Origin: a virus | Virus genome (UHGV): UHGV-0350075 | Length of the DNA: 53,531 nucleotides | Reading direction: 5' to 3' (one strand) | Shown here: piece after piece, positions 1 to 53,531 of the stretch | Layout of the letters: each line of letters starts with the position of its first letter | Numbering within the stretch: position 1 is the first letter of the stretch | The notes under the pieces: model-generated | Told to the model about the DNA's origin: nothing | Database searches by the model: none | The model's input: the letters and a program-made list of their open reading frames with translations, nothing else | Made by a program: the position numbers and the translations under genes

Positions 1-466
1 GATACCCCGCCGCGCGTAATAGTGATTCGTTGTCAAACTTCACATCAAGCCTATTTGAAAGGCTACCATTTAGCGTTATCCCGCTGGCGGCGATCAAGTC
101 GCCTGGTATTGATGTTTTCTTGCAGCCGCAATTTAACGGCATATCAAAAACAGCTTGTTTCTTTCTTTGTTCTTCCTCACGCTCCGCTAATATCTGTTCT
201 GCCTTAAGCGCGTTATAAGCAATAAGGTCTATAAGAGTATCGAGCGGGTCGCTACCATTGCTTAAAATGGCCTCTAATCGCCCCTCCTTGAGACAAATTA
301 GTAGATCCCATACATCAAGCGGGGTTAGATTTGTCCCCTTCTTAGCGTTGTAAATAGTGGCTATTTTTGGCGCTGATTTTTCTTCTTTTCGATCGTATCC
401 GTTTTGTTCCCCTCTTGCCTCAATAGTTTCAGCCGCAAGTCTTAGCAATTCAGCCGCTTTACTCAT
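1..466 (-). CDS. hypothetical protein, partial (3' end beyond window)
   Basis: Own translation from ATG 466-464 (MSKAAELLRLAAETIEARGEQ...) appears open to position 1; start overlaps dam stop; absent from track (no in-window stop). Confidence 0.4.
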   Translation of the reverse strand, partial: MSKAAELLRLAAETIEARGEQNGYDRKEEKSAPKIATIYNAKKGTNLTPLDVWDLLICLKEGRLEAILSNGSDPLDTLIDLIAYNALKAEQILAEREEEQRKKQAVFDMPLNCGCKKTSIPGDLIAASGITLNGSLSNRLDVKFDNESLLRAAGY

Positions 467-998
467 TTTCTGCACCTCTTGCATATAGCTCTTTACGTGT
501 TATCTGCGTGAAAATACATTCATGTCTGCACCGTGGATGCCAGATCAAAAACAAGCTACCCTTATTGTTTCCGCTTGCTGGTTTCCCTGTCGCAGCATTG
601 ATAAACGCCAGCCGCCCGCGCGTGATTAATCGGCATTCGTTTGCCGTCTCCACCCCGTTCATAAACCAGTTAACAGAGATGTCGGCGGGCAACAACATTA
701 CACAGCCAATATGATTTCGGTGATGTTCCATTGCTGCCTTATCAACGAATGGCCCCGGATTCGAATATGGTGGATTAAGCCAGACATACTCACCAGGCAT
801 TGCCACCGCTCCCCACGGATAATGCAACGTGTCCATTTCTTCTGTTATATATCGCGGGATTAATGCGTTTGCCTTGTTTGCCGCCACGTCCGCGACGAAT
901 TCGAATTCACGATCCATTCCTCTAAAAACTGGTTTTGGCGTTTGCCATAAGTCCTTTATTTCTTTTGGCGTATGGCTTCCGCCGTAATCATTTTTCAT
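459..998 (-). CDS. dam: DNA N6-adenine methyltransferase (phage orphan Dam-like)
   Basis: Track ORF 179 aa; NPPY motif (WLNPPYSNP) typical of amino-MTase motif IV. Confidence 0.75.
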   Translation of the reverse strand: MKNDYGGSHTPKEIKDLWQTPKPVFRGMDREFEFVADVAANKANALIPRYITEEMDTLHYPWGAVAMPGEYVWLNPPYSNPGPFVDKAAMEHHRNHIGCVMLLPADISVNWFMNGVETANECRLITRGRLAFINAATGKPASGNNKGSLFLIWHPRCRHECIFTQITRKELYARGAENE

Positions 999-1007
999 TA
1001 CGCCCCC

Positions 1008-1241
1008 TTAGAAATAATCCTGATCTGCTCCCCAGCGGTTATTTAGATACCCCACCAACCACACAAAACGCTCAATGCTAATTAGCGGGGCGACCTTGCG
1101 ATAATGCTTGTCGAGTATCAGCCGCGTGGCTTTATCGCTGTATCCGTTCTTTTCTACCTCCGCTTTGCAGGCAGAAAGCGCCGCGCGTGCGGCAGTTTTT
1201 ACGGCGTTGAATTGCGGCTCTGACAGGTTGAATAAAGCCAT
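1008..1241 (-). CDS. hypothetical protein
   Basis: Track ORF 77 aa, co-oriented in tightly packed leftward operon. Confidence 0.45.
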   Translation of the reverse strand: MALFNLSEPQFNAVKTAARAALSACKAEVEKNGYSDKATRLILDKHYRKVAPLISIERFVWLVGYLNNRWGADQDYF

Positions 1242-1243
1242 AA

Positions 1244-1495
1244 TTAAAAAGGATCATCCCAATCTGGCGCGGCAGTCCAGCAAAACCCGATAAATGCACT
1301 AACCGTTAATAAAGCGCGCCCTGCGGCAAGGATCTCGCCTATTTCGTTAAATTCAGGCAGTGACCACGTAATAAACATTGCCCCCAGCATAATAACAACG
1401 ATAACAGCCATGAACGCCAGGAAAACAAAAAGCGTAGCTAAAAGCCACGCTCCCAACCAGTTAAAAAAGCTCTTAATCATTTTAAACGTCCTCAA
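1244..1495 (-). CDS. small membrane protein (2 predicted TM helices)
   Basis: Track ORF 83 aa; long hydrophobic stretches; 3-nt gap to downstream gene. Confidence 0.5.
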   Translation of the reverse strand: MRTFKMIKSFFNWLGAWLLATLFVFLAFMAVIVVIMLGAMFITWSLPEFNEIGEILAAGRALLTVSAFIGFCWTAAPDWDDPF

Positions 1496-1685
1496 TCACC
1501 CCATCTTTTACACGCTCTTTAATATCCCATACGTGAGGCTTGCATATCTCCTGATAATAGTGATCCGGCCTGCTTCCGAAATACCATTTACCATTCATGT
1601 AAAAGTAAACTCCAGAAAAATTACCAGGTGCGGCCTTTGTTGCTTCCTCTGGAATTTTCCATTCTTTGTAATGTTTAAACCGCAT
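1482..1685 (-). CDS. hypothetical protein
   Basis: Track ORF 67 aa; overlaps neighbours by a few nt (operon packing). Confidence 0.45.
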   Translation of the reverse strand: MRFKHYKEWKIPEEATKAAPGNFSGVYFYMNGKWYFGSRPDHYYQEICKPHVWDIKERVKDGVIEDV

Positions 1686-1869
1686 GTAACGACACCTCCC
1701 TGATAAGTTTGCTCAATTCAACATCTGGTAGCCTGCGAAAATGCTGCACACCATCTACAAAGCGCACACAATAAACATCGCCTATATTGTTGTAGTAATA
1801 ACAGCCACTAAAACCAATCCCTGCCAATTTAGCATTATCAGGCAATGTATAGCCGCCAACCTTTTTCAT
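1675..1869 (-). CDS. hypothetical protein
   Basis: Track ORF 64 aa; ATG 1869. Confidence 0.45.
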   Translation of the reverse strand: MKKVGGYTLPDNAKLAGIGFSGCYYYNNIGDVYCVRFVDGVQHFRRLPDVELSKLIREVSLHAV

Positions 1870-1872
1870 AGA

Positions 1873-1965
1873 TCACCTCATATGGTATTCAATAAACCAC
1901 CTGATAAACAGGCATAAGGCAATAAAACCCCAGCAACAGCACATATAAAACAATGTATCGTCCAT
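1873..1965 (-). CDS. hydrophobic microprotein (30 aa, MDDTLFYMCCCWGFIALCLFIRWFIEYHMR)
   Basis: Own translation; ATG 1965 two nt after upstream stop (TAATTATGGACGA, same junction as array ORF at 43253); below track 60-aa cutoff. Confidence 0.35.
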   Translation of the reverse strand: MDDTLFYMCCCWGFIALCLFIRWFIEYHMR

Positions 1966-1967
1966 AA

Positions 1968-2186
1968 TTAAGCCTCAATAACACCGTAATCAAACGTGCC
2001 TAAATACCGTTCTATACTTACAACCTCAATACCATCAATGCACCGTTTCCACACAGACACCTGGCTTTCATTTTCTCTGAAGTGCATATTAGAAAGCACT
2101 TCATCGGCTGGATAGCTTTTCCCGGCGACGTAGGCATCATGTCCCACGCCACCTTCTATGCAATAAAGCATCAATTCGCGTGCCAT
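1968..2186 (-). CDS. hypothetical protein
   Basis: Track ORF 72 aa. Confidence 0.45.
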   Translation of the reverse strand: MARELMLYCIEGGVGHDAYVAGKSYPADEVLSNMHFRENESQVSVWKRCIDGIEVVSIERYLGTFDYGVIEA

Positions 2187-2266
2187 CTTGTTTCCCTCCG
2201 TACCGTAAACCTTTTGATTTCAGTTTACAAAACGGATTCGCGATCACAGTACAAAATGTATAGCTA

Positions 2267-2282
2267 TGTGATCGCAATCACA
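2267..2282. promoter_or_regulatory. CRP-like palindrome TGTGATCGCAATCACA
   Basis: Perfect TGTGA-N6-TCACA in intergenic 2187..2285, next to GTTTACAAAACGG and GTACAAAATGTA motif copies. Confidence 0.4.
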
Positions 2283-2285
2283 ATA

Positions 2286-2906
2286 TTAATGAAGTACGCG
2301 CTTTTCAGGTTCAGGCATTGGCTGTGACATTTTTCGTGCTTCATTAAGCATAGATATAGCCGCCTGCACGCCTAAATCATTTGCACGCATGTTAATACCA
2401 ACCATTTCGCCATAAAACAACGGCATGATCGCCATTACGTCTTCCTCGTTGTGCCCTTCATCAATGCACTTCTGTAACGCTTTGGCCTCAAATATTTTCT
2501 TCATTACGCCGCGCACAGAATAAAGTGCAGCGCTACCCATATGGTTTTCGTCTAACGGGAAGATAACAGCACTGCCGAACGCCAGCGGATCAAGCTCTTC
2601 CGGCACTGGCACGCGACCATATTCTTCTTCCATGCGTTTCACAAAAGTGAGGCAGAAGACATAACGAGCTACAGCCGTTTTTTCTTCATTATCCAAAGAC
2701 ACATAGTCGCGCATCGATGCTTCCATCACAATATCAGCAACCTGTAACGCCAGATTCAAATCAGCGTCATATTTGCCAGCTTCCATATCTTTCAATACTT
2801 CGTGATAATCTTTAATTTCAACTTCATGAAAACTTGCGTCTTCAGTGTAGCGAGTGATTAACATGCCTTCGCTGCCGAGTGAATAAGCCGTTTTGATGTC
2901 TTTCAT
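2286..2906 (-). CDS. hypothetical protein
   Basis: Track ORF 206 aa; no motif recognised. Confidence 0.55.
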   Translation of the reverse strand: MKDIKTAYSLGSEGMLITRYTEDASFHEVEIKDYHEVLKDMEAGKYDADLNLALQVADIVMEASMRDYVSLDNEEKTAVARYVFCLTFVKRMEEEYGRVPVPEELDPLAFGSAVIFPLDENHMGSAALYSVRGVMKKIFEAKALQKCIDEGHNEEDVMAIMPLFYGEMVGINMRANDLGVQAAISMLNEARKMSQPMPEPEKRVLH

Positions 2907-2919
2907 GATATTTATCCTT

Positions 2920-3252
2920 TTATAGTGGGTGATGCCATTTCATTTCAGTTTCTGAATTAAACGGGTTTCCTTCGCTTGAAAGGAATAAATCACGCTCCCG
3001 TTTCAGTTCTTCCGGGCTTATTTCTATTTCATCAATCTGACCGAACGATCCCGGCATCATTCGTTTTAAATCAGATAGCGGACGCATAAGGCCGCAACCG
3101 CGTAACAGCATATCGACCGCGAATTGTCTACGTCCGGCGGCGTCATTAAAGCGCCGCGCCCAGGGCACAACCACGATCCGGCGTTCGAATTTGATAAATA
3201 GTGATAGTTTGTTTGTTTCGCTATCATATGCTTTATGGAATTTAATTTTCAT
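2920..3252 (-). CDS. hypothetical protein
   Basis: Track ORF 110 aa. Confidence 0.5.
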   Translation of the reverse strand: MKIKFHKAYDSETNKLSLFIKFERRIVVVPWARRFNDAAGRRQFAVDMLLRGCGLMRPLSDLKRMMPGSFGQIDEIEISPEELKRERDLFLSSEGNPFNSETEMKWHHPL

Positions 3253-3433
3253 TTAACACCTCGACGTATTGCTCAAGATGCCATTTACCAACTTCATCCA
3301 TGTTTTCGTCGTATATAATGACCTCTCCGCCTTGCCTGAATCTGAAAGCAGTGGCTGTAAATTCACGGCCCCACCACGCCTTTAAGCGCTCCCCACCTTT
3401 CAGGTGTTTAACCTTTACTTCTTTTATAGCCAT
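3242..3433 (-). CDS. hypothetical protein
   Basis: Track ORF 63 aa, overlapping neighbours. Confidence 0.4.
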   Translation of the reverse strand: MAIKEVKVKHLKGGERLKAWWGREFTATAFRFRQGGEVIIYDENMDEVGKWHLEQYVEVLNEN

Positions 3434-3696
3434 ACGCCGAACATCCCATTCAGTCCGGCGAACAATTTCCGCCAGTGGTCTTCAACATAAGCCCGGAACG
3501 GCTTAACGCGAACATTGCGGGCCTTCAGTTCAATCTTGTCGAAGAAACGCGGCTCTATAATTGTTCCGTCCAGATATTTAACCAGGATCGGGCGCTCAAG
3601 ATCGTTATATGTCTTGTTCAGCACAACCAGACCAGGGTCTTTACGGTATTCCGGGAGCACAACAAGATCACCCGTTTTGATATTCATGAATGGCAT
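3424..3696 (-). CDS. hypothetical protein
   Basis: Track ORF 3424..3699 begins on GTG; ATG at 3696 (MPFMNIK...) preferred, overlapping upstream stop (TGATG). Confidence 0.45.
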   Translation of the reverse strand: MPFMNIKTGDLVVLPEYRKDPGLVVLNKTYNDLERPILVKYLDGTIIEPRFFDKIELKARNVRVKPFRAYVEDHWRKLFAGLNGMFGVWL

Positions 3697-3812
3697 CACA
3701 TCACCCCGCCGATATAGCTAATAATTGCCGCAGTCGCGCCAGCTATTACCACCATGAAGACGAAAGCGACCACACAGAAAACAGCCTTGACAGTATTTTT
3801 GTCGACTCGCAT
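3696..3812 (-). CDS. hydrophobic microprotein (38 aa, MRVDKNTVKAVFCVVAFVFMVVIAGATAAIISYIGGVM)
   Basis: Own translation; SD-like TGAGGT upstream; fills gap between annotated genes. Confidence 0.35.
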   Translation of the reverse strand: MRVDKNTVKAVFCVVAFVFMVVIAGATAAIISYIGGVM

Positions 3813-3819
3813 ATAAACC

Positions 3820-3927
3820 TCACATGTCAGTAATCAGCTTAACAATCGCCACAGTGATATAGAGTGACGCACTAAGGTAAACAGCCGCCACAGCAACGGC
3901 GGCGGATAACATTGCAATCTTTTTCAT
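3820..3927 (-). CDS. hydrophobic microprotein (35 aa, MKKIAMLSAAVAVAAVYLSASLYITVAIVKLITDM)
   Basis: Own translation; ATG 3927 overlaps stop of 3924..4148 (ATGA); GGAGGGTGG SD. Confidence 0.35.
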   Translation of the reverse strand: MKKIAMLSAAVAVAAVYLSASLYITVAIVKLITDM

Positions 3928-4148
3928 TTGCCACCCTCCGCAATGAACTTATCAAGCCATTTGTTATTAGCCAGCCGTTCGGCATCTTCGCCGAATGATT
4001 TACGTTCGCTTAATTCCTGTCGAGTAGGGAAAGGCCATTTATCAACCCAGCCCGCAGACGTCTCGAATTCGTACAGCCCGCCGCCGAAAGTGATAAGCTC
4101 ATCAGCGCCGTCAGGAATTTCTCCGTCAACTTCTTTATCTTCGATCAT
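3924..4148 (-). CDS. hypothetical protein
   Basis: Track ORF 74 aa. Confidence 0.45.
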   Translation of the reverse strand: MIEDKEVDGEIPDGADELITFGGGLYEFETSAGWVDKWPFPTRQELSERKSFGEDAERLANNKWLDKFIAEGGK

Positions 4149-4162
4149 GATTTAATACCTCA

Positions 4163-4447
4163 TTAATCGTTAATAACCTGACCCATACGCCCGCGATATT
4201 TGCGCATACGTGGATCGACATATTCAGGCCAATGCATATCATCAGCTTTCTGTAGTGGGTAAAAACTTGCCTGCCAGTTGTCGAACCATATTTGCTTTGC
4301 GTACAGGTCACTAAATCTTTTCGCCATTCGATCCGCTGCCGTGCCGCATAAAAAAAGCCCGCGATCGATTTGATCACGGGCTTCTCTTAAAACTTGCTCT
4401 TTTGTTCGCGGCGGCGGCGGTGCTTTTAAATAATCACCCATCGCCAA
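4163..4447 (-). CDS. hypothetical protein
   Basis: Track ORF 94 aa; sits beside erf/ssb like P22 recombination accessory genes. Confidence 0.45.
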   Translation of the reverse strand: MAMGDYLKAPPPPRTKEQVLREARDQIDRGLFLCGTAADRMAKRFSDLYAKQIWFDNWQASFYPLQKADDMHWPEYVDPRMRKYRGRMGQVIND

Positions 4448-4456
4448 CCTATTGAA

Positions 4457-4873
4457 TCAGAACGGAATATCATCGTCGAAGTCCATCGGCGGCGGATTAT
4501 TCACGTTATTATTTTGAGGCGGTGGCGCTTTCTGCTGCTGGCCTTGCTGCTGGCCTTGTTGGTTAACGTTCATGAATTCAAATTCGTTAACCGCCACTTC
4601 TACCGCCGTCCCCTTCGTGCCGTCGTTCCGGTCATATTGCCGAACATCCAGGCGACCGCTTACCACTATTTTTCCACCCTTGCGGATATGCGGCGCTAAT
4701 TTTTCCGCACGCTCACCAAATACCAGGCAAGTGACCCACATTGTCCGCTTATTATCGCCGTAGCCATTCGTTACAGCTAACGGAAAACTACCAATCGCTT
4801 TCCCGTTTTGTGTGTAGCGAACCTCCATATCATTACCGATATTCCCGCCCAGCGTGATTGAATTTAAACTCAT
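4457..4873 (-). CDS. ssb: single-stranded DNA-binding protein
   Basis: 138 aa; Gln/Gly-rich linker and acidic C-terminal tail ...DFDDDIPF characteristic of SSB. Confidence 0.85.
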   Translation of the reverse strand: MSLNSITLGGNIGNDMEVRYTQNGKAIGSFPLAVTNGYGDNKRTMWVTCLVFGERAEKLAPHIRKGGKIVVSGRLDVRQYDRNDGTKGTAVEVAVNEFEFMNVNQQGQQQGQQQKAPPPQNNNVNNPPPMDFDDDIPF

Positions 4874-5514
4874 TAACCCATCTCCCCGTTAAGCTCTGCT
4901 ACCCGGATGTCATAAACATCTTTTGCCTTGATTCGATGCTCCGATCCTTCCGGTAGTAATTTCCAGCATTTGCCAAATATTTCACGCAGCTTGTTAGCGT
5001 CCTGCGCTTTCGCTGCTGCATCACAGAAACGTGCTAATACTTCATCAGGATTTGGCGGCGCTTTATTCTGCTGCGGTTGTTGTTTTGGTGGGTTTTTCTG
5101 TTGTCGCGGCTGCTGGCCTGTCTGCTTCGCGTAAGCATCAGTATCAGGATCGCGAGCATCATCTATACAGAATAAACCGTTCAAAGCATATTTACGCGCG
5201 TAACTTGATGTTGCTCCTGTTAGCTGGCTGGCGTCCATACCCTTCTTGCTTTCTTCCTCCCTGGCATAAGCAGTTACCGCTATTACGTCTTCACCGTCGC
5301 TTAGCGTCGCCGTTGCTTTCACATAATAGCGATTGCCGATCAGGACAATTTCATCACTAACAGTCAGCGTGATATTTTGAAGCAGTGGTTTAACCGCCTC
5401 TAAAATATCCTCCGCCGACCTGTAATTATATCCACCAAAATTATTACGCTGATTTTTCGGCGCGTTCAGCGTTTGCTGAATCGTCCATAGCTTTTTATGT
5501 AACTCTGTTTTCAC
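4873..5514 (-). CDS. erf: ERF-family single-strand annealing protein
   Basis: 213 aa; N-terminal half matches P22 Erf as I recall it (LNAPKNQ, YRSAEDILEAVKPLL, GNRYYVKATAT, GATSSYARKYALNGLF). Confidence 0.8.
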   Translation of the reverse strand: MKTELHKKLWTIQQTLNAPKNQRNNFGGYNYRSAEDILEAVKPLLQNITLTVSDEIVLIGNRYYVKATATLSDGEDVIAVTAYAREEESKKGMDASQLTGATSSYARKYALNGLFCIDDARDPDTDAYAKQTGQQPRQQKNPPKQQPQQNKAPPNPDEVLARFCDAAAKAQDANKLREIFGKCWKLLPEGSEHRIKAKDVYDIRVAELNGEMG

Positions 5515-5663
5515 TATTTAATCTCCCGTGCTGTTAACACTATGTATAAGGCTTTATTCGCGGCGCTCCACATTTCGGCATCGTGAAGCATTTCCGCTAC
5601 TGCCAGTTTGAATTGAAGCGCCTGAATAACCATAATGTCATCTCCGGATGTTTACATTTTGTA

Positions 5664-5954
5664 TTAATGATAGCGGACTTTATCCAGGGGTTTTTCCCCT
5701 AAATGTCGTGGTTGCGTTGCGTGGTAGTAGCTGCCGCTTTCATTTTCCGTATACCATTTTACTGATCCTTTGCGACGTTCTTTAATGCTATTTGGTTTGC
5801 ATCTTTCCTCGTTTGCAAATCGAATAGCTTTATCCACATTGTCTGTTTTATTGATTGCAGGTGATGATTTTCTTTCGTTTTCTCTTTTTATCCTTCTGCG
5901 TTCCCTGGCATTCATTTTGCTATCACATTTACCATATATAATTGTAACGCTCAT
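5664..5954 (-). CDS. N-like transcription antiterminator (P22 gp24-like)
   Basis: 96 aa; arginine-rich motif NARERRRIKRENERK near N-terminus; first gene left of repressor. Confidence 0.5.
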   Translation of the reverse strand: MSVTIIYGKCDSKMNARERRRIKRENERKSSPAINKTDNVDKAIRFANEERCKPNSIKERRKGSVKWYTENESGSYYHATQPRHLGEKPLDKVRYH

Positions 5955-6010
5955 AATCTGATCTCCGTATATCCTTGATGATACTTAATAAAAAATCATC
6001 TTCGTTAATT

Positions 6011-6048
6011 GCCGCACTTCCAGCGGCTGACCAGATTGTTAATGAGCG
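6011..6048 (-). promoter_or_regulatory. candidate nutL (boxA CGCTCATTAA + boxB hairpin GCCGCTGGAAGTGCGGC)
   Basis: Read on reverse strand upstream of N-like gene; boxA-like decamer followed 11 nt later by 5-bp stem hairpin. Confidence 0.35.
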
Positions 6049-6422
6049 GCTTAACATCTTTCAACTAATCCCGCAATCATCGCCGTTCCCTGCGTGACCT
6101 TGCTCACTCCAAGCAAGCTGACTCGTCGCCTTGCGTGCGGTTTCGTGGGGGATGTAACGCTTTAAACACCCCATGCGCCTTGTTATCAGTGCCGCTTTCG
6201 GTCCCCAATCGGGGAGTTACTCCACGGTTGACAAGGTGTTAAGCCTGATTTTTAAAGTGCCAGGAAGTTGCTTTTGTTACCTGCGCCCTTCCTTTGACTC
6301 GCAATATACGCCCCGTAAAACATCGAGTCAATCCATTTTGTATACTTTTTTAAAATATTTTATATGTCATTGATATTTAAATAATAAATAACGTTTTCTG
6401 TTTACGTTTTGGTGTTTTCCAG

Positions 6423-6448
6423 GCAAAGAAAAGCCGCCATTCGGCGGC
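6423..6448 (-). terminator. intrinsic terminator downstream of repressor gene
   Basis: GCCGCC-attc-GGCGGC hairpin followed on reverse strand by TTTTCTTT, 7 nt after cI stop. Confidence 0.5.
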
Positions 6449-6454
6449 TAATGT

Positions 6455-7102
6455 TTATGGCAGGTTTACGATCTTCGCATCAACCACCACGCCTATAATT
6501 TTTGATTCTGGATTCATAGGGATTGGCGGATACAGCGGATTGAGCGAACGTAAAAGCCTTTGACCTCCATCAATAATCAACTGTTTAAACGTCGGTATCT
6601 GCCCTTCCTCAAGCTGGGCTATAACCAGTTTGCCGTCAATAGCTGGCGCGTGCGGGTCAACAAGTATCATCGTCCCCGCCGGGATGCTTAACCCCTGCGG
6701 CGCGTTCATTGATTCACCTTTGGCAACCAGCCAGTAACTATCATCTGAACAAATAACGCTAGTCGTAACGTGTGGTAATGCTGATCGCCTTGTGTCATCC
6801 ATATTGTTTACTGTGTCCTTCCAGTCAATAACCGGGTAACTACCTAAATCACGCGGCGGTGCGGCCTGAAGTGTATTAGAAACAGAATCATCAATGACCA
6901 TACCATCATGTGTAACAGTGAACTGACGACGCCCAAGCGCCCGCATAATCCGCGCAATATCTTCAAGATTTGGCTCGCGGCGACCGTTAAGCCAGTGTGA
7001 CAGGCCGCCTTTAGTTATCCCCATGAGATCTGCGAGTGAATCCTGACTCATGCCCTGCGCCCGCATGAGCTGCTTTGCTAAGTCATACCATTTTGTTTTC
7101 AT
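6455..7102 (-). CDS. cI: CI-type prophage repressor (HTH + LexA-like S24 peptidase domain)
   Basis: 215 aa; N-terminal HTH, C-terminal GESM...K autocleavage-type motifs; divergent from rightward operon. Confidence 0.85.
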   Translation of the reverse strand: MKTKWYDLAKQLMRAQGMSQDSLADLMGITKGGLSHWLNGRREPNLEDIARIMRALGRRQFTVTHDGMVIDDSVSNTLQAAPPRDLGSYPVIDWKDTVNNMDDTRRSALPHVTTSVICSDDSYWLVAKGESMNAPQGLSIPAGTMILVDPHAPAIDGKLVIAQLEEGQIPTFKQLIIDGGQRLLRSLNPLYPPIPMNPESKIIGVVVDAKIVNLP

Positions 7103-7187
7103 GTCGCTACCCTATAACCTCAAAAAGTTTGATGCAAGTCACAAAACGTGTATTTTAAGCCTTGATCTTAAAATTCCATTTTGTAAA

Positions 7188-7226
7188 CTTGCAGACAAGG
7201 TAAGGCCATACTTGCAAAGACGCAAG
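7188..7226. promoter_or_regulatory. candidate operator palindromes (CTTGcagaCAAG; CTTGCaaagacGCAAG)
   Basis: Two inverted repeats with CTTGC half-sites in the 306-bp region between repressor and first rightward gene. Confidence 0.3.
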
Positions 7227-7266
7227 GAAAAAGATAACGGAAGGCACAAAAAGGCACTTACCTTAA

Positions 7267-7298
7267 GCTCTTTAAAAATCCGGTGTCGCTGCGAAGCG
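7267..7298 (+). promoter_or_regulatory. candidate nutR (boxA GCTCTTTAA + hairpin CGCTgcgaAGCG)
   Basis: boxA-like motif then GNRA-loop hairpin on forward strand upstream of first rightward gene. Confidence 0.3.
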
Positions 7299-7408
7299 AA
7301 AAACAAATATCACGCAACGGCGGGATCTGTTGAGCGGTCAGTCACTGCTATCTAATGCTAATGGGATGCCCGCCCGCGCGTTCACTCTAACCATAGGAGA
7401 AAAACAAG

Positions 7409-7663
7409 ATGAGTATGCACATGATGAATGAAGCATGGAACGTAAAACTTAACAGCCCGATCCAAAAACTTGTCTTAATTGCGTTTGCAGAAAAGGCAGA
7501 CAATAAAGGCCGCGCACATGCTTCACGCGAAGAGATCGCAAAAGTGTGCGAACTGCCACTGCATACTACTGTTGACGCATTAAATTCATTGATCCGCAAA
7601 GGATTCATTAAACGCGCTGACGAATACGGCGACATTTATGACATTGCATTGCCGGAGGAATGA
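7409..7663 (+). CDS. winged-HTH DNA-binding protein (HTH_36-like); first gene of rightward early operon
   Basis: 84 aa; AGGAGA SD 8 nt upstream; pattern KLVLIAFAEKADNKG...EEIAKVCELPLHTTVDALNSLIRKGFI. Confidence 0.55.
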   Translation: MSMHMMNEAWNVKLNSPIQKLVLIAFAEKADNKGRAHASREEIAKVCELPLHTTVDALNSLIRKGFIKRADEYGDIYDIALPEE

Positions 7664-7666
7664 TCT

Positions 7667-8719
7667 ATGAAGTGGTTTAAGCATGATAGCGATGCGAACC
7701 GCGATGAAAAACTTCAAAACGTTTTATTAGATTATGGCCTGGAAGGGTACGGGCTTTATTGGTATTGCCTAGAACTAATAACTTATGACGTAGATCAGCA
7801 CAATCTAACTTTTGACCTACGACATGACGCAAGAATAATTGCGCGAAACGTCGGATCTACTGAAAAACGTATAGAAGAAATGATGAAATACTTCATCGAA
7901 ATTGGTTTGTTTGAATGTTCTCAAGGTCACATAACTTGTTTAAAGTTATTGAAAAGGCTGGACCAATCAATGACTTCTAAAAGCGCTTACAGGGCCGCCA
8001 TAAACACAGCGAAGGAGCAATTAAAATTAGAAAAGTTAATCAATCCAACACAAAAAGGTCATGATAGGGTCATGACCGGGTCAGGAAAGGGTCATGAATT
8101 AGAATTAGAAGTAGAAAAAGAAAGAGAAAAAGATATATACACTTCGTGTATTGTCGAAAATGAACAAAAAATGGTCAATCAGGATGGCGTAAACGAAGCG
8201 GCATTGCGTTGCCTTGCCTTCTACAACGACAAGGCAGGATGCAAATGTCGTGATGCTAAGCCATTCGTAGAACTACTGACAGAAACAAAAACACGTAAAG
8301 CGTATACGGAGGATGAGATCACATTAGTGATTGAGTGGGCTTTAACCCAATGGCGTAGCCGTGGTGGAGTACCTAAGCCTATCAACATTTGCCGGGTAAC
8401 TAAGTTTGATGGGTATTTGGCTGATGCTGAACAATGGCGCAAGCTATCAGCTACTGTAAACGCTGCCGACGTGGTGGAAGCATTTAACAGCACGTTTGAC
8501 GGCCTGTTACCACCTGCCGAACTGGATCGGGATCTTGAACGCAAGATCTATGCGTTCACTGACTACCTGAAAGACAAAAGCATTAACGGCTTTGTCGCCT
8601 ACTTCGAAACGTTCAAAAACACGGCTTCAGATTTTTACTTCGGCAATGGCTTCACTGCGACACTTGATTTTCTGCTTAAACCAAAAACGCTACGTGATAC
8701 GCGCGCTGGCGTTCTTTGA
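7667..8719 (+). CDS. replication initiation / replisome organizer protein (DUF4373-like N-terminus)
   Basis: 350 aa; N-terminus MKWFKHDSDANRDEKL...YGLEGYGLYWYCLELI matches phage replisome-organizer N-domain pattern; precedes helicase. Confidence 0.55.
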   Translation: MKWFKHDSDANRDEKLQNVLLDYGLEGYGLYWYCLELITYDVDQHNLTFDLRHDARIIARNVGSTEKRIEEMMKYFIEIGLFECSQGHITCLKLLKRLDQSMTSKSAYRAAINTAKEQLKLEKLINPTQKGHDRVMTGSGKGHELELEVEKEREKDIYTSCIVENEQKMVNQDGVNEAALRCLAFYNDKAGCKCRDAKPFVELLTETKTRKAYTEDEITLVIEWALTQWRSRGGVPKPINICRVTKFDGYLADAEQWRKLSATVNAADVVEAFNSTFDGLLPPAELDRDLERKIYAFTDYLKDKSINGFVAYFETFKNTASDFYFGNGFTATLDFLLKPKTLRDTRAGVL

Positions 8720-8851
8720 CCAATCACGATCCGCAAAAATCCAAAATTACCCACAAAACAACCTCATCAGCGAGCTAAATCGCATGGGGGCTACACTTGC
8801 TTACCTTTTTGCGATTAGCTTGTTATGGAGCGTTTCAGAGAGGATTTAGCT

Positions 8852-8953
8852 ATGAACGGTAAACGCATGTTCGCCCTGGCTTTCGCGATCGCGATGGCTA
8901 TCGCTGTTAACGTCGCCTTGTTCGGCGGCTTATATCTACTAGTTAATCCATAA
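8852..8953 (+). CDS. hydrophobic microprotein (33 aa, MNGKRMFALAFAIAMAIAVNVALFGGLYLLVNP)
   Basis: Own translation; GAGG SD; preceded by 21-aa hydrophobic ORF 8784..8849 with TAGCTATG junction. Confidence 0.3.
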   Translation: MNGKRMFALAFAIAMAIAVNVALFGGLYLLVNP

Positions 8954-9114
8954 CTACCCTTCTACCTTAAAAATCGAAAATTAGCCACCTGATTGCGCTT
9001 CTGGCGCAAAAAAGACACTGCACCCTTACAAGTGGGTTACGCGGTGGGTTTTTGCGTTGTAGCGCGTTTTACGGAAAATAAATATACATTCTGTAAACCG
9101 GAGGAATTAACGTT

Positions 9115-10233
9115 ATGTCACAAAGAAAGATCAGCGATGAACAGTTAATCGCTGAACATAATAACGGTCTGACGTATAAACAGATCGCAGAAAAATATGG
9201 CATGGCAAAACGCAACGTCGAACGCCTGGGCGCACGGTTGGCGAAACGCGGTTTAATATCCACGCGCCGCGCACCGGGTTTTGGCGTCAATGCTGAGTCA
9301 TTGCTCGTCGATAAGGATGGCAATGTGATTATGCGCTGGATTAAAACAGCCCGTGACCGCGATGAAATGGAAATGCTAATGCAATCGGCTTGTGATGCTT
9401 TCACGGAAGAGATACCACGCGCGGAGGCCGTGCCAGTGCCGGAAATTGATTTTCAAAAAAGCCTGGCCCTTTATCCGGTATTCGATCTGCATATCGGGGC
9501 GCTTGCTCATAAAGCTGAATGCGGTGAGAGCTACGACACCGGGATCGCTGAACGCGTGCTAAATGACTTCTTCGACTACGCGGTAGGCGCTGCGCCAATG
9601 TCTGAAAAGGCTGTTTTGCTTCTCGGCGGTGATGTGCTTCACACTGACGGCCTGTTACCAGTGACGCCATCAAGTAATCACGTTTTAGATTGTGATTCAC
9701 GCTACGCAAAACTGGTTTATGTGGCGATCCGGTCGGTCCGGCGTGCGGTCGGGAAGATGTTACTAAATCATAAGGATGTCGAGATCCAGGTATTATCCGG
9801 TAATCACGACCAATCAGGTATGATCTGGCTACGTGCTGCGCTGGCGGCTTTTTACGAAGATGAACCGCGTGTGACGGTTGATGTGTCACCTGCTATCGTC
9901 CATCACACACAGTACGGCAAAACATTTCTTGCTTACCACCACGGGCACACTATCAAAAAGCCAGAAAATTTACTTTCTGCCTGCGTTTCTGACTGGCGGG
10001 AGGATTTCGGCAAGTCGTCGTCTGTTTACGCTCATTGTGGACACTGGCATCACCAACGGCTGATTGAATCATCGTTGGGCGTTGTTGAGTACCACGGCAC
10101 GTTAGCTGGCAAAGACGCTTATTCAACGAATGGCGGCTGGCGGTCGCGGCGGCTGGCTGCGGTAATAATTTACAGTCCTGATCATGGGGAAATCGGGCGC
10201 TTTGTTTATTACCCTGAATATTCCATTTTGTAA
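9115..10233 (+). CDS. HTH domain fused to calcineurin-like metallophosphoesterase domain
   Basis: 372 aa; N-terminal HTH (LTYKQIAEKYGMAKRNVERL); motifs DLHIG, GGDVLHTDG, GNHD, HHGH, GHWHH in phosphoesterase order. Confidence 0.6.
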   Translation: MSQRKISDEQLIAEHNNGLTYKQIAEKYGMAKRNVERLGARLAKRGLISTRRAPGFGVNAESLLVDKDGNVIMRWIKTARDRDEMEMLMQSACDAFTEEIPRAEAVPVPEIDFQKSLALYPVFDLHIGALAHKAECGESYDTGIAERVLNDFFDYAVGAAPMSEKAVLLLGGDVLHTDGLLPVTPSSNHVLDCDSRYAKLVYVAIRSVRRAVGKMLLNHKDVEIQVLSGNHDQSGMIWLRAALAAFYEDEPRVTVDVSPAIVHHTQYGKTFLAYHHGHTIKKPENLLSACVSDWREDFGKSSSVYAHCGHWHHQRLIESSLGVVEYHGTLAGKDAYSTNGGWRSRRLAAVIIYSPDHGEIGRFVYYPEYSIL

Positions 10234-10251
10234 ACCGGAGGCGATGCCATA

Positions 10252-11673
10252 ATGATAACCGAACAAGTAAACTCATTGCGGCAAGAAAGAGAATCAGCGG
10301 TTATCGGTGGCCTGCTGTTAGGTGGGCTTACTCCTAACGCGCAAGATGTTCTCGCTACGCTTGATCCTGAAGTGTTCACTATTCCGCTGTATAAGCGGGC
10401 TTTTGAAATTATCCGGGCGCAAGCCAGAAACAGAAATCTTATCGACGCCTTGCTGGTTGGTGATGAGATTGGCAACGAAAATTTTGTACCGCTGATGCAA
10501 ACGGCGCGATCGTGTCCTTCTGCTGCCAATCTGAAAGGATATGCGCGACTACTACAGGAAGAACACCAGCGGCGGCAAATGCTGGAACTAATGGAAGACA
10601 TTCGCTACAAACTGGAAACGGGGACGCTTGAAGTCGTCAGGGAGACGATGAAAGATTTTGATTCACGGTATTCAAAATTAAAGGTAACAAAAGATCAAAT
10701 TATCCCGGTGCTGTTGCGCGATGCGGTCCAGGAATACACGGAAGTGTTAAGTAAACGCATGGAGTGTGGCGTGAACTCTGACAACATCAAAACAGGGATT
10801 GACCCACTCGACGAAATGTTAGGCGGCATTAACGCTACTGATCTGGTGCTTATCGCCGGACGCCCAGGGTCTGGTAAATCGGCGTTGGCGTTGGCAATTG
10901 CCCGCGCGGCGGCTGAACGTCCATACCCTGGCGGCGAAGGTCAGCGGGTCGGCGTTTTGCTGTTCACGCTTGAAATGTCGCTCGATCAGATGACTGAACG
11001 TGCTATCGCTGGCGCTGGGAACTTATCAACGGATTGCCTACGTAATCCGGTAAAACTGGATGACGAAGGTTGGGCGCACGTCGCCCAGGGAATGAGTGCC
11101 CTTGCCGATCTCGATGTGTGGATTGTTGACGCATCGCAGTTAACGGTCGAGGAAATACGCGCCACCGTCGAACGGATGAAACAGGACCATCCTAACCTGG
11201 GGATGGTAATGATTGACTACATCGGGTTAATGAAGCTGGCTAAGGCCGAACGTCATGATCTCGCCGTAGGGCAATTGTCGTGGTCATTGAAAATGATGGC
11301 GAAAGAGTTGCGCGTGCCAGTGGCGGCGCTGGCGCAATTATCCCGCCGCGTTGAGGAACGACCGAACAAGCGCCCGAACAATTCTGATCTGCGTGATTCC
11401 GGTAATCTTGAACAGGACGCAGACCGGATCATCATGGTCTACCGCGACGGCTACTACAACGAACAATCGGTTGCCCGCGAATATATGGAGATCATCGTTT
11501 CAAAAAACCGTCACGGGAAAACGGGGACTGTTTACCAGCGGTTTGACGATAACGGCAACATCATCCCATGCGACCAGGCCCGCGCGGCGTCCGCTTGCAT
11601 TCAGTCAATGCAACAACGTCCGGCGGCAAGTCGATTCTCCACACGAAACAGCCAGAACAACGCATCTTTTTAA
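10252..11673 (+). CDS. dnaB: DnaB-family replicative DNA helicase
   Basis: 473 aa; Walker A GRPGSGKS, FTLEMS, IDYIGLM; GGAGG SD. Confidence 0.85.
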   Translation: MITEQVNSLRQERESAVIGGLLLGGLTPNAQDVLATLDPEVFTIPLYKRAFEIIRAQARNRNLIDALLVGDEIGNENFVPLMQTARSCPSAANLKGYARLLQEEHQRRQMLELMEDIRYKLETGTLEVVRETMKDFDSRYSKLKVTKDQIIPVLLRDAVQEYTEVLSKRMECGVNSDNIKTGIDPLDEMLGGINATDLVLIAGRPGSGKSALALAIARAAAERPYPGGEGQRVGVLLFTLEMSLDQMTERAIAGAGNLSTDCLRNPVKLDDEGWAHVAQGMSALADLDVWIVDASQLTVEEIRATVERMKQDHPNLGMVMIDYIGLMKLAKAERHDLAVGQLSWSLKMMAKELRVPVAALAQLSRRVEERPNKRPNNSDLRDSGNLEQDADRIIMVYRDGYYNEQSVAREYMEIIVSKNRHGKTGTVYQRFDDNGNIIPCDQARAASACIQSMQQRPAASRFSTRNSQNNASF

Positions 11674-11752
11674 TTAACTTGAGCAAACGGCTTACCGGAA
11701 AGTTGACCGCTTTCTGGTGGCTGTTTTCGCGCTTAAAACGAGGCGAAAAACA

Positions 11753-12310
11753 ATGAGCATTGAACTTGAAGCAAAAATTATCAATATCCTTGAACTTGAT
11801 GGCATCGCAACAATGCACCAGCTACGCCAGAAAACAGGATTATCAGCGGAATACGACGAAGCCGGATGCTTGCCGGAAACAGTTAAACACCTGATCGACA
11901 CTAATCTGGTTGAGCGGGTGTATACATATTTTGGCCCGCGCCGCCGCTTGCTGGGCTATCGAATTAAATATTTATACGAACAACGACGCGAGCGTGTAGC
12001 CGCGTTATTTACTGGCTACAACGTTAGAAAGCGAATGAGAGATATTAGCGCGGAAACTGGCATTCCGTGGAATTACCTTTCGCGCACGCTGCGTTTAATG
12101 GTGCTGGATGAAACGCTTTGCATAGATACCAATAAACACGGCCTTAATTTTTACTCACTGTTTAAACCTGGTCGCTTTGGTCACGCTAATGATCTCGCGT
12201 TTGATTTTGACAGCCGCCTGAACGAATACCGGAAAAATAACGGCCTGCTACCGGATAAACCAGTATTTGAGATCGAAAAACTTAACGGGGAAACGGGGTT
12301 AGAATTATGA
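11753..12310 (+). CDS. hypothetical protein
   Basis: Track ORF 11717..12310 trimmed to ATG 11753 (MSIELEAK...) with GAGG SD. Confidence 0.5.
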   Translation: MSIELEAKIINILELDGIATMHQLRQKTGLSAEYDEAGCLPETVKHLIDTNLVERVYTYFGPRRRLLGYRIKYLYEQRRERVAALFTGYNVRKRMRDISAETGIPWNYLSRTLRLMVLDETLCIDTNKHGLNFYSLFKPGRFGHANDLAFDFDSRLNEYRKNNGLLPDKPVFEIEKLNGETGLEL

Positions 12311-12513
12311 GACGAGTAATCTTTTATTCAGTTGAAACGTTTGTTGATGATACGCGTGTCTATTATCCGTGGGAAGTATACGACGCAATGGTGTATACAC
12401 CGCCACTGATGCGGAAATATAAACACGTAAAATTTAACCGTGTTTTCGTGCCAATGCGCGATGCATTGCGGGCGCTGCGCGGGGAATTAAGAAACACAAT
12501 GCGGATTGTGTAA
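12307..12513 (+). CDS. hypothetical protein
   Basis: Track ORF 68 aa; start overlaps upstream stop. Confidence 0.45.
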   Translation: MRRVIFYSVETFVDDTRVYYPWEVYDAMVYTPPLMRKYKHVKFNRVFVPMRDALRALRGELRNTMRIV

Positions 12514-12523
12514 GGGGGGAATT

Positions 12524-12751
12524 ATGAACAAGGAATTGGAGTTGACCGTGGAGGATTTAAGCACGATCGCGGAATACATGCGCGGCGATGATCCTGATAA
12601 ACCTGTTACGGTTGATATGAAATATTTAAAAGGCGCTTTTATGACTTCTTCAAAATTGATTAGTCTTGATGCAATTATAAAGGCGCGCTGGGAAAGTTGG
12701 CAGGAATACAAAGCGAAAAATAAGGCGAAAAGAAATAATGCGGCAAATTAG
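12524..12751 (+). CDS. hypothetical protein
   Basis: Track ORF trimmed to ATG 12524 (MNKELELT...) after AAGGGGGGA SD. Confidence 0.45.
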   Translation: MNKELELTVEDLSTIAEYMRGDDPDKPVTVDMKYLKGAFMTSSKLISLDAIIKARWESWQEYKAKNKAKRNNAAN

Positions 12752-13169
12752 ATTTGAGATAGTCAACGACGCCGTGAAAGAAAATGCTATCAGGCAGATA
12801 AGAGAGATCCAGCCTGATAGCAAAAGCCCGCTGATAATCACCATCCAGGAGAAAACCCGCTCGCTAAGCCAAAATGCGTTGCTTTGGGCGCTATTGACCG
12901 ACATTAGCGATCAGGTTAATTGGTACGGTAAAAAGCTGTCGCCGGAAGACTGGAAAGCGGTATTCACTGCCGGACTTAAGAAATATGGCGTAGTCCCTAA
13001 CCTAGATAAATCAGGCTTCGTTGTATTGGGAACGTCTACAAGTCGAATGAGTAAATCAGAATTCAGCGAACTAATCGAATTGATCTACTCGTTCGGTGCT
13101 GAACATGATGTTCAATGGTCGGGTGATACGAAATTAAACGAGGAATTTATAAAACGCTGGGGGCAATGA
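12738..13169 (+). CDS. ninB: NinB/Orf-family recombination protein
   Basis: 143 aa; close match to lambda NinB as recalled (ITIQEKTRSLSQNALLWALL, GFVVLGTSTSRMSKSEFSELIELI). Confidence 0.8.
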   Translation: MRQIRFEIVNDAVKENAIRQIREIQPDSKSPLIITIQEKTRSLSQNALLWALLTDISDQVNWYGKKLSPEDWKAVFTAGLKKYGVVPNLDKSGFVVLGTSTSRMSKSEFSELIELIYSFGAEHDVQWSGDTKLNEEFIKRWGQ

Positions 13170-13345
13170 TGGTTAGTTATTACATGGCCAAATCAACGGG
13201 GATTTTGTACAAAATAGAACGCCATACGGTGTACTACTTCAATAATCAAGCCCATGAATGGCGGGAATGTTTTTCTAAGTTTAAATCTGAAATAGAAAAC
13301 AACCCTGAATATTACATTAAGGTTGACAATGTAACGGTGGCGTAA
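13166..13345 (+). CDS. hypothetical protein (59 aa)
   Basis: Own translation; ATG overlaps ninB stop (ATGATGG); ends TAATATG at next start; below track cutoff. Confidence 0.35.
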   Translation: MMVSYYMAKSTGILYKIERHTVYYFNNQAHEWRECFSKFKSEIENNPEYYIKVDNVTVA

Positions 13346-13346
13346 T

Positions 13347-13997
13347 ATGACGAAGAAAACCCCTTTTGCAATAGGCGCAATGTTCCACCGCTTCCGTGGT
13401 GATATTCAGCCTTTTGAAGTAACCACGTTTTCAAGTTATTACGATTTTGGGACGGAGTATTACGCCGGATCTAAGGTAGGCGGTGAATCTTATACGCTGA
13501 TGGCTAATACGTGGCGCTTTGTGCGTTACTCTGAAAAGGATGATGACGGTATGAATAAAGAAAGTGAAATCATTGATGAATTAATCGAAGATGAGCGCCA
13601 TGATTGCGATGCGCCGGAAGTTACGGAATGGAAACCAGGAGAAAAGCCGCCGTGCGGCGTGTGGCTTGATTGTATTGGATTAGCAAGTGATAGAGTGATT
13701 GATGTCGTTAAGTTTTTCTACCTGGGCGATAAGTGGTCTATTGCTCACAGTAAGTTAGAAACGGGTATAGAAACACCGATTGCATGGAAACAATACTCAT
13801 ACCGCATTCACATTGACCCGAAAGAAAAAGCAATGACACGAATTGCGTTTGCGCTGGCTGTTGAGGTTATTGGTGAAGATGCGGCAAAAGAGATTAACTT
13901 TAACCGCGACAACGAATTTTCGCGCGATTGGCGCAATATGGCAAAAGCCATTATTAATGGCGATATTCCTTTTACTAATTACAATGGTGATGAGTAA
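13347..13997 (+). CDS. hypothetical protein
   Basis: Track ORF 216 aa; no motif recognised. Confidence 0.5.
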   Translation: MTKKTPFAIGAMFHRFRGDIQPFEVTTFSSYYDFGTEYYAGSKVGGESYTLMANTWRFVRYSEKDDDGMNKESEIIDELIEDERHDCDAPEVTEWKPGEKPPCGVWLDCIGLASDRVIDVVKFFYLGDKWSIAHSKLETGIETPIAWKQYSYRIHIDPKEKAMTRIAFALAVEVIGEDAAKEINFNRDNEFSRDWRNMAKAIINGDIPFTNYNGDE

Positions 13998-14215
13998 TGG
14001 ATAAGATCGGGACAATACTTATTAACCGTGAGCAAGTGCAAAAAATGTTAGGCGGGCTTAGCAAGTCCGCCTTTTTTAAGCTCGTTAAAAAATGGAAAGA
14101 AGCGGGAACTCCTTTCCCTGAACCTGTAAAGGGGATGCCAGCATTAAAGCGCGGGGGATCTCTTTACCGTTATCAGGACGTTATTTCATTTTGTAAATCG
14201 ATGGGCTTCATGTAG
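13997..14215 (+). CDS. putative excisionase-like HTH DNA-binding protein
   Basis: 72 aa; Xis/AlpA-like pattern (INREQVQKMLGGLSKSAFFKLVKK...); convergent with int, 3' ends overlap. Confidence 0.4.
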   Translation: MDKIGTILINREQVQKMLGGLSKSAFFKLVKKWKEAGTPFPEPVKGMPALKRGGSLYRYQDVISFCKSMGFM

Positions 14216-15372
14216 TAATCAGCCAGTTTATTCATCGCCTCGATTTGTTCCCTCACGTAATCATATTGATCATAGATAGCCATCATCCCCGCCAGTTTAT
14301 GACCCAAAACCTTTTCGGCTACGTGCGGCGCAACGCCAAGCGCTGAAAGGTTTGTCCTTACAGTGCGGCGTAGATCGTGACACGACCACGACTCGCCGCC
14401 CATCCTTAGCATCAAATCCCTTGCGGCTGTTTTCGGCACGCTCCTGTCTACCGCTTCATCCCTTCCAGAAAGCACTGGAACGAAGATAAAATTAAAGCCG
14501 TGCAAATCCATAGCTTCACGCAATAAACCTACGCTAACGTCGGATAAACCGCGCTTAAACTCATTTCTGTTCTTACTCAATGCACCCGGCACGGTCCACA
14601 CGCAGTTATCAAGATCGAAATGTTCGCGCCTTGCGTTTGTTAGTTCGCTTGTTCTGCATCCGGTGAATATAATCAGCTTCATCAATATCTGATTTAGCCG
14701 CGCCATTTTTGAACTGTCTATAATGCTGATTAGATGGTGAATCTCTTGTATTGATAAGACGCGTTTCCTTTGCGCCGGGTTTTTGCCTACGTCTTTCACG
14801 CGTAGCAATGATATGTCGTCACGCTCCACGCGGCGGCGTCGCATGGCATATTTTATCACCGCCTTCATCCTGTTTAAGACTATCCCTGCCTGAACGGGCG
14901 CGCCACCATTAGCTACCTTTCTAAAAATCCCCTCCCACATTATGGAGTCCATATCATCGACGATATAGCTACCGCATGGTCTGACAATGTGCTTACTTAG
15001 CATCGCCTCGACTTGCTTATAGTTGACCATGTTTCTTGCCTGCGGTGATTCCATGTACTCCATAACAATATCTTCAATCGTTGCCCGTGTCGTAACGCGG
15101 GACAAGTTCATTCTTTTTACGATCGATGGATCTCGCCCTGAGTTTAAGACTTCCTTATGCTCCGCCACCGCCGCGCGGGCTTCTTTGAGTGTTATTTCTC
15201 CGTAAGTGCCAATCTTCATCCGTCGCGGCTTGCCGTTGAATCGGTAGCGATACTGAAAAGATATAACGCCGTGCGGGCTTATCCTGGCAGACAATCCGCC
15301 CGCGTCCGGGACTTCTTTCGGGCCGTCATATGGCTTGCCGTGGATGTTTCGTAATTTGGTATCTGTAAGCAT
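14173..15372 (-). CDS. int: tyrosine integrase (P4-like family)
   Basis: Track ORF trimmed to ATG 15372 (MLTDTKLRN...); C-terminal HDLRRT and conserved Tyr region; upstream extension runs through an att repeat. Confidence 0.85.
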   Translation of the reverse strand: MLTDTKLRNIHGKPYDGPKEVPDAGGLSARISPHGVISFQYRYRFNGKPRRMKIGTYGEITLKEARAAVAEHKEVLNSGRDPSIVKRMNLSRVTTRATIEDIVMEYMESPQARNMVNYKQVEAMLSKHIVRPCGSYIVDDMDSIMWEGIFRKVANGGAPVQAGIVLNRMKAVIKYAMRRRRVERDDISLLRVKDVGKNPAQRKRVLSIQEIHHLISIIDSSKMARLNQILMKLIIFTGCRTSELTNARREHFDLDNCVWTVPGALSKNRNEFKRGLSDVSVGLLREAMDLHGFNFIFVPVLSGRDEAVDRSVPKTAARDLMLRMGGESWSCHDLRRTVRTNLSALGVAPHVAEKVLGHKLAGMMAIYDQYDYVREQIEAMNKLADYYMKPIDLQNEITS

Positions 15373-15374
15373 AA

Positions 15375-15396
15375 TTTGGTCACTATTTGGTACACA
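15375..15396. repeat. direct repeat copy 1 (TTTGGTCACTATTTGGTACACA)
   Basis: Identical 22-mer recurs at 15607..15628; candidate integrase arm-type site. Confidence 0.5.
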
Positions 15397-15606
15397 CATT
15401 TTACGCATGGATAGTATCACGATAGAAAACGATATGACACGATAGAATAAATATTTCTTTTAAAATCAAGGTGAAGTGGTGACGATGTGACACGATGTGA
15501 AATGATAGAAATGGCGTTATCCGCTTATCTTTTGAATGGATAACTTAATGAAAAATTCATTTGTATTCAGTGTGTTATGTTTTGTTTTTGTTTTTGATTT
15601 ATCATT

Positions 15607-15628
15607 TTGGTCACTATTTGGTACACAA
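15607..15628. repeat. direct repeat copy 2 (TTTGGTCACTATTTGGTACACA)
   Basis: Identical to 15375..15396. Confidence 0.5.
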
Positions 15629-15632
15629 AAAG

Positions 15633-15660
15633 AAACGAGGCGTTAGCCTCGTTTCGCGCG
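15633..15660 (-). terminator. intrinsic terminator after tail-fibre gene
   Basis: ACGAGGC-gtta-GCCTCGT hairpin followed on reverse strand by TTTCTTTTTGTGT. Confidence 0.5.
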
Positions 15661-15684
15661 GCGATGTTCTTCGCACATCACCTC

Positions 15685-18600
15685 TTATTTTTCGCTTCCG
15701 GTCAACTGCCGGACAAGCGCTTCAAGTTTAGTGATCCGCTCATCCATGACGGCAATGTTAGCGCGTAAGCTGGCGTTTTCTTCCTCCAGTTCGGTGACGC
15801 GGTTATCTGTTTCGCGTGCCACCTGGACAAGTAAACCAGTCACTGCCGCATAATCAACGTTTAGGTAACGCGTTTCTTCGCGTAGCTCGTTGCCGTCAAT
15901 GGTCGGGCCTTGTAATGCTTCACCGTAATGAGTAAACGATCCCACTGCTTCCGGTAGCGCCTCCATGACCTCCTGAGCGATAACGCCAGCGTAAGGCAGG
16001 CCATTTTCCTTAAGCGTGTAGGTGTACCCGTTCATTTTACGGATTGCTTCAGTAGCATCGCCTATAACCTGAATGTTGTCCTTCAGGTCGCGGTCTGAAG
16101 ACTGGTTTACTGTTACGCAGTTTACAGCCCCGTTAACCTGAAAATGACATGAATCATCCGTGTTTTGCTGCGCGTAAAAAATCCATGAAAGTGACGCGTT
16201 TGTGTCTGGATCTTTTATCTTGCACTCAAATACAGTTGGGCGGCTTTCTGCACCCCACAAATAAAGCTCACCATTTCTTACCGCTGAATTTGCGACGGCT
16301 AAAGTTACTTTTCTTGTGTAAGTATCAGAGAAAAACTCCGTCGATTTAAATTGTTGGTATCCAGTCCACCTTTGCGAAGATGCGTTAAGCGTAGCAAGTT
16401 GACACCAGCCTTTATCTACTCCGCCCTCAAAACTTCTGGCGTAGAATTTTGAATTACGTCCGACGAATTGGGTGGCGTAGTTACCGCTAAAGCCAACATG
16501 AAAGCCGCCATAAACTACATTATTTTCCGGTGTATTTGTTTGACCAGCAATAGGTTTAAACTTGCTTACGTTGTCTGATTGTTGTGCGTTCCAGTCTTGA
16601 TCTGTATATGTTGCAACTCCGTTAGCTGGCTGTATAGTTCCGTTTGATTTGATAACCTGATAAGAATCACCATATTTATTGCGGTATGTATCAGTGCAAT
16701 AAAACCCTGTTGCACTCGATGTGAAATCAAGTAAGTTATTGCTAATGCCGTAAGTGTCTAAATCAATACCATCAGAGGAATTAGTGATACCCCATTTATA
16801 AGTCGGGCTATCTGCTGTGTTAGTTGGCTTCCAGTCTGCTGTAGGTATTGTTACAGTACATCCAACCGTAACAGCGATGCGAATGGGGAAGGCATCACCG
16901 CGAACATAGATCGCGTTATGCGGATACTGCCCTTTATCAGTACCGCGAACGCAAAGTATCGCGTTTTCATTGTTTGCGTAACAGAAATAATGACCAAATA
17001 CAGCCGCACCCATATCTGACCAGCCACCATCACGTAACCATAAATGAATTGCGTTACAGTTAGGATCTCCACTGCCAGATATTGACTTAGTTCTCATTGC
17101 AACTTCAACAAGGAAATCGCCGTTATAGTGTGAAGGATGGCTGACAATTACAGGGTAATATTTACCAGCTTCAGCACCAGTAGGGGCGTTGTAATCAACC
17201 CAATGCGCAATACCTGCAAACGGGATTTGCATATTGGTTTTAGTTTGTTCAAGGTTTGTAGGTACTGCAATTGCATTGACTTTCAGGTTAGGTACTTCTA
17301 TTTCATCCCTTGCATAGTTGTAGCTCATTGAATAGCTTGTATTCGTACCGTCATATCCGTCTTTCTGAATACGCCAGTTACCACCATCAAAGATAAGGCT
17401 ATAGTAAGGTGTATTTGATGGCCGATCCGTTTCGTTGAATCTGATGGTAGGATGAGCGCTTGATATTTCTACGGGGTAATTAAAATTAGCTGTTAATCTT
17501 ACACGCCTACCTATAAAATCACCGCTATTTAAAGAAAAGTCGCCGTCTTCGCTTAATCCTGCGTATTGGTTTTTATCTCCACTCTGTAGGTGAATTGTGG
17601 CCCATGATTTACCATCGCCACGGAATTCTGAATAAAAACGCGCTCGCGCTCTTTGTGCGCCTGATGCATCATTAAGAATGCTTTGTAAAATACCGCCTGC
17701 CGTGGTTGCGACATCTGACGACCTAACAAGGTTAAGGTTTGTAAATTGCGGGCTATCAGTAAAATCAAGAGACTGAAATTTCTTCCATGCGGTCCACTCC
17801 CAACCAGAAGAGGAAGACTGAATGATGTGCTGGCGCATATAAAATGTACCAGTCGTGGCATTGTAAGGGAAATAAAGCTGCGTGCATCCTGCGTTACCGT
17901 TCGCATTATTTCTAATAACAAGCAATGCTCCCGCACTTGATACAGGATAACCGCGCGCAGTCGTGGCATTTACGTTTAACCCCTGGTAATAAAAACCGGA
18001 ATACTCGCCAGTAAGCGTATTAATATCTGTGGAACCTAGATCTGATTTTTTCTCATACATAACCTCAAGGTTTGTGCGTGCTTGTCCTGCGTTACCGCCA
18101 CCAGTGCCACCATAATTTAATCCCAATGGAAGCGGGCCTGATTCAGTTCTAGCTCCCCATGCTGCGTTACTTATGAATAGATAATTAGTTGATTCGCCAG
18201 CGTAAAGCTGCGTTTCAACTGTGTAGTTATAAAGCCTTGATACTTCGTCTTTTCTTACGTGCCTTGTCCATTGCGGTCCTATGCTGCTCGACCAACGATA
18301 GGTATACAGGGATCTTGTATTCCATCCCTGGAATATACCCGTATATGTAGGAGAACCATCGCAACCGCTAATAAAGCCTGTTAAGTACGCTTCACCTGAA
18401 GCAATGGACGGAAAACCAGTTGCCGATTCACGAATACGCATAAAGCCAATATAACCGGATGGATTGCCTGAAATGTCAGGACAATCGCGCGGCGATGCGC
18501 CAAGACCGATATTGTCGCCTACAATACCTTGCGCCTGGTTGCGATAGTTAAGCGCGGCGGCGGCGGATTGCGCCGCATTTGTCTCGCTGGTAGCTGCCGC

Positions 18601-19140
18601 CGTTTTACTGTTGCTTGCTGATGTTTCGCTGGCTTTTGCTGCATCCTGTGACGCTTTCGCTGCGGTGGCTGAGTTTGCTGCCGCTGTTTTTGATGCCGCT
18701 GCCGCGTTTTTATCTGATTCAGTTTTTTGAGCGTTGGCGGTTGATTGCGCTGTTTCTGCGCGAATGTCGGCAAGAAGCTGATCCATCTGACCATCTCCGC
18801 CGAAATCTTCCCACCACTCGACGGCGGCGGCGATCTCTGTTTCCTGGCCCTGATAGTAACGCAGTGTTTCGGCTACGTCCTGAGCAAGCCCATCAACTGA
18901 GATCGAGTCAGATAGCAGAATGCTAAATTTTGTCCCGGCAGGGATGGCAGGATTAGCCGCTGGCGTTACTGATAATTCAGTACCGCTCTTAATTTCGGTG
19001 ATAGTGAAAATCTGTACCGGATTTCCAATGGCAATGAGCGTGCACCCTACACGGATGAGAGAAAGCGGCGCGGAAAAGTTTGTTCCCGTACCTGTAACAG
19101 TATTGCCGCTAACGGCAATTGTTCCCGTTGTATAAATCAT
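15685..19140 (-). CDS. side tail fibre protein with C-terminal intramolecular chaperone (S74-like) domain
   Basis: 1151 aa; lambda Stf-like Ala/Ser/Thr-rich N-terminal repeats; C-terminus SDRDLKDNI plus coiled coil as in endosialidase chaperone domains. Confidence 0.8.
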   Translation of the reverse strand: MIYTTGTIAVSGNTVTGTGTNFSAPLSLIRVGCTLIAIGNPVQIFTITEIKSGTELSVTPAANPAIPAGTKFSILLSDSISVDGLAQDVAETLRYYQGQETEIAAAVEWWEDFGGDGQMDQLLADIRAETAQSTANAQKTESDKNAAAASKTAAANSATAAKASQDAAKASETSASNSKTAAATSETNAAQSAAAALNYRNQAQGIVGDNIGLGASPRDCPDISGNPSGYIGFMRIRESATGFPSIASGEAYLTGFISGCDGSPTYTGIFQGWNTRSLYTYRWSSSIGPQWTRHVRKDEVSRLYNYTVETQLYAGESTNYLFISNAAWGARTESGPLPLGLNYGGTGGGNAGQARTNLEVMYEKKSDLGSTDINTLTGEYSGFYYQGLNVNATTARGYPVSSAGALLVIRNNANGNAGCTQLYFPYNATTGTFYMRQHIIQSSSSGWEWTAWKKFQSLDFTDSPQFTNLNLVRSSDVATTAGGILQSILNDASGAQRARARFYSEFRGDGKSWATIHLQSGDKNQYAGLSEDGDFSLNSGDFIGRRVRLTANFNYPVEISSAHPTIRFNETDRPSNTPYYSLIFDGGNWRIQKDGYDGTNTSYSMSYNYARDEIEVPNLKVNAIAVPTNLEQTKTNMQIPFAGIAHWVDYNAPTGAEAGKYYPVIVSHPSHYNGDFLVEVAMRTKSISGSGDPNCNAIHLWLRDGGWSDMGAAVFGHYFCYANNENAILCVRGTDKGQYPHNAIYVRGDAFPIRIAVTVGCTVTIPTADWKPTNTADSPTYKWGITNSSDGIDLDTYGISNNLLDFTSSATGFYCTDTYRNKYGDSYQVIKSNGTIQPANGVATYTDQDWNAQQSDNVSKFKPIAGQTNTPENNVVYGGFHVGFSGNYATQFVGRNSKFYARSFEGGVDKGWCQLATLNASSQRWTGYQQFKSTEFFSDTYTRKVTLAVANSAVRNGELYLWGAESRPTVFECKIKDPDTNASLSWIFYAQQNTDDSCHFQVNGAVNCVTVNQSSDRDLKDNIQVIGDATEAIRKMNGYTYTLKENGLPYAGVIAQEVMEALPEAVGSFTHYGEALQGPTIDGNELREETRYLNVDYAAVTGLLVQVARETDNRVTELEEENASLRANIAVMDERITKLEALVRQLTGSEK

Positions 19141-19185
19141 CGCAATGACTCCATTATGTTAATTAACGGAATAATTCTACCATTT

Positions 19186-19201
19186 TGTGATCTGCGTTAC
19201 A
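19186..19201. promoter_or_regulatory. CRP-like site TGTGATCTGCGTTACA
   Basis: 8/10 match to TGTGA-N6-TCACA, 45 nt upstream of tail-fibre start; part of CCATTTTGTGATCTGCGT motif shared with 26624 and 31524. Confidence 0.35.
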
Positions 19202-19299
19202 TTTTTGACGTATACAAAATGTATTTATTGATTTATGTCAATGTTGCGTAAATGCGGTTTATGGATACTACAAACAACGAAACAACGGAGGGTAAGACA

Positions 19300-19539
19300 A
19301 TGAAAGGCTTTAAAAATATCGCTATCGCTGCAATGGTTGCTGGTCTGGTTGGTTGTGCTGATATGCCGAAACGTGAATGCACGGCAATTTATCAAACTGG
19401 CGGTAATGAATATGTGGTTGCAGTCTTCGGTGTAGCGGACGCTGGCGGTCACAAAATGGTTAAGGCCGGGTATCCGTTTAACTTCCAGTGGGTAAGCGTT
19501 GATCACTTTAAGAAAACAGATTGCCCGGAATTGAATTAA
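19300..19539 (+). CDS. lipoprotein (moron; possibly Cor-like exclusion protein)
   Basis: Track ORF trimmed to ATG 19300 after GGAGGG SD; signal peptide with lipobox LVGC; opposite strand to surrounding tail genes. Confidence 0.55.
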   Translation: MKGFKNIAIAAMVAGLVGCADMPKRECTAIYQTGGNEYVVAVFGVADAGGHKMVKAGYPFNFQWVSVDHFKKTDCPELN

Positions 19540-20168
19540 TCATAGGCATTGGTTTTAATGGCGGTGATAGCGTTCCCGTGGTTGATGTAGCCAGTAGGAT
19601 TAAATACGCCGCCAGCCGTAACACCGTAGATTCTTGTGTTGCTGCCGTTATAATATGCGGCAGCATAAATTGATGCTGAACCTTGCCCAACCACCGCGCC
19701 TAACAATTGAGGACAAATTGCGTACGATCCTGAAAGTGTCTGATCTATATTTATACCTCCACTATTACCTGGTGAACCGACTGTAACAATGTCTGTTAAT
19801 ATTCTTGATTCATTAGTTAACACCAGTTCCCCTGAAGCGTTCCAGATAGCCATCCCCCATTTAGGGAGCGAAGGCGGGAAAATAGAAAACACATATACAG
19901 TAGCAGTATATGTATTGTTAGTATCCCTACCAAAAGCGCAAAGTATCTGTCCAGAGTTAGCCCTGCTAACGCTTGCTGTGACACCGCCTATACTTGTTTT
20001 TACAAATACCATTACAGGCTTGTTTGTTGGGACTGTAATGTATCTTGATGTGTTTTGCGTTGGTGGACAAGAAATAGCTTGCCTTGTGTATAGACACATA
20101 GGCGTCGCTTCCGGTGTAACGAAAATATTCCCGTTACTTAATCTCAAATAAGCTCCGAATGTTGCCAT
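19536..20168 (-). CDS. hypothetical tail-associated protein
   Basis: Track ORF 210 aa downstream of J; Gly/Ser/Thr-rich. Confidence 0.5.
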   Translation of the reverse strand: MATFGAYLRLSNGNIFVTPEATPMCLYTRQAISCPPTQNTSRYITVPTNKPVMVFVKTSIGGVTASVSRANSGQILCAFGRDTNNTYTATVYVFSIFPPSLPKWGMAIWNASGELVLTNESRILTDIVTVGSPGNSGGINIDQTLSGSYAICPQLLGAVVGQGSASIYAAAYYNGSNTRIYGVTAGGVFNPTGYINHGNAITAIKTNAYD

Positions 20169-20512
20169 TAAGCCGCCTCCGCAAATATAACAATTTCACA
20201 CTGTGATGCGGGCCATATATTGGCCCCTACTGTATTACCTGCCGATGAAATTGATACAGTTCCGCCAGAAATTGTAATCCTTCTACGCGTCGTTGATAAC
20301 GTACCATAATCAAGCGTCATGCCGTATGATAATTTGCATCCGGTAGGAACGGTAAAGCTATATGTACCTGATACTTGTCCTGAGGATAGTGAAATATAAC
20401 CAACAACTACTGACGGTTTGATTCCGTAGTTATTTGGATTTCCGTTAGCATCCCAGGTGGCTATGCCGAAAGTAGACATAATACCCCTCCTTAACAGACT
20501 AATACCGAGCAA
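20168..20512 (-). CDS. hypothetical tail-associated protein
   Basis: Track ORF 114 aa immediately downstream of J. Confidence 0.5.
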   Translation of the reverse strand: MLGISLLRRGIMSTFGIATWDANGNPNNYGIKPSVVVGYISLSSGQVSGTYSFTVPTGCKLSYGMTLDYGTLSTTRRRITISGGTVSISSAGNTVGANIWPASQCEIVIFAEAA

Positions 20513-20527
20513 GTTGGCATCTTAATT

Positions 20528-23500
20528 CTACCATGATCCAGTAATTCGACCAATTTGTACGCGCAACCTACCGTTTCCATCCCTAACGGAAATTGTTGTA
20601 TTTGTTAGTTTCATCGCGCCCTCACCACTTACAGAACCGTAGTTTTCAAATGTGCCTGATTTATCCAGCTTCCAGCCTGTGCTATTGGAAACATAGTTGT
20701 TTGATTGAATGTATGAACCAATTTTTGCATTAGTGATTGACGCGTCTTTAATAAACGCTTCACGCACATATATTGCACCATTTGTGACATAGAATGGAGA
20801 CTGATATGTTCCGTTTGCCGCAGTCATTAACACGAAGCGGTCAACAAGGAAAATACACTGCGATTGAACGTTAGTACCGCTACCAGTCAGGCCAAGTGAC
20901 ATACCTGTTGCGTATTTTTTGCCGTTGTTGTCGGTGGCAATCTTGATTGACCATGACGCATCAACGTTACCTTTGAAGTCAGTTAACGCTTTCGATGTCG
21001 TCTCGATCGCCGTGGTGTTCCCGTTAACTGTTACTGTAAGCTGATCAATTTTGGTTGATAATGCCTCGTCCGCAGTTGTCATGGTCTGCGACCATTCCGT
21101 GATGCTTGAGTTTACAGCTTCGAAAGACGCTGAGATCTGGCTGAATTTTTCCGCGCTTGATGCTTCATGCGTAGAAAGTGCTGTTGATACTTCAGATACT
21201 TTCGAATTAATCGTACTGGTAAGCGATGAGTTAAGGCTAATTATTGCGTCTGTGCGTGCCTTTGTCTCATCTGCAATAGCTTTGTCGATACGGGTCACAT
21301 TGCTTGTAACCTTGCTATCAAGCGTGCTGATGCTTGCATTCACTCCGCTGATAGCTTCAGTTCTTGCGCTCGTCTCATCTGCGATGGCTTTATCAAGACG
21401 AGAAACACTTGCATCTGTTTTGTTTTCAAGGCTGCTTATTGAGGCATTTACTCCGCTTATTGCTTCCGTTCTTGCCTGCGTTTCGTCAGCAATTGCTTTA
21501 TCTATACGCGTAATGTTGCTCGTTACTTTAGAATCAAGCGTGCTGATGCTGGCGTTCACTCCGCTAATTGCTTGAGCACGCGCGGCGGACTCATCAGCTA
21601 TTGCCTGATCAAGACGATTAACGCTGGCTGTTGTGCTGCTTTCCAGTGTGCTTATGCTGGCGTTAACATTGCTAATGGCTTCAGTTCTTGCCTGTGTTTC
21701 GTTTGCAATAGCTTTATCTACTCGCGCTATCTCGCCTTTGATGTTTGAGTCCATCGTGTTCATCTCTGCGGTGATAGTTTCAAGCGCTTCTGCTGTTGCC
21801 TGTTTTTCGTCAGCAATAACATTGTCTATACGGTCGATTTGCGCTTTAGTCTCACTGCGCCCTTTCTTGTATTGAGCGGTAAGAGTGACGCGCGTATTAG
21901 TTTGAGCAAGCGAATTATTGATGAGCGCAAGCGATGCGTTTTGTAGGCTTGCTTTTGTCTGTGCCAGTTCGTTATCGACGTTTTCGCTTGATACCTCTAA
22001 TGAGTCTATTCTTATCTCATGTTTGCCTATTTCATCGGCGTTTTCTTCGACTTTTTTATAAAGGTCTTCAGTGTCTTTTTTAAGCGCGTCTGTGTCTGTT
22101 TTAAGGTCATCTGTAGCTGTTTTAAGGTCGTCTGTAGCTGTTTTAAGGTCTTCAGTTGCACTTTCGATAATGTCAGTGCGATCCCCAAGATCCTTAATGT
22201 CGCTTACCATTTCCTTAAATTGTTCTGAATTCATCACGTCTTTGGTGACGTAATCGCTAATTTCATCAAAATTTTCTGTCGGCTTACCTGATGCTTCAAC
22301 GAAGTCTGACACGCCAAAAGCATTACGTGTACGCACATAAACGTAATAAGTATGGCCCGTGTTCATTCCGCCGAACGTCCACTGATACCCGCGCCCGGTA
22401 AACTGTGCCGCCGTGGTTATTTTTGCCGGATCTGTGATCTGGTTTTCCCCTGCATAGTAGAATTCATACGCTGTATCAGTGGTTAGCGTTGTCTTACTTA
22501 TCGGGTATACGGTCGCCTGGAATACACCTGGTACCCAGTTAACACCTATTGGCGCGGCTGGCGCACCAATAACAAGGTCAACGATACTTTCGGCACCCTT
22601 CATGCCAGTATCATTTCTTCCGCGAACCCCTAAAGAATACACGCCAGCGTCAATGCCATAAAAATCATAACTGTATTTCGTTGTTTCATAGCTTTTAACC
22701 ACCGCACCATCTGCATTATATATGCGGATCTCAAAGGTCATACGATGTGTTGTTGTCTGTGTTTCCCATGTGGCGCGGCATTGAACCGTTTCAGATCCAA
22801 TGTTTACCACCTTCAGATTTTCAATGTTCGGCACGCGGAAATGATTAAGCGTATCATTGTTGACCTCAAAGATTGCGCCTTCATCGACTATCGCTTGTTT
22901 GTTAGGGTCGTGCTGTGCGGCCTCGATGGTGTATACGCTGTTATTTTCGGTTTCTGCTACGCTGGTGATCCGACACAAAACAGGTTTTGCCGCTTCAGTG
23001 GATACAGCGAAAACAGTCCCGTTACGTATCCATGCCGGGGACGCCGCTAAGGTGATCTCATTTCCATTTACCCCGGTGATCTGGTGTTTCTTAAATTTGC
23101 CATCACTATCAAGCAAACTAATGGTATCGCCTGCGGTGATGTATTCCGAATCAACCTTATCGACCGTTATCACCTTGCCATTGTTCGCCACGATACGACC
23201 GCCTAAACGAGCGCCTGCGCGGTTATTGTCGAGGATCTCGATAATATCCCCTGGCGTAAAGTGAATCGCGTCACGTGCCATTTTAAACGTGAATTTTGAC
23301 GGCTCGCGTTTTGCTGTTTCTATCAGCCACTTGCCCGCGCGGTATGCTTGCCCGCGTGATGTGCACCCGAACGCCTCTAACGTGGTTTCGTTGTAACCAT
23401 CACGGGCGATCAGTTCATCATCTGCTACATACTCTTTTGATTGCTCCCAGCCGTTTCCCGGGTCAGTCCATGATACGATAACGGCGTTGTAGCATTCTGC

Positions 23501-24679
23501 GCGGGCGATACTTGAACGAGTAAACGCGCCATCAACGACATTTGCATTTGTAATGGTGGCGATCGGGTCTTGTGGTGCATCAATCATCACGGTAAGGCGT
23601 TGCCCGTCCCATAACGCGATACCCCTGAACATCCCGGCGATATTGTCCAGTAAGTCGCGGGCGCTCATTTGCTCTGTGATGTAGGCGTTAAGCGTCATGC
23701 GAGGCTCAAGGCCGCCGTAGCCATCATCAACCAACTGGTCGCAGTATTGAGAAAGCGTATATAATGCGCCGTCGTCAACGTCAATATAGCCAGCGTGACG
23801 AGCAAGGCCGAAACGCTCGTTTTTAACCAGATAGCGGAAGATCCATGCTGGGTTATTGGTGTACGCCTGTTTGAAGCCGCCAAGCCACAAACCGGAATAA
23901 GTGCGCTTTTCCGGGTCGTAGTTATCAGGAATATCAACAATCAGCCCGCGAAGGTGATAGGTGCGGGTAGGCGTGTCAGCGTACTGATCATGGTCAATTA
24001 CCGCGCCAGCTACAGCGGTGTGAGGATAAGACAAATTATCGTCGATTATTTCGCTGTAGCTACTCCATCGCGTATCATTCTGCAACAGATCGCTTGTGCT
24101 ATCAGCGGTTACACGGCGAACGCGAATATCAAACGGTTTTTCATCTGGTGCATTGATAATATGCGCTTCAAGATATTCTCCGCTGATCTTACCTGGGCCT
24201 ATAGTAACGTCTTTAACAAGCGTCCACGTAGAAGAAGACGAAGGCTTCACGTCAATCATCATCATAACCGATGTGTTATGTTGATTGCTTTGCTCGTCAG
24301 ATTGTACAAGTGAATCGACGCCGATATTCAGGCGAACGCGGTTTACGTTAGGATCGGAAACGGTCCTGATTATTGGTGTATCGTGTTTAACCTGTGCGTT
24401 AACAATAACGGTTGATTCAATGGCGTTAAAACCGTTAATCGGTGATTGATCTATCGTACCATTGCGCCACGCTACGCTAATACCGGGGATGCTGGTATTG
24501 CCGTTCGCGTCAGTTACAGGGGTGTCATTAAGCATTACGCTGTTTAATGGCGCATTGGTATTAACAGGACCATAAATCGGACCTTCTGAAATAATGTCGA
24601 GTACACGATAAAACTGTTTGTGATATAGATTATCGTTAATTAAAGTTGGTGTTTTTGCTTTGCCGCCGCCGCTACTCAT
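20528..24679 (-). CDS. J: host-specificity / central tail fibre protein (lambda J-like) with extended repeat-rich C-terminus
   Basis: 1383 aa; N-terminal ~900 aa collinear with lambda J as recalled (DIISEGPIYGPV, YHLRG, PAWIFRYL, SQYCDQ, GGLEPRMTLNAY); C-terminus differs. Confidence 0.85.
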   Translation of the reverse strand: MSSGGGKAKTPTLINDNLYHKQFYRVLDIISEGPIYGPVNTNAPLNSVMLNDTPVTDANGNTSIPGISVAWRNGTIDQSPINGFNAIESTVIVNAQVKHDTPIIRTVSDPNVNRVRLNIGVDSLVQSDEQSNQHNTSVMMMIDVKPSSSSTWTLVKDVTIGPGKISGEYLEAHIINAPDEKPFDIRVRRVTADSTSDLLQNDTRWSSYSEIIDDNLSYPHTAVAGAVIDHDQYADTPTRTYHLRGLIVDIPDNYDPEKRTYSGLWLGGFKQAYTNNPAWIFRYLVKNERFGLARHAGYIDVDDGALYTLSQYCDQLVDDGYGGLEPRMTLNAYITEQMSARDLLDNIAGMFRGIALWDGQRLTVMIDAPQDPIATITNANVVDGAFTRSSIARAECYNAVIVSWTDPGNGWEQSKEYVADDELIARDGYNETTLEAFGCTSRGQAYRAGKWLIETAKREPSKFTFKMARDAIHFTPGDIIEILDNNRAGARLGGRIVANNGKVITVDKVDSEYITAGDTISLLDSDGKFKKHQITGVNGNEITLAASPAWIRNGTVFAVSTEAAKPVLCRITSVAETENNSVYTIEAAQHDPNKQAIVDEGAIFEVNNDTLNHFRVPNIENLKVVNIGSETVQCRATWETQTTTHRMTFEIRIYNADGAVVKSYETTKYSYDFYGIDAGVYSLGVRGRNDTGMKGAESIVDLVIGAPAAPIGVNWVPGVFQATVYPISKTTLTTDTAYEFYYAGENQITDPAKITTAAQFTGRGYQWTFGGMNTGHTYYVYVRTRNAFGVSDFVEASGKPTENFDEISDYVTKDVMNSEQFKEMVSDIKDLGDRTDIIESATEDLKTATDDLKTATDDLKTDTDALKKDTEDLYKKVEENADEIGKHEIRIDSLEVSSENVDNELAQTKASLQNASLALINNSLAQTNTRVTLTAQYKKGRSETKAQIDRIDNVIADEKQATAEALETITAEMNTMDSNIKGEIARVDKAIANETQARTEAISNVNASISTLESSTTASVNRLDQAIADESAARAQAISGVNASISTLDSKVTSNITRIDKAIADETQARTEAISGVNASISSLENKTDASVSRLDKAIADETSARTEAISGVNASISTLDSKVTSNVTRIDKAIADETKARTDAIISLNSSLTSTINSKVSEVSTALSTHEASSAEKFSQISASFEAVNSSITEWSQTMTTADEALSTKIDQLTVTVNGNTTAIETTSKALTDFKGNVDASWSIKIATDNNGKKYATGMSLGLTGSGTNVQSQCIFLVDRFVLMTAANGTYQSPFYVTNGAIYVREAFIKDASITNAKIGSYIQSNNYVSNSTGWKLDKSGTFENYGSVSGEGAMKLTNTTISVRDGNGRLRVQIGRITGSW
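21240..22150 (-). repeat. coding tandem repeats in J 3' region (~108-bp units x5; 21-bp units x3 at 22088..22150)
   Basis: Repeated units RIDKAIADETQARTEAISGVNASISTLDSKVTSN and DLKTATD seen in protein and DNA; forward-strand shadow ORFs arise here. Confidence 0.6.
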
Positions 24680-24693
24680 GGTTATTTCTCCTG

Positions 24694-25224
24694 TTAACTT
24701 ACAACGTCTAAGGCGTCTTTATTGTTTGTTGTGTCTATGCCTAACGATCCGACGTTTGAACCTACTTTCATTTCACCCAATAAAATTGGCACTGGTCTAC
24801 CCTGGCCCACCCTGTTTTCTATGCTGGTGTAACTGTTGTTTGTTATGGTGTTATCCTGTGCGCTTTCTGATGATGTTTTCACCTTCATGTTGCGAGACAT
24901 GAAAATAGAAAATGCGACACTAACAACTGATATTCCGATCATAATCCAACCGACCACACCGATCCCTGCAATACCACCTTCCACTATTGGCGCAATAATT
25001 ACCGTAGTCCCATCTGGATATTTGCTATTAACCGCAGCGGGCGCGGTCTTTTCGTCGTAATCTTTCCCGGAAATTCGTAAACGCAAAGGTGTATTTAAAA
25101 ACGCCTTCTTGAATTCCTGATTCTGCGCGGTCAACAAGCGAAGTCCTTGCGCTGGCGTTTCAACGTTTAAACACACTTTGCTGTAATATCTTCGAAGATT
25201 GCCCGTAAATCTAAATTTGAGCAT
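24694..25224 (-). CDS. I: tail assembly protein (lambda I-like)
   Basis: 176 aa; position between K and J; C-terminal hydrophobic segment as in lambda I. Confidence 0.6.
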   Translation of the reverse strand: MLKFRFTGNLRRYYSKVCLNVETPAQGLRLLTAQNQEFKKAFLNTPLRLRISGKDYDEKTAPAAVNSKYPDGTTVIIAPIVEGGIAGIGVVGWIMIGISVVSVAFSIFMSRNMKVKTSSESAQDNTITNNSYTSIENRVGQGRPVPILLGEMKVGSNVGSLGIDTTNNKDALDVVS

Positions 25225-25898
25225 TTATCAGATCTCCATATTGAATGCGTTTGTCGAACATAAGCGGGCCGCATTTGCTCGCGGCGGCTTAGCAGTCCGG
25301 CATTGTCATGATGCAAAACAGTGTTATCGCCCAGGTAAATCATCGCGTGGCATGGGTCCGCGCCTTTAAACGGCTGCCGGATAATTACATCTCCAGGCTG
25401 TATGCTTTTAGCGTCAACCTGGAAAAACCCGTTTAGAGGCAAGTTTTTTAAATACAGGTTTTCACCACGCAACCACCACCCATCAAGGCGCTCGAAGTCA
25501 GGCAGATCCACGCCGCAAAGGTGATAGGCGTCGCGGAAAAGCGCGTAGCAGTCTGTTTTCCCGTGTTCAAATTTTCTGCCTAACAGGTGCGCTACCGGAC
25601 GGAATTTCCTGATCCTTCCGCCTGAATACAAAAGCCAGGGTAGTCCTGAAATAACCTGCTGTTGTCGATCCCGTGCCGACAATACCGGAATATCATCAAC
25701 GTGAGAGTGAAAAACGGCGGTTATAACGCCCAATTCGTCAGCTTTGATGTAATCGTCCGGCGAAATTTTGAAGCTGTTGTAGGGCGTTTCAGACACGTTA
25801 GCGCACGGGTAAAAATATTCGTTATCTATTACCAGTCCGCAAACTTCTTCAAACGGATGCGCGGCGGCATAACGCAACATTTTGTCTTCCATTACCAT
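25167..25898 (-). CDS. K: tail assembly protein (lambda K-like; JAB/MPN + NlpC/P60-like)
   Basis: Track ORF trimmed to ATG 25898; JAMM-like HSHVD motif; follows L stop by 3 nt. Confidence 0.65.
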   Translation of the reverse strand: MVMEDKMLRYAAAHPFEEVCGLVIDNEYFYPCANVSETPYNSFKISPDDYIKADELGVITAVFHSHVDDIPVLSARDRQQQVISGLPWLLYSGGRIRKFRPVAHLLGRKFEHGKTDCYALFRDAYHLCGVDLPDFERLDGWWLRGENLYLKNLPLNGFFQVDAKSIQPGDVIIRQPFKGADPCHAMIYLGDNTVLHHDNAGLLSRREQMRPAYVRQTHSIWRSDKCSNLDLRAIFEDITAKCV

Positions 25899-25900
25899 GA

Positions 25901-26605
25901 TTAACCTACCTTGCTGGAACCAGGGAAACAGGAAATCGGTAACGGATTTGGACGCGGGAAACGCAAACGACAACCGCTTAGACGGTGGCTGCATCTGTCG
26001 GCTTTAGGATCGCTTGTCGGCTCGTCTTTATCGTTTGCTACTGGTCCGCCAGCGTACATACACCCGTCGCCTCTGTATTGCCACTGGCAAACGTCAGCAA
26101 GGATGGTGCGCCCAGGGATAACGGCCTTATCAGCATCAATTGGCGTTGACAGCTCATATTGCACCTGATCCGCTGTTTCCTCGCTCATGGCCTCCACGAC
26201 GTAAAAAGATACAGCCTCAATAGATGGATCTGCATCTGGATTGCCGTTTGGGAAGTTAACGGCGTCCAGGTATTTTACTTCCACCTGGCGGCGCGTAACC
26301 TTCATTCCTCGCAGGTCGTTGAAGTCGTTATTCATCCCTGTGATTAGCCCGCCGATATTGGCTACAACCATTTGAGGCCGCGAATAAACGCCCTCGTTTT
26401 TCATTTCGAAGCCAGTAGCCTCGATCGGGTAGCTGTTGTAAGTTAATCCCTTCCAGATAACCGGGCCGTAATAGCCATTCGCGCCGGAATGGAAGCGGAT
26501 AACCTCGCCACCCAGGGGCGACAAGTCCAGTTCGAACAAGTCAATCACCGCGCCCACACCAGCGTCCACGGAATCAATAATCATCTCTGTAGGTATATTG
26601 CGCAT
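25901..26605 (-). CDS. L: minor tail protein (lambda L-like)
   Basis: Track ORF starts on GTG 26638 inside a regulatory palindrome; ATG 26605 with AGAAGGTGAG SD preferred; CxWxYRGxxC motif (CQWQYRGDGC) as in lambda L. Confidence 0.75.
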   Translation of the reverse strand: MRNIPTEMIIDSVDAGVGAVIDLFELDLSPLGGEVIRFHSGANGYYGPVIWKGLTYNSYPIEATGFEMKNEGVYSRPQMVVANIGGLITGMNNDFNDLRGMKVTRRQVEVKYLDAVNFPNGNPDADPSIEAVSFYVVEAMSEETADQVQYELSTPIDADKAVIPGRTILADVCQWQYRGDGCMYAGGPVANDKDEPTSDPKADRCSHRLSGCRLRFPRPNPLPISCFPGSSKVG

Positions 26606-26623
26606 TTTCTCACCTTCTGATTT

Positions 26624-26639
26624 TGTGATCTGCGTCACG
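26624..26639. promoter_or_regulatory. CRP-like site TGTGATCTGCGTCACG
   Basis: 9/10 match to TGTGA-N6-TCACA, immediately upstream of L SD. Confidence 0.4.
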
Positions 26640-26734
26640 CTAAATCATACCAAAATGGATTGATCGCGGTTTATACAATATGTATATTTTACTCAAACGG
26701 AAGCACAGTTAACAAAATGGCGCGGAGGTGTGAG

Positions 26735-26890
26735 ATGGCTGATAAGGTGTGGAGGTTGAAGGTATTCCTGTCAGGTGGCAGGGAAATGACTGTAGCTCTG
26801 TATAAAGACGAAGGCGAGGCACTGACTGACGCGCTATTACTCGCTGAAGACGAACGCGTTTTGGGGTACAGAATCGAACCTGTCAAATGA
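26735..26890 (+). CDS. hypothetical protein (moron islet A)
   Basis: Track ORF trimmed to ATG 26735 after GGAGGTG SD; opposite strand to tail operon. Confidence 0.4.
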   Translation: MADKVWRLKVFLSGGREMTVALYKDEGEALTDALLLAEDERVLGYRIEPVK

Positions 26891-26902
26891 GAGGTTAACG
26901 AA

Positions 26903-27250
26903 ATGCAAAAATATAGTCTTGATGTGTGGTTAAGTGGTTGCAAGGAGTGTTTCGGATTATTTGATAGCGAAGAGGCAGCTTTGGAAGAAGGAAGGATTCT
27001 TGAATGTAGTTTAGGCCATCCAGTGAAATATGCCGCTAATCCGGTGCAGATAATTGATGAGGTGGAAAACATGAATCCGAAAGATATTAACTTTAACGTC
27101 AATGTTGAATTTGCAGACTCTATGGATCAGGCTTGCCCTGGTGAAATCCACGCAAAAGGCTTCCCGGCTGACGATCCTGAAGCAAAACGCGAATACGAAA
27201 ATGCTGCTAAAGACTTCTGTATCGATAATTTAAGTTGCTTTGATAAATAG
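26903..27250 (+). CDS. hypothetical Cys-rich protein (moron islet A)
   Basis: Track ORF 115 aa; GAGAGG SD. Confidence 0.45.
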   Translation: MQKYSLDVWLSGCKECFGLFDSEEAALEEGRILECSLGHPVKYAANPVQIIDEVENMNPKDINFNVNVEFADSMDQACPGEIHAKGFPADDPEAKREYENAAKDFCIDNLSCFDK

Positions 27251-27258
27251 GCGGCAAC

Positions 27259-27507
27259 ATGGGGCGGCGCAATCACGGTGATTATGTGTACACGTTGAAA
27301 CAGGCCGCCCGCCTCATCGGTTATCATGAACACGAATTTATTGATTTGCTGATTGAGCGCGGGATACTGTATCAGGTCTGCTTAACGCTGTACCCGAAAG
27401 CGAAATACCTACAGGAAAAGTTATTCATCATCATGACGGATGAAAACCAGGTGAATCATTCATTCGTCACTGATAAGGGATTGACATACCTGAAGGGGGC
27501 GTTATGA
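27259..27507 (+). CDS. putative HTH DNA-binding protein (moron islet A)
   Basis: 82 aa; HTH-like YTLKQAARLIGYHEHEFIDLLIERGIL. Confidence 0.4.
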   Translation: MGRRNHGDYVYTLKQAARLIGYHEHEFIDLLIERGILYQVCLTLYPKAKYLQEKLFIIMTDENQVNHSFVTDKGLTYLKGAL

Positions 27508-27584
27508 GATGTGCGAAAATTACGTTATGGAAGTGATTATTATCATCATTGGATTGTTATGTATTCTGCTATCGACACTATAAA

Positions 27585-27601
27585 CCCCGCTTCGCGCGGG
27601 G
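27585..27601. terminator. bidirectional hairpin terminator
   Basis: CCCCGC-ttcgc-GCGGGG with T-rich flanks on both strands, between convergent islet A and reverse-strand gene. Confidence 0.4.
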
Positions 27602-27607
27602 TCGTGT

Positions 27608-27808
27608 TTATACGCCATCAAGCAAAAATAATACTTCCCTACCCTCTCTCGATCTGCATCCGACATACCCGTCACCAACATCATGAAGATACCAGATCTC
27701 GCCATTGTCTGCCTTTACAGTAAGATCTTTAATTTCATAGTCGTCAAACAATGTAAAAGCGCCAGTGCGGTCCACTACACAAATACCATACATATTAACC
27801 TCCATCAT
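27608..27808 (-). CDS. hypothetical protein
   Basis: Track ORF 66 aa; start overlaps M stop (ATGA). Confidence 0.45.
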   Translation of the reverse strand: MMEVNMYGICVVDRTGAFTLFDDYEIKDLTVKADNGEIWYLHDVGDGYVGCRSREGREVLFLLDGV

Positions 27809-28158
27809 CTGACGACTTGCTCAAATGTTGCGTTTAGCGTGTACAAAGACCCGTCTTTAGTCATGCTCCATCGGCGGCAAACAAAAAGCCTTTGCACGTT
27901 ATCCATCGACGGCGACCAGTAAAAAGCCTCGACCGCGCCGCGCGCCCTCAAGAATGCTTCCGCCTGGATTGCTACGTTTTCACCATCACCACATCCGGCG
28001 CTACTGCCTTTAAATACCAGGGTGTAGCTATCAAGCAATGGATTGATGCCTTTTACCTGTCTTTGCTCATAACCATCGCCCAGCTTAACAACGGATACGT
28101 CCGGCTCCCTGGTCACGCTGTAGCTTCGTTGTGGCGTCCACCTGAACACTTCCGGCAT
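27805..28158 (-). CDS. M: minor tail protein (lambda M-like)
   Basis: 117 aa; FRWTP...VKLGDGYEQRQ resembles lambda M N-terminus (FRWKV...VRFGDGYSQRA). Confidence 0.7.
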   Translation of the reverse strand: MPEVFRWTPQRSYSVTREPDVSVVKLGDGYEQRQVKGINPLLDSYTLVFKGSSAGCGDGENVAIQAEAFLRARGAVEAFYWSPSMDNVQRLFVCRRWSMTKDGSLYTLNATFEQVVR

Positions 28159-28190
28159 AAAACCCCCATAAGTTACATTTTGTATATATA

Positions 28191-28215
28191 TTTACGCGCT
28201 TCTACGCGAAAAATG
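28191..28215. promoter_or_regulatory. conserved 25-bp box TTTACGCGCTTCTACGCGAAAAATG
   Basis: 22/25 identical to box at 40378..40402 upstream of portal; lies upstream of M. Confidence 0.4.
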
Positions 28216-28326
28216 AGATCTTCATCACAATGATTATAGCTAGTTTACAAAATGGCTTCACATAGTACGCAACAAGATGTATATAGAAAGCAAGAAGAAA
28301 AGCAGTACCAACGAAGGAGGCCCAAA

Positions 28327-28482
28327 ATGAAACGCTATGTAGTGGTAATGCTAAACAACGCATTCGAACAAGTGGAAATAGCAATCGTTAAGGGTTTCGA
28401 CGACGCATTCAAATACGGTCAATTCATGATGAATGCAAAAGAAGATGAATACCGGGACTTCTTCCTGAAGGCACTTAACTAA
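28327..28482 (+). CDS. hypothetical protein (moron islet B)
   Basis: Track ORF trimmed to ATG 28327 after AGGAGG SD; candidate sigma70 promoter TTCACA-17-TATATA upstream. Confidence 0.45.
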   Translation: MKRYVVVMLNNAFEQVEIAIVKGFDDAFKYGQFMMNAKEDEYRDFFLKALN

Positions 28483-28499
28483 GGATGATGGGGTGAGTT

Positions 28500-28754
28500 A
28501 TGAAACTGGTAGCGATTGACAAAAATCTGAAAGCACAGAAAAACGCGCCGGGACATGTAGTCAAAAAAGCAAAGGAACTTTTGAACGCGTTTTTAAACAA
28601 GAATGCGTCACCCAAAAAATTGAAAGACGGTTACGGCTACGCCTTCCGCGCCAATTTAGACTGGCGAGTCTATAGCCAGGATCTGAAAGAGTGGGTGATT
28701 GTTGAACACCATAAATTCAATGAATTGTCTGGCGTTCGCGGTTGCCATAAGTGA
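28500..28754 (+). CDS. hypothetical protein (moron islet B)
   Basis: Track ORF 84 aa; basic; 17 nt after previous gene. Confidence 0.45.
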   Translation: MKLVAIDKNLKAQKNAPGHVVKKAKELLNAFLNKNASPKKLKDGYGYAFRANLDWRVYSQDLKEWVIVEHHKFNELSGVRGCHK

Positions 28755-28872
28755 GGTGGGTATGGAGGACGATAAATTCACCTGGAGGGAGATCTGGAAT
28801 ATTTGGTTGGTGATGTTTTCTCGCAGCTATATAGCCAGAAACGGAAGATTGTAATTTGCGGAGGAAAACAAA

Positions 28873-29043
28873 ATGAAAAATCCGGCAAATAAAAGCAACG
28901 TAAAACGCATAGCATGGGTGCTAAAATATATGGATAGCAAAGGGGATACATATACATGCCCATTTTCCAGGTATACTGATGCGGTATTTGCCAGAAGTGT
29001 ACACGGAGGGAAAATTGAAAGAGGATATACAAGATTTGAGTAA
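28873..29043 (+). CDS. hypothetical protein (56 aa, moron islet B)
   Basis: Own translation MKNPANKSNVKRIAWVLKYMDSKGD...; GGAGGAAAACAAA upstream. Confidence 0.3.
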   Translation: MKNPANKSNVKRIAWVLKYMDSKGDTYTCPFSRYTDAVFARSVHGGKIERGYTRFE

Positions 29044-29081
29044 ATTTATTCACGAAATCAATAACATAATGAAGGTTTATA

Positions 29082-29261
29082 ATGATTATTCATGAGACTG
29101 AAGAATGCAGAAGGATTGATCTTAGTGTTGAAGATGACGGAAGATTATGGATCGTGAGCGACTGCGAGATGATTGTAATAGACAAAAAGCAAGCTGACGA
29201 ACTGATAAGAGCATTACAGCTTTATGCAAACGGCGAATTTAAAAATGATGAAATTGAATAA
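29082..29261 (+). CDS. hypothetical acidic protein (59 aa, moron islet B)
   Basis: Own translation MIIHETEECRRIDLSVEDDGRLWIV...; ends 5 nt before terminator. Confidence 0.3.
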   Translation: MIIHETEECRRIDLSVEDDGRLWIVSDCEMIVIDKKQADELIRALQLYANGEFKNDEIE

Positions 29262-29266
29262 AAATA

Positions 29267-29295
29267 GCCCCGGCATTGTGCCGGGGTTTTGTTTA
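29267..29295. terminator. bidirectional intrinsic terminator
   Basis: GCCCCGGC-attgt-GCCGGGG then TTTTGTTTATTT; between convergent islet B and tape-measure gene. Confidence 0.55.
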
Positions 29296-31506
29296 TTTCC
29301 TGCGAGGTTGCAACATTCCGCCAGGTCTGGATGATTCGCGGTGCATCAGGCCCATGCAGATCCTTTCCATGTCCTGTTGTAGCTTTTTGGCATCCTCATC
29401 GCTCCATCCATTTTGTGGGTAAACACTAATCGGCGCGTTTATGCTAACGCTACCACCACCAGCACCGCCAATGTCGCGATTTGGTATTACCCTGCCGTTG
29501 TCACCCGGAATCATGTACTGACTCCCATTGCTCGCCTGAAAGATCTCCGGTTTACCGTGTTCGCCGACCTTATAGAGGCTGCCCGCAGCCACCGCACCGC
29601 CGTTATAACGAGCGCCAGCCAAGCCAAGCGCTTTTGCTCCAGCCACACCAGTGGCAAGACTCGTACCCCCCACGGTCGCCGCGCCGCCCATCGTGGCAAC
29701 GTTTGCCAGGTATGCAGGAGTAGCCCACGCAGATCCCAAAGCGGTAGCCTCTGCCAATGCTTTAGCTGTTGCGGCTGCGCTGGCGGCCTCACCTATCAAT
29801 TGCTGCTTGACCCATTCAGCCCCCATTTGAACAAGCGTACCGATAACGGAGGAAAGGATTGTATTGCCAATGTTAGCCAGCGCCTGTTGCCAGCTTTGAG
29901 TGCCGTTAACCAGGCCGACGAGCGCATTTGTTGCAGAACCGCTCATTGCATCAACGGCATCACCTAACAGTTGGTTGCTCATTGACTGCGCCTTATATCG
30001 CTCCCATTCAAGGGTGAGCATTTCCTGTGCGTGCGCCCTTTCTTGCTCCCTCATATATTGTTCGGTAGCGCCCAAATCGGTAAGCATTTGCTTGCGAACG
30101 GTCCATTCATTTTGCGCCTGCTGTATTGGGTCTAGTTCACCGCGCTTCTGATCCAGTGATGGAATCATTTTGTCCCATTTTTCTTGCAGCCTATTGATCG
30201 GGTCGTTAATTTCCGCCAGAGTTTCGCGCAATTCATCACCAATTCCCTTCATTGCACCTTTGTATTCAAGCATGGTTATTTTCCCGGCTTTAAAGGCTGC
30301 ATCTATGGCTTTTTGTGATTCAAGCGCTTTGCGCATTGCTGCTGAATCTTCGTTATATGTATCTGAAATGCGCACACCCTGTTCCGCAAGGCGCTCGGCT
30401 TCTGATTTGCCGGATTTTTTACCTTTCCTGCCTTTGCCCTTACCAGGAGGTTGAGGCTTAAATGTTATGTGACTTACACCAGCTTGCCCCGTGGGGAGAG
30501 TAGAAACAAATGGCTGTTCTCCATCGCCAAACCATCCAACCTGTTTCGCTTGAGCGCGGAACAAACTAAGCCCAGGCACTATACCCTCAAACGCCCCAGC
30601 CAATAGCCACAATTTGTCAGTTAATGACGTGCTGTCGCTCGCCAGGGACTTAAACCAGCCGGATAATATTTGGACCTCACTAGAGATAGCTTGTATACCA
30701 GTAACCACCAAATCGGACACGCCAAGCGTTTGGTTTAGCGTGTCGATTAGCAGATCGAAGTTGTTTTTTAGCTCGTTAAATGCCTGATCTGTTGTTGTTG
30801 GCAGCTTTGCGAAGTCCTTCTCTATGTCTTCTGCGCCAGCAAGAATTGCGTTGGTAACGTCCTCGGCTGTTAACTTACCATCAAGCATTCTTGCGCGAAG
30901 TTCGCCCATCGAGATTCCCATTTGTTTGGCTACGCGCCGCCACACCTCTGGCATATTTTCAAGCACAGAATTGTATTCTTCCGCGCGAACAATGCCGCCC
31001 GTCAGTGACTGCCCTAACTGGCGAAGTGCGTTTGACATTTCATCTGAGGAGCTACCGCCGATACGCCCTATTTTTTGAAGCGAGTCGGTAAGCTGCAATA
31101 CCTGCTGACTTGTCGCGCTGGTATCCTGAAGGCTGGCCTTTAGGCTTTCCCACAGCTTCCCGGTGCTTTGAACGCTCATCCCTGTACGATTCGATATCTG
31201 AATAATCCCGTCAAAATTCGATTTTGCGTCAGCAATGCCACTCGATAATCGCGTCACCCTGGCGCGTAGCAGATTCACGTTATCTGCGATCTCCAGGAAT
31301 TTTTTTGCAGCCATGACCATCATTCCAATGTTCACGGCTTTGGATAAATTACTTATCGTGGTGTTAAGTGACTGAACTGATTTATCTGTGCGTTTAGCGC
31401 CTTGCTCGATTTTATCAAGCGAGTCCTCCGCCTTGCGTTGAGCTACGAGTAACCGTTCGGTTTTTGCGTCAACGGTATACTCAATCGTGCCTACATTTGT
31501 GGTCAT
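29293..31506 (-). CDS. tail tape measure protein
   Basis: 737 aa; helical/coiled-coil, Gly/Ala-rich C-terminal part; between chaperone-position gene and M. Confidence 0.8.
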   Translation of the reverse strand: MTTNVGTIEYTVDAKTERLLVAQRKAEDSLDKIEQGAKRTDKSVQSLNTTISNLSKAVNIGMMVMAAKKFLEIADNVNLLRARVTRLSSGIADAKSNFDGIIQISNRTGMSVQSTGKLWESLKASLQDTSATSQQVLQLTDSLQKIGRIGGSSSDEMSNALRQLGQSLTGGIVRAEEYNSVLENMPEVWRRVAKQMGISMGELRARMLDGKLTAEDVTNAILAGAEDIEKDFAKLPTTTDQAFNELKNNFDLLIDTLNQTLGVSDLVVTGIQAISSEVQILSGWFKSLASDSTSLTDKLWLLAGAFEGIVPGLSLFRAQAKQVGWFGDGEQPFVSTLPTGQAGVSHITFKPQPPGKGKGRKGKKSGKSEAERLAEQGVRISDTYNEDSAAMRKALESQKAIDAAFKAGKITMLEYKGAMKGIGDELRETLAEINDPINRLQEKWDKMIPSLDQKRGELDPIQQAQNEWTVRKQMLTDLGATEQYMREQERAHAQEMLTLEWERYKAQSMSNQLLGDAVDAMSGSATNALVGLVNGTQSWQQALANIGNTILSSVIGTLVQMGAEWVKQQLIGEAASAAATAKALAEATALGSAWATPAYLANVATMGGAATVGGTSLATGVAGAKALGLAGARYNGGAVAAGSLYKVGEHGKPEIFQASNGSQYMIPGDNGRVIPNRDIGGAGGGSVSINAPISVYPQNGWSDEDAKKLQQDMERICMGLMHRESSRPGGMLQPRRK

Positions 31507-31523
31507 GATTGTTACTCCACTTT

Positions 31524-31539
31524 TGTGATCTGTGTATCT
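31524..31539. promoter_or_regulatory. CRP-like half-palindrome TGTGATCTGTGTATCT
   Basis: Left half TGTGATCT conserved, 18 nt upstream of tape-measure start; CCATTTTGTATAAAG copy at 31572. Confidence 0.3.
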
Positions 31540-31764
31540 ATTTTATACAAATTGTCTTTACTATAACGACTCCATTTTGTATAAAGAGGCTAAAGGAAAG
31601 GGATAGAGTAAAGGGATTTAAAATGACCGGATAAACCGGAGGAAGTAAAAGAGGACAAGAAAATGAAAAACGCAAACTATCGTCCCAACGAACATGAACG
31701 CTATGCGGACTTCATAGAAGAAATGTTAAAAGCACTTAAAAACAAAAATTAATCGAGGCGGGTT

Positions 31765-32262
31765 ATGAAACTGTTAGTAAAAGTTGCGGTAGCTGCGGTC
31801 ATGGCGGTATTCGCGGCCAATGCAAATGCAAGTAATGAAGTTAGCAAGATGTGCGACGCTATTTATCCAGCCTACGAAAAAGCATATACAATGGCAAATG
31901 TAAACTTCTTTTCAATTGGTAGGCACGGCGTTAACTGGGAGTATTTCATCTTAAATGAAGATAGCAGGACCAAAAAAGGTGACGCTGAAATGATAAAAGC
32001 GCACGGTGAAAGTTTCGCTTTCGTGATGGCTGCTGCTGAAAACAAACAAAATGATAATGAATTTAAAAACTTTGTCGCTGGACTTGCCATCATGGCTGCT
32101 GAACGGGCGATAAAAGATCACGACAATAACGCTTATGCCGCTGCCGACGGGATGGCGTTAGATAGGGTAAGAATTGACTTCAAAAACATGTGCGTCAAAG
32201 AAGGTGCTAACATGTATAAAAAAGCAATAGATAAACACCACGAATATTCTATAGGTTATTAA
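31765..32262 (+). CDS. secreted/periplasmic protein of unknown function (moron)
   Basis: 165 aa; signal peptide MKLLVKVAVAAVMAVFAANANA; opposite strand; followed by terminator. Confidence 0.55.
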   Translation: MKLLVKVAVAAVMAVFAANANASNEVSKMCDAIYPAYEKAYTMANVNFFSIGRHGVNWEYFILNEDSRTKKGDAEMIKAHGESFAFVMAAAENKQNDNEFKNFVAGLAIMAAERAIKDHDNNAYAAADGMALDRVRIDFKNMCVKEGANMYKKAIDKHHEYSIGY

Positions 32263-32265
32263 AAA

Positions 32266-32292
32266 GGCCCGGATCTACCGGGCTTTTTCTTG
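32266..32292. terminator. intrinsic terminator after secreted-protein moron
   Basis: GCCCGG-atcta-CCGGGC followed by TTTTTCTT. Confidence 0.5.
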
Positions 32293-32961
32293 CTCGCGAT
32301 TTTTCATTCTTTTTAGTATCTCCATAGCACCATTCATTCCATCGTCATAAGCCTTTTTATCCAGCAATACATTTGGGCGTTTTTGTTTGTTTCTTGCTTC
32401 TGGCGGCGTTTTAGCGCGTACAGCGGCCCTATATCCGGTCATTGTCATATTCCACGCTTCTGATTCTGATAACCCCAGGTGAGCTACGGCAGAATAAACG
32501 AATTCCAGCACGTTAAAAGTCGGCTTATATTCCCCTTCCCGGATCTCTCCGGCGTCTTCTTCTGGCCCGTCACCGATTAAACCGTGATACATGCAATGTT
32601 GCGCCAGCGTGATAACGTCACTGGTCGGCATCAGTCCGGGTTTTAGTCGCAATTTGCCGGAAGGAGTAAACCTACATTCACCCAATAACGGGCCTATTTC
32701 GTCTTCTGAGCAACATTTCAGGATGTGTATTGACGTTTGCACTATCTCACCATAACACCGCGCCAGAATGCGATTGCGTAGGTCTGGATCTGCTGGCAAT
32801 CGTGATGGATATTTGCCACCGTGGATGGTTGCGAAGTATTCGACCAGTTCTCTGTCACTGCCGATCTTAGCCATTGCAGCGAAACAGGGATTAAACACAT
32901 ACCGCCTGCCGTCTACCACCGCCGCAAATTGTCCTGTTCGAACATGAATCATAGTTTTCAC
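32275..32961 (-). CDS. putative tail assembly chaperone (by position)
   Basis: 228 aa between major tail and tape-measure genes; no diagnostic motif recognised. Confidence 0.4.
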   Translation of the reverse strand: MKTMIHVRTGQFAAVVDGRRYVFNPCFAAMAKIGSDRELVEYFATIHGGKYPSRLPADPDLRNRILARCYGEIVQTSIHILKCCSEDEIGPLLGECRFTPSGKLRLKPGLMPTSDVITLAQHCMYHGLIGDGPEEDAGEIREGEYKPTFNVLEFVYSAVAHLGLSESEAWNMTMTGYRAAVRAKTPPEARNKQKRPNVLLDKKAYDDGMNGAMEILKRMKNREQEKAR

Positions 32962-33005
32962 CCTAAAAGAAAGGGGCCAACGGCCCCGATTATTAATATT
33001 GATTA

Positions 33006-33482
33006 TTATGCTGCTGGGATGTCGCCAACCGTCACCTTACCAGCGCTTGAGCACTCAATAGACCAGGTGGAGACATCATCGTTCGGGTCTTCCTCTTTAA
33101 AGGAAGTGCAAAGGAATGGACCTTCAGTTACATCAACCGGAGAAACAAGTTTAAGCCACACATAAGGCTGAGATCCGGTTGTTTCACCAGGGTTAATAAC
33201 GTGACGCTTCAGTTCTTTCTGATTATGGATTGCTTCAGTACGCGATACACCATCGCCGGAGAAAGAAACAGATTTGTAAGTAACCATTGATTCTTTTGTG
33301 TAGTCTGCTGATTTATCAGCGGTGGCGTCTGCGGTTTCCCATTCGACTGAGAGCGTTTTGCCGCGCATCATTCCTAACGCTTTGTAGTCGTCATCTAACG
33401 GCTTCGCGTTAGGACAAGCGATAGCGAAGAATACAGCCACGTCGCGGCCCAAAAACGCGCCCTTTTCGCAAGTCTGAGACAT
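33006..33482 (-). CDS. major tail (tube) protein
   Basis: 158 aa; position upstream of chaperone and tape measure. Confidence 0.5.
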   Translation of the reverse strand: MSQTCEKGAFLGRDVAVFFAIACPNAKPLDDDYKALGMMRGKTLSVEWETADATADKSADYTKESMVTYKSVSFSGDGVSRTEAIHNQKELKRHVINPGETTGSQPYVWLKLVSPVDVTEGPFLCTSFKEEDPNDDVSTWSIECSSAGKVTVGDIPAA

Positions 33483-33494
33483 GTTTATTACCTC

Positions 33495-33881
33495 TTATCT
33501 GGATATGATGGTTTGAAAAGCTACGGTGAAAATAAAGCGCCCTTCTCTTGTCTGCATTGCAGGAATAGCGCCAACTGGCTTCATATGTGTAATTTTATCA
33601 GTTTTATATTCTGTTAACATACTTTGACGGATGGCGTCGGCAAGGTCTTCCACTTCACTGATATTTGCATCATTACGCGCCGAAATAACCAGGATGCGGA
33701 AATAATCACGGGTTATTGCTTCCTCACCAGCCGCGCCGCCGTTTTGCTGGATGACAATGTATCTGTCGTTATTTGAATTGGATCGCTCATTCCAGAAACG
33801 GGCCTGCAAAATATAGCCTTCATCGTACCCGTGGGATTTAATCCAATCCCTTATTTCGTCGTATACTTCGCTGCGTTTCAT
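33495..33881 (-). CDS. tail terminator-like protein (by position)
   Basis: 128 aa between gp10-like gene and major tail gene. Confidence 0.4.
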   Translation of the reverse strand: MKRSEVYDEIRDWIKSHGYDEGYILQARFWNERSNSNNDRYIVIQQNGGAAGEEAITRDYFRILVISARNDANISEVEDLADAIRQSMLTEYKTDKITHMKPVGAIPAMQTREGRFIFTVAFQTIISR

Positions 33882-34318
33882 GTTTTGTAACCTTCTACAA
33901 TCTCTTTATAAATATCGTCAGCGTTGTTTGGATCTTCGAATGCCTTGCGCAAAAATTCCGGCTCCGCGTTTGGGTCCCAATATTTACCTTTTCCAGTACC
34001 GCCGCCGAATTCAACCCCTTCGCTAGTCTTGCCGAAATGTTCGCGCGGCTGTCCTTTTAATTTACCTGGCATATTGTGCACCCATTCAGCATACCGGGCC
34101 GTATATCCCAGCCGTAACTGCATACCCTCCGCCGTGCTACCTATATACTGAAATTGGCTGTTAATTAAAAAACCCGTATCAACGGGGGTCATGTTCGCCG
34201 CGAAGCCACCAGCCAGCATCCCTACTCGCCATAACACCTCATGAGTTTTCTTATCTGTGATTTCCTTTAGCTCCTGCTTTAATCGCTCCCTGACACGTTT
34301 AACACCCTTGATAGGCAT
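33878..34318 (-). CDS. tail completion protein (HK97 gp10-like)
   Basis: 146 aa; family-like pattern and position. Confidence 0.45.
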   Translation of the reverse strand: MPIKGVKRVRERLKQELKEITDKKTHEVLWRVGMLAGGFAANMTPVDTGFLINSQFQYIGSTAEGMQLRLGYTARYAEWVHNMPGKLKGQPREHFGKTSEGVEFGGGTGKGKYWDPNAEPEFLRKAFEDPNNADDIYKEIVEGYKT

Positions 34319-34320
34319 GA

Positions 34321-34689
34321 TTAACCCCCTGTCACGATCTTATAATCCGGCGTGTCGTTAAACATGCTCATATCCCATTCAACGATTCCGGTTATAACGT
34401 TCGCACCTGCCGCCAGCGGGTCTGAAATATCAGTGGTGTCGCCAGTGGCAATCATCCAGCCTTTTTCCGGGCGCTGCACTGGCTGCATATTGTGAAGCAG
34501 TTCGGTAAATACAGTTATTGTATTGCTAACCTCATTGCCGTTTGTGTCTGTTGCAGTGCCGTCTGTGCGCTCCCATGCGCAGTTAATCAGGTATGGTGCA
34601 CCGTATACATCGGAGTTTGTCCAGTCGTCATGCGTTACGGGGTAAATGGTGGCTAATGCCTTGTAACTGAATCGCGCAATCTTACTCAT
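34321..34689 (-). CDS. head closure / head-tail connector protein (by position)
   Basis: 122 aa; synteny. Confidence 0.4.
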   Translation of the reverse strand: MSKIARFSYKALATIYPVTHDDWTNSDVYGAPYLINCAWERTDGTATDTNGNEVSNTITVFTELLHNMQPVQRPEKGWMIATGDTTDISDPLAAGANVITGIVEWDMSMFNDTPDYKIVTGG

Positions 34690-34867
34690 AACCGTAACTC
34701 CAGCTAATGACCTTTGGATGAGTTTTCGCCACGCGCGGGCAAAGAATTACCCATTCACCAGCATCATTGAGATAGGCGGCGACCTGTCGCCCTGTGTCAG
34801 TCTTCACCCATACGCGGGTAAACGGCTTCGGCATTAGTGGTTTTGGTAACGTTAGGTCGTTCCACAT
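34682..34867 (-). CDS. hypothetical protein
   Basis: Track ORF 61 aa, overlapping both neighbours. Confidence 0.4.
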   Translation of the reverse strand: MWNDLTLPKPLMPKPFTRVWVKTDTGRQVAAYLNDAGEWVILCPRVAKTHPKVISWSYGYE

Positions 34868-34869
34868 GG

Positions 34870-35256
34870 TTACATCCTCCCACTCTTACCTATCCATAGT
34901 CCGGCATGTGCGGTGGCTTCAGGATCTGCGGGAATCAGTTCGGCTGTGCAATTATGCCTGTCAATCGAGCGTAGCAACGAGCAAGCCGCCTTCCATTTTT
35001 TATTGAAATCAACATAGCGGTAAGACTGGCTTGCACCGTTCGGACCTGTGTGTGAGGAAACGTATTTATTCGCCTGTGTGAGTCCTAATAGCCCGATCAG
35101 ATAAAGCTGAATTAATGTTGCAGTGGAGGCCGGATAGTTAGCATCAAGGCATTCATTAACGCTATTTGCCTGTTCCACCAGCAAAGATAAGATAATGTCT
35201 GGCAGGTCAATACCCTGGCTTTCAAGATATTCCCGCGCCTGTTCTGTAGTGACCAT
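34870..35256 (-). CDS. head-tail adaptor protein (by position)
   Basis: Track ORF 34870..35292 trimmed to ATG 35256 because the upstream extension runs into a terminator hairpin. Confidence 0.4.
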   Translation of the reverse strand: MVTTEQAREYLESQGIDLPDIILSLLVEQANSVNECLDANYPASTATLIQLYLIGLLGLTQANKYVSSHTGPNGASQSYRYVDFNKKWKAACSLLRSIDRHNCTAELIPADPEATAHAGLWIGKSGRM

Positions 35257-35272
35257 TTTGTTTGCTCCACAT

Positions 35273-35302
35273 ACAAAAAAAATCCCCGGCATCGCGCCGG
35301 GG
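35273..35302 (-). terminator. intrinsic terminator/attenuator after major capsid gene
   Basis: CCCCGGC-atcgc-GCCGGGG followed on reverse strand by ATTTTTTTTGT, 20 nt after capsid stop. Confidence 0.55.
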
Positions 35303-35321
35303 AGTTACAGGAAATACAAAA

Positions 35322-36374
35322 TTATTTGTGACCGTAAACGACACCGGAACGGCCCAGCATGTCGCAGGTGATTTGTAAACCTTCGGCAGACATGATTTTG
35401 AAGTTGTAGTTATCGGTAGGCATGGTGCGCGGCAGAGGCACTACGCCAGTAGTCATACCAACCAGCGGGGTAATGACGTTGCGGCGGCGTTGATAGGCAA
35501 TGAACTCGTTGCCTTTCAGTGCATAGGTCTGACGGATTTCTTTAACCGGAATGAACGGTTTAACGATATTCAGAACACTGCCTACGACAGTCCCGTTTGC
35601 AATGTGCGGCGCTGCCAGGTTAGCCATAATTTCAGGTGACACCCACATGAGATCATACTGGTCAACGCGGTTGTTGCGGGCCATAACACCGAATGCACCA
35701 GTGGTGAAGAATTTGATGAGAGCATCGAATCCGTCAGTGGTGAGATCTTCGGAGGTCATGACTAGTTGCTGGGTATTGCGGTGATTTTTAATACCCTGGC
35801 CAGGTTTACCGTTGACGTTGATTTTTGCGTTACCGTTAAGGTAATAATCAACGCGGGCCTTGTTGAATTTTTGCAGTTTCAGGCGCTGGCTATCCAGTGC
35901 AAGGTCAATACCAACAGTTTTCAGACCTTCGGAATGACGCCAGCTGACACCGTAACCCGCTGCGAACATCGGGATCGGGTCGCCATCGCTGCCATATTCA
36001 GTGTGATCGAAGCCATGCGGGGCTTGACCATCGATACTAACGACAACTTCATCGTTAATATCACCGGATACACTGTACATTTTCTCGGTTTTACCGATTG
36101 GCAATACGGTTTGCACAGCCATCAAATCGTTTACGATTTCAATACCAGTCTCTTCGGTGCTCATTTCGATAATCTGGTTATCGACAGCTTTCCAGAACTC
36201 CTGATCGAAGCCGCCAACGGCATTACATGCCAGGATGTCAGCGGTCATGTTTGCCATATTTGCGGCAATAAGAGCGCCGTCCTGATCATTGAACATGTTG
36301 CGCTGCGCCCACAGGTGATCCCACTGAGCACGAATGCGGCTGTTGGTAGCAAGGTTGTGTTTATTAAACAACAT
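35322..36374 (-). CDS. major capsid protein
   Basis: 350 aa; after scaffold and decoration genes, before terminator; forward-strand overlapping ORFs judged shadows. Confidence 0.7.
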   Translation of the reverse strand: MLFNKHNLATNSRIRAQWDHLWAQRNMFNDQDGALIAANMANMTADILACNAVGGFDQEFWKAVDNQIIEMSTEETGIEIVNDLMAVQTVLPIGKTEKMYSVSGDINDEVVVSIDGQAPHGFDHTEYGSDGDPIPMFAAGYGVSWRHSEGLKTVGIDLALDSQRLKLQKFNKARVDYYLNGNAKINVNGKPGQGIKNHRNTQQLVMTSEDLTTDGFDALIKFFTTGAFGVMARNNRVDQYDLMWVSPEIMANLAAPHIANGTVVGSVLNIVKPFIPVKEIRQTYALKGNEFIAYQRRRNVITPLVGMTTGVVPLPRTMPTDNYNFKIMSAEGLQITCDMLGRSGVVYGHK

Positions 36375-36393
36375 AGTTTTTCACCTCTTATTA

Positions 36394-36804
36394 TTATGCA
36401 ACGCGGACACGTACAAAATCAGCCGCTTCAAGGGTTACAGCTTCCTGGCAGAAAGCGAAAACCGGATCGGCAGAGTCACCAGTTGCCGCTACTTTAAAGC
36501 CATCAGCACCAATGGTGATACCAGCGTCTTTGGTGTAAGTGCCTTCAGGAAGCAGGATTGCGAATTCGCGGGCTTCTTCTGCGTAGTCAGCGACCACGGA
36601 ATGACCAGCCGGAATTGCATCTTCAATACCCAGGCCTTCATGGTATGCTGGATTAACAACATAAATACGGCCTACGGTATCGGTGGCGGCAACGAATTTA
36701 CCAGCCGTCATTTTTACCGGGGTGCCTGGTTTAAGCTCTGCGGCAGATACTGCGGTTTCGGTAATAGATTTACCGTCAATATTCACACGACGAAAACGGG
36801 CCAT
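36394..36804 (-). CDS. head decoration protein (DUF2190-like)
   Basis: 136 aa just upstream of capsid gene; Gly/Ala-rich beta-type composition. Confidence 0.5.
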   Translation of the reverse strand: MARFRRVNIDGKSITETAVSAAELKPGTPVKMTAGKFVAATDTVGRIYVVNPAYHEGLGIEDAIPAGHSVVADYAEEAREFAILLPEGTYTKDAGITIGADGFKVAATGDSADPVFAFCQEAVTLEAADFVRVRVA

Positions 36805-36814
36805 AATTCACCTC

Positions 36815-38125
36815 TTATGCGAAATAGTTGTTAATGTCAGGGGTAGCAGGTTTATTTCCACCAGCGGCTGAGTTTGCTGCCATTGGTGCTGCTTTACCCA
36901 GGGATTTAAACATTGCTTCTAACGCTTCACCGCTTAATGCGTTAGCAACAATTTCGCCGTGTACTTTCGCAACTGCGGCGCGTTTTTCTGCTACTTCTTT
37001 ATTTGCGTTTGCTGCGATCTCTTCTTTAATCGCTTTCTGATTGGTCTGTAATTCTTCAACGCTTGCCTGCACTGGTTTTAATGCCTCTGCTACTGCATTA
37101 GCGATATTAGCGGCTAAGCCTTCGTTAATTTCTTTTACCAGTTCGGCGCGTTCTTCTTTGGTCAAAGGCATGGGATCGTCCTCCGATTTATTGGCCTTAA
37201 TTTTTTCATTCAGGGAGAAAAGATTAGAAAGGTGTTCAGCGAACTGCGTAAACCAGGATTTACTTTCCTCGTTGGTTGCAAGCTCGCCATTATTGAGAAT
37301 AATTTTATCAGCCTGTTTTTCATATGCGCAAACTTGAGCACTTTCAGTATTAGTGGCGATCGTCACTTCTTTATCAGTGAAGTCCACCACATACACATAA
37401 TCGGCGTCAGGGAATAATTCCCGCGCGGCGTCGGTTAATTGTTTCTCAAGTGTGCGGTAGCTGTTTTCTTTCATTGCCACCGCCATTAACGGTTTCGCCT
37501 GGTCAGTATTAACCATCAGGCCAACGCCTTGCTCTGGTGAAGCGGCTGGCGGCTCATGCAGCAAAATAGCGTCATGGTCGATAGACATGATTTTCACCAC
37601 ATGGTCGGCCCCCTGGGCTTTCATCTCTTCAGTAGCTGGCATGCGTTGACGATATACAGCGACGGATGACCAGATCGGATCTTTGCTTTCTCCTTTCTCC
37701 AGTGCTTCCAGTCTGCTTAATAATTCGCGGCCTTGCTCTGAATGGCTGGCGGTTTCCACATCCACCCATTTTTCCACATAAACACGGTTGCCGCGTAATT
37801 CAACGTTTCTATTCCACGCTCCACAAAAACCCGTGTTTAATCCTTCCGGGCTAAATGCGGAAACAAATTTACCGTCCACGGTAGGATGACCCAGCGGGGC
37901 AAGCGTACCCTCCAGTGACTGGTAATTAGCGATAATTTCAGCTTCCGGGTAATATTCCCGATTCATTACGATGTTAAATGGTAGTGTATATGACGGGACA
38001 ACGATATGCTCGCGACCGTTATATGTTTCACGGCGTATGGTATTAGCGGTTAATTTGGTATTAACCTGAATCAGTTCTTTACTCACGGTTTTACTCCCAA
38101 TCTTCGCCATATTTAGCGTGCGCAA
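36815..38125 (-). CDS. capsid scaffolding protein (possibly protease-scaffold fusion)
   Basis: 436 aa; C-terminal Ala/Glu/Lys-rich coiled coil typical of scaffolds; between morphogenesis and decoration genes. Confidence 0.45.
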   Translation of the reverse strand: MRTLNMAKIGSKTVSKELIQVNTKLTANTIRRETYNGREHIVVPSYTLPFNIVMNREYYPEAEIIANYQSLEGTLAPLGHPTVDGKFVSAFSPEGLNTGFCGAWNRNVELRGNRVYVEKWVDVETASHSEQGRELLSRLEALEKGESKDPIWSSVAVYRQRMPATEEMKAQGADHVVKIMSIDHDAILLHEPPAASPEQGVGLMVNTDQAKPLMAVAMKENSYRTLEKQLTDAARELFPDADYVYVVDFTDKEVTIATNTESAQVCAYEKQADKIILNNGELATNEESKSWFTQFAEHLSNLFSLNEKIKANKSEDDPMPLTKEERAELVKEINEGLAANIANAVAEALKPVQASVEELQTNQKAIKEEIAANANKEVAEKRAAVAKVHGEIVANALSGEALEAMFKSLGKAAPMAANSAAGGNKPATPDINNYFA

Positions 38126-38987
38126 CTTTATAGTTTTCTTGCGCTCGATCTAATATTCTTTCGTTTAATATGTTACCGTCTTCGTCAACTAATACGGTAA
38201 TCGTGCTACATTTGCAGTTAATTGAATTTGGGGATCTGCTCCACCATTCGCGCTGCTCATCTATGGTGTATGTTTTCCCGTGCCGCTGCGCGTGCGATAG
38301 CCTGGTAGTCGGTGACAATGCCGAAATGTGCATTTGCATGGTGCGCAGATTAAGCTCTTCTGTCGCCGCTTCTGCCTCATCCATACGCGCTGTGCGTAAC
38401 GCTGTGCATATTTCAGTTCGGGCAATACGTTTGCACCTGTATAGCGGCAATTGCGTTTCCTGCTGCAATGTGCGCGCTATTTCCAGTGGATTTAAACCAC
38501 GGGCCATCCCTTCGGTTAATCGCCGGGCCATATCCTTCTTGATCTGTGCTGTTAGCCCGCGCATTTCCTCAAATACACGGGTACGAACAAGGGCAAGGCG
38601 CGTGCGGTAAGTCGTACTTGATAGCACGGCGGATACATCAGGATAAGCGCTTGAGTAAGTAACAGACTGGTTGGCAAGGTTGGCGTATTCCTGCGCGGTC
38701 CCTCGCTGATATGCAACCTTCACGTACTCCTGCCAAAACCAAAAACTTTCCGGGTCGGTTAGCTCGAATATCTCATCAATCATGTCGCTGGCGTCCTCCA
38801 GCATGTCGTGCAATTCATCCATGTAAATCTGGAAGGTGTATTTTTTATTAACAGCCAGGCTATATTGTATTCTGTCCAGTATGGCGATATATGGATCGGC
38901 TATTTTCTTCAGGCAGGATTTGAAACGCTTAATAGCCCCCGACCGTAACTTACCTGTCATGGTCGGGTCTTCGGTGTTAGATGGCAT
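38091..38987 (-). CDS. head morphogenesis protein (SPP1 gp7 / Mu F-like)
   Basis: Track ORF trimmed to ATG 38987; family-like pattern; directly after portal. Confidence 0.6.
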   Translation of the reverse strand: MPSNTEDPTMTGKLRSGAIKRFKSCLKKIADPYIAILDRIQYSLAVNKKYTFQIYMDELHDMLEDASDMIDEIFELTDPESFWFWQEYVKVAYQRGTAQEYANLANQSVTYSSAYPDVSAVLSSTTYRTRLALVRTRVFEEMRGLTAQIKKDMARRLTEGMARGLNPLEIARTLQQETQLPLYRCKRIARTEICTALRTARMDEAEAATEELNLRTMQMHISALSPTTRLSHAQRHGKTYTIDEQREWWSRSPNSINCKCSTITVLVDEDGNILNERILDRAQENYKVAHAKYGEDWE

Positions 38988-40377
38988 TATCGCGGAGGGC
39001 GGAATCTTTTTGATTATTCTCTTTACTTTCATCTTCATCTTTATCGTCCTCGTCTTCCACTTCTACTTCCTGCGTTGGCCCCTCATATCCGGCAGCTTCG
39101 CGGATCTCATCACCGCTGAATACCTGCTCACCAGTAGCAAGACATGCCTGATTGATTTGCGCCATCTTGTGTGCCGCTTCCAGTAGTTCGGCTTTGGTCA
39201 TAGCGTTAAGGTCATCCCATAGCACTGATATGTCGCGTGGCTCACTGGTAAGGCGTAGATCTGCCAGTTTGCGGAATAGTTCTTCAAGCTCGCCTCCGAT
39301 TTCCTGGCGGCGGGTCATGCATCGGTTATTGAAATAGCGGAGATCTTCAGTTGATGCTCGTTCACCCTGTTGATTCCCAACTAGGATACGCGTTGGAATG
39401 TCGATACCAGCGGCGGCGGTTTGCAGGTTTACATCATAGGTTGCGGACGGGTCAGATACGGCAGTTACCAGCGGGCTTACTGTTGCGCCCTGTAACGCCA
39501 TCATCACATCATTACCTTTATTCATTTCCGCTGCGGCTTCATTGAATTTTTCGCGTAACTCTGTGACGTCGCAGTCATACGTTGCAGCCAGTGAGCGGAA
39601 GTCAATTTCTTTGTCGAATGAGATGGCAAGCTGGCGTGCGGCGTTCTTCAGGAATGACTCACCACTACCACCTTCCACTTTCTCCAGCGAAACGAAAGCG
39701 TTATAGGATGGCTCAAGGAAAGCGATAGCATCATCAGAATAGTCACCAAAGATAAATATCCGGTCTGGATGTATTTTCCTTGCGATGGTCTTGCTGTTGA
39801 TGCGTTCTTTGTATTCCCACCATGTCGGCAGACCGTAGTTATCGCTATCCGGGTTTTCATCGAAGTCCTTTGGTGTTAGTGCGCCAGCCCATACAGGAGT
39901 GAATTTAGCGATGCCTACCCCTTTTGTTACTGGACGATCCCACGGCTGGTTATCTTTGACGTGAATCAATAGTCCGGCATAACGACCAACCAGGCGACGG
40001 CGATCGCATTCAGCAATAACACGCCAGAATCGGTTATCGAATTGTTTCTTTATTTCTCTTTCCCAGGGTGTTTCCGTTTCCGCTTTCTCGTCTTCAGTGC
40101 CTTCTATCAGCACCGGGCTATCGCGCCAGCATGTGGTGATAATTTTTTCAATGGCCCCGTGAGCAATACCACCGCGACGATACAGCTTATATAGATCAGT
40201 ATAGGTAAGCTCTTCTTTGAATCCGTATTCACTCCACGCGGCGTTACGTTTAGCATCGATCCCCATAGTGAATGGGTTAGCGGCTGCATAGCGGGCAAAG
40301 GCCGCCTGGCGTTGTGACAAGGCAGCATTAACCGCCAATTCTAAATTGGATGGCATAATGTTTACTCCTGAATACAT
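38977..40377 (-). CDS. portal protein
   Basis: 466 aa after terL; acidic C-terminus; size and synteny. Confidence 0.7.
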   Translation of the reverse strand: MYSGVNIMPSNLELAVNAALSQRQAAFARYAAANPFTMGIDAKRNAAWSEYGFKEELTYTDLYKLYRRGGIAHGAIEKIITTCWRDSPVLIEGTEDEKAETETPWEREIKKQFDNRFWRVIAECDRRRLVGRYAGLLIHVKDNQPWDRPVTKGVGIAKFTPVWAGALTPKDFDENPDSDNYGLPTWWEYKERINSKTIARKIHPDRIFIFGDYSDDAIAFLEPSYNAFVSLEKVEGGSGESFLKNAARQLAISFDKEIDFRSLAATYDCDVTELREKFNEAAAEMNKGNDVMMALQGATVSPLVTAVSDPSATYDVNLQTAAAGIDIPTRILVGNQQGERASTEDLRYFNNRCMTRRQEIGGELEELFRKLADLRLTSEPRDISVLWDDLNAMTKAELLEAAHKMAQINQACLATGEQVFSGDEIREAAGYEGPTQEVEVEDEDDKDEDESKENNQKDSALRDNAI

Positions 40378-40402
40378 GTTTACGCGTTGCTACGCGAAAA
40401 AT
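40378..40402. promoter_or_regulatory. conserved 25-bp box GTTTACGCGTTGCTACGCGAAAAAT
   Basis: Immediately upstream of portal start; near-identical to box at 28191..28215. Confidence 0.4.
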
Positions 40403-40434
40403 AGAAAAACTTGTGGGGGATTGTGGGATGGTTT

Positions 40435-41919
40435 TTAAAATCCGCGCAGGCGCTTCGGTAACATGAGGCCCATAGCCTGTGGCTGGCTTAGTTCGGTGAT
40501 ACCCCACACCATTGCATCCATACGGTCAGGGGATTTCTTAGCGGTAGCTGGCACGTATTCCATCATTTGATTTTCCAGCGTGTACAGCTCACCAGTGTGG
40601 GCCACCCTTCCTTGTGCATACAGTGCAGATATTGGTTCGGCACGGGCGAATTTACCCTTGCTTGCGTGCACCTTAACAATGCGGCCTTTGAATCCGGCGT
40701 TACGTAGCGTGGCCTCTGCCATTTCGCCGCCCTGGTTGGTTTCGATAACTATCGCGTCAGCTTCATGGATGTTATAAGCGTTCATTGATGCTTGCGCCCA
40801 GTCGTTAGGAGACATGCGGCCTGAGTAGTCACCGTCTACAGAATACTGAGCGTACTTGCCGCCACCATAAGCGGAACATGCTACGATCCCGGTTTCGTCC
40901 GATTCTTCCGATGATGTTGTCGCCGGGTCAATGGCTATCACGGTGCGGATCTTGTCCTGCGTTATCTGCATCCGGTGCGCTGCGGTTATCATCGCTTCAG
41001 TCCACAATGCACCCTCTTCGTCGAATTTACGCGGGCGCTGCATGTACTGGGCCTCAAATGACCGCCTGTGTGCTTTCAGTCCAGCTTCATGGGCGTCATT
41101 GTGCTTTTTAGGCCATAGCCAGCCGTCTGGCAGGTTGTGAGGAATAGGGATTGCGAACTCGTTTTCAGGGTACAAATCCCGGTAGTCAACGCTGTTGTCG
41201 ATCTTCACTGGCAAGTTCAGGTGATGCCATTTCTCACCACTCCCACCGCGTAGCAGGTAGCCGGACAAATCATCGTAGTGGATGCGCTGCATGATGACGA
41301 TAACAGGCGTCGTTTGCACTGCCAGACGTGAAGCAAGCGTGTCGTTATAGTTAGTGTTTACCTGCTTTCTCACCACGTCAGAGTAAGCGTCGGCGGGCTT
41401 TAATGGGTCGTCGATGATTAACGCACCGTTAAATCCTGGTTCCATATACCCCGCACGGAACCCAGTAACCTGGCCAAGCGATGACGTTGCATACACGCCG
41501 CCACCGTATTCAGTCCACCACATCGATTTACTGTTTGCATCGTTGCGGATCTTCATGGGCCACATTGCCTGATACTCAGGCGTACAGATCATGTTTCTTA
41601 CAGTTGAGGAGTTGAGTAGCGCCAGGTTGTTGGAATAGGAAACGTGAAGGAATCGTGTGCGGGGATTTATTGCGAGGGACCGCGCCATCATGTTGATAGT
41701 GGCGATCATGGTTTTGCCGTACCCTGGGGGGATGTTGATGATGAGTCGGGTTATCTCACCATTGACAACGCGTTGCAGTGCGTCGCGGATAGCTAAATGA
41801 TGGCCTGAGATTAACATCTTCGTTCCGTTCGCTTGCTTATAGAAGTAGCGATTGAAAAACAGGCCATCGTTTTCACATTTGGACTGAATAACTCGTTCTT
41901 TGATTGTCAACATAATCAC
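40435..41919 (-). CDS. terL: terminase large subunit
   Basis: 494 aa; Walker A-like PPGYGKTM; overlaps terS stop (ATGA). Confidence 0.85.
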   Translation of the reverse strand: MIMLTIKERVIQSKCENDGLFFNRYFYKQANGTKMLISGHHLAIRDALQRVVNGEITRLIINIPPGYGKTMIATINMMARSLAINPRTRFLHVSYSNNLALLNSSTVRNMICTPEYQAMWPMKIRNDANSKSMWWTEYGGGVYATSSLGQVTGFRAGYMEPGFNGALIIDDPLKPADAYSDVVRKQVNTNYNDTLASRLAVQTTPVIVIMQRIHYDDLSGYLLRGGSGEKWHHLNLPVKIDNSVDYRDLYPENEFAIPIPHNLPDGWLWPKKHNDAHEAGLKAHRRSFEAQYMQRPRKFDEEGALWTEAMITAAHRMQITQDKIRTVIAIDPATTSSEESDETGIVACSAYGGGKYAQYSVDGDYSGRMSPNDWAQASMNAYNIHEADAIVIETNQGGEMAEATLRNAGFKGRIVKVHASKGKFARAEPISALYAQGRVAHTGELYTLENQMMEYVPATAKKSPDRMDAMVWGITELSQPQAMGLMLPKRLRGF

Positions 41920-42401
41920 ACCTCATCTTCTACTTCCTGAACGATGCGGGCGATCTCTTCTTTTGTGACTTCTACCTGTACGGGCGCTTCTTCCCTGTTG
42001 CCTACGATTTCCTGCGTAACGCGTTCGCCATACTTACGCGGTTGCAGTTTTGCCAATAGCCATTTACGCGTTTCAATCATCAGTTGATGGCGGCGGCATT
42101 CGTCTTTATCGATGTTCTCCGCTGCATCGGCTATATCGATGATCTCATCAGCCAATACCTCAAAACCGATCTCCTTCGCGCGCATGTACATGTCCGAGAA
42201 CTCTGGCACGTCTCTGAACCATTTGAGGATTGTTGAACGCGCAGGCATATCAGGCATCTTCGAAATCTTGTTAATACTATGACCGTCCGCCACCAGCTCG
42301 CAGATTTCTAATGCCTTTTCTTCGGTATAACCATGCGGACGGCCCGTCTTTTTGGCTGCTGGCTTTTTGTCTTCAGCATTTGCCTTTTTAGTGCGGGCCA
42401 T
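41916..42401 (-). CDS. terS: terminase small subunit
   Basis: 161 aa; basic N-terminus with HTH; immediately upstream of terL. Confidence 0.7.
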   Translation of the reverse strand: MARTKKANAEDKKPAAKKTGRPHGYTEEKALEICELVADGHSINKISKMPDMPARSTILKWFRDVPEFSDMYMRAKEIGFEVLADEIIDIADAAENIDKDECRRHQLMIETRKWLLAKLQPRKYGERVTQEIVGNREEAPVQVEVTKEEIARIVQEVEDEV

Positions 42402-42411
42402 ATTTCACCTC

Positions 42412-42495
42412 TTAATATTTGTTGATGATATATACGCAAGCCACAAAACTTGCGCAGTATGTTAATACTTCAAGCCAGTCGAATAGCTCTTTCAT
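42412..42495 (-). CDS. hydrophobic microprotein (27 aa, MKELFDWLEVLTYCASFVACVYIINKY); array member 11
   Basis: Own translation; GAAGGG SD; 10 nt after previous array ORF. Confidence 0.4.
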   Translation of the reverse strand: MKELFDWLEVLTYCASFVACVYIINKY

Positions 42496-42505
42496 TGTTT
42501 ACCCT

Positions 42506-42577
42506 TCACATAATAGAAAGCGCCCATGTAATAAGGACGATAGCCAAAACCATATAGATAAAATCTGACTCTCTCAT
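42506..42577 (-). CDS. hydrophobic microprotein (23 aa, MRESDFIYMVLAIVLITWALSIM); array member 10
   Basis: Own translation; AAGGTGA SD. Confidence 0.4.
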   Translation of the reverse strand: MRESDFIYMVLAIVLITWALSIM

Positions 42578-42591
42578 ATTGTTCACCTTGT

Positions 42592-42660
42592 TTATGCGAA
42601 GAAAACAATAACAACTAACAGCGAACTTATCGCTATGATTAAGAAATCACTGTCAGACAT
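42592..42660 (-). CDS. hydrophobic microprotein (22 aa, MSDSDFLIIAISSLLVVIVFFA); array member 9
   Basis: Own translation; GGGGTGA SD; start overlaps upstream stop. Confidence 0.4.
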   Translation of the reverse strand: MSDSDFLIIAISSLLVVIVFFA

Positions 42661-42727
42661 TGATAATCACCCCTACGATAATTAACGCGGCGATGCATAC
42701 GAATAATACGGCTTCGATAACATCCAT
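42653..42727 (-). CDS. hydrophobic microprotein (24 aa, MDVIEAVLFVCIAALIIVGVIINV); array member 8
   Basis: Own translation; AGGTGAG SD. Confidence 0.4.
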   Translation of the reverse strand: MDVIEAVLFVCIAALIIVGVIINV

Positions 42728-42735
42728 TCGCTCAC

Positions 42736-42804
42736 CTATTGAGTCAGCGAGGTCATGGTGAGAACAATCGCAACAATCAGGAAAAAGAAATCAAGCCATT
42801 TCAT
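42736..42804 (-). CDS. hydrophobic microprotein (22 aa, MKWLDFFFLIVAIVLTMTSLTQ); array member 7
   Basis: Own translation; GGGAG SD; ATGA overlap with upstream ORF. Confidence 0.4.
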   Translation of the reverse strand: MKWLDFFFLIVAIVLTMTSLTQ

Positions 42805-42881
42805 TTTTTAAACTCCCGATAAACATCTACGGCAATGACTACAACTACAGCCACCAGCAATAGCATTTCGTATGCGTTCAT
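42801..42881 (-). CDS. hydrophobic microprotein (26 aa, MNAYEMLLLVAVVVVIAVDVYREFKK); array member 6
   Basis: Own translation; ATGA overlap with upstream ORF. Confidence 0.4.
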   Translation of the reverse strand: MNAYEMLLLVAVVVVIAVDVYREFKK

Positions 42882-42976
42882 TTGATGCTACCCATAACAA
42901 GGCCGATGATGATAATTATGGCGACAATGCCTAACATCATGCCGCACATAATCGCCAGTAATTCGAATATATCCAT
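42878..42976 (-). CDS. hydrophobic microprotein (32 aa, MDIFELLAIMCGMMLGIVAIIIIIGLVMGSIK); array member 5
   Basis: In-frame ATG inside track ORF 42878..43081 (whose TTG start is judged spurious); GGTGA SD. Confidence 0.4.
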   Translation of the reverse strand: MDIFELLAIMCGMMLGIVAIIIIIGLVMGSIK

Positions 42977-42984
42977 GCCGTCAC

Positions 42985-43059
42985 CTATACAACATTCTTC
43001 CACCAGAAATAGATAATGACGGCGACCAACGACCACCAGATGAGATCGTAAATATTCAT
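42985..43059 (-). CDS. hydrophobic microprotein (24 aa, MNIYDLIWWSLVAVIIYFWWKNVV); array member 4
   Basis: Own translation; GAAGGT SD. Confidence 0.4.
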   Translation of the reverse strand: MNIYDLIWWSLVAVIIYFWWKNVV

Positions 43060-43070
43060 GGTGAATACCT

Positions 43071-43145
43071 TCAGCTTTCAATGAATATCATGATCGCCAG
43101 CCATACAGCGACGCAGGCAGAAAGGATAATGAGCGGGTCAATCAT
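43071..43145 (-). CDS. hydrophobic microprotein (24 aa, MIDPLIILSACVAVWLAIMIFIES); array member 3
   Basis: Own translation; GGTGA SD; alternative in-frame ATG at 43157. Confidence 0.4.
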   Translation of the reverse strand: MIDPLIILSACVAVWLAIMIFIES

Positions 43146-43157
43146 ATTGTCACCCAT

Positions 43158-43253
43158 CTAATATTTGCTCTTTACGGTTATCAGCACGGCGATAACAAAG
43201 CCAACCAGAAATATAGATATGCCTATTAATCCGGCGATGGTGCTGTCGTCCAT
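43158..43253 (-). CDS. hydrophobic microprotein (31 aa, MDDSTIAGLIGISIFLVGFVIAVLITVKSKY); array member 2
   Basis: Own translation; TGATTATGGACGA junction with upstream ORF. Confidence 0.4.
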   Translation of the reverse strand: MDDSTIAGLIGISIFLVGFVIAVLITVKSKY

Positions 43254-43255
43254 AA

Positions 43256-43339
43256 TCAACCTACGGGCCATTTTGGGGAAAACATTACAATCGCAGTTCC
43301 AGCCGCGCCGATAAATACACCTAGCAGGAAAGTAAACAT
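43256..43339 (-). CDS. hydrophobic microprotein (27 aa, MFTFLLGVFIGAAGTAIVMFSPKWPVG); array member 1
   Basis: Own translation; GGGGGTGA SD; starts 2 nt after stop of 43342..43884. Confidence 0.4.
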   Translation of the reverse strand: MFTFLLGVFIGAAGTAIVMFSPKWPVG

Positions 43340-43341
43340 AA

Positions 43342-43884
43342 TCACCCCCGTTTAAAGCTCATAACGCGCGGTACAAGCGCTTCTTTTGCTTTCGGCTTAC
43401 GTTTGCCTTTCTTCGCGGTTTTTTCTTCTTCCTTCGGCTGTTCTGCCTGTTCTAATGCCTGCTCAACGACTTCAGCCGCCTGCATTGCCGCTACCTGTGC
43501 TTCGTTTGATTCTGCCAGGATAGGGAAAAATGCATCAAAGATGCGGCCCACCATGTAAGCGTAAGTCTCATTCGCCGGATGAGATGGATCAGTGGTAGCC
43601 ACGACGCCTACATCGCTTAAAACGTGAAATGTAGTGTGCGCCGCTTCATGGACCAGTGTTCCTAACTCATTGTCGAATACTGCGATCACGTAGAAGTTAC
43701 CGCCTTTCTCACCAGTGCAAGTAAGCGTCAATCCTCCTGCCAGTTCGAAATCAGGTTCGATCGGAATTCCTGCCTTTTCGCAAAATTCATAAAACATCTC
43801 GCGAGTCGGGCAGAAGAAAACTGTTGTATGCTCAAAGAGCGGGACTTTGAATTGAGGCAACTTAATGCCTTTACCCTTAGCCAT
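43342..43884 (-). CDS. HExxH-motif protein (putative zinc metallopeptidase) with Lys-rich C-terminus
   Basis: 180 aa; single HExxH (TLVHEAAHTTFHV); first gene of operon with microprotein array and terminase. Confidence 0.5.
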   Translation of the reverse strand: MAKGKGIKLPQFKVPLFEHTTVFFCPTREMFYEFCEKAGIPIEPDFELAGGLTLTCTGEKGGNFYVIAVFDNELGTLVHEAAHTTFHVLSDVGVVATTDPSHPANETYAYMVGRIFDAFFPILAESNEAQVAAMQAAEVVEQALEQAEQPKEEEKTAKKGKRKPKAKEALVPRVMSFKRG

Positions 43885-44162
43885 CAGAATATTCCTCTAT
43901 CCTGAAAAATATAACCCCCGCAAAACTCGACACCGCAGGGAGTGAAAACAGCTATAAAACACTGAAAACGGCGCTTAATCAGTACCGTTTCCAGAATTTT
44001 ATAAAATTGGTGAATGGCGCTTTCTTCTGCCCAGGTAGCGCCGACCTGTTAATGGGATGGATGATCCGGCATTACGTGTTTTCGACTATTCCGCCGTCGC
44101 TCGCGGGAAGGATTGACCCGGTTATGGCTGGCTGGCGGAAACGGCGACACGTCCACGCGCTG

Positions 44163-44633
44163 TTATTCTTTGCGTAAGCACTGCGTTTTGATGTAGTCCT
44201 GTAATCCGGCGATCTTCGCGTCTTTCTCTTTTAGTTGTTCTCTGAGGGATAGATAAGCCGATTCAGCGTCTGGAGTGAGTCTACAGGTGGCTCCATCAAT
44301 GCGGCTGGCGGTTCCGGTATTGTCGAGCAATCGCACTGGTTCGGCGTTGACGTGCAACCTGATAGCACCGCTATCAATGCCAGCGCGAAGATCGGCAATG
44401 TCAGATCTGATAGCTTTAATCTCATCGTGATACCTCTTATCAAGTTTTGACAGTTCGGCGTTTCGCTCCTTCATCTGCTGAATGGTATTACTTGCTGTTT
44501 TTAGTGCGCCTTGCGTCACCGTGACTTCTTGCTGTAACCTTGCTGCCTCCCCCTGGTAATAACATGTAACGGCAGTTAGTCCGGCAATAATGCAAACAAC
44601 AACGGCAATAATTAACGCCTTTACCTTGTCCAT
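44163..44633 (-). CDS. i-spanin (Rz-like)
   Basis: 156 aa; N-terminal TM anchor then coiled coil; start overlaps endolysin 3' end; contains embedded o-spanin. Confidence 0.7.
44231..44425 (-). CDS. o-spanin (Rz1-like lipoprotein) embedded in Rz in another frame
   Basis: Track ORF 44231..44443 trimmed to MRLKL...; lipobox LSGC then Pro-rich short mature peptide. Confidence 0.55.
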   Translation of the reverse strand: MRLKLSDLTLPIFALALIAVLSGCTSTPNQCDCSTIPEPPAALMEPPVDSLQTLNRLIYPSENN

Positions 44634-45112
44634 GTTTCACCCCATTCGCAAACGGCATATTCAACATCACGGCGGTTAATTAACCCTTGCCACTGTTTAC
44701 CACCAGCGTAGATCCAGCGTTTAAGCTGTGCGCACGCCTCTGATTTCTTGCCGTCATTGAGTAGTTTTAATAAGGTTGATGTTTTGAAATTGGTTGCGCC
44801 TACGTTATAGGCGAATGAATAAAGCGCCGCGCGGGTAAAATCTGATATTTCGACTTTAATATATGGGTCAATCGCTTTTGCGGTTTTGTGGAGATCTTTA
44901 CTTAACAAAGCATCGCATTCTGATTGCGTGTAAGTCTTACCTAACATAATGTCTTTTCCGGTATGACCATAACATACAGTCCATACACCGATAACATCAC
45001 GATAGGGATCGTACTCCACGCCCTCTAATGGTTTAACCATCACAGCCGCAATAGCGATCGCCCCACCAGCCGCCGCAGCAATAATCTTATTCTTCAGCGA
45101 TTGGCTAATCAT
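44621..45112 (-). CDS. SAR endolysin (lysozyme-like)
   Basis: Track lists 44621..45193 as '+', but only the reverse strand translates to this protein (checked by hand; TTG at 45193); ATG 45112 gives Gly/Ala-rich SAR segment then E-8aa-D-5aa-T catalytic triad. Confidence 0.8.
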
Positions 45113-45113
45113 G

Positions 45114-45314
45114 TTACTTATTCCCCATTCGCGCGTCGTGTTCCTCTTGCGCTCGCTTATTCTCCTGTGATTTGAAGTAATAATTGACGGCAAATGTGCC
45201 TACGGTTGATAAGATACCCACAAAGACGGCAATGTCATTGATGGTTATCGCGCCGAAAAAAGCAGTTACGGCCCCAGTCACATACGCGCACGCCTCCCGT
45301 ATTCTGTCGAACAT
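45114..45314 (-). CDS. class II holin (pinholin-like)
   Basis: 66 aa; two TM segments plus charged C-terminus; stop 1 nt before endolysin start. Confidence 0.75.
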
Positions 45315-45329
45315 AGATTTACCTCCAAC

Positions 45330-45357
45330 AAAGCAAAAACCCGGCGCGGTGCCGGGT
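45330..45357 (-). terminator. intrinsic terminator 20 nt upstream of holin (tR'-like, candidate Q target)
   Basis: CCCGGC-accgc-GCCGGG followed on reverse strand by TTTTTGCTTTGTT, then GGAGG SD and holin ATG. Confidence 0.55.
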
Positions 45358-45419
45358 AATTACAATTTCGCATTGTTAGGAAATATTTTAATCTATTTGT
45401 TTTTTATGCGCGATTATGG

Positions 45420-45617
45420 TTACAAATCACCAACCTTGCGCCAGTATCCGTGATTAACCATCGTGATAACTTCTTTCGCTGTCATAGGTAAAAATGGCTC
45501 ATGCCACCGATCAAGACTACCAAGACGCATCAAAACGTGCTCACCTTCGAGGCGGTAATAAGCTCGCGTAGCCAATGACTGATAAACGCCATCATATTCA
45601 TGGTCGCTATTTCCCAT
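45420..45617 (-). CDS. hypothetical protein
   Basis: Track ORF 65 aa. Confidence 0.4.
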   Translation of the reverse strand: MGNSDHEYDGVYQSLATRAYYRLEGEHVLMRLGSLDRWHEPFLPMTAKEVITMVNHGYWRKVGDL

Positions 45618-45873
45618 TTTTACGCTCCTTAATGGCTCGCCTGATTTGCTCTGCCGTAGCGTCGAAGAAAGCGATAAACACAGTCACAGGCCAAAAAGGA
45701 ATCTCAAGTCCACCAGGTTCAGCACCGCTAAACTTAATAAAACATGACATCAGGATCGCGCCAGCGATATAAAGCAAAACAGTCACAGCAATAAGGCATT
45801 CAATCATCTTCACCCCCAAGATCGTGATAAATATCGTTAGGGTCTTCTCCATGTTCCTCGCAAAAACGCTCAA
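45607..45873 (-). CDS. small membrane protein
   Basis: Track ORF 88 aa; two hydrophobic segments; true start may be internal (MIECL...). Confidence 0.45.
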   Translation of the reverse strand: MSVFARNMEKTLTIFITILGVKMIECLIAVTVLLYIAGAILMSCFIKFSGAEPGGLEIPFWPVTVFIAFFDATAEQIRRAIKERKNGK

Positions 45874-45931
45874 ATAGCGCCCAATTTTCAGAAAGAAACA
45901 TGATTAATAAATTTTTATACCACTCTTCCAT

Positions 45932-46180
45932 TTAATCATCCTCATCGTCTTCATGTTCAGCCAGGAACTCATCAACTACGCGGTAAGTAACTGGCGGGAT
46001 GTATTCGAAATCATCAGAATCAAGATCAAGCGTCCTGCTGTCGCCATCGTCATCAATCGTATTCATCCCTAACTCACCGAAAGGGCCGTACCCAATGTGG
46101 CCCAGGTATTCGCTTCCAGTAGTAAAGCCAGGATATTCACCTTTACAACGTATTTTGTAAGGTCTATTTGATGCGCTCAA
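45932..46180 (-). CDS. hypothetical acidic protein
   Basis: Track ORF 82 aa; DDEDD C-terminus. Confidence 0.45.
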   Translation of the reverse strand: MSASNRPYKIRCKGEYPGFTTGSEYLGHIGYGPFGELGMNTIDDDGDSRTLDLDSDDFEYIPPVTYRVVDEFLAEHEDDEDD

Positions 46181-46487
46181 TTTTAATTCCCCCTTCTTCT
46201 CCTTCAGTCATTTTATATTCTGCCACTAGTTCAGCTCCAACCAATCCCACATCAGCATTAGCTATGCCAGGGAACTCCAGATAGGCAAAAATAAGGCTTT
46301 TAATTCTATTCAGGTCTTCAAGATGGTCTGCATTAAAAGGCGGTTCAGATACGTGAAAGCATTTAACGTGCGCATCGTCTTCAGTAGCTACACGGAAACA
46401 TACGCCACGTTCACCTGCGAATGGTCCAATTTCTTTATCTTCTGGAAAATTGCCACGAAAAACCTTAACGCTGATAAATTTAGACAT
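46164..46487 (-). CDS. hypothetical protein
   Basis: Track ORF 107 aa. Confidence 0.5.
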   Translation of the reverse strand: MSKFISVKVFRGNFPEDKEIGPFAGERGVCFRVATEDDAHVKCFHVSEPPFNADHLEDLNRIKSLIFAYLEFPGIANADVGLVGAELVAEYKMTEGEEGGIKIERIK

Positions 46488-46510
46488 TTATTATTCCCCT
46501 TCGTAATAAA

Positions 46511-46840
46511 TTAAAACTCCGCACCAGGTAAGCTACGCGCTTTATTTACCGCATCGTGCTTTAACGATAAACCAGCGTAATAATTCATAATCCCCATATT
46601 ACCTACTGGTATTTCATCATTTTCTGCCTTTATTCTTAACAACTGGTTTTTAGTGAAGATCCTGTCTCCATCAGTGATATATAACCAGTCGCCGCGCTTA
46701 CCAACAACAACATGAGATCTGCCTAAACTGTCTTTAAATTCATAATTGCAGAAAACATCATCGTTAGGGACTTCAACAAAACAGCACGCAATAAATTTAG
46801 CGCTTTTCATAATTACACCCTTCTGATTTGATGGGGCCAT
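46511..46840 (-). CDS. hypothetical protein
   Basis: Track ORF 109 aa. Confidence 0.5.
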   Translation of the reverse strand: MAPSNQKGVIMKSAKFIACCFVEVPNDDVFCNYEFKDSLGRSHVVVGKRGDWLYITDGDRIFTKNQLLRIKAENDEIPVGNMGIMNYYAGLSLKHDAVNKARSLPGAEF

Positions 46841-46853
46841 CCGGCCCCGTGTT

Positions 46854-46994
46854 TTATTCTTCTTCGTCTCCCTTGAATCCTAAACACTCCGCGTATTCGT
46901 CAATGCTTAATGCTTCTTCACCTGGTGCCAGCAATTCAAAGTAGCGGGCATATAACTCAAAAACCCATGCCGGATATTTAGCGTTAGCGCTCAT
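46854..46994 (-). CDS. hypothetical acidic protein (46 aa)
   Basis: Own translation MSANAKYPAWVFELYARYFELLAPGEE...; GGAGGGGAGG SD; first ORF after regulatory gap. Confidence 0.35.
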   Translation of the reverse strand: MSANAKYPAWVFELYARYFELLAPGEEALSIDEYAECLGFKGDEEE

Positions 46995-47073
46995 CTTCTT
47001 GCCTCCCCTCCGCCTTTCCGTGGCTTATATATAACAAAATGGCACTGTCGAAACAATGCCATTTCGTATACAT

Positions 47074-47089
47074 TGTGATACAGATCACA
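47074..47089. promoter_or_regulatory. CRP-like palindrome TGTGATACAGATCACA
   Basis: Perfect TGTGA-N6-TCACA in 114-bp gap 46995..47108; flanked by ACAAAATGGCA and TGCCATTT. Confidence 0.45.
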
Positions 47090-47108
47090 TTTATGGTTGT
47101 CCAACGCC

Positions 47109-47315
47109 TCACCACTTAACAAAACGCGCGATCGGTTCCGTACCAAACTGACTGGTAACGTGTCCACGCGCGTAGCAATCCCAATAGCGCCACGCGTCGC
47201 CGTGGTCGTCTTTAATGTATTGGGTGTTAAGTTTATCACCAGTCAGGTGATCTACGGTATATATTCCGCCAACCTCAAAGCATGATGATTTTGATTCAGT
47301 GCATCTGACGAACAT
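47109..47315 (-). CDS. hypothetical protein
   Basis: Track ORF 68 aa. Confidence 0.45.
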   Translation of the reverse strand: MFVRCTESKSSCFEVGGIYTVDHLTGDKLNTQYIKDDHGDAWRYWDCYARGHVTSQFGTEPIARFVKW

Positions 47316-47566
47316 TAGAAAACCCCTTTATAATCGACCGTGTATTTTGCTATCAGTTTCCAGTCGCAATAATTTTCCATGTCGCGCGGTTGCCAGCCTT
47401 TCATGCCTACCGCACTTCGCGCAGCGTGACGGCGATAATCGTCATTAAGATCGGCAATACACCACGGTTGAAGGAAGAACATATAATTCGCTTCGTTAAC
47501 CAGAATAGCCATCATCCGTCCAGTGGCCTTATCTTTCGCCCTGAAATAACTTACCTTGATTTTCAT
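47315..47566 (-). CDS. hypothetical protein
   Basis: Track ORF 83 aa. Confidence 0.45.
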   Translation of the reverse strand: MKIKVSYFRAKDKATGRMMAILVNEANYMFFLQPWCIADLNDDYRRHAARSAVGMKGWQPRDMENYCDWKLIAKYTVDYKGVF

Positions 47567-47777
47567 TTTTAATTACCTCGATCAGCATTTCTTCTTCCAG
47601 GTTAGCCGGACGTTTACGGAATATCCCGGCAAAAACCAGATCATCGAGTAGGTCTTTACGCTTAAATAACCACTCCTTCATTATCACCCCGTCGTCACTG
47701 CGATATACGACGCCGTTTTTCAAAAAATAAAAAGTGTGGGTATTTGTCTGAAGGTATAGATCTTCGTAAACGTCCAT
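47529..47777 (-). CDS. hypothetical protein
   Basis: Track ORF 82 aa. Confidence 0.45.
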   Translation of the reverse strand: MDVYEDLYLQTNTHTFYFLKNGVVYRSDDGVIMKEWLFKRKDLLDDLVFAGIFRKRPANLEEEMLIEVIKNENQGKLFQGER

Positions 47778-47781
47778 GATA

Positions 47782-48009
47782 TTAACCCTCGACTACTTGC
47801 AGCCCGCGCCCCTTGTCGCCCACGAAGTCGCCCAGGCTGAACGTATACGACCACGCCGGATTGATATAATTATCATCAGCACCGTGAGCAATAAGGTCTT
47901 TACCCAAAATGACGCAGGTCACATCATCAGAGTGAACAACGCCTACCGTTTCCCCTACTACGCGTTTTAATGACGGGTATCCGTGATCGTGTAAGAATTT
48001 AACTTTCAT
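47782..48009 (-). CDS. hypothetical protein
   Basis: Track ORF 75 aa. Confidence 0.45.
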   Translation of the reverse strand: MKVKFLHDHGYPSLKRVVGETVGVVHSDDVTCVILGKDLIAHGADDNYINPAWSYTFSLGDFVGDKGRGLQVVEG

Positions 48010-48284
48010 TCCTCTGTCTCCCAGCGGTCTATGCTGATTAAAAAGTCACGGATAGCGTGTCGCTCGTCGCGCGTCGGCTTGCGCTTCCGGTAAATCCTGA
48101 AATCGAACCATGCTTTTTCCTGCTCAAAATCCAGGTCGTAAGCAAGTGCCTCAATGTATCCGCATTCGTGATACTGGTACGCCACGCCAGCACGAACAAA
48201 AAAGCGGGTTTTATCCCGCTTGTGTTCATAGATACGCATATCCACCTCGTTAAGCAGTTGTGTAGCTATCCACCAGCTTTTCAT
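48006..48284 (-). CDS. hypothetical protein
   Basis: Track ORF 92 aa. Confidence 0.45.
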   Translation of the reverse strand: MKSWWIATQLLNEVDMRIYEHKRDKTRFFVRAGVAYQYHECGYIEALAYDLDFEQEKAWFDFRIYRKRKPTRDERHAIRDFLISIDRWETEE

Positions 48285-48480
48285 CTTTCATTCTGGCAAG
48301 CTGTGCGATGTTCATCGTGTAGCCGCCATCAGCGAAAAGCAATTCCGCCGCCGCGCGACGAAAAGCAATATCATCATGGTTACGTGTCCATGTAGCGATC
48401 ACAACGCGTTTCCCGTTAGTGGCGAACATAGACAATTCATTATCAACAACGTCGATAGCCTGCCAGATTTTTAATTCCAT
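48250..48480 (-). CDS. hypothetical protein
   Basis: Track ORF 76 aa. Confidence 0.45.
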   Translation of the reverse strand: MELKIWQAIDVVDNELSMFATNGKRVVIATWTRNHDDIAFRRAAAELLFADGGYTMNIAQLARMKDEKLVDSYTTA

Positions 48481-48836
48481 GATTTATCCCCGTAGATCTT
48501 GAATAGTTCGCGCTCTTCCTGGTCTTCAACTATCCCTATATGCAGATCACGCAGGCGGCGCATTGTGCGGAATCGTGGCCTGAACTCCTGACTGCGTTTA
48601 ATGTATTTGCCGCCAATTGAATAAATATGACCGTATGAGTACCATCTATTGCCTACCCATATTTCATATTCTTTGCCTTCGTAATTGAATTTTATCGTTA
48701 GCTCGCAGACTTCAACTATTAACCCTTTATCAATAATGTCATTGAGCATTTCGTCCCATTCTTTGAGGAATGGTTGTTGATAAAAACCAAAAAGCGTATT
48801 TACAGCGTGGCAAAGGTAATCAATGATTATTTGCAT
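48471..48836 (-). CDS. hypothetical protein
   Basis: Track ORF 121 aa. Confidence 0.5.
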   Translation of the reverse strand: MQIIIDYLCHAVNTLFGFYQQPFLKEWDEMLNDIIDKGLIVEVCELTIKFNYEGKEYEIWVGNRWYSYGHIYSIGGKYIKRSQEFRPRFRTMRRLRDLHIGIVEDQEERELFKIYGDKSWN

Positions 48837-48840
48837 ATTG

Positions 48841-49047
48841 TCACCACATCATATAGTAAACGTTATCATATGCTAATTCGTCTGCGTCTCTTTGACAGTC
48901 GATTGTTGCATCATCTTCGTGCCATTCTTTAGCAAATAAACGCGCCCATTTACGACGCTCACGTTTATTGTGCCGCAGGTCACTAAAAACCATTAAAGCC
49001 TTGTCGTAAGCTCTTACCATGCGTTTCATTCTACTTTTCATCTTCAC
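48841..49047 (-). CDS. hypothetical basic protein
   Basis: Track ORF 68 aa. Confidence 0.45.
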   Translation of the reverse strand: MKMKSRMKRMVRAYDKALMVFSDLRHNKRERRKWARLFAKEWHEDDATIDCQRDADELAYDNVYYMMW

Positions 49048-49246
49048 CCTTCCTTAATTCCTTAATTTCAATATTGCGTAACCGGACGTCGCACGGCGTT
49101 TCAGATTTACCAGTAAGCGCCAGCGCCAGGTTTTCAGGTGTCGTGCAAAGGATTATCTCTTTACCTGTGCTAAATTTAATTTCTATGCGGATCTCGTTTT
49201 CGTCACCGCACAATACACGGTTAATTGACAGGCCAGCTTTTTTCAT
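49031..49246 (-). CDS. hypothetical protein
   Basis: Track ORF 71 aa. Confidence 0.45.
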   Translation of the reverse strand: MKKAGLSINRVLCGDENEIRIEIKFSTGKEIILCTTPENLALALTGKSETPCDVRLRNIEIKELRKGEDEK

Positions 49247-49587
49247 TGCTCACCCCACCTTAACATCCAATTCACATCACATTTAATTGCGAATACCTTC
49301 ACCGGATCAGGACCGAATAATGGATGTGTGATAGTTTTAACTTCATAGCCAAAATAAGGAAGGTTAATAATCCTGTGTTTTTCGTGGTTGGCAGGATATC
49401 CCCATTTAATAATCAGGCGTTCATATTCCCGCCCTTCCAGACGTTTACGCCAATAGTCATTATAAAGCCGGTATTCCTCCACCTTCTTTCCAGTCCATAT
49501 GGCGTGGAAATATTCCCCTTTCAGATTCAAATGCAGGTCTTTACTTGCCATCGCTATGATCCTGTAAACAGTCGTTATAGCCTTCAA
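49243..49587 (-). CDS. ASCH/DUF3850-like domain protein
   Basis: 114 aa; pattern HLNLKGEYFHAIWTGKKVEEYRLYNDYW resembles ASCH-like fold proteins; true start may be MASKDL. Confidence 0.45.
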   Translation of the reverse strand: MKAITTVYRIIAMASKDLHLNLKGEYFHAIWTGKKVEEYRLYNDYWRKRLEGREYERLIIKWGYPANHEKHRIINLPYFGYEVKTITHPLFGPDPVKVFAIKCDVNWMLRWGEQ

Positions 49588-49819
49588 TGTATCCGGTTAA
49601 TCCGGTGTTACTCACTGACCATTCAGCAGAACGGCGCTTGATGGCTTCGTCCATCGTCATAACATCGACCGGATCTCTTAAGCCTATATATTTCCGCAAT
49701 TCCGTAATTATCACCGCCCTTAATTGTTGTGTATTTGAGTACGCCCTAGCCTTATCAGTTATTCCGTTTACAAGATTCCTAAATTCATGTTCTTTTAATT
49801 TAGGTTTCATCATCGTCAC
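49541..49819 (-). CDS. hypothetical protein
   Basis: Track ORF 92 aa. Confidence 0.45.
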   Translation of the reverse strand: MTMMKPKLKEHEFRNLVNGITDKARAYSNTQQLRAVIITELRKYIGLRDPVDVMTMDEAIKRRSAEWSVSNTGLTGYIEGYNDCLQDHSDGK

Positions 49820-50000
49820 CCCGTTTGTAAATTTTGACTGGCTTAATTGGGATGGCTGGTAATTCTCCTTCGTTTAACGCGCTCGCCATACCCAATATTA
49901 AGCGTGCTTCAGTACCAGTGACTTTCTTACACCATGCGCCGCCTGTTTTATCTTGAAATAAGATAACAGCAAACTGATCGTTTATTTCCAGCTTACCCAT
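49800..50000 (-). CDS. hypothetical protein
   Basis: Track ORF 66 aa directly downstream of Q. Confidence 0.45.
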   Translation of the reverse strand: MGKLEINDQFAVILFQDKTGGAWCKKVTGTEARLILGMASALNEGELPAIPIKPVKIYKRGDDDET

Positions 50001-50722
50001 TATTCACCCCGTGTCACTCGTTTAATCTCACTTTCCGCGCGGGCCTCTTCTTTGAATAGCTCCGCTATGGCGTCTTCATAGAAAACCCGGTATTTCTTCC
50101 ACCATGTTGATCTGCTTACCGGAAAAACAAGCTGATTAACCGCCTGCCGGACAAGATCTACAGGGAAACGTGAGTACCCGCGCCCGCCGCAATGCTGGCA
50201 CGTTTTAAACACTGGCATTTCCGCCGCTTCGCTGGCTGCTTTATCCGGTATTTCGCCGCGCCCCTTGCATTGTTTACAATGATTGCGAACCTTTCCATGC
50301 CCCTTGCATTTTTTGCAAAGGTGTTTTTCTCCGTAGTCGTCAAACGTAAATTTATATCCGCCGCACTCCATACAAGTTTTTTCCGTCGCGGCGCTTTGGC
50401 AATAATCCCGAAACGCGAAAACGGCAACAAGAATAATGAGATCATTGCGTTGTGCCTCGTTCAGTTCCATGACGTATTCATAATCTTTTGCCATAGCTCT
50501 TAAACGCTCTGTAAGCAAAACTACGGCCCTGTGTTTTTCGGCTTGTGATAGTTCCATCTTTCCCAAAAAAGCGCTATATCCAAGCTCTACGCGCGATTGC
50601 GCCATACCCGCAGCGGTTAGCGCATCCGTCGTATTAAGAGCGTCCGGGGACGTGCCCCGGCTTTCGTCAGATAATCGCGGTGATTTAGGAAAGTGGAATT
50701 TTAGAATGGATTCTAAATTCAT
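50000..50722 (-). CDS. Q: late-gene antiterminator Q (lambda Q-like)
   Basis: 240 aa; N-terminus MNLESILKFHFPKSPRLSD...AAGMAQS matches lambda Q as recalled; Cys-rich zinc-binding region. Confidence 0.8.
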   Translation of the reverse strand: MNLESILKFHFPKSPRLSDESRGTSPDALNTTDALTAAGMAQSRVELGYSAFLGKMELSQAEKHRAVVLLTERLRAMAKDYEYVMELNEAQRNDLIILVAVFAFRDYCQSAATEKTCMECGGYKFTFDDYGEKHLCKKCKGHGKVRNHCKQCKGRGEIPDKAASEAAEMPVFKTCQHCGGRGYSRFPVDLVRQAVNQLVFPVSRSTWWKKYRVFYEDAIAELFKEEARAESEIKRVTRGE

Positions 50723-50904
50723 TATTTGCCCTCATAACGTGCCGCCAGCCGTTTACGATCAGAAATGGATTGCACCAGCTTTCTTTCGAACTCTTTCAGC
50801 GCAAGTAATTCGCGCATGTGGAAAGCCTGGATTTGTCGGACCGTCTCTAAATCACGCTCGTCGCGCTGAATATCTATTTGCAGATCTTTAACTTCGTTTT
50901 TCAT
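50722..50904 (-). CDS. hypothetical coiled-coil protein
   Basis: Track ORF 60 aa between rusA and Q. Confidence 0.45.
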   Translation of the reverse strand: MKNEVKDLQIDIQRDERDLETVRQIQAFHMRELLALKEFERKLVQSISDRKRLAARYEGK

Positions 50905-51308
50905 TGCTCACCCCACATATTAGTCGCGTATTCGTCAATATCCGGTAGTAGGTCGCCGCGTTCGCGGATCTTAATAAACAAGCGTCCGCCTTTTACCTTC
51001 CGGCAGCGAACAATTTTTATTGAGTCGATTTGCCCGTCATCCTTCCAGAATCCGGCATAAGTAAGGCTGTCAAAAAGGCATTTAGGGATATTATCCAGAT
51101 CTCTGATCCGGTTATCCGGCGGCGCGGCGTAAATGGCAATTGCCAGTCGGCAAGGTAGGTTAATATTTAAATTTAATAGCTCGATGATGTCTCTTACTTG
51201 TTCCCTGTATTCCTTCCCCACTTTGCTGATATAGTGAAAACCGCGCGAATGTCGGTAATAGCGATTATTCGATGGCGGGTAAGGCAGGCTAAAAGAATAT
51301 TCATTCAT
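50901..51308 (-). CDS. rusA: Holliday junction resolvase RusA
   Basis: 135 aa; close to E. coli RusA as recalled (PPSNNRYYRH, RDLDN, FDSLTYAGFWKDD, KGGRL). Confidence 0.85.
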   Translation of the reverse strand: MNEYSFSLPYPPSNNRYYRHSRGFHYISKVGKEYREQVRDIIELLNLNINLPCRLAIAIYAAPPDNRIRDLDNIPKCLFDSLTYAGFWKDDGQIDSIKIVRCRKVKGGRLFIKIRERGDLLPDIDEYATNMWGEQ

Positions 51309-51910
51309 GCTGCCTTTCTCCTTAAGGCGTCCAATTTAGCCTGATAGATGTTTATTAGCTCCTTACATTCTGCAATCGTCCATTTATGCGTATCATTGTT
51401 GTTCTCCAGAGCTACCACCCTGGCGAGGCCAATTTTTCGAATCAGCGCCGGGCGATACCCTCCGATGTTGCCGTCTAGTGTCTGGTTGCAGTGCCTACAT
51501 TGCTTATGGCAATTATCCTCGTTGAAGCGAAGGTGTCCGGCGGCGGCTACCGTCCTGTAATGACCTGCATCCCACCCGCATTGCTCACCGTAGTAAGTCC
51601 CGCAAGATATACACGGCAAGCGCGCGTCACGTTCGCGAATATAGGCGTTAAATACATTTTGAACTTGTTTGATCCAATAACTACGCGGATTTAACTGTTT
51701 ACGCTTCCGGTTGCGTTCTTCCCTCTGGCTATCACGGCGTTTCTTCCGCTCCATAGCCTTCATAGCCTTCTCACGGTCGCGGCATAGCTGGTCAAACTTC
51801 AGTTCTTCCAGACATTCATCGCTGCACCACGTTTGATTGTGATATTTAGGCTCAAAAAAAACGCCGCAGCATTTGCAACGGCGTCTTATGGGTTTTTTAG
51901 GGTTTTGCAT
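51305..51910 (-). CDS. ninG: NinG/Rap recombination protein
   Basis: Track ORF (GTG 52000) trimmed to ATG 51910; RRRCK..C, PRSYWIKQ, LPCISCGT, WDAGHYRT, LRFNE, HKQC as in lambda NinG. Confidence 0.8.
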   Translation of the reverse strand: MQNPKKPIRRRCKCCGVFFEPKYHNQTWCSDECLEELKFDQLCRDREKAMKAMERKKRRDSQREERNRKRKQLNPRSYWIKQVQNVFNAYIRERDARLPCISCGTYYGEQCGWDAGHYRTVAAAGHLRFNEDNCHKQCRHCNQTLDGNIGGYRPALIRKIGLARVVALENNNDTHKWTIAECKELINIYQAKLDALRRKAA

Positions 51911-51924
51911 AAAAACCACCCCGA

Positions 51925-52101
51925 TTATTTTTGATTCTCTGTTTCGTTCAGCCTTTCGGCGTGTCCGGCCCTTAGCCAATGTTCTAAGCATTCGTTGCAC
52001 TCGTTACAGCCTCCTTTCTTCGTGCTGCATACATTGCACATTGCACGCATAACGCTTTCTCGTTCATAGTCGTCATGCCATTGGTAATTATCAAAAGGCA
52101 T
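51925..52101 (-). CDS. NinF-like small zinc-ribbon protein (58 aa)
   Basis: Own translation MPFDNYQWHDDYERESVMRAMCNVCSTKKGGCNECNEC...; 15 nt upstream of ninG, same size and position as lambda NinF. Confidence 0.4.
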   Translation of the reverse strand: MPFDNYQWHDDYERESVMRAMCNVCSTKKGGCNECNECLEHWLRAGHAERLNETENQK

Positions 52102-52222
52102 AATGCTCTCTCCTTTTCAGGTGATTTCTACGCATTTCAGCGCTGCCGGATTTTTAAAGAGCATTTTGTTTGCTTGAAGTATACAAAATGGATACGTGCT
52201 AACAAGGTGTAAAGCGCCATTA

Positions 52223-52238
52223 TGTGACATTCATCACA
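52223..52238. promoter_or_regulatory. CRP-like palindrome TGTGACATTCATCACA
   Basis: Perfect TGTGA-N6-TCACA in 159-bp gap 52102..52260; flanked by GTATACAAAATGG and GCCATTTTGTAAAC. Confidence 0.45.
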
Positions 52239-52260
52239 CAATGACGCCATTTTGTAAACT

Positions 52261-53025
52261 TCAGTCCGGCAAAACGCGGTTGAGCGTAGTACGATTGATG
52301 GCCCGGTCGTTAGCCAGGAATACAGCACGGGCGAAGCCACGCGGCGTTAGTGAGCGGATCATCTTTGTTCGCTTTGATTTTCCGCCTAACTTCGCGTGCT
52401 GCTTACTATCTTCCCATTCATCTGGCATCGGCACAGGACGGAATAGAGGCTGCTTAAATCCATTCCCGCACCAAATACAAGTTTTCTTCGTGTAGGCGTC
52501 GCGGTCGGCAATGTATTCCGGGAAAGCGGGATGCTTATCATCTTCCGGCAGGTAGCCACCGTAAGCGCACGGATTGAAGATGAAATCCGGTTTACGCCAT
52601 AACGTTGACAATGCGCCTACCGGATTTTCCACCATCCACGGGACGTTATACATACTCGCCAGCGTTTCTACTAACTTTGCGTTATACGCTGCCTTCTGCT
52701 GAAAGTAAGGATCTTTCTTCCGCTTATCAGCGAACCAACGAGCGCCGGACACAGCAAGATCATCACACGGAGGAAATCCCAGGATAATGTCAGGATCTGG
52801 ATATACAGACAATTCAGGGGAGAACATTACCAGAAAATGGCTATCAATCCAGACGTTAACATATTCAATATTTGGATGAATTATTTTTACCCCGTCATAA
52901 TCACCGTGATTAGCGCCGTCATAGTTGAAGCAATAACATTTATAACCAGCGTCCGCCCAATCTTTAACAGCGTACCCGCTGCCGTCATACAGCGACCACA
53001 CCACCCAATTTCTAAGCCCGCTCAT
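52261..53025 (-). CDS. putative methyltransferase-like protein (degenerate cytosine-C5 MTase-like motifs)
   Basis: 254 aa; motif I-like WSLYDGSGYA, motif IV-like GFPPCDD (PC dipeptide), motif VI-like ENPVG; no sizeable target-recognition domain. Confidence 0.35.
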   Translation of the reverse strand: MSGLRNWVVWSLYDGSGYAVKDWADAGYKCYCFNYDGANHGDYDGVKIIHPNIEYVNVWIDSHFLVMFSPELSVYPDPDIILGFPPCDDLAVSGARWFADKRKKDPYFQQKAAYNAKLVETLASMYNVPWMVENPVGALSTLWRKPDFIFNPCAYGGYLPEDDKHPAFPEYIADRDAYTKKTCIWCGNGFKQPLFRPVPMPDEWEDSKQHAKLGGKSKRTKMIRSLTPRGFARAVFLANDRAINRTTLNRVLPD

Positions 53026-53525
53026 TTTCTACCCTCAAACGTGAAATAGCGGCGCATGATGATAGTAATCACCGTTACCGCTGCCATTTTTGAGATGAAT
53101 TGCATAGCTGATATTTCCGGCATAAATGCCATAAACGATAGCGTCGGGAAAATTAACGCATCACCTATGGCGGACGCTATATTTGCAGGCCAACGTTTAG
53201 AATCAAAGTCACCAGGCAAAACCCGGTAAACGCCGCCAGAAATAAGCGCACCGGAAACAACCGCGACAAATGACGCGATCGCCACCATTCCGGCGTCGTA
53301 ATTTATCAGCACAGTGATTGCGCCAGCGGCGGCGCATGTTGTAGCCGACCATTTCAGGCCGCCGTCATATAACAGGAAGTCACGGATCATCATATTGACA
53401 CACACGGCGGCTACCGTGGTGATCGGAATTACCCACGGGCCGCAATGGTTAACAATAAGATTTATGATCACGAAAACGGCGACATAAACGCAGGCTAATA
53501 ACCTGTCAATTGTCACCCTTTCCAT
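53022..53525 (-). CDS. integral membrane protein (possibly YhhQ/queuosine-precursor transporter-like)
   Basis: 167 aa, about 5 TM segments; C-terminal ASAIGDALIFPTLSFMAF resembles YhhQ-family signature; start 6 nt from window edge. Confidence 0.35.
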   Translation of the reverse strand: MERVTIDRLLACVYVAVFVIINLIVNHCGPWVIPITTVAAVCVNMMIRDFLLYDGGLKWSATTCAAAGAITVLINYDAGMVAIASFVAVVSGALISGGVYRVLPGDFDSKRWPANIASAIGDALIFPTLSFMAFMPEISAMQFISKMAAVTVITIIMRRYFTFEGRK

Positions 53526-53531
53526 TTTTAT

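Follow-up and report, generated by a model that had tools for sequence, protein, structure and literature searches.

What does a long array of tandem coding repeats do in the C-terminal half of a phage tail tip protein? The window, the whole 53,531-nucleotide stretch of viral DNA analyzed here (UHGV-0350075), carries such a gene, and a first-pass annotation of its sequence had taken the repeats to be substrates for recombinational length variation and host-range switching in a receptor-binding protein. Receptor-binding proteins are known to vary by way of tandem repeats. Our analysis makes it likely that the repeats encode a greatly lengthened α-helical shaft in a lambda-J-type central tail fiber, that unit number is altered by recombination or slippage, and that specificity resides in a tip cassette (Table 1).

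Table 1 Features of gene J and of the genes downstream of it, in window coordinates.
Feature	Residues (aa)	Position	Strand	Evidence
Gene J, tip attachment / central tail fiber protein	1-1383	20528-24679	minus	ORF and translation, 1383 aa
Lambda-J-like hub and FNIII/Ig domains	1-811	22247-24679	minus	PF24801 (aa 88-214), PF13550 (335-492), PF24421 (609-707), PF24489 (709-811); collinear with lambda J residues 1-857
Shaft start, helical	812-842	22154-22246	minus	Window 801-850 aligns with lambda 808-857 (phmmer); AlphaFold2 helix
Heptad repeats EDLKTAT DDLKTAT DDLKTDT DALKKDT EDLYKKV	843-877	22049-22153	minus	Tandem Repeats Finder and repeat search
Only predicted helix break (GKHEIRIDSLEVS)	888-900	21980-22018	minus	AlphaFold2 non-helical, pLDDT 39-48
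Helical lead-in, conserved (…KASLQNASLALINNSLAQTNTRVTLTAQY…)	901-937	21869-21979	minus	Sequence comparison; AlphaFold2 helix
Six tandem 36-aa (108-bp) units	938-1153	21221-21868	minus	Tandem Repeats Finder, repeat search, autocorrelation, alignment
Non-repeated C-terminal part of shaft	1154-1218	21026-21220	minus	Conserved in 18/18 relatives
Phage_Tail_Tip (PF09327), lambda-type central straight fiber (β-prism)	1224-1361	20597-21010	minus	Pfam E=2e-42
Swappable tip (77 aa), T1 type	1307-1383	20531-20761	minus	Begins at conserved motif EAFIKDASITNAKI (EAFIK…AKI); ends …RVQIGRITGSW
orf103, T1 gp32 homologue		20168-20479	minus	phrog_557 E=3e-29; 45% identity to T1 gp32
orf210, T1 gp31 homologue		19536-20168	minus	phrog_425 E=1.7e-57; 44% identity to T1 gp31
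cor, superinfection-exclusion lipoprotein		19300-19539	plus	phrog_1119 (Cor) E=6e-23; 49% identity to T1 Cor

The description of the product as a J-like tail tip protein is borne out by its domains. Pfam detects FNIII-A_GpJ, Phage-tail_3, Ig_J, Ig_J_second and Phage_Tail_Tip; PF24801, PF13550, PF24421 and PF24489 all exceed the Pfam cut-offs and follow the lambda order, and phmmer aligns residues 1-850 of the protein with lambda J (E=4e-184). The hub domains, the position of PF09327 after a helical shaft and the gene order are those of a lambda-J-type tip attachment / central fiber protein. In the relatives, J is directly preceded by L, K (C40 peptidase) and I, and the window ORFs at 24694-25224, 25167-25994 and 25901-26638 correspond to L/K/I as assigned by position alone. 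The J gene is 82-94% identical in nucleotides to J genes in 7 mEp021-group records, and window positions 25001-50000 share 86-95% nucleotide identity with mEp021-group genomes over 70-83% of this segment. This identity and synteny place the gene among the mEpimmI-group J genes and assign the window to an mEp021-group (mEpimmI) coliphage with a temperate mEpimmI-type genome.

Comparison with lambda reveals where the two proteins part. Lambda gpJ (PDB 8IYK, 8XCK and others) resembles the window protein in having a hub, FNIII, Ig_J and Ig_J_second collinear over ~850 aa, followed by a helical shaft and then a β-prism. The N-terminal ~900 aa had been called collinear with lambda J and the C-terminal ~450 aa different from it; the collinearity holds but stops at ~aa 850 by phmmer, and ~370 aa are indeed non-lambda, but the C-terminus is not wholly different, as aa 1219-1322 realign with lambda J 839-942 and Phage_Tail_Tip covers 1224-1361. 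At either end the stalk can be aligned with the lambda shaft (window 801-850 with lambda 808-857; 1219-1322 with 839-942), which in lambda is a three-helix bundle of 53 aa, residues 809-861, that joins the last FNIII domain to the β-prism of the central straight fiber (PMC11101478), and the window's aa 812-842 match its N-terminal half (lambda residues ~809-840). The ~370 non-lambda residues are, in fact, an insertion into lambda's helical shaft. The two halves of a lambda-type helix bundle would then be split by four to five heptads, a break, a lead-in, six 36-aa units and a conserved tail, giving a shaft of ~400 aa versus 53 aa in lambda. By sequence comparison the protein is not lambda gpJ itself, since it scores 729.7 bits on NCBIfam NF049904 (lambda_TipJ), below the cut-off of 1950, and has no counterpart of the covalent LamB-binding C-terminal domain of lambda J. 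Phmmer finds no match to lambda J residues beyond ~942, and the window protein ends 77 aa past the EAFIK motif.

Repeat analysis finds both arrays at the coordinates where they had been reported (21240-22150), on the minus strand and inside the J ORF. About five diverged 36-aa units had been counted; alignment reveals six in register, the first of which is degenerate (28-39% identity to the other units). The remaining five share 50-78% mutual identity and belong to two subtypes in alternation, which accounts for a 216-bp super-period (Tandem Repeats Finder: period 216, 2.1 copies, 21257-21720, score 501). The consensus unit reads S-T-L-D-S-K-V-T-S-N-I-T-R-I-D-K-A-I-A-D-E-T-x-A-R-T-E-A-I-S-G-V-N-A-S-I, and a repeat search of J recovers 6 copies between 21246 and 21832, each exactly 108 nt from the next. 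At lag 108, in-frame autocorrelation over 21240-21890 is 0.60, and at lag 216 it is 0.634, against an all-lag maximum of 0.40 in 1000 codon shuffles. The 7-aa units, first counted as three copies of DLKTATD, number four or five of 21 bp each (Tandem Repeats Finder: period 21, 3.5 copies, 88% matches, 22078-22150), and their autocorrelation of 0.675 at lag 21 exceeds the shuffle maximum of 0.587. The self-comparison proposed for DNA periodicity yields a signal above all shuffles at lags 108, 216 and 21.

Units 4 and 6 share 28/36 residues but 11/36 codons, which indicates purifying selection on the amino-acid sequence. Since exact identity among the window's 108-bp units is ≤14 nt, this array offers recombination inside a single genome little to work on and, judged by its exact repeats, is not unstable; the longest exact identity between heptads is 20 nt. 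In searches of Pfam and NCBIfam, the stalk alone matched none of the curated repeat families; all it hit, below threshold, were families resembling coiled coils (SMC, Rad50, Baculo_PEP_C). Plus-strand ORFs antisense to the repeats (21051-21575, 21633-21875 and 22019-22228) have no PHROG family match and were treated as spurious, and a promoter/terminator scan gave fewer sites than the shuffled expectation.

Structural analysis of the stalk agrees with its earlier description as a coiled-coil C-terminal extension, in that the repeat region is predicted to be α-helical and coiled-coil-like by its periodicity, by AlphaFold2 and by a profile match to the F2 pyocin fiber. There is no proline in 415 aa, and hydrophobic positions recur with a period of 3.52 residues across the heptads and 3.60 across the 36-aa units, within the 3.5-3.67 residues of a coiled-coil shaft. 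AlphaFold2, run as a monomer with a 16-sequence alignment, predicts one helix from aa 819 to 887 and a second from 901 to 1204, the 36-aa repeats scoring pLDDT>90 throughout. A profile of the stalk end (aa 1154-1218 and the last units) matches residues 914-1102 of the F2-pyocin fiber, the shaft of which is a solved three-stranded coiled coil (PMC13455828), with E=1.6e-14, and also T1 gp33 with E=1e-11. From homology to the solved lambda and F2-pyocin shafts, we infer a trimer of three parallel chains, so that the ~400-aa stalk would form a proline-free helical rod of roughly 55 nm, each 36-aa unit contributing ~5.4 nm at 1.5 Å per residue. We note that the period of 3.60 in the 36-aa units departs from the canonical 3.5, and that the stalk composition (S+T+N 31%, I+V+T 26.5%) is unusual for a stable coiled coil. 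The sequence of the single predicted helix break is kept in relatives, and this segment might, speculatively on the model, be a kink, hinge or docking site. The lead-in that follows it is duplicated along with repeat blocks in long-stalk relatives.

Length-variable repeats in J are already on record for the mEpimmI group, whose J proteins have been described as carrying "repeats of different length" toward the C-terminus (2025; PMC11893012), and the window adds another member. The mEpimmI J proteins share with the window protein their domain order, the 36-aa and 7-aa repeat families and a conserved stretch before a variable tip. Comparing repeat number in related phages, as had been proposed, we find 4-13 of the 36-aa units and 3-9 heptads across 18 relatives, with 6 units in the window. 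These relatives were drawn from complete E. coli genomes; a homologue search with the C-terminal 583 aa returned 16 matches, mostly partial proteins, too few for a copy-number survey. The predicted recombinational length variation is supported by in-frame indels of 108, 216 and 1002 bp, the only differences within three near-identical pairs: in the deposited assemblies, mEp515 J lacks exactly 1002 bp of mEp021 J and otherwise shows 0 mismatches to it, 2017C-4173W12 J lacks 216 bp of LP-26 J and has 1 mismatch, and 09-00049 J is MagusPhagus J shortened by 108 bp. LP-26 carries a perfect 259-nt repeat at lag 108, which points to recent amplification. Unit number would shift through unequal homologous or homeologous recombination, or slippage, between units, and such shifts would yield in-frame length variants that are still infective. 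That the differences are instead artefacts of repeats collapsed or expanded in short-read assemblies we regard as barely credible: the mostly partial database homologues of the C-terminal half do fit assemblies that break in repeats, but every length difference is in frame and the differences occur in genomes filed as complete by many laboratories. The repeat flanking the 1002-bp difference in mEp021 has 35 nt of exact identity, which we judge too short to collapse a modern assembly, and the mEpimmI paper describes J proteins of differing size with distinct restriction-fragment and structural-protein gel patterns (PMC11893012).

Beyond the shaft, the part of the protein first described as a distinct distal domain turns out to be the conserved lambda-type central-straight-fiber domain, which can be aligned to lambda J 839-942 as well as to the F2 pyocin fiber and T1 gp33, plus a 77-aa T1-like tip. 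Structure prediction of this region, suggested at the outset, was run with the AlphaFold2 monomer, and the distal β domain came out at pLDDT<50. Nucleotide similarity to the closest phages ends at window ~20736, and the tip matches T1 gp33 1028-1172 with E=4.6e-49. Six tip types occur among the relatives and assort independently of unit number; that of the window is also present in the E. coli prophages UMNK88, Ecol_244 and M15. The tips of mEpimmI phages are of OmpA type (mEp021, mEp515) or LamB type (mEp010, 013, 044, 554), in line with receptor use by these phages (OmpA: mEp021 and mEp515; LamB: mEp013, mEp010 and mEp044/554; PMC11893012). The window tip is neither; its J combines 6 units and 4 heptads with a T1-type tip and gp32/gp31/cor homologues.

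The locus downstream of J is likewise that of T1/Drexlerviridae, with a T1-like J tip, gp32 and gp31 sharing the strand of J and cor encoded on the other one, all in identical order. orf103 occupies the same position and orientation as T1 gp32. The cor ORF opens at 19252 with a likely start at M17 (19300), where the alignment with T1 Cor also begins (residue 17), and contains the lipobox LVGC. T1 gp33 (PDB 9L9P; PMC11945409) shares with the window protein a homologous tip ending …RVQIGR(I/L)TGSW, the order and orientation of the genes that follow, and ~four related repeats with an IADETxAR core in a long predicted α/β fiber. It differs in its 33-aa units and ~200-aa stalk (36 aa and ~400 aa in the window), its N-terminal hub has 27% identity to the window J, and T1 is a virulent member of the Drexlerviridae whereas the window is a temperate mEpimmI-type genome. 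Earlier work on T1-like phages has proposed dedicated receptor-binding proteins whose genes lie downstream of the J-like gene (PMC8594841), and the same has been proposed for pyocins (PyoF11/F12). orf103 and orf210, to which no solved structure could be matched by sequence, are candidate tip-attached receptor-binding components, and receptor binding is probably carried out by two such small proteins encoded downstream of J. The specificity cassette would start at the EAFIK…AKI motif and comprise here the 77-aa T1-type tip, the gp32/gp31 homologues and cor. Because of this combination, the phage is predicted to use FhuA via small proteins docked on the J tip. The homologues on which this prediction draws have ~45% identity to the T1 proteins, alongside the presence of Cor.

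F-type pyocin fibers (F2: PDB 25VF, PMC13455828; F7: PMC12874032) provide a parallel, with a J-like hub, a long three-stranded helical shaft, a β-prism, no covalent receptor-binding domain and small proteins thought to dock on the tip, as we propose for the window. Unlike the window's stalk, the pyocin shaft has not been described as a tandem array or reported to vary in copy number, and pyocin side fibers attach to it at a kink.

With these comparisons at hand, the repeats themselves are very unlikely to be host-range determinants, whether as adhesin-like binding sites or as copy-number switches. The precedent of tandem repeats as a route to variation and the wide range of copy number would favour such a role. 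Receptor class, however, tracks tip type and not copy number: with 13 units in mEp021, 5 in mEp515, 5 in mEp013, 10 in mEp010 and 13 in mEp044/554, the phages that use OmpA carry 13 or 5 units and those that use LamB 5, 10 or 13, and the host-range switching first suggested is not supported. Moreover, unit sequences are conserved across phages with different receptors, and the predictions make the repeat region a buried-core helix. We therefore find that the repeats set rod length, not receptor choice, and that receptor use follows tip type.

Whether a shaft of variable length also takes an active part in infection is less clear-cut. By homology with F-type pyocin fibers, it is probably a metastable element that would rearrange after receptor binding and open the tail tip. 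In the F7 pyocin, a 163-residue coil switches to a β-prism with an SxSxxMxxLxS motif in each strand, and a fold switch is predicted in 21/24 siphophage fibers (PMC12874032). Extending the shaft interpretation accordingly, the 36-aa units may be three-strand modules of a metastable coil that converts to β-prism on receptor binding, the work of which would open the tip while copy number sets stroke or stored energy; we hold this as a serious possibility that falls short of being probable. That the units are three-strand blocks of refolding metastable coil whose number recombination has varied from 4 to 13 is speculative and somewhat doubtful. Homology links the stalk end to the matching part of the F2 pyocin fiber (E=1.6e-14, assuming comparable F2/F7 numbering), the composition is rich in β-branched and small residues, and SxSxxMxxLxS-type motifs appear enriched in both F2 and the window. 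With a regular expression that is our reading of the published pattern and not its authors' structure-based alignment, the motif occurs in either orientation 16 times in the 36-aa zone versus 3.65±1.93 in shuffles, three per unit at fixed phases 9, 24 and 35/1; the F2 region has 7 versus 2.0 expected (P=0.005), T1 11 versus 1.3, and lambda 0. The units are mutual copies, however, so that these counts are not independent, and a single-unit test gives P=0.04. Also against a fold switch are the confident helix of the AlphaFold2 monomer, the 300-750 residues that would have to refold (far above the 163 demonstrated in F7, the segment shown for F-type pyocins), and the viability of near-isogenic 5- and 13-unit phages, from which it follows that function withstands large shifts in any stored energy.

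A shaft that acts as a passive spacer alone seems to us rather unlikely; in that case it would be a rod, rigid or semi-flexible, that has no triggering role and whose length either drifts or is adjusted so that outer-membrane receptors can be reached past layers of O-antigen or capsule. It would readily explain why large length differences are tolerated in otherwise identical J genes and why length and tip type assort independently, and it accords with the proposal that the long flexible T1 fiber aids receptor search (PMC11945409). Yet the homologous shaft in lambda and F-pyocins takes an active part in tip opening, and the strong amino-acid conservation with saturated synonymous change, non-core positions included, exceeds what a plain spacer needs.

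The mEpimmI group offers natural J alleles that are otherwise identical but have shafts differing by as many as 334 residues, which helix geometry converts to ~50 nm. How a tail-opening signal or a fold switch operates across such different lengths is directly testable in existing phages, and, if the fold switch is true, mEp515 and mEp021 (5 versus 13 units, J identical elsewhere) are ready-made variants for the scaling of stroke or energy with length. For annotation, the region is better named a length-variable helical shaft than a receptor-binding domain, and host prediction should consequently use the tip cassette, which here predicts FhuA. Finally, the repeats probably fragment short-read assemblies, so that database entries for J in this group are often truncated.

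The whole repeat region lies within one long open reading frame, J (1383 aa), whose Pfam domains and match to lambda gpJ in a search against solved structures (E=4e-184; collinear over residues 1-850) identify it as a J-type tip attachment or central tail fibre protein, in agreement with the first-pass annotation. At 82-95% identity to MagusPhagus and the mEp021-group ("mEpimmI") coliphages, in J as in the remainder of its length, the window is a new member of these temperate siphoviruses.

The same annotation had placed tandem repeats at 21240-22150, and these are confirmed. Tandem Repeats Finder reports a 216-bp period (21257-21720, score 501), a repeat search locates six copies spaced exactly 108 nt apart (21246-21832), and base identity reaches 0.60 at lag 108 and 0.634 at lag 216, against a maximum of 0.40 across all lags in 1000 codon shuffles. 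At the protein level the six 36-aa units are in register; the first is degenerate, while the remaining five are 50-78% identical and belong to two alternating subtypes, which accounts for the 216-bp super-period. The 7-aa heptads appear as a 21-bp period of 3.5 copies (22078-22150) in Tandem Repeats Finder and as five copies at 21-nt spacing in the repeat search. The window's 36-aa units are old: exact matches between them run to 14 nt at most, and units 4 and 6 agree at 28/36 residues but at only 11/36 codons, which indicates purifying selection on the protein sequence and little instability of the array in the window's own genome.

Features of J, its neighbouring genes and its relatives (window positions unless another genome is named; aa, J residues except for the lateral tail fibre)
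Feature	Position	Strand	Description
J	20528-24679	-	1383 aa
FNIII-A_GpJ	aa 88-214	-	Pfam
Phage-tail_3	aa 335-492	-	Pfam
Ig_J	aa 609-707	-	Pfam
Ig_J_second	aa 709-811	-	Pfam
Heptads	aa 843-877; 22049-22153	-	EDLKTAT DDLKTAT DDLKTDT DALKKDT EDLYKKV
Predicted shaft break	aa 888-900; 21980-22018		GKHEIRIDSLEVS
Six in-register 36-aa units	aa 938-1153; 21221-21868	-	protein level
Phage_Tail_Tip (PF09327)	aa 1224-1361	-	Pfam
orf103	20168-20479	-	phrog_557; 45% identity to T1 gp32
orf210	19536-20168	-	phrog_425; 44% identity to T1 gp31
cor, Cor lipoprotein	19300-19539	+	phrog_1119; 49% identity to T1 Cor
Lateral tail fibre gene	15685-19140	-	1151 aa; Peptidase_S74 at its aa 1015-1066
Extra 311-aa gene, mEp021 (L002)	1799-2734		mEp021_80; virion structural protein
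Extra 311-aa gene, E. coli prophage (L017)	3918-4853		DUF6453 family protein
Gene between I and J, mEp021 (L002)	7951-8517		putative HNH endonuclease
Gene between I and J, mEp515 (L005)	6949-7515		hypothetical protein

[quoted passage not shown] Both flanks of the stalk align to it (J 801-850 to lambda 808-857; J 1219-1322 to lambda 839-942), and the repeat-rich stretch is thus an insert of ~370 residues within a lambda-type shaft rather than a foreign C-terminal extension. The first-pass annotation's view of the region as a coiled coil holds, and the 415-aa stalk (J aa 811-1225) is helical on several lines of evidence. It contains no proline; its hydrophobic residues recur with a period of 3.52 in the heptads and of exactly 3.60 in the 36-aa units, giving ten core positions in each; and an AlphaFold2 model (monomer; alignment of 16 sequences) places helices at aa 819-887 and aa 901-1204, with pLDDT>90 over the repeats. 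Moreover, a stalk-end profile built from eight group members matches residues 914-1102 of the F2-pyocin central fibre (E=1.6e-14), a protein whose shaft has been solved experimentally as a three-stranded coiled coil (PMC13455828), and T1 gp33 (E=1e-11). We conclude that the J repeats build an extended helical shaft, predicted from homology to be trimeric; standard helix geometry gives a rod about 55 nm long, with about 5.4 nm added per unit. The sole shaft break predicted by AlphaFold2, at aa 888-900, is conserved among the relatives whose compared sequence extends that far. In the F2 pyocin, a shaft kink at G955 is the side-fibre attachment site, and by analogy the J break could serve as a hinge or for docking.

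The helical shaft may also have a second state. In the F7 pyocin, a 163-residue coiled coil of the central fibre converts into a beta-prism upon cell contact, with the motif SxSxxMxxLxS in each strand; killing requires this switch, which is also predicted in 21/24 siphophage fibres (2026 preprint, PMC12874032). Searched in either orientation, the motif has 16 matches in the 36-aa zone versus 3.65±1.93 in shuffles, at fixed phases 9, 24 and 35/1 of every unit, suggesting three candidate strands per 36 residues; there are none in the heptads, and the J hub is at background. Controls gave 7 matches versus 2.0 expected in the F2 region (P=0.005), 11 versus 1.3 in T1 and 0 in lambda. Since each unit is a copy of the others, the matches in the zone are not independent, and the single-unit test gives only P=0.04. 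Abundant Ser, Thr, Asn, Ile and Val in the stalk would suit a metamorphic segment without proving it, and the AlphaFold2 model of the stalk contains the helical state only. That the 36-aa units belong to a fold-switching coil is, in our judgment, a serious possibility but somewhat short of an even chance.

A full HMMER scan with five units as query matched 142 clusters at E≤1e-3, of which 44 reach E≤1e-10, among 1.84 billion representative proteins. Most matched proteins are 1000-2900 aa long and include longer-stalked J-like proteins (e.g., P0017, 1922 aa), and unit spacing clusters at 33-40 residues. Repeats of this type are moderately rare and turn up repeatedly in long proteins, several J-type fibres among them, with the 36-residue period as one variant. 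Of the database homologues of J's C-terminal half (P0003-P0012), most are partial, suggesting that short-read assemblies break in the repeats; the Pfam domain PF28217.1, precomputed for three of them, is absent from the Pfam scan of J.

Recombinational change of repeat length, which the first-pass annotation had anticipated, is directly supported by a comparison of 18 full-length J genes, drawn from the window, from 7 phages and from 10 prophages of complete E. coli genomes. Copy number is not invariant: each J carries 4-13 units, as counted with an HMM of the unit, and 3-9 heptads. The mEp515 J lacks exactly 1002 bp of the mEp021 J and shows 0 mismatches to it in the other 4182 nt, with a 35-nt identical stretch adjoining the crossover; J of the sister strain 2017C-4173W12 is that of E. 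coli LP-26 (LP-26-E1-261) minus 216 bp (two units fewer), with 1 mismatch elsewhere; and 09-00049 J is that of MagusPhagus minus 108 bp, with 99.1% identity elsewhere. In all three near-isogenic pairs the differences are in-frame blocks inside the repeats. In MagusPhagus, the phage closest to the window, the array is one unit shorter than in the window. LP-26 J carries several identical consecutive units, and its 259-nt perfect direct repeat (J nt ~3600-3970, lag 108) marks a very recent tandem amplification. Repeats of varying length in J of the mEp021 group were already noted alongside receptor data (PMC11893012), and lambda, T1 and F-type pyocins already represent the structural class; the added interest lies in a natural near-isogenic length series and its possible link to fold switching. 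The F2 and F7 pyocin papers make no mention of tandem repeats or copy-number variation (PMC13455828, PMC12874032).

The further proposal that the repeats drive host-range switching did not hold. OmpA is required by mEp021 and mEp515, and LamB by mEp010, mEp013, mEp044 and mEp554 (PMC11893012); the former have 13 or 5 units and the latter 5, 10 or 13. Given this overlap, receptor choice follows the tip rather than the repeats. A conserved EAFIKxxSIxxAKI motif marks the point directly after which all 18 J proteins diverge; their tips fall into at least six types, which assort independently of unit number. It is within this motif (window ~20736) that the window stops resembling its closest relatives at the nucleotide level. 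Relatives with OmpA-type short tips, 88 aa beyond EAFIK in mEp021 and mEp515, have a further 311-aa gene downstream of J that is absent from long-tip relatives (189-208 aa), suggesting a pairing of short tips with a separate receptor-binding protein. In mEp021 and mEp515, but not in the window or the other relatives, a gene sits between J and tail assembly gene I and overlaps the J start.

The final 146 aa of the window's J (ending …RVQIGRITGSW) match T1 gp33 (E=4.6e-49), and are followed by orf103, orf210 and cor in the same order and orientation as gp33 tip, gp32, gp31 and Cor in T1. The cor frame opens at 19252, and the T1 Cor alignment starts at residue 17 (MKGFKN…), just before the signal peptide and LVGC lipobox; the true start is probably 19300. 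FhuA is the T1 receptor, and the analogous small proteins PyoF11 and PyoF12 have been modelled on the pyocin fibre tip; by this analogy, we predict that the phage of the window would depend on FhuA via docked small proteins. The T1-type tip occurs with 4 units in M15/Ecol_244, 6 in the window and 12 in UMNK88. The cassette as a whole seems to have been exchanged at the EAFIK…AKI motif. The T1-type module (19252-20512) is missing from the closest phage relatives, which carry other lipoprotein genes at that place. The nearby lateral tail fibre has a C-terminal Peptidase_S74 intramolecular chaperone domain, and its Ala-, Ser- and Thr-rich N-terminal region may be coiled-coil-like.

Follow-up and report, generated by a model that had tools for sequence, protein, structure and literature searches.

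A nearly fixed forward-strand gene cassette inside the tail operon of an mEp021-type coliphage encodes a predicted stand-alone KilAC domain protein

Three small forward-strand genes lying inside the minus-strand tail operon of a temperate siphophage of E. coli were found to form an old cassette, almost fixed in its lineage yet losable, which, judged from its distribution among related genomes, is accessory cargo and not a tail component. The last of these genes, by its profile match, encodes a stand-alone KilAC/ANT domain protein. We give about an even chance to the view that the cassette is a self-contained moron-type accessory operon, whose products would be host-directed effectors made outside the late programme and which would be wired into the circuitry of the phage itself.

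The window analysed, the 53,531 nt of UHGV virus genome UHGV-0350075, is a complete, circularly permuted phage genome of the mEp021 type (mEpimmI), a group that a 2025 paper presented as a coliphage lineage prevalent in the gut and proposed as a new family (PMC11893012). Along the L-M region, it showed 95% identity to Escherichia phage MagusPhagus and 86–90% to mEp013, mEp021, mEp554, mEp010, mEp515, and mEp044. A Q-like gene was also present in the phage. The tail genes form a minus-strand run, J-I-K-L ... M-H, and three forward ORFs (g51, g115, and g82) sit inside it (Table 1). For L, the most likely start is the ATG at 26605, annotated so in relatives, rather than the GTG at 26638. The earlier note on this DNA had placed the islet between L and M, and its location inside the minus-strand tail run stands; its direct neighbour on the M side, however, is g66, which sits between the hairpin and M, its start overlapping the M stop, so that the islet has no direct M flank.

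Table 1. Features of the islet, its control region, and related sites (positions in the window).
Feature	Position	Strand	Description
Tail gene L	to 26605 (most likely start codon)	-	Pfam Phage_tail_L, 1.4e-71
Control region	26606..26734		129 nt; long invariant blocks in the alignment of 8 relatives
CRP-consensus-like palindrome	26624..26639		TGTGATCTGCGTCACG
Putative L-K-I-J promoter, -10-like GTATGAT	26644..26650	-	read from the sequence and by analogy with 31547(+)/31580(-)
Putative islet promoter	26650..26688	+	9-mer CCAAAATGG at 26650-58; -35 TTGATC at 26660-65; 17-nt spacer; -10 TATATT at 26683-88
Leader element	26706..26720	+	CAGTTAACAAAATGG; second 9-mer copy; inverted copy of CAGATCACAAAAT in the L leader
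g51	26735..26890	+	51 aa
g115	26903..27250	+	115 aa
g82	27259..27507	+	82 aa
Mini-ORF	27527..27583	+	18 aa, hydrophobic, MEVIIIIIGLLCILLSTL; no SD
Hairpin	27584..27602	both	ACCCCGC-TTCGC-GCGGGGT; annotated TERM_11/TERM_12 in mEp021
g66	27608..27808	-	tail strand; 66-aa acidic protein, phrog_3249; conserved
Tail gene M	27805..28158	-	Pfam Phage_min_tail, 6.3e-28
CRP-like palindrome, second instance	28214-28229
Tail gene H	29293..31506	-
Composite-promoter sites (including)	islet 1; 28247; 31547; 31580(-); 6341(-); 47034(+); 2227(+)		28247, second forward cassette; 31547, third; 31580(-), H

The three ORFs, of 51, 115, and 82 aa, were found exactly where they had been claimed, separated by spacers of 12 nt (g51 to g115) and 8 nt (g115 to g82), with SD-like sequences preceding g51 and g115. 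Their median pairwise dN/dS values were 0.15, 0.19, and 0.08, respectively (L and M, 0.04–0.05), the GC skew changes sign across the islet, and homologs were found in every relative inspected, and on these signatures the three are real genes under purifying selection. The boundaries proposed earlier, a control region on the left and a bidirectional hairpin on the right, were borne out as well: the former proved more conserved than the adjacent coding DNA, and the hairpin stem was invariant in 8 relatives, mEp021 carrying an inverted loop on the kept stem. The folding energy of the hairpin was −16.8 kcal/mol on the plus strand and −19.0 kcal/mol on the minus strand, with weak U-tracts on both, and an Rfam scan of positions 26300-29400 returned no RNA family. 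Immediately before it, at the place of the 18-aa mini-ORF, g82 is followed in mEp010, mEp021, MLI107, and L025 by a hydrophobic ORF of 45 aa preceded by a good RBS; the mini-ORF is probably a remnant of that longer frame.

All seven sequenced phages of the group carried the cassette at the L-M junction, as did about 35 of the 36 E. coli prophages or genomes with this tail module; among 5426 complete E. coli genomes, 35 gave matches to it. It was also kept in strongly diverged prophages, such as those of KKa019 and O157:H7 LSU61, and even around the most diverged g115 homologs found (42–55% identity) the order small gene, g115, KilAC gene was unchanged. Its content varied from three to five genes across relatives: g51 was diverged or replaced in LSU61, and mEp021 and UMNK88 showed a fourth gene between g115 and g82. 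The only case without a cassette among these approximately 36 genomes was the prophage of E. coli MS 21-1 (L023), in which L and M lie 124 nt apart and the sequence corresponding to 26719..27796 of the window is missing, that is, g51, g115, g82, the hairpin, and g66. Still present in this prophage are L, M, the entire control region, and the cassette that comes next; the gap has its left breakpoint at 26718, within the leader-element copy of the repeat. As its closest relatives carry the cassette, the MS 21-1 state is most simply explained by a deletion, and the prophage itself may be defective.

A wider comparison covered ten other Enterobacterales and, in each, the tail module nearest to this one, with L genes 67–72% identical. 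M and L were adjacent in three of them and 330–520 nt apart in six, with unrelated small ORFs on either strand in between; the tenth module yielded no M homolog. Homologs of the islet genes were missing from all ten, and g66 was absent from these genera too, which, together with its loss along with the islet in MS 21-1, indicates that g66 is part of the same insert. Both comparisons point to the M-L junction as a hot spot for cargo and to the cassette as dispensable for tail building, and the presence/absence check suggested earlier at this junction thus came out in favour of accessory cargo.

The same data weigh on the opposite reading, a core morphogenetic or regulatory role in tail expression or assembly, with g82, for example, activating the divergent L-K-I-J promoter. 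Such a role would fit the near-universal presence of the cassette in the lineage, the published pangenome of 48 genomes in which the KilAC-like gene is core (PMC11893012), and the bidirectional control region common to the islet and L. Nevertheless, MS 21-1 has lost the cassette with its control region kept and only 124 nt left between L and M, and related tail modules of other genera function without it, so the islet is not a conserved part of the tail-assembly core. In addition, its genes lie on the opposite strand, and their products bear no virion label in the mass spectrometry-annotated mEp021 record. We therefore regard a core role as very improbable. Near-fixation in the lineage could still mean a function more central than the word "accessory" conveys.

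The layout can be compared with the morons of lambdoid phages, autonomous promoter-gene-terminator units found between late genes, such as HK97 gp15 or lambda lom and bor, which were reportedly described in 2000 by Juhala and by Hendrix and their co-workers. As in those units, a small insert with a promoter-like site and a terminator hairpin lies between otherwise adjacent tail genes, is absent from related tail modules, and can be lost within the lineage. Unlike them, the islet reads against the late operon, contains three to five genes, is nearly fixed group-wide, shows no compositional deviation, and carries a copy of the early-type promoter of the phage with shared regulatory sites. Its GC content was 0.445, at the 32nd percentile of 773-nt windows (mean for the window, 0.462 +/- 0.032); the deviation in GC that had been proposed as a check was not there, and compositional anomaly was ruled out as a mark of the insert. 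The description as a classic moron position thus holds for the cargo hot spot and for the islet's own promoter-like site and hairpin, but not for a variable or recent insert, given its presence in 7/7 phages and about 35/36 genomes and its unremarkable composition.

Within the control region, the putative islet promoter was invariant in relatives. A consensus scan gave it 9 of 12 matches, no better than chance by itself, so its support comes from conservation and paralogy. The best genome-wide match to the islet promoter plus leader was located at 6265-6343(-), with a local alignment score of 44 compared with 14.3 +/- 2.3 for shuffled sequences (maximum, 30). That promoter follows the repressor gene and precedes a nut-like site (nutR1) and the N-like gene; it is the early promoter of the phage, and by this alignment its closest paralog is the islet promoter. 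On the L side, the -10-like GTATGAT overlaps the forward 9-mer, in the same geometry as the divergent pair between H and islet 3. The palindrome at 26624..26639, centred about −63 from the putative islet start site, overlies the start of the putative L-side promoter, just downstream of GTATGAT(-), in a layout also seen at four other promoters, including that of the repressor gene.

These elements recur across the genome. The sequence MCAAAATGG occurs 16 times in the window (1.6 expected) and nine times in the 37.8 kb of mEp021 (1.4 expected), and the composite ACAAAATGG-N23-GTATAxx was detected at eight sites (0.2 expected). Likewise, the E. coli CRP consensus TGTGA-N6-TCACA with at most one mismatch was present at nine sites in the window (1.2 expected), and many of the composite promoters have such a palindrome beside them; at the early promoter 6341(-), no full palindrome was found. 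In nine relatives, the CRP-like palindromes showed fixed half-sites and varying 6-nt spacers, a pattern that would be the footprint of a dimeric binding protein, either host CRP or a phage protein such as the repressor. No dyad symmetry was found in the 9-mer. Taken together, the sites suggest that a copy of a promoter type native to this phage drives the cassette, rather than an imported private promoter, and that the islet has regulatory sites in common with the tail genes. The paper on the mEp021 group defines no operators (PMC11893012).

None of the three products had been considered recognisable, which was wrong for the 82-aa protein. It matched the Pfam family ANT/KilAC (PF03374) with 28.7 bits, above the gathering cutoff of 25.3 (E 1.8e-6), over residues 10-79 and profile positions 23-102 of 108, and its homologs carry precomputed PF03374 assignments. 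The TDKG tetrapeptide at residues 71-74, corresponding to the TxKG signature, was invariant, and AARLIG at residues 16-21 gave only a loose fit to the AKxLxL motif noted for CreP and P1 KilA. Within the cassette, conservation is highest for g82, whose product has a predicted pI of 7.9. Identity to phage Ant proteins was 30–41%; these share the Pfam domain with g82 and are multi-domain proteins, whereas g82 is the KilAC domain alone, with no AntA/B, Bro-N, or Rha domain found in it. No relatives of g82 were found in GTDB searched with one genome per species.

Activities documented for KilAC domains come from distant homologs in other hosts, and they converge on host physiology, with SOS inhibition and filamentation among the effects of the domain in phage Ant-type proteins. 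The isolated KilAC domain of the Listeria phage protein AriS inhibits the SOS response (PMC9043618), and growth inhibition by Phi11 Gp07 resides in its KilA-type domain (PMC5944126). A precedent with a similar architecture is CreP, a 103-aa stand-alone KilAC protein of Acinetobacter baylyi and the toxin of a repressed module, which has a bacteriostatic effect, makes both Acinetobacter and E. coli cells filament, and co-precipitates weakly with FtsZ (bioRxiv 10.1101/2024.01.05.574328). In both CreP and g82, one KilAC domain makes up the protein, with no partner domain N-terminal to it; both bear the TxKG signature and are of phage origin. However, CreP is under CRISPR-guided repression, which g82 lacks, and the g82 gene lies among phage tail genes, downstream of two genes for acidic proteins.

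These two acidic proteins are related to each other. g115 (pI 4.3) is modular, with an N-domain (aa 1-50) predicted to adopt a beta-beta-alpha-beta fold (AF2 pLDDT >90), a variable linker, and an acidic C-module, ADSMDQxCPGEIHAKGFPADDP..DFCIDNL; residues 51-115 were predicted to be disordered except for one helix (AF2 pLDDT about 50), although their sequence is nearly invariant. g51 (pI 4.9; phrog_29559), which is diverged or replaced in some relatives, aligned end to end with the g115 N-domain over 46 columns (hhalign probability 92.7%, E 4e-7; BLASTP E 0.001), and by this alignment it is a paralog of that domain. The PGAP label "transporter" for g51 was discarded, no model or domain in Pfam or NCBIfam standing behind it. 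In the N-domain of g115, at least three deeply diverged allele types were distinguished, with saturated dS between types, while in the same pairs the C-half can be nearly identical (dS 0.03 between the window and MLI107), which places a recombination joint inside g115; on this evidence, the N-domain has been swapped between alleles by recombination. Positive selection on the N-domain was rejected, since dN/dS values of 0.07–0.34 with saturated dS indicate old alleles exchanged by recombination. The earlier description of g115 as Cys-rich turned out to be an allele feature: only C78 and C106 were invariant in 46 sequences, so g115 is not a Cys-rich motif protein, and a zinc-finger reading was rejected because four or more conserved Cys/His ligands were not found. 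The stand-alone C-module homolog P0118 has no second Cys.

The g115 family is nearly confined to the mEp021 group, with 58 clusters, all from E. coli or phage metagenomes, and only 13 matches in a search of 1.84e9 representatives. The exceptions are proteins of 56–64 aa that correspond to the C-module alone. One such gene belongs to a series of about 20 small genes, all in the same direction, next to tRNAs in a 119-kb uncultivated phage and another downstream of a PhoH-like gene; no KilAC-like gene adjoined any of the free-standing C-module genes. For g51 and g115, searches of Pfam, NCBIfam, and PADLOC matched no model for defence, TA, Acr, or any other function, and fold searches gave only generic small alpha/beta matches, with no DNA-binding fold for the g115 N-domain. 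Searches of PDB sequences, NCBIfam, and PADLOC gave nothing for the islet proteins, so the comparison with defence-system models proposed earlier came back empty, and weak sequence matches to HepS and RecA (E 0.2–0.7) were dismissed as noise.

The CreP precedent, with a stand-alone KilAC protein as the toxin of a repressed module, opens the possibility of a toxin-antitoxin-like or abortive-infection module acting from the prophage, in which g82 would be a bacteriostatic toxin, g115 an antitoxin with a labile, disordered toxin-binding tail, and g51 a modulating truncated paralog. The predicted layout of g115, an ordered N-domain followed by a disordered acidic tail, is antitoxin-like, and its pI contrasts with that of g82 (4.3 vs 7.9); in addition, no pieces of the cassette are more conserved than the C part of g115 and g82 (dN/dS about 0.08), which are always adjacent. 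TA cargo does occur in this operon, as the gene at 28500-28754 in the second forward cassette (islet 2) matches ParE_like and follows a 51-aa acidic ORF. Against these points, no TA or defence model in PADLOC, Pfam, or NCBIfam matched g51, g115, or g82, free-standing C-module genes elsewhere have no KilAC-like neighbour, and the N-domain of g115 showed no DNA-binding fold in fold searches. We consider this explanation unlikely. A more elaborate version, which we would call rather a long shot, makes the islet a new type of KilAC-based TA or abortive-infection module, where the g115 tail would restrain the KilAC protein and the N-domain together with g51 would sense a variable trigger; it would be one of three antisense cassettes, beside the ParE-like pair and a secreted protein, whose shared promoter type and CRP-type operators would make up a regulon that stays on until antiterminated late transcription runs into it.

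The gene order is also reminiscent of acr-aca operons, in which small acidic proteins are followed by a small HTH-like protein under their own promoter within a structural-gene cluster. An anti-defence operon of this type would have g51, g115, and the extra genes as variable inhibitors and g82 as an HTH autoregulator, in keeping with the variable small acidic genes upstream, the conserved HTH-like protein in last place, and the content of three to five genes. The deeply diverged, recombining alleles of the N-domain, a weak similarity of the g82 model to the MerR/Xis winged-helix DNA binders, and an early-type promoter with repeated elements on its flanks fit it too. However, general profile and structure searches gave no match to a known Acr or Aca family or structure beyond the generic fold, dN/dS was below 1 throughout with no sign of positive selection, and the documented activities of KilAC domains include some that do not involve DNA. 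Furthermore, the 9-mer and the CRP-like palindrome are spread genome-wide and thus are not private operators of g82. These facts make an anti-defence operon quite improbable.

Under the preferred reading of a moron-type accessory operon, the ancestor from which the mEp021 (mEpimmI) group descends would have acquired the cassette between M and L, and the insert would have been kept nearly everywhere since, while remaining losable. Rightward transcription would start at the sigma-70-type promoter in the L-islet spacer and end at the putative terminator hairpin, which may also close the converging M-g66 unit and keep the islet transcript out of M. By the precedent of KilAC domains, g82 may be a modulator of growth or of the SOS response, and g51 and g115 would either act on a second target, belonging to the host or to a defence system, or moderate the KilAC protein; the C-module of g115 would act as an independent small protein in large virulent-type phages. 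Since the islet is antisense to the late transcript and converges on the M-g66 unit, antiterminated late transcription running through it would be expected to shut the cassette off. As for timing, the moron layout, the ParE-like toxin of islet 2, and the signal-peptide protein of islet 3 suggest, by analogy, expression from the prophage, and early expression in the lytic cycle is suggested by the paralogy with the early promoter and by the occurrence of the C-module in large phages of virulent type.

The islet has two sister cassettes in the same operon. The 51-aa protein encoded in islet 2 was rejected as a member of the g51 family (hhalign probability <1%). Islet 3 encodes a protein with a signal peptide, and its promoter site is that at 31547(+). 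If the proposed explanation is true, the group carries fixed host-directed genes at three tail-operon junctions, including a bare KilAC domain, with copies of one promoter type driving each of the three cassettes. Antisense tail-operon cassettes, promoters, and operators are not discussed in the 2025 paper on the group (PMC11893012); the sites listed here give a first map of regulatory sites for mEp021 phages, and a culturable phage of the group would allow KilAC function to be studied in E. coli K-12. Late operons are well known to carry accessory cassettes, so the islet is unsurprising in itself, and the modularity and paralogy of g115, the three co-regulated antisense cassettes, and the undescribed promoter/operator system seem the more useful leads.

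Finally, the islet resembles the PeSL cassettes of T4-type phages, in which, as Arbiol and colleagues reportedly described in 2010, an early promoter and a stem-loop flank shuffled small genes. In both cases, an early-type promoter, itself repeated, stands on one side of the small genes and a stem-loop on the other, and in the islet the likeness extends to promoter copies at several places in the genome and to a deletion breakpoint within a repeat copy. In contrast to PeSL cassettes, the islet belongs to a temperate siphophage and is antisense to the late operon. The one breakpoint located, that of the MS 21-1 prophage, suggests repeat-mediated recombination at the islet.

The putative promoter and the leader of islet 1 (26646..26722, +), the forward three-gene cassette between the minus-strand tail genes L and M, are paralogous to the promoter at 6265..6343 (-), which lies downstream of a CI-like repressor gene (6455..7102) and is followed by a boxA/boxB-like site and an N-like gene (5664..5954). 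Both share the 9-mer MCAAAATGG, the sequence TTGAyy-17-TATATT and the leader TCAAAsGGAAG..CAGkTAACAAAA. A search for the 9-mer, whose extended form is GTwTACAAAATGG, revealed 16 copies in the window against 1.6 expected, mainly intergenic and immediately upstream of -35 positions; it showed no dyad symmetry. The phage mEp021 was likewise enriched (9 copies against 1.4 expected). In the window, the composite ACAAAATGG-N23-GTATAxx occurred 8 times against 0.2 expected. The 9-mer is not described in the 2025 paper on the mEp021 group of temperate E. coli phages.

Palindromes fitting the E. coli CRP consensus TGTGA-N6-TCACA with at most one mismatch were also over-represented (9 against 1.2 expected, 3 of them perfect), and most were located 40 nt or less from a 9-mer. 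Four of them lie exactly 31 nt downstream of a 9-mer, touching the -10, one being the site that precedes the repressor gene. These candidates could be genuine binding sites for CRP, or else operators recognised by a phage-encoded protein. In addition, a minus-strand 12-mer, CAGATCACAAAA, was found in identical form ahead of L, the tape-measure gene H and a 1151-aa fibre gene (15685..19140), at 10-50 nt from their start codons, with a variant, CAGTTAACAAAA, in the islet-1 leader; this 12-mer is a putative shared leader element or operator half-site.

Positions of the cassettes, promoters, repeated motifs and islet-1 relatives (window coordinates unless another record is named)
Feature	Position	Strand	Remarks
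9-mer copies (examples)	6333, 7176, 10223, 19180, 26650, 26712, 28247, 31572, 47034, 52183, 52247
CRP-like palindromes	2267, 7128, 19186, 26624, 28214, 47074, 52223		16-bp sites
12-mer CAGATCACAAAA	26620..26632, 31521..31532, 19183..19194	-	minus-strand reading
Second forward cassette	28159..29292	+	between M and H
51-aa acidic ORF, second cassette	28327..28482	+	upstream of the ParE-like gene
84-aa ParE-like toxin domain protein	28500..28754	+	PF24732, 1.2e-7, above cutoff
Two further small ORFs, second cassette	28873..29043, 29082..29261	+	after the ParE-like gene
Third forward cassette	31507..32274	+	between H and the next tail gene
Promoter, third cassette	31547	+	ACAAATTGT-N23-GTATAAA
Promoter, H	31580	-	ACAAAATGG-N23-GTATAAA
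Free-standing g115 C-module gene	L019 6001..6195		JGI 3300045988, 119-kb contig
Free-standing g115 C-module gene	L021 755..946
45-aa hydrophobic ORF	L003 5121..5258		mEp010_107
45-aa hydrophobic ORF	L025 3946..4083

The promoter type of islet 1 is shared by the second forward cassette, where GTATATA follows 23 nt after the 9-mer at 28247 and the CRP-like palindrome occupies 28214..28229. As its acidic 51-aa ORF precedes the ParE-like gene, the two probably form a toxin-antitoxin pair. The content downstream of the ParE-like gene differs among relatives, and in the window the cassette is closed by a strong predicted bidirectional terminator (29266..29288; -22.7 / -17.3 kcal/mol).

The third forward cassette contains a short ORF of 29 aa as well as the gene for a 165-aa protein (31765..32262) with an N-terminal signal peptide; a search retrieved no family match for this protein. 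This cassette and H are served by a divergent, overlapping pair of putative promoters, arranged so that each 9-mer partly coincides with the -10 on the opposite strand.

Regarding the islet-1 proteins, the acidic C-terminal module of the 115-aa product (g115) was also found free-standing, as proteins of 56-64 aa (YDIDN..F..ADSMDQxCPGEI..DFCIDNLGxFDK), in uncultivated phages of large size; the genes for them lie amid numerous small co-directional genes, with tRNAs nearby or a PhoH-like gene upstream. Several relatives carry, after the KilAC gene and ahead of the hairpin, a hydrophobic ORF of 45 aa that has a good RBS (MKIEVLALIIMGLIVFGIHA...) and is not annotated in mEp021. Its counterpart in the window (27527..27583), MagusPhagus and E. 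coli 09-00049 is hydrophobic too but is only 18 aa long and lacks an SD; it is probably a remnant of the longer ORF. Homologs of the 51-aa protein (26735..26890), such as WP_065225619.1, are named "transporter" by NCBI PGAP in many E. coli genomes; because neither Pfam or NCBIfam models nor a transmembrane feature support this name, it looks like a propagated misannotation.

Elsewhere in the tail operon, mEp021 has an HNH endonuclease gene (gp78, L001 713..1279) between tail genes I and J that is absent from the window, in which J directly follows I (24679/24694). The integrase gene is situated centrally in the window (14173..15420), whose gene order matches that of the mEp021 record after rotation. 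The window therefore appears to represent an entire circularised phage genome of 53.5 kb and not a prophage flanked by host DNA.

Follow-up and report, generated by a model that had tools for sequence, protein, structure and literature searches.

A conserved 24-bp box in front of tail gene M and the portal gene of mEpimmI-group phages: a candidate RNA leader hairpin

Two late genes of an E. coli temperate phage of the mEpimmI group (mEp021/MagusPhagus), those for the portal and for the minor tail protein M, are each preceded by a copy of a 24-bp box that its relatives keep at the same two sites. As judged from the sequence comparison, the box is a functional cis-element under selection. It lies in untranslated sense RNA, where it is predicted to fold into a bulged hairpin, and our best reading, about as likely as not, is that the box is a sequence-specific RNA leader hairpin that acts after transcription on portal and M. 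We infer the action at the RNA level, the binding by some factor and any direction that the effect may have.

The two boxes and their genetic setting

The window is the whole stretch of DNA analyzed, 53,531 nucleotides, and its late genes lie on the minus strand. The boxes and the features around them are as follows.

28191 to 28214, minus strand: box 1 (M site), plus-strand letters TTTACGCGCTTCTACGCGAAAAAT, sense reading ATTTTTCGCGTAGAAGCGCGTAAA
40379 to 40402, minus strand: box 2 (portal site), plus-strand letters TTTACGCGTTGCTACGCGAAAAAT, sense reading ATTTTTCGCGTAGCAACGCGTAAA
27805 to 28158, minus strand: tail gene M, lambda gpM-family minor tail protein (PF05939, 6e-28)
38977 to 40356, minus strand: portal gene (PF06381, 6e-20), ribosome-binding site AGGAG at 40365-40369
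40435 to 41919, minus strand: terL, the large terminase gene, stop codon 40435-40437, 32 nt upstream of box 2
29266 to 29288, both directions: intrinsic terminator immediately past the tape-measure gene
28257 to 28285, plus strand: divergent promoter TTCACA-N17-TATATA with conserved blocks, driving a 51-aa / ParE-like gene pair

The two copies share the consensus TTTACGCGnnnCTACGCGAAAAAT and are identical at 22 of 24 positions. The original prediction had both boxes but counted 22/25, because its two 25-mers were offset by one base. Both genes being encoded on the minus strand, the box reads functionally as 5'-ATTTTTCGCGTAGnnnCGCGTAAA-3'. The TACGCG direct repeat that had been pointed out is real (TACGCG-N4-TACGCG), and the boxes do lie just upstream of the two genes, ending 33 nt before the ATG of M (28158) and 22 nt before that of the portal gene (40356), which has a second in-frame ATG at 40377. 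Both copies are in untranslated sequence in the orientation of the mRNA, with 9-23 nt between the end of the box and the Shine-Dalgarno sequence. A search of both strands of the window allowing up to three mismatches returns these two matches only, where 0.00 are expected by chance (100 dinucleotide-preserving shuffles). A covariance model of the element likewise finds two copies, at 62.7 and 62.6 bits, and the next match in the window scores 14 bits (E about 0.8). The further copies that had been proposed as a check are thus lacking from the window, while the relatives have the box at the same two sites.

The identities first given to M and portal from sequence are borne out by the domain matches listed above, but the portal gene does not begin a structural block as had been claimed. 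It is preceded on the same strand by terS and terL, and the gap of 57-78 nt behind terL holds no terminator. The phage encodes a Q of lambda type (PF03589, 1e-29), and its terS is Sf6-like, that of a headful packager. The setting of M is different. The terminator cuts the tape-measure gene off from both the plus-strand block and M, and the promoter of that block resembles PR, with a ParE-like domain in its gene pair. Since a strong terminator and a block of opposite-strand genes precede M, it needs a promoter of its own, for which the following elements are candidates.

28233 to 28238, minus strand: putative sigma70 -10 of the M promoter (P_M), TATAAT, 19 nt upstream of the box
28256 to 28261, minus strand: putative weak -35, GTGAAG (3/6), at 17-bp spacing from TATAAT
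28225 to 28230, minus strand: TTGTGA, near-invariant in the M-site alignment, probably holding the P_M start
28218 to 28223, minus strand: -10-like hexamer nAnnnT (GAAGAT in the window), of which only A2 and T6 are invariant

TATAAT is invariant in 37/37 unique sequences amid flanking columns that vary, and is present in all 31 loci whose M is at or above 81% identity. The GTGAAG overlaps the -35 of the divergent promoter. The hexamer begins 9 nt after TATAAT, with the box 4 nt further downstream; by analogy with PR'-type promoters (PMC9371919) it could be a sigma70-dependent promoter-proximal pause element. At the portal site there is only a weak candidate for such a hexamer. M would therefore start a separate transcription unit from its own upstream TATAAT, and because that TATAAT lies upstream of the box, the box is transcribed. 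The proposal that the box starts separate late units thus holds for M only in so far as M has its own TATAAT, which is not the box, and it fails for portal, where no conserved promoter was found: a CACAAT there loses its essential T in 9/35 unique sequences.

Conservation in related phages

Conservation in related phages had been named beforehand as a test, and the box is kept at both sites. About 45 contigs of IMG/VR, along with 7 GenBank phages, carry it precisely at these positions; relatives below about 70% protein identity do not have it. Among 37 unique relatives at the M site and 35 at the portal site, 0/20 core columns vary at either site. Outside the box, 76/159 columns (48%) vary in the M-site intergenic region and 15/36 upstream of the portal box. 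It is this invariance of the core while 48% of flanking columns vary that argues for selection. The central 3 nt of the box vary freely, giving a 7+3 pattern of conservation, (CGCGTAG nnn)(CGCGTAA Ann). Some variants have an 85-bp insertion, and there the portal box keeps its place at the start of portal and not at the end of terL.

The most divergent members of the group carry changes within the box. The first arm may have C to U, turning C-G into U.G, and the second arm C to U, turning G-C into G.U; these two are the only independent stem substitutions known, and C-to-T is the commonest type of mutation anyway. Another variant lacks one nucleotide in the center of the box (L211 and L212). 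Gene content is variable beside both boxes, with a moron block at M and the 85-bp insertion at portal.

Folding of the sense RNA and a possible post-transcriptional role

Together with its flanks, the box as sense RNA is predicted to form an 11-bp bulged hairpin of -9.3 kcal/mol. Its extent at the two sites, from the fold and the pair counts, is

28188 to 28214, minus strand: extended hairpin at the M site, A-UUUUU-CGCG-U[AGAA]G-CGCG-(bulged U)-AAA-N-R-U
40376 to 40402, minus strand: extended hairpin at the portal site

For the commonest M-site variant, one base off the window's own copy, the sense RNA folds at -9.3 kcal/mol with z -2.46 (5 of 200 shuffles fold as well), and the antisense RNA at -5.0 kcal/mol with z -0.97. 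The rare natural variants all keep the sense hairpin, at -6.2 to -7.7 kcal/mol and z -1.7 to -3.0, and the two point variants tested as antisense give weak folds of -2.9 and -3.0 kcal/mol with z about -0.8. In a 45-nt context the hairpin is statistically ordinary, with z -0.7 and -1.1. Across homologues 94-95.5% of cells are base paired, compared with 23-79% when the partner columns are slid. Variation touches six of the 11 pairs, each on a single side, and leaves them mostly paired. No compensatory double changes were found in the 11-pair core helix, where changes are one-sided and preserve wobble pairing; two-sided changes are confined to an optional 12th outer pair (unpaired in 8/30 sequences) and do not exceed shuffles. 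Covariation statistics are uninformative, shuffles equaling the observed value, because the four G-C pairs are almost invariant. An A and a T at the base of the helix (sense positions 24 and 50) are invariant amid variable columns, which base pairing between them would explain. A scan of the whole window against Rfam 15 gave no match at the gathering score, and sub-threshold noise near the boxes.

The freely varying central 3 nt are as expected of a loop and support the RNA reading. The conserved UAG half of the loop, the bulged U and the exact CGCG count against an RNA-only reading, since they would fit a DNA site equally well. An RNA element suits a 5' leader and an intercistronic spacer equally, whereas a DNA operator finds no promoter at the portal site.

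If the box acts as RNA, it would be the core of a stem-loop A-UUUUU-CGCG-U[AGNA]R-CGCG-(bulged U)-AAA-N-R-U placed in two late-cistron leaders. At the M site the hairpin would occupy about +13 to +36 of the transcript from M's own sigma70 promoter; at the portal site it would be intercistronic, between terL and portal in the Q-antiterminated late mRNA. It may serve as a recognition operator for a lineage-specific phage factor, or for a host factor that binds or processes RNA. That factor would set the translation of the portal and M messages and/or their stability without regard to the RNA upstream. No candidate binding protein emerged among the phage proteins examined. We regard it as doubtful, though conceivable, that the hairpins are the operators of a small post-transcriptional regulon in which an mEpimmI-specific factor, possibly an assembly protein in feedback, co-controls synthesis of portal and gpM. 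If so, the head initiator (portal) and the tail-tip protein (gpM) would be set independently of transcription inside a Q-antiterminated operon, by a regulon previously unrecognized.

Other explanations and known elements

The main rival to the RNA hairpin, possible but on the unlikely side, is a DNA operator made of two CGCGTAR half-sites in tandem, at a distance of 10 bp; the same letters can equally be taken as an imperfect palindrome TTTWCGCG-N6-CGCGWAAA. A phage or host protein bound there, just past the M promoter at one site and between terL and portal at the other, would repress transcription into the two genes or roadblock it. Contacted half-sites separated by a free spacer typically give such a 7+3 conservation, and one half of the 'loop' does not vary. 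No covariation is seen among the stem bases, suggesting that the sequence itself is read, and box 1 spans about +13 to +36 with respect to a sigma70 promoter, where a repressor could act. Yet with no conserved portal promoter, such a protein could there only roadblock a Q-modified, terminator-resistant polymerase. The natural 1-nt deletion in L211 and L212 shifts the phasing from 10 to 9 bp, and both substitutions known in the CGCG core are of just the kind that leaves a G.U pair in the sense RNA. Nor was a context-specific DNA-binding protein found, and the regions near PR and the repressor gene do not resemble the box. The RNA model also has a version, which we consider distinctly unlikely, that dispenses with a dedicated factor: an RNase E-type cut in R-UUUU would leave a 5'-terminal hairpin that protects the mRNA and decouples the half-lives of portal and M from the upstream RNA. 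A purine and U-run directly 5' of the stem are conserved at both sites, resembling the loose RNase E preference RN|WUU, the hairpin stands upstream of an A/U-rich leader and Shine-Dalgarno sequence, and readthrough RNA at the M site would be antisense to the plus-strand block and prone to degradation. However, the best fold pairs the U-run with the A-run, so that it is not single-stranded for RNase E, P_M transcripts would have about 11-12 unpaired nt 5' of the hairpin, and pure structure leaves the invariant loop half, the bulge and the stem sequence unexplained.

The shared promoter of the original prediction is not supported: no -35/-10 arrangement fits both sites in either orientation while sparing the ribosome-binding site. 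The alternatives offered with it, a processing or regulator-binding element, are still live. A scan of both sites with the sigma70 consensus found no promoter within or next to the box, and manual reading in both orientations gave only an antisense TTTACG-N17-T(G/A)nnA(T/A). That the box acts as a late promoter for portal and M, or brings an activator to one, is very unlikely, even though its direct repeat recurs at 10 bp as in lambda CII sites, it precedes two late genes and M, behind its terminator and opposite-strand block, does need a promoter. A -10 placed 12-17 nt past the box would start transcription in or beyond the Shine-Dalgarno sequence or ATG at both sites (inside GGGGG at M, at or after AGGAG/ATG at portal), the antisense arrangement has no conserved -10, and the invariant TATAAT of M lies upstream, so that the box is transcribed. 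Moreover, three other tail-operon restarts after opposite-strand blocks, at the tape-measure, L and tail-fibre genes, are without the box and share a different leader motif, CAGATCACAAAA. That the box is a non-regulatory repeat, such as a duplication or recombination remnant, a module-junction linker, a pac signal or a coding constraint, we find highly improbable. Both copies do lie at junctions of variable gene content, terS is Sf6-like and some pac regions contain phased repeats, and the TAG of the box terminates a small annotated ORF. But the invariant core beside flanks of which 48% vary points to selection, a pac site is expected once, near terS, and not also beside M, and direct repeats of 24 bp with 12 kb between them would do nothing but promote deletion. 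The small ORF was rejected as a coding sequence: it has no conserved start, premature stops in 3 variants and freely varying amino acids.

Short repeated motifs before several late genes are also found as activator sites, such as P2 Ogr (TGT-N12-ACA), Mu C and lambda CII (TTGC-N6-TTGC), the last with the same 10-bp period. The box differs from these in that the -10 geometry fails at both sites, it is transcribed from P_M and the other restarts lack it. E. coli has 5' stem-loop and intercistronic stabilizers, of which the ompA 5' hairpin is an example; these need structure only, within a few nt of the 5' end. Like them the box hairpin precedes an A/U-rich leader and ribosome-binding site and could decouple the downstream message, but its conservation extends to the individual bases, and only after processing of the RNA would it stand at a 5' end.

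The start-associated sequences (SAS) and extended SAS (ESAS) of Cluster K mycobacteriophages are lineage-specific short repeats, found in one orientation just ahead of some genes' start codons, that are conserved gene by gene and suspected of a post-transcriptional or translational role (PMC3203893). The box shares with them its single orientation just upstream of start codons and its gene-by-gene conservation. There are 11-19 SAS per genome, which include the ribosome-binding site, and ESAS arms are 17 bp (PMC3203893). The box by contrast has 2 copies and arms of about 8-11 nt, is separated by 9-23 nt from the Shine-Dalgarno sequence that follows it, and is unrelated in host and sequence.

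In a lambda PR'-type late promoter there is a -10, a -10-like pause element and a Q-binding element, and AlpA offers a similar case (PMC9371919). The M site is similar in that a lambda-type Q is encoded and an invariant -10 is followed 9 nt on by the A2/T6 hexamer. However, the Q- and AlpA-binding elements lie upstream of the pause hexamer and the box downstream of it (PMC9371919), which counts also against an activator site, and the portal site has no promoter or convincing pause element. The PR' analogy applies to the surroundings of box 1 rather than to the box. A Q/AlpA loading site is disfavored, as its binding element should stand between -35 and -10, ahead of the pause element, and the box is 4 nt downstream of the hexamer. 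An intrinsic terminator was rejected: on the sense strand the U-run precedes the stem and the A-run follows, and the scan was silent on both strands. For a nut site, the boxA expected about 8 nt upstream of boxB is missing, ATCTCATTTTT or TTTCTATTTTT abutting the stem, where in all three mEp021 nut sites boxA is GCTCTTTAA or CGCTCATTAA. The loops AGAA and AGCA (UAGAAG, UAGCAA) are not GNRA-like, those of the mEp021 nut sites being GCGA, GAAA and GGAAG.

Phage RNA hairpins recognized by proteins include the lambda and P22 boxB in nut sites and the coat-protein operator of MS2/R17. The box departs from boxB/nut in having no boxA at the usual spacing, a loop AGNA and a place in a late rather than an early operon. 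It resembles boxB and the MS2 operator in being a short G+C stem, bulged or not, whose small loop is rich in purines, in its place within sense RNA that is not translated, in sequence conservation that extends beyond pairing, and in having few copies per genome.

The two boxes, their genomic setting and conservation

In sequence the region shares 95% identity with Escherichia phage MagusPhagus and 80-86% with phages mEp021, mEp515, mEp013, mEp010, mEp044 and mEp554, which places the window in the mEpimmI group. Phages of this group are Nus-dependent, non-lambdoid temperate coliphages described in 2025; the sole paper on the group covers early N-like antitermination, with no mention of the box or of late promoters (PMC11893012). 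The late genes all lie on the minus strand in the order terS, terL, portal, Mu-F-like head protein, capsid, tail genes, tape measure, M, L, K, I and J. Among the phage genes is a lambda-type Q (PF03589, 1e-29), and the late mRNA is therefore expected to be made by a terminator-resistant polymerase. The key features are listed below, where the M and portal sites are the leader regions that hold box 1 and box 2 respectively.

41916-42401, minus strand: terS (Sf6-like)
40435-41919, minus strand: terL
40437-40435, minus strand: terL stop codon TAA, then 32 nt of C-rich spacer to the box region
40379-40402, functional reading on the minus strand: box 2, plus-strand sequence TTTACGCGTTGCTACGCGAAAAAT, portal site
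38977-40356, minus strand: portal gene (Pfam Phage_portal_3, 6e-20)
29293-31506, minus strand: tape measure gene
29266-29288: strong bidirectional intrinsic terminator, directly 3' of the tape measure gene
28261-28256, minus strand: GTGAAG, −35 candidate, with a 17-nt spacer to TATAAT
28238-28233, minus strand: TATAAT, putative −10 element of the M promoter, 19 nt 5' of the box
28191-28214, functional reading on the minus strand: box 1, plus-strand sequence TTTACGCGCTTCTACGCGAAAAAT, M site
27805-28158, minus strand: M

Plus-strand accessory blocks split the tail operon at three places, i.e. before the tape measure gene, between the tape measure gene and M, and between M (plus a 66-aa gene) and L. 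The block adjoining box 1 starts with a 51-aa ORF followed by a ParE-like toxin (PF24732, 1e-7; region 28327-28754, plus strand), probably a toxin-antitoxin pair, and the next block (26735-27507, plus strand) encodes a KilAC/ANT antirepressor-domain protein (PF03374). Their promoters resemble PR, with CAAAATGG followed by the −35 element, and the arrangement is reminiscent of the immI region of P22, which likewise sits among late genes.

In the usual account of lambda-like late operons there is a single Q-antiterminated transcript, and protein ratios are set by translation signals alone. The mEpimmI phages depart from this in that the tail operon is cut by opposite-strand blocks and restarted at internal promoters, and also in that one strictly conserved leader element is common to two specific late genes.

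The two sequences of the original prediction were found at the positions claimed, and each contains the TACGCG direct repeat, in the form TACGCG-N4-TACGCG. In register the boxes are identical at 22 of 24 positions. A scan of both strands of the whole window at up to three mismatches returned these two copies alone, and the same threshold gave none in 100 dinucleotide-preserving shuffles. A covariance model built from 30 homologues found the same two (62.7 and 62.6 bits, the next best match scoring 14 bits), so neither scan revealed a third copy. Weaker copies of the direct repeat at 15867-15885 and 25532-25547 fall within long ORFs and were taken as chance. Both boxes are untranslated sense-strand sequence in the orientation of the mRNA, lying 9-23 nt 5' of a Shine-Dalgarno sequence.

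The box is kept at both sites in related genomes. Four GenBank relatives have it identical at both positions with differing flanks. An exact-pattern scan of IMG/VR gave 85 stretches in about 45 contigs of ~54 kb, in the same two contexts only and typically with one of each per contig. That scan demanded exact repeats, and was rerun anchored on the flanks only; both repeats are intact at 34 of 36 true M sites and 48 of 49 true portal sites. The central three bases vary freely (CTT, ATT, CCT, TTG or TTT at the M site; TTG, CTT, TAG or TCG at the portal site), and none of the 20 core columns varies at either site. Elsewhere 76 of 159 columns (48%) of the M-site intergenic sequence are variable, as are 15 of 36 upstream of the portal box. 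Among 5426 complete E. coli genomes the portal-site region is present in 34 and the M-site region in 29, once each.

The combination of TATAAT with the box or a close variant is found in all 31 viral loci where M is at least 81% identical, and in none of the 49 where identity is 70% or lower. The box is absent from more distant homologues (M 58-70% and portal 56-60% identical), which consequently add no deeper covariation. It is also absent from prophages of other Enterobacterales genera, where M directly follows the tape measure gene or a terminator, and from the terL-portal junction of Salmonella phages S107 and Oslo, the next-closest portal relatives. Judged by these sequence comparisons the box is real, under purifying selection and restricted to the mEpimmI lineage. 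The 24-mer is thus a clean diagnostic marker for that lineage, with two copies per genome and none in relatives below ~70% identity. That it is a non-regulatory repeat seems to us scarcely credible.

In some prophages of other Enterobacterales (loci L093, L095, L099, L106, L108-L110, L112 and L114) the M start codon is preceded at 5-15 nt by a strong intrinsic terminator, and no promoter is visible. The implication is that M expression there would rest wholly on antiterminated readthrough.

The portal gene of E. coli prophages (hits H48-H52 in RefSeq E. coli genomes) is named 'anti-CBASS protein Acb1 family protein' by NCBI PGAP. No NCBIfam model matches the portal gene, and given that its Pfam family is Phage_portal_3 and its neighbors are terL and the Mu-F-like head protein, the label is probably misleading.

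Anatomy of the M and portal sites

At the M site TATAAT is followed, 5' to 3', by CAT, TTGTGA, T, GAAGAT, CTCA, the box TTTTTCGCGTAGAAGCGCGTAAA, TATATATACAAAATGTAACTTAT, GGGGG, TTTT and the M start codon ATG (28158). TATAAT is unchanged in all 37 unique M-site sequences while the columns on either side vary, and GTGAAG-17-TATAAT is a plausible σ70 promoter for M, which we term PM. A promoter of its own makes sense for M given the terminator and opposite-strand block upstream. The position of TATAAT upstream of the box indicates that box 1 would be transcribed, at approximately +13 to +36.

Within the M promoter (28218-28238, minus strand) a hexamer nAnnnT lies 9 nt on from TATAAT, with A2 and T6 its sole invariant positions in the 37 sequences, an arrangement like that of lambda PR'. 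It suggests a σ70-dependent promoter-proximal pause, and PM is possibly a second Q-loading promoter that carries polymerase past the terminator after the 66-aa gene and into L-J. The PR' of the phage was sought for comparison and was not convincingly located. A CRP-like palindrome TGAGA-N6-TCACA (28214-28229) abuts box 1. It was rejected as a CRP site: invariance is confined to the TCACA half, the palindrome runs over the inferred start of PM, and box 2 has no counterpart.

After the spacer the portal site comprises ATTTTTCGCGTAGCAACGCGTAAA, CATGTATTC, AGGAG, TAAACATT and the ATG (40356). No conserved promoter was found there; of 35 unique sequences, 9 have lost the essential T of a CACAAT hexamer, and there is no transcriptional separation between terL and portal. 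Some ten relatives (L013, L022 and eight others) have an insert of ~85 bp between the terL stop codon and the box region, AT-rich and with a palindrome CTTCGAAAA/TTTTCGAAG, resembling a small insertion of mobile or recombinational origin. In these variants the portal box keeps with the portal start.

The original prediction had offered a shared promoter as one function of the box, and this was not borne out. A promoter consensus scan at both box sites reported nothing. A sense-direction promoter would place its −10 element 12-17 nt past the box, starting transcription inside the Shine-Dalgarno sequence of M or at or after the portal ATG. The sole antisense candidate, TTTACG-N17-T(G/A)nnA(T/A), has a −10 that is not conserved, and its portal copy would run antisense to terL. 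A CII-like geometry fails on spacing and on non-conserved −10 hexamers. We therefore regard a promoter or activator site as very unlikely. Nor is the box a general restart signal, because it is missing from the three other points at which the tail region restarts (tape measure, L and the long tail fiber); these carry CAGATCACAAAA instead.

Other known kinds of element were also excluded. The box is akin to small phage recognition hairpins such as boxB and the MS2 operator, yet it has no boxA, no spacer and no GNRA-like loop, features of all three nut sites published for mEp021, where boxA is GCTCTTTAA or CGCTCATTAA. Loading elements for Q and AlpA lie upstream of a −10-like pause hexamer (PMC9371919); box 1 is downstream of the nAnnnT hexamer, the wrong side for a QBE- or ABE-like element. 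As an intrinsic terminator the box would have its U-run on the wrong side of the stem, and there is no match in Rfam. A coding constraint or terL readthrough peptide was rejected, since the small ORF that ends at the box TAG has no conserved start, carries premature stops in three variants and encodes an unconstrained peptide.

The nearest described case is that of the SAS/ESAS of Cluster K mycobacteriophages, lineage-specific repeats found 5' of certain gene starts, in some cases as inverted repeats whose spacer varies (PMC3203893). The box differs in having two copies, another size, and a ribosome-binding site outside the element. We classify it from sequence as a lineage-specific cis-regulatory leader repeat or hairpin of putative function, and nothing found so far contradicts established mechanisms.

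RNA hairpin or DNA operator

The box and its flanks can be read as a stem-loop in the sense RNA, A-UUUUU-CGCG-U[AGNA]R-CGCG-(bulged U)-AAA-N-R-U. The M-site sense RNA that occurs most often, folded in a 34-nt context, adopts exactly this hairpin, at −9.3 kcal/mol (z = −2.46; 5 of 200 shuffles as good), compared with −5.0 kcal/mol (z = −0.97) for its antisense, although in a 45-nt context the box fold is unremarkable. Three natural variants are supplied by five of the most divergent members. Loci L210 and L214 have the first arm CGCG changed to UGCG (C-G to U.G), L215 has the same change in the second arm (G-C to G.U), and L211 and L212 have one central base deleted. All three retain the sense hairpin (−6.2 to −7.7 kcal/mol, z = −1.7 to −3.0), and the two point variants as antisense RNA reach only about −3 kcal/mol. 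Counted over unique sequences, 94-95.5% of pair cells are paired; with the partner columns slid the figure is 23-79%. There is no compensatory double change in the stem, so shuffle controls are uninformative, and the independent stem substitutions number only two, both of the commonest mutation type.

We put at about an even chance that the box is a sense-strand RNA leader hairpin acting post-transcriptionally on the mRNAs of portal and M. Pairing explains the isolated invariant A...T at the base of the helix amid variable columns, and an RNA element explains how one sequence could serve in a 5' leader as well as in an intercistronic spacer lacking a promoter. The hairpin would be a sequence-specific recognition element, i.e. 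an operator, for the two messages. The base-by-base conservation of the stem, half the loop and the bulge indicates that something reads the sequence, and is equally expected of a DNA operator, with tandem CGCGTAR half-sites at a 10-bp period around a free 3-bp spacer and a DNA-binding protein as reader. Yet the one-nucleotide deletion in L211 and L212 would shift the phasing of the half-sites, where in RNA it merely shortens the loop, and we consider a DNA operator a real but rather doubtful possibility. A pure processing or stabilizer hairpin overlaps with the RNA reading. The U-run is paired in the best fold and would thus be closed to RNase E, and transcripts from PM would have ~11-12 unpaired nucleotides ahead of a stabilizing hairpin. 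We think such a role improbable, and the conservation is better accounted for by a recognition operator than by a 5' stabilizer that is purely structural.

No nucleic-acid-binding domain was recognizable as a partner for the box in the ~35 uncharacterized phage proteins screened, which included the KilAC protein, both the 51-aa and the ParE-like member of the pair beside box 1, the product of the 66-aa gene downstream of M and ~20 small proteins encoded between Q and terS. The AlpA-family protein of the literature is probably, from its position next to the integrase, an excisionase. Should the box prove to be an RNA operator, it would join the few sequence-specific RNA operators known in double-stranded DNA phages, and give a handle on the dosing of portal and tail-tip proteins in common, little-studied gut coliphages.

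Other motifs in the window

The 12-mer CAGATCACAAAA has three exact copies on the minus strand, at 19183-19194, 26621-26632 and 31521-31532, in the leaders of the tail fiber gene (15685-19140), L and the tape measure gene respectively, each of which restarts after an opposite-strand block. At up to two mismatches there are 17 matches against 5.7 expected, and the exact copies are only partly conserved in relatives. A GATC lies within the motif, and a Dam methylase is among the phage's gene products (459-998).

ACAAAATG occurs 24 times in the whole window against ~4 expected, in two flavors, tttACAAAATGG and tatACAAAATG(t/g); examples are at 6341(-), 7184(-), 10231(-), 19214(+), 26712(+), 28183(-), 28247(+), 31580(-), 52183(+) and 52255(-). 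Several copies directly precede the −35 element of PR or of a plus-strand promoter of the accessory genes, a pair in inverted orientation brackets box 1, and some copies are mere start-codon contexts. The motif may act as an operator or UP-like element.

The interval between Q and the lysis genes holds a promoter- and terminator-like cluster (47020-47100, minus strand), in which a perfect CRP-type palindrome, TGTGATCTGTATCACA (47089-47074), is followed by a hairpin AATGGCA-N12-TGCCATT and by TTTGTTATATATAAG.

Follow-up and report, generated by a model that had tools for sequence, protein, structure and literature searches.

Does the open reading frame (ORF) of 180 amino acids that follows the lysis genes in the virus genome UHGV-0350075 encode a metallopeptidase, and is this protein functionally tied to the very small hydrophobic ORFs that come after it? 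Both ideas had been put forward in a sequence-only reading of this DNA, in which the gene was placed at the head of an operon of microproteins and terminase and was preceded by a gap with a possible promoter or small RNA; the link with the peptides (processing, immunity or release) was offered there as speculation. The whole stretch of 53,531 nucleotides that was analysed is referred to as the window, and its positions are counted from its first letter. The outcome was mostly clarifying: a genuine motif, no support for the peptide link, and a gap that carries conserved hairpins and not a recognisable promoter or known RNA gene.

Phage identity and gene order of the late region

Matches of the region were found in Escherichia phage MagusPhagus (96.7% identity) and in the phages mEp010, mEp013, mEp021, mEp044, mEp515 and mEp554. 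On the basis of its sequence, the window is from an mEpimmI-group coliphage, kin of mEp021 and MagusPhagus. The mEpimmI group comprises temperate, Nus-dependent coliphages, and the paper that describes them contains no discussion of the 180-aa gene (PMC11893012). This prophage type was carried by 35 of 5,426 complete E. coli genomes, in every one of which the 180-aa gene is annotated as hypothetical. In the records of MagusPhagus and mEp021 the homologue is likewise annotated as a hypothetical protein.

All genes of the late region described here are on the minus strand (-). A Q-type antiterminator (PF03589, identified by profile) is encoded at 50000-50722 and is followed by many small ORFs, up to a strong terminator-like hairpin at 45339-45357 (-) that was detected in the terminator scan and that precedes the holin gene (45114-45314). 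The genes for endolysin (44621-45193), Rz (44163-44633) and Rz1 (44231-44443) come next. An intergenic leader of 278 bp (43885-44162, -) separates Rz from the 180-aa ORF (43342..43884, -), which is zincin-like, homologous to mEp021 gp49 (mEp021_49) and a member of PHROG 1365. Downstream are the array of 11 hydrophobic micro-ORFs of 22-37 aa (42412..43339, -), terS (41916..42401, -), terL (40435-41919, -) and the portal gene (38977-40377, -). The terS product belongs to the Sf6_terminase family (Pfam PF20901, E=4.5e-37), and an Sf6-type terminase suggests headful packaging. The possibility that a cos or pac site may lie within the gap was considered.

The 180-aa protein and its family

The ORF was found as previously described, starting with ATG and encoding a single HExxH motif and a basic tail. 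The motif is HEAAH, the sole HExxH of the protein, and the codons of H79-E80-A-A-H83 (residues 79-83) are at 43636..43650 (-), as read from the sequence. Locally the motif extends to HExxHxxxH in this phage, with H87 not conserved family-wide. The codons of N105-E106-T-Y-A-Y110 (43555..43572, -) specify the beginning of the helix that comes next after that of the HExxH; they include a Glu, which is the putative third zinc ligand, and an invariant Tyr. The conserved catalytic-type domain extends over residues 1-137 (43474..43884, -), has a pI of 4.8, and is the only part shared by the homologues of ~120 aa. The Lys/Arg-rich tail consists of the last 32 residues (149-180; 43345..43440, -), which are disordered in the full-length AlphaFold model (pLDDT <50), contain 12 K/R against 4 D/E and have a pI of 10.5. 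It ends in VPRVMSFKRG, a terminal motif kept in a homologue with 62% identity (P0118) and present as the variant VPRIARYKRG in another with 48% identity (P0121); most family members have no tail.

The protein matched PHROG 1365 with E=9.8e-30, residues 3-131 aligning to profile positions 5-124 of 127. This is a family without assigned function, which includes Orf-129 of ST64T, HkcC of HK620 and an unannotated ORF of P22; a literature search for hkcC returned nothing relevant. A word-indexed search retrieved ~120 near-identical E. coli prophage proteins, and an exhaustive profile search retrieved at least 215 representative clusters at E<=1e-3. Most cluster representatives were stand-alone proteins of 110-140 aa aligning to residues ~3-125, and stand-alone proteins of 120-190 aa were found throughout the family. 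Two homologues carry names given by their depositors, 'PolyVal Metallopeptidase superfamily domain' and 'SprT-like family protein'.

Residues H79, E80, H83, E106 and Y110 were invariant in both alignments that were made, one with 44 and one with 51 homologues, extending to ~23-26% identity. G51 did not vary among the 44 and hardly varied among the 51, and P15, L16, F17, F70 and N105 were nearly invariant in the 51-member alignment. The doubt that the HExxH might be coincidental is removed by its invariance in every aligned homologue. The proteins ST64T Orf-129, phage L Orf129, ST104 ORF47, epsilon34 gp70 and HK620 HkcC are true homologues, with 38-46% identity over ~122 residues (tblastn). The Orf-129-type proteins and HkcC have the H-E-H-E-Y residues in common with the window protein; they differ in their length of 120-129 aa, lacking the helix and basic tail of ~50 residues, and their genes are not followed by micro-ORFs in any case.

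Predicted fold and placement among metalloprotease families

The AlphaFold2 model of residues 1-137, computed from the 51-sequence alignment, had a pLDDT of 90.7 and a pTM of 0.85. Its elements are, in order, two short strands (11-13 and 21-25), the backing helix (28-38), strands 51-57 and 63-69 forming a beta-hairpin, the helix with the HExxH (74-91), and a long helix (104-136) that starts with N105-E106, E106 being 22 residues past H83. The zincin MPTase core of phage and plasmid domains is composed of a sheet, an N-terminal helix, the HExxH helix and the helix with the Glu ligand (PMC5512222), and the predicted layout matches this core. The model has the features of the gluzincin type, namely an HExxH on a helix, a Glu on the next helix, and an N-terminal sheet with a backing helix. 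Foldseek against BFVD gave matches at E<1e-3 to 24 phage proteins. Almost all of these are uncharacterised, and the few named ones were 'SprT-like' or 'Metalloprotease'. Sequence searches of the PDB with two profiles returned chance matches only. The metallopeptidase-like nature first proposed from the motif is upheld by the invariant HExxH with its downstream Glu and Tyr and by the confident model with the secondary-structure layout of a zincin.

The 180-aa protein had no Pfam match, and scans of this protein and of the 44-51 homologues with Pfam, NCBIfam and PADLOC gave nothing at curated thresholds. The SprT-like family (PF10263, gathering cut-off 25.6 bits) was the most frequent Pfam neighbour below threshold, matched by 17 of 51 members; the window protein itself was unmatched at E<=10, and the homologues reached at most 13.9 bits, over 16-20 residues around the HExxH. 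The hhalign comparison of the family profile with E. coli SprT/YggI gave a probability of 2%. MPTase-PolyVal (PF18818) and M78 were each matched by one of 51 members, at E~0.1. Against R388 ArdC the hhalign probability was 7%, and against an alignment of nine plasmid ArdC sequences built here it was 10.8% (E=0.0028), with 52 columns in register from the backing helix to the HExxH. The NCBIfam family TIGR04267 (aKG-HExxH, mod_HExxH) was matched below threshold by 19 of 51 members, over ~29 residues at the HExxH and with 12-17 bits vs a cut-off of 40.

Membership in the SprT, ArdC and ImmA families was not established, as no curated threshold was reached and the hhalign probabilities were weak; the profile check that had been suggested for a SprT-like, ImmA/IrrE-like or M78 placement thus led to none of these. 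The domain is best filed as a zincin-type (gluzincin-like) domain outside the named families. The protein thus adds a member to a known but uncharacterised family, which automated pipelines already tag as zincin-like.

Comparison with the named families shows where the protein stands. SprT-like/Spartan/Wss1 proteins (PF10263) are DNA-dependent metalloproteases that are likewise small zincins with the HExxH at a similar place of the domain, and the mEpimmI version also has a basic, possibly nucleic-acid-binding appendage; the phage protein differs in its third ligand, likely Glu and not His, and in having no zinc ribbon. With ArdC/MPTase-PolyVal, likewise zincins of mobile elements, it shares the core described above (sheet, N-terminal helix and the helices with HExxH and Glu), whereas it is stand-alone, without an ArdC-N domain, and not part of a multidomain polyvalent protein. 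ImmA/IrrE (M78) anti-repressor proteases of phages and ICEs are similar in the HExxH with a downstream Glu and in being encoded by mobile elements, but the phage gene has no adjoining HTH repressor gene, its neighbours being Rz and micro-ORFs or terS.

Genomic contexts of the homologues

The genes for ST64T Orf-129, phage L Orf129, ST104 ORF47 and epsilon34 gp70 are located after the lysis genes and one gene before terS, and an equivalent IMG/VR locus was checked with Pfam. HK620 and P22 have the gene within the immI region, flanked by sieA and orf59a. In HK620 its product is HkcC, while the P22 homologue is an intact ORF of 120-125 aa that has no annotation in the RefSeq record. In three lineages with three terminase families the stop codon is 3-10 nt from terS; these are a P22-like lineage with Terminase_3 (L004), a lineage with an Sf6-type terminase whose protein has 48% identity and the tail (L007), and a lineage with Terminase_2 (L014). 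In a Yersinia prophage (L109) a PF18894 'PhageMetallopep' gene separates the zincin gene from the packaging genes downstream. Other distant phages have the gene in a nin-like region, behind replication genes or with methylase genes around it, and in one locus (L112) it is near an Antirestrict-family gene. Taken together, these contexts suggest a mobile accessory gene that prefers the slot just upstream of terS, the association not being strict.

The micro-ORF array and its junction with the 180-aa gene

Eleven consecutive hydrophobic ORFs of 22-37 aa were counted ahead of terS, in agreement with the earlier count. The distance of 2 nt between the stop of the 180-aa ORF and the first micro-ORF was also found as reported: TGA (43342-43344) is followed by TT and by the ATG (43337-43339) of a hydrophobic ORF of 27 aa. 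The junction GGGTGATTATG (43337..43347, -) thus contains the last Gly codon, TGA, TT and the ATG of micro-ORF 1, whose Shine-Dalgarno sequence is the purine-rich end of the zincin ORF. A GTG at 43345 would give a 4-nt overlap instead. The KRG-stop-TT-ATG junction (stop, 2 nt and ATG) was kept in 51 of 53 mEpimmI loci.

The TGATTATG junction is also used at the border of micro-ORF 1 and micro-ORF 2 and at that of terS and terL. The sequence GGNTGATTATG was found exactly at the first of these borders and with one mismatch at the second, and it had 14 matches in the window vs 3.8 expected. Since the same junction is used at other gene borders, it points to generic operon packing, the general way in which late genes are joined in this phage. 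The translational coupling of peptidase and peptides that had been deduced from the spacing therefore stands in one part, the tight junction being real, and falls in the other, as the junction is not specific to the peptides.

Fusion proteins of the zincin with micro-ORF 1 (P0003, P0004) prompted the consideration of a programmed frameshift between both. This was rejected, because the fusions correspond to one extra G in a G-run of single assemblies and no canonical slippery heptamer is present in frame.

In all 52 mEpimmI loci a stretch of 318-1154 bp with 3-12 hydrophobic micro-ORFs lies between the zincin gene and terS. In the other lineages terS could be located in 16 loci; no hydrophobic micro-ORF was found in any of them, and the zincin gene is often directly adjacent to terS. 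The content of the array varies among relatives. Among mEpimmI loci, microproteins of at least six unrelated types follow the unchanged junction, and the gene next to that of the zincin in mEp013 encodes an HNH endonuclease.

These data bear on the proposal that the peptidase processes or releases eleven membrane micropeptides, or gives immunity to them, in a bacteriocin- or RiPP-like operon. It finds some backing in the conserved tight junction, in the joint presence of gene and array throughout the mEpimmI loci, and in the matches of 19 of 51 members to the peptide-modifying family TIGR04267. Against these, the gene occurs without an array in 16 loci of other lineages, often joined directly to terS; the downstream cassette is exchanged among unrelated types; in mEp013 an HNH gene is inserted behind the zincin gene; the junction is shared by other gene borders; and the TIGR04267 matches are short and far below the cut-off. 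Additionally, the protein is predicted to be soluble and cytoplasmic, while the peptides are single-pass hydrophobic and share no leader. We therefore hold such a role to be very improbable. The co-occurrence of enzyme and peptide arrays across lineages, on which the proposal had been made to depend, was not observed, as homologues outside the mEpimmI clade were never accompanied by an array. The array resembles a cassette inserted, in this clade only, between the zincin gene and terS, which are adjacent in relatives, and as such it would not be a partner of the peptidase. The main value of the analysis for the window is this negative result, that a peptidase servicing the micropeptides is unsupported and that the array appears as an independent, cassette-like insertion.

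Proposed function

The evidence from alignments and model leans towards a stand-alone, minimal gluzincin-like zinc metallohydrolase, most probably a peptidase, of the uncharacterised PHROG 1365 family. In such an enzyme zinc would be held by H79 and H83 of the active-site helix and by E106 of the next helix, E80 would act as the general base, and the invariant Y110 would line the pocket. The mEpimmI version adds to this core a long helix and the disordered basic tail with its conserved C-terminal, docking-type motif. Because the tail is basic and disordered and its terminal motif is conserved, it may be a tether that holds the enzyme on nucleic acid or on an acidic partner, as in DNA-associated zincins like SprT/Spartan or ArdC. 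Zincins of the SprT/Spartan type are organised with such tethering and docking parts. An organisation with such a tether is also known for zincins of the ArdC type (PMC5512222). The gene comes first in the section of the late operon for packaging and head, and it would be expressed late, together with the packaging genes. Its stop is packed against the next start like other junctions of the operon.

Other roles were weighed against this reading. That the HExxH domain is not a peptidase at all, and is a metal-binding regulatory or scaffolding protein or belongs to another class of HExxH enzymes, is quite unlikely in view of the invariant zincin constellation (HExxH and then a Glu ~22 residues past the second His, on the next helix), the sheet and backing-helix layout of the model, and the metalloproteases among its named structural neighbours. 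A packaging accessory acting with the small terminase, which would clear DNA-bound proteins from the concatemer or process a packaging or head protein, is in agreement with the basic tail and with the position of the gene within one gene of terS in the mEpimmI, L007-type, P22-like (L004, ST64T), L014-type and Yersinia L109 phages, lineages with different terminase families, in three of which the spacing to terS is of 3-10 nt. Nevertheless, the gene is in the immI region in P22 and HK620 and among nin, replication or methylase genes in others, many phages with the same terminase types do not carry it, and lambdoid and P22-like phages are known to be mosaic between the lysis genes and terS, where accessory genes are carried. 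Position does not imply a packaging-specific role, given that several distant phages have the gene in an early, nin or immI region and not beside terS, and we regard this role as unlikely.

A protease for counter-defence or host takeover would degrade a host protein such as a restriction factor or another defence factor, and through its basic tail it might ride on DNA as ArdC rides on the DNA of conjugative plasmids. The 52-column similarity to the ArdC domain, weak and in register, would fit with this, as would the name 'PolyVal metallopeptidase' given to one homologue by its depositor, the accessory and mobile distribution of the gene over many phage types and genome positions, and the Antirestrict-family gene nearby in L112. 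However, the hhalign probability against ArdC was only 10.8%, and PADLOC and the other libraries gave nothing. Furthermore, in the record of mEp021, a phage with 16 virion proteins mapped by mass spectrometry, the homologue does not carry the label 'virion structural', which is weak evidence against co-packaging. This role is accordingly considered doubtful.

A more far-reaching idea, which we also rate as unlikely, is that the zincin gene and terS formed an ancestral pair, that the protease, tethered by its tail to DNA or to the packaging machinery, would act on DNA-bound proteins at packaging or be co-injected as an ArdC-like counter-defence protease, and that in mEpimmI phages the junction of stop and ribosome-binding site would serve as a landing pad for a fast-evolving array of membrane micropeptide cassettes. 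If true, this would represent a new class of phage late accessory protease, unannotated in P22 too.

For the favoured reading, a stand-alone gluzincin-like enzyme, the candidate catalytic residues H79, E80, H83, E106 and Y110 provide a testable handle in tractable phages such as P22 or mEp021. The family is present in the textbook phages P22, HK620, ST64T, L and epsilon34, in gut E. coli prophages and in many others, and it has no Pfam model.

The 278-bp leader and its hairpins

The gap of 278 bp after Rz (43885-44162) was confirmed, and in relatives a gap of 261-337 nt is found at the same place, in some of them with an extra block of ~58 nt. It had been described as having no ORF, which is correct for conserved ORFs; two ORFs do exist, one of 35 aa starting with GTG (44049-44156, -) and one of 56 aa starting with TTG (44007-44177, +), and they are called in some PHANOTATE-based annotations of relatives. 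Both were rejected as genes, their frames and lengths being unconserved across ~40 related loci.

No sigma-70 promoter-like site was detected in the gap in a promoter scan of 42300-45500, and no Rfam match was obtained there in a search of the same interval. On the other hand, the RNA of the gap was more structured than shuffled controls, with z = -3.2 for the whole gap and -3.8 for its 3' half. Of the suggestion that the gap might hold a promoter or a small RNA, what remains is a set of conserved RNA hairpins, with neither a sigma-70 match nor an Rfam family.

Hairpin H1 (43952..44004, -), a predicted intrinsic terminator, has in the MFE fold an imperfect 22-bp stem UUAUAAAAU-UCUGGAAACGGU ... 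GCCGUUUUCAG-GUUUUAUAG, of which the outer arms are the A-tract UUAUAAAAU and the U-tract GUUUUAUAG. Among 31 distinct sequences its pairing was kept in 97% of cells vs 42-53% with slid partners. Three pairs showed double changes, and no shuffle reached the observed covariation score. In the lineage with 48% identity (L007) the inner stem is rebuilt with different bases through compensatory changes. The same hairpin is the predicted terminator TERM_6 in the mEp021 record and T11 in the mEp013 record. Hairpin H2 (43915..43941, -) is terminator-like, with a 9-bp G+C-rich stem followed by UUAUAUUUUU; at its place relatives have two other sequence versions, which are also hairpin-forming and not always followed by a U-run. 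Neither H1 nor H2 was flagged by the simple terminator scan. Finally, a small hairpin (43889..43912, -) with the Shine-Dalgarno sequence GAGGA (43898-43903) in its loop is located just before the ATG (43882-43884), and AUUCUG before the zincin AUG is invariant among mEpimmI loci.

The simplest reading of the gap is that of one or more internal terminators and a structured translation-initiation region in a Q-dependent late operon. Transcription would pass the one or two terminator-like hairpins of the leader, presumably by means of the Q-type antiterminator encoded upstream. The arrangement resembles the Q-antiterminated late operons of lambdoid phages (lambda tR') in its A/U-tract hairpin, its G+C hairpin with a U-run and its PF03589 antiterminator. 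It differs in that the predicted hairpins are after the lysis cassette and not directly after the late promoter, and in that some H2 alleles of relatives have no U-run. The leader hairpins are thus candidate internal terminators of a late operon with a Q-type antiterminator. This antiterminator is present in the operon of a phage of the mEpimmI group, which has been described as N-like and 'non-lambdoid'.

Variability of the micro-ORF array

The array of 11 hydrophobic micro-ORFs (window 42412-43339, minus strand), which lies between the zincin gene and terS, behaves like a cassette system; its length (318-1154 bp), ORF number (3-12) and content all differ among otherwise ~90%-identical phages. 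The comparison comprised the window and the related loci L001-L003, L011-L013 and L017-L062. In L013, the zincin (putative zinc protease) was only 62% identical, yet some of the micro-peptides were identical, for example MKELFDWLEVLTYCASFVACVYIINKY and MNAYEMLLLVAVVVVIAVDVYREFKK.

The stop-TT-ATG motif (GGN)TGATTATG was present at the border of the zincin gene and micro-ORF 1 (window 43337-43347), again between micro-ORF 1 and micro-ORF 2 (window 43251-43261) and, with one mismatch, at the terS/terL border (window 41911-41921), in all cases on the minus strand. Over the whole window, 14 matches with up to one mismatch were observed versus 3.8 expected. Two database proteins from Escherichia coli assemblies, P0003 (209 aa) and P0004 (211 aa), extend beyond the zincin stop. 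P0003 runs directly into micro-ORF 1 (…FKRGVIMFTFLLG…), fitting one additional G in the G-run ahead of TGA; the frameshift behind this fusion probably arose by mutation or in assembly.

Surroundings of the zincin gene

Relatives carry mobile insertions near the zincin gene. An HNH endonuclease gene is located directly 3' of zincin in phage mEp013 (L003 3895-4380), and an HNH gene is placed between those of endolysin and Rz in L013 (3752-4273). Upstream of position 6001 of L034 the usual hairpin-bearing leader is absent and a different, apparently coding sequence is found there instead. The Rz-proximal half of the gap between Rz and zincin (window 44025-44162, minus strand) has a G+C content of 58% and is almost invariant among mEpimmI phages (alignment A6); mEp021, mEp013 and mEp010 carry an additional block of ~58 nt after it.

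Q-type antiterminator and terminator-like hairpin

A Q-type antiterminator protein of 240 aa is encoded at window 50000-50722 (minus strand), in which a DnaJ-type zinc finger accompanies the Pfam Antiterm (phage Q) domain. The paper describing these phages emphasises an N-like antiterminator, Gp17 (PMC11893012), and no mention of a Q-type late antiterminator was found in it. The holin gene is closely preceded by a strong terminator-like hairpin (window 45339-45357, minus strand), which consists of ACCCGGCACCGCGCCGGGT with TTTTTGC after it. This hairpin corresponds to TERM_5/T9-T10 in the records of relatives and, provided that the numbering agrees, also to the experimentally shown t5.

Homologues in other phages

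Phage P22 carries a zincin homologue as an intact ORF of 120-125 aa (L097 2489-2866, plus strand; NC_002371.2, about 13849-14226), containing HECAH...NETYCY and unannotated in the P22 RefSeq record. It is situated between sieA and orf59a, overlapping the annotated sieA promoter, and its counterpart in HK620 is hkcC. In a Yersinia enterocolitica prophage contig (L109 4001-5085), a zincin homologue of 147 aa is followed at once by a gene for a second putative metallopeptidase of 211 aa (PF18894 PhageMetallopep). Next in order are DUF2280, a large ORF of terminase size and portal.
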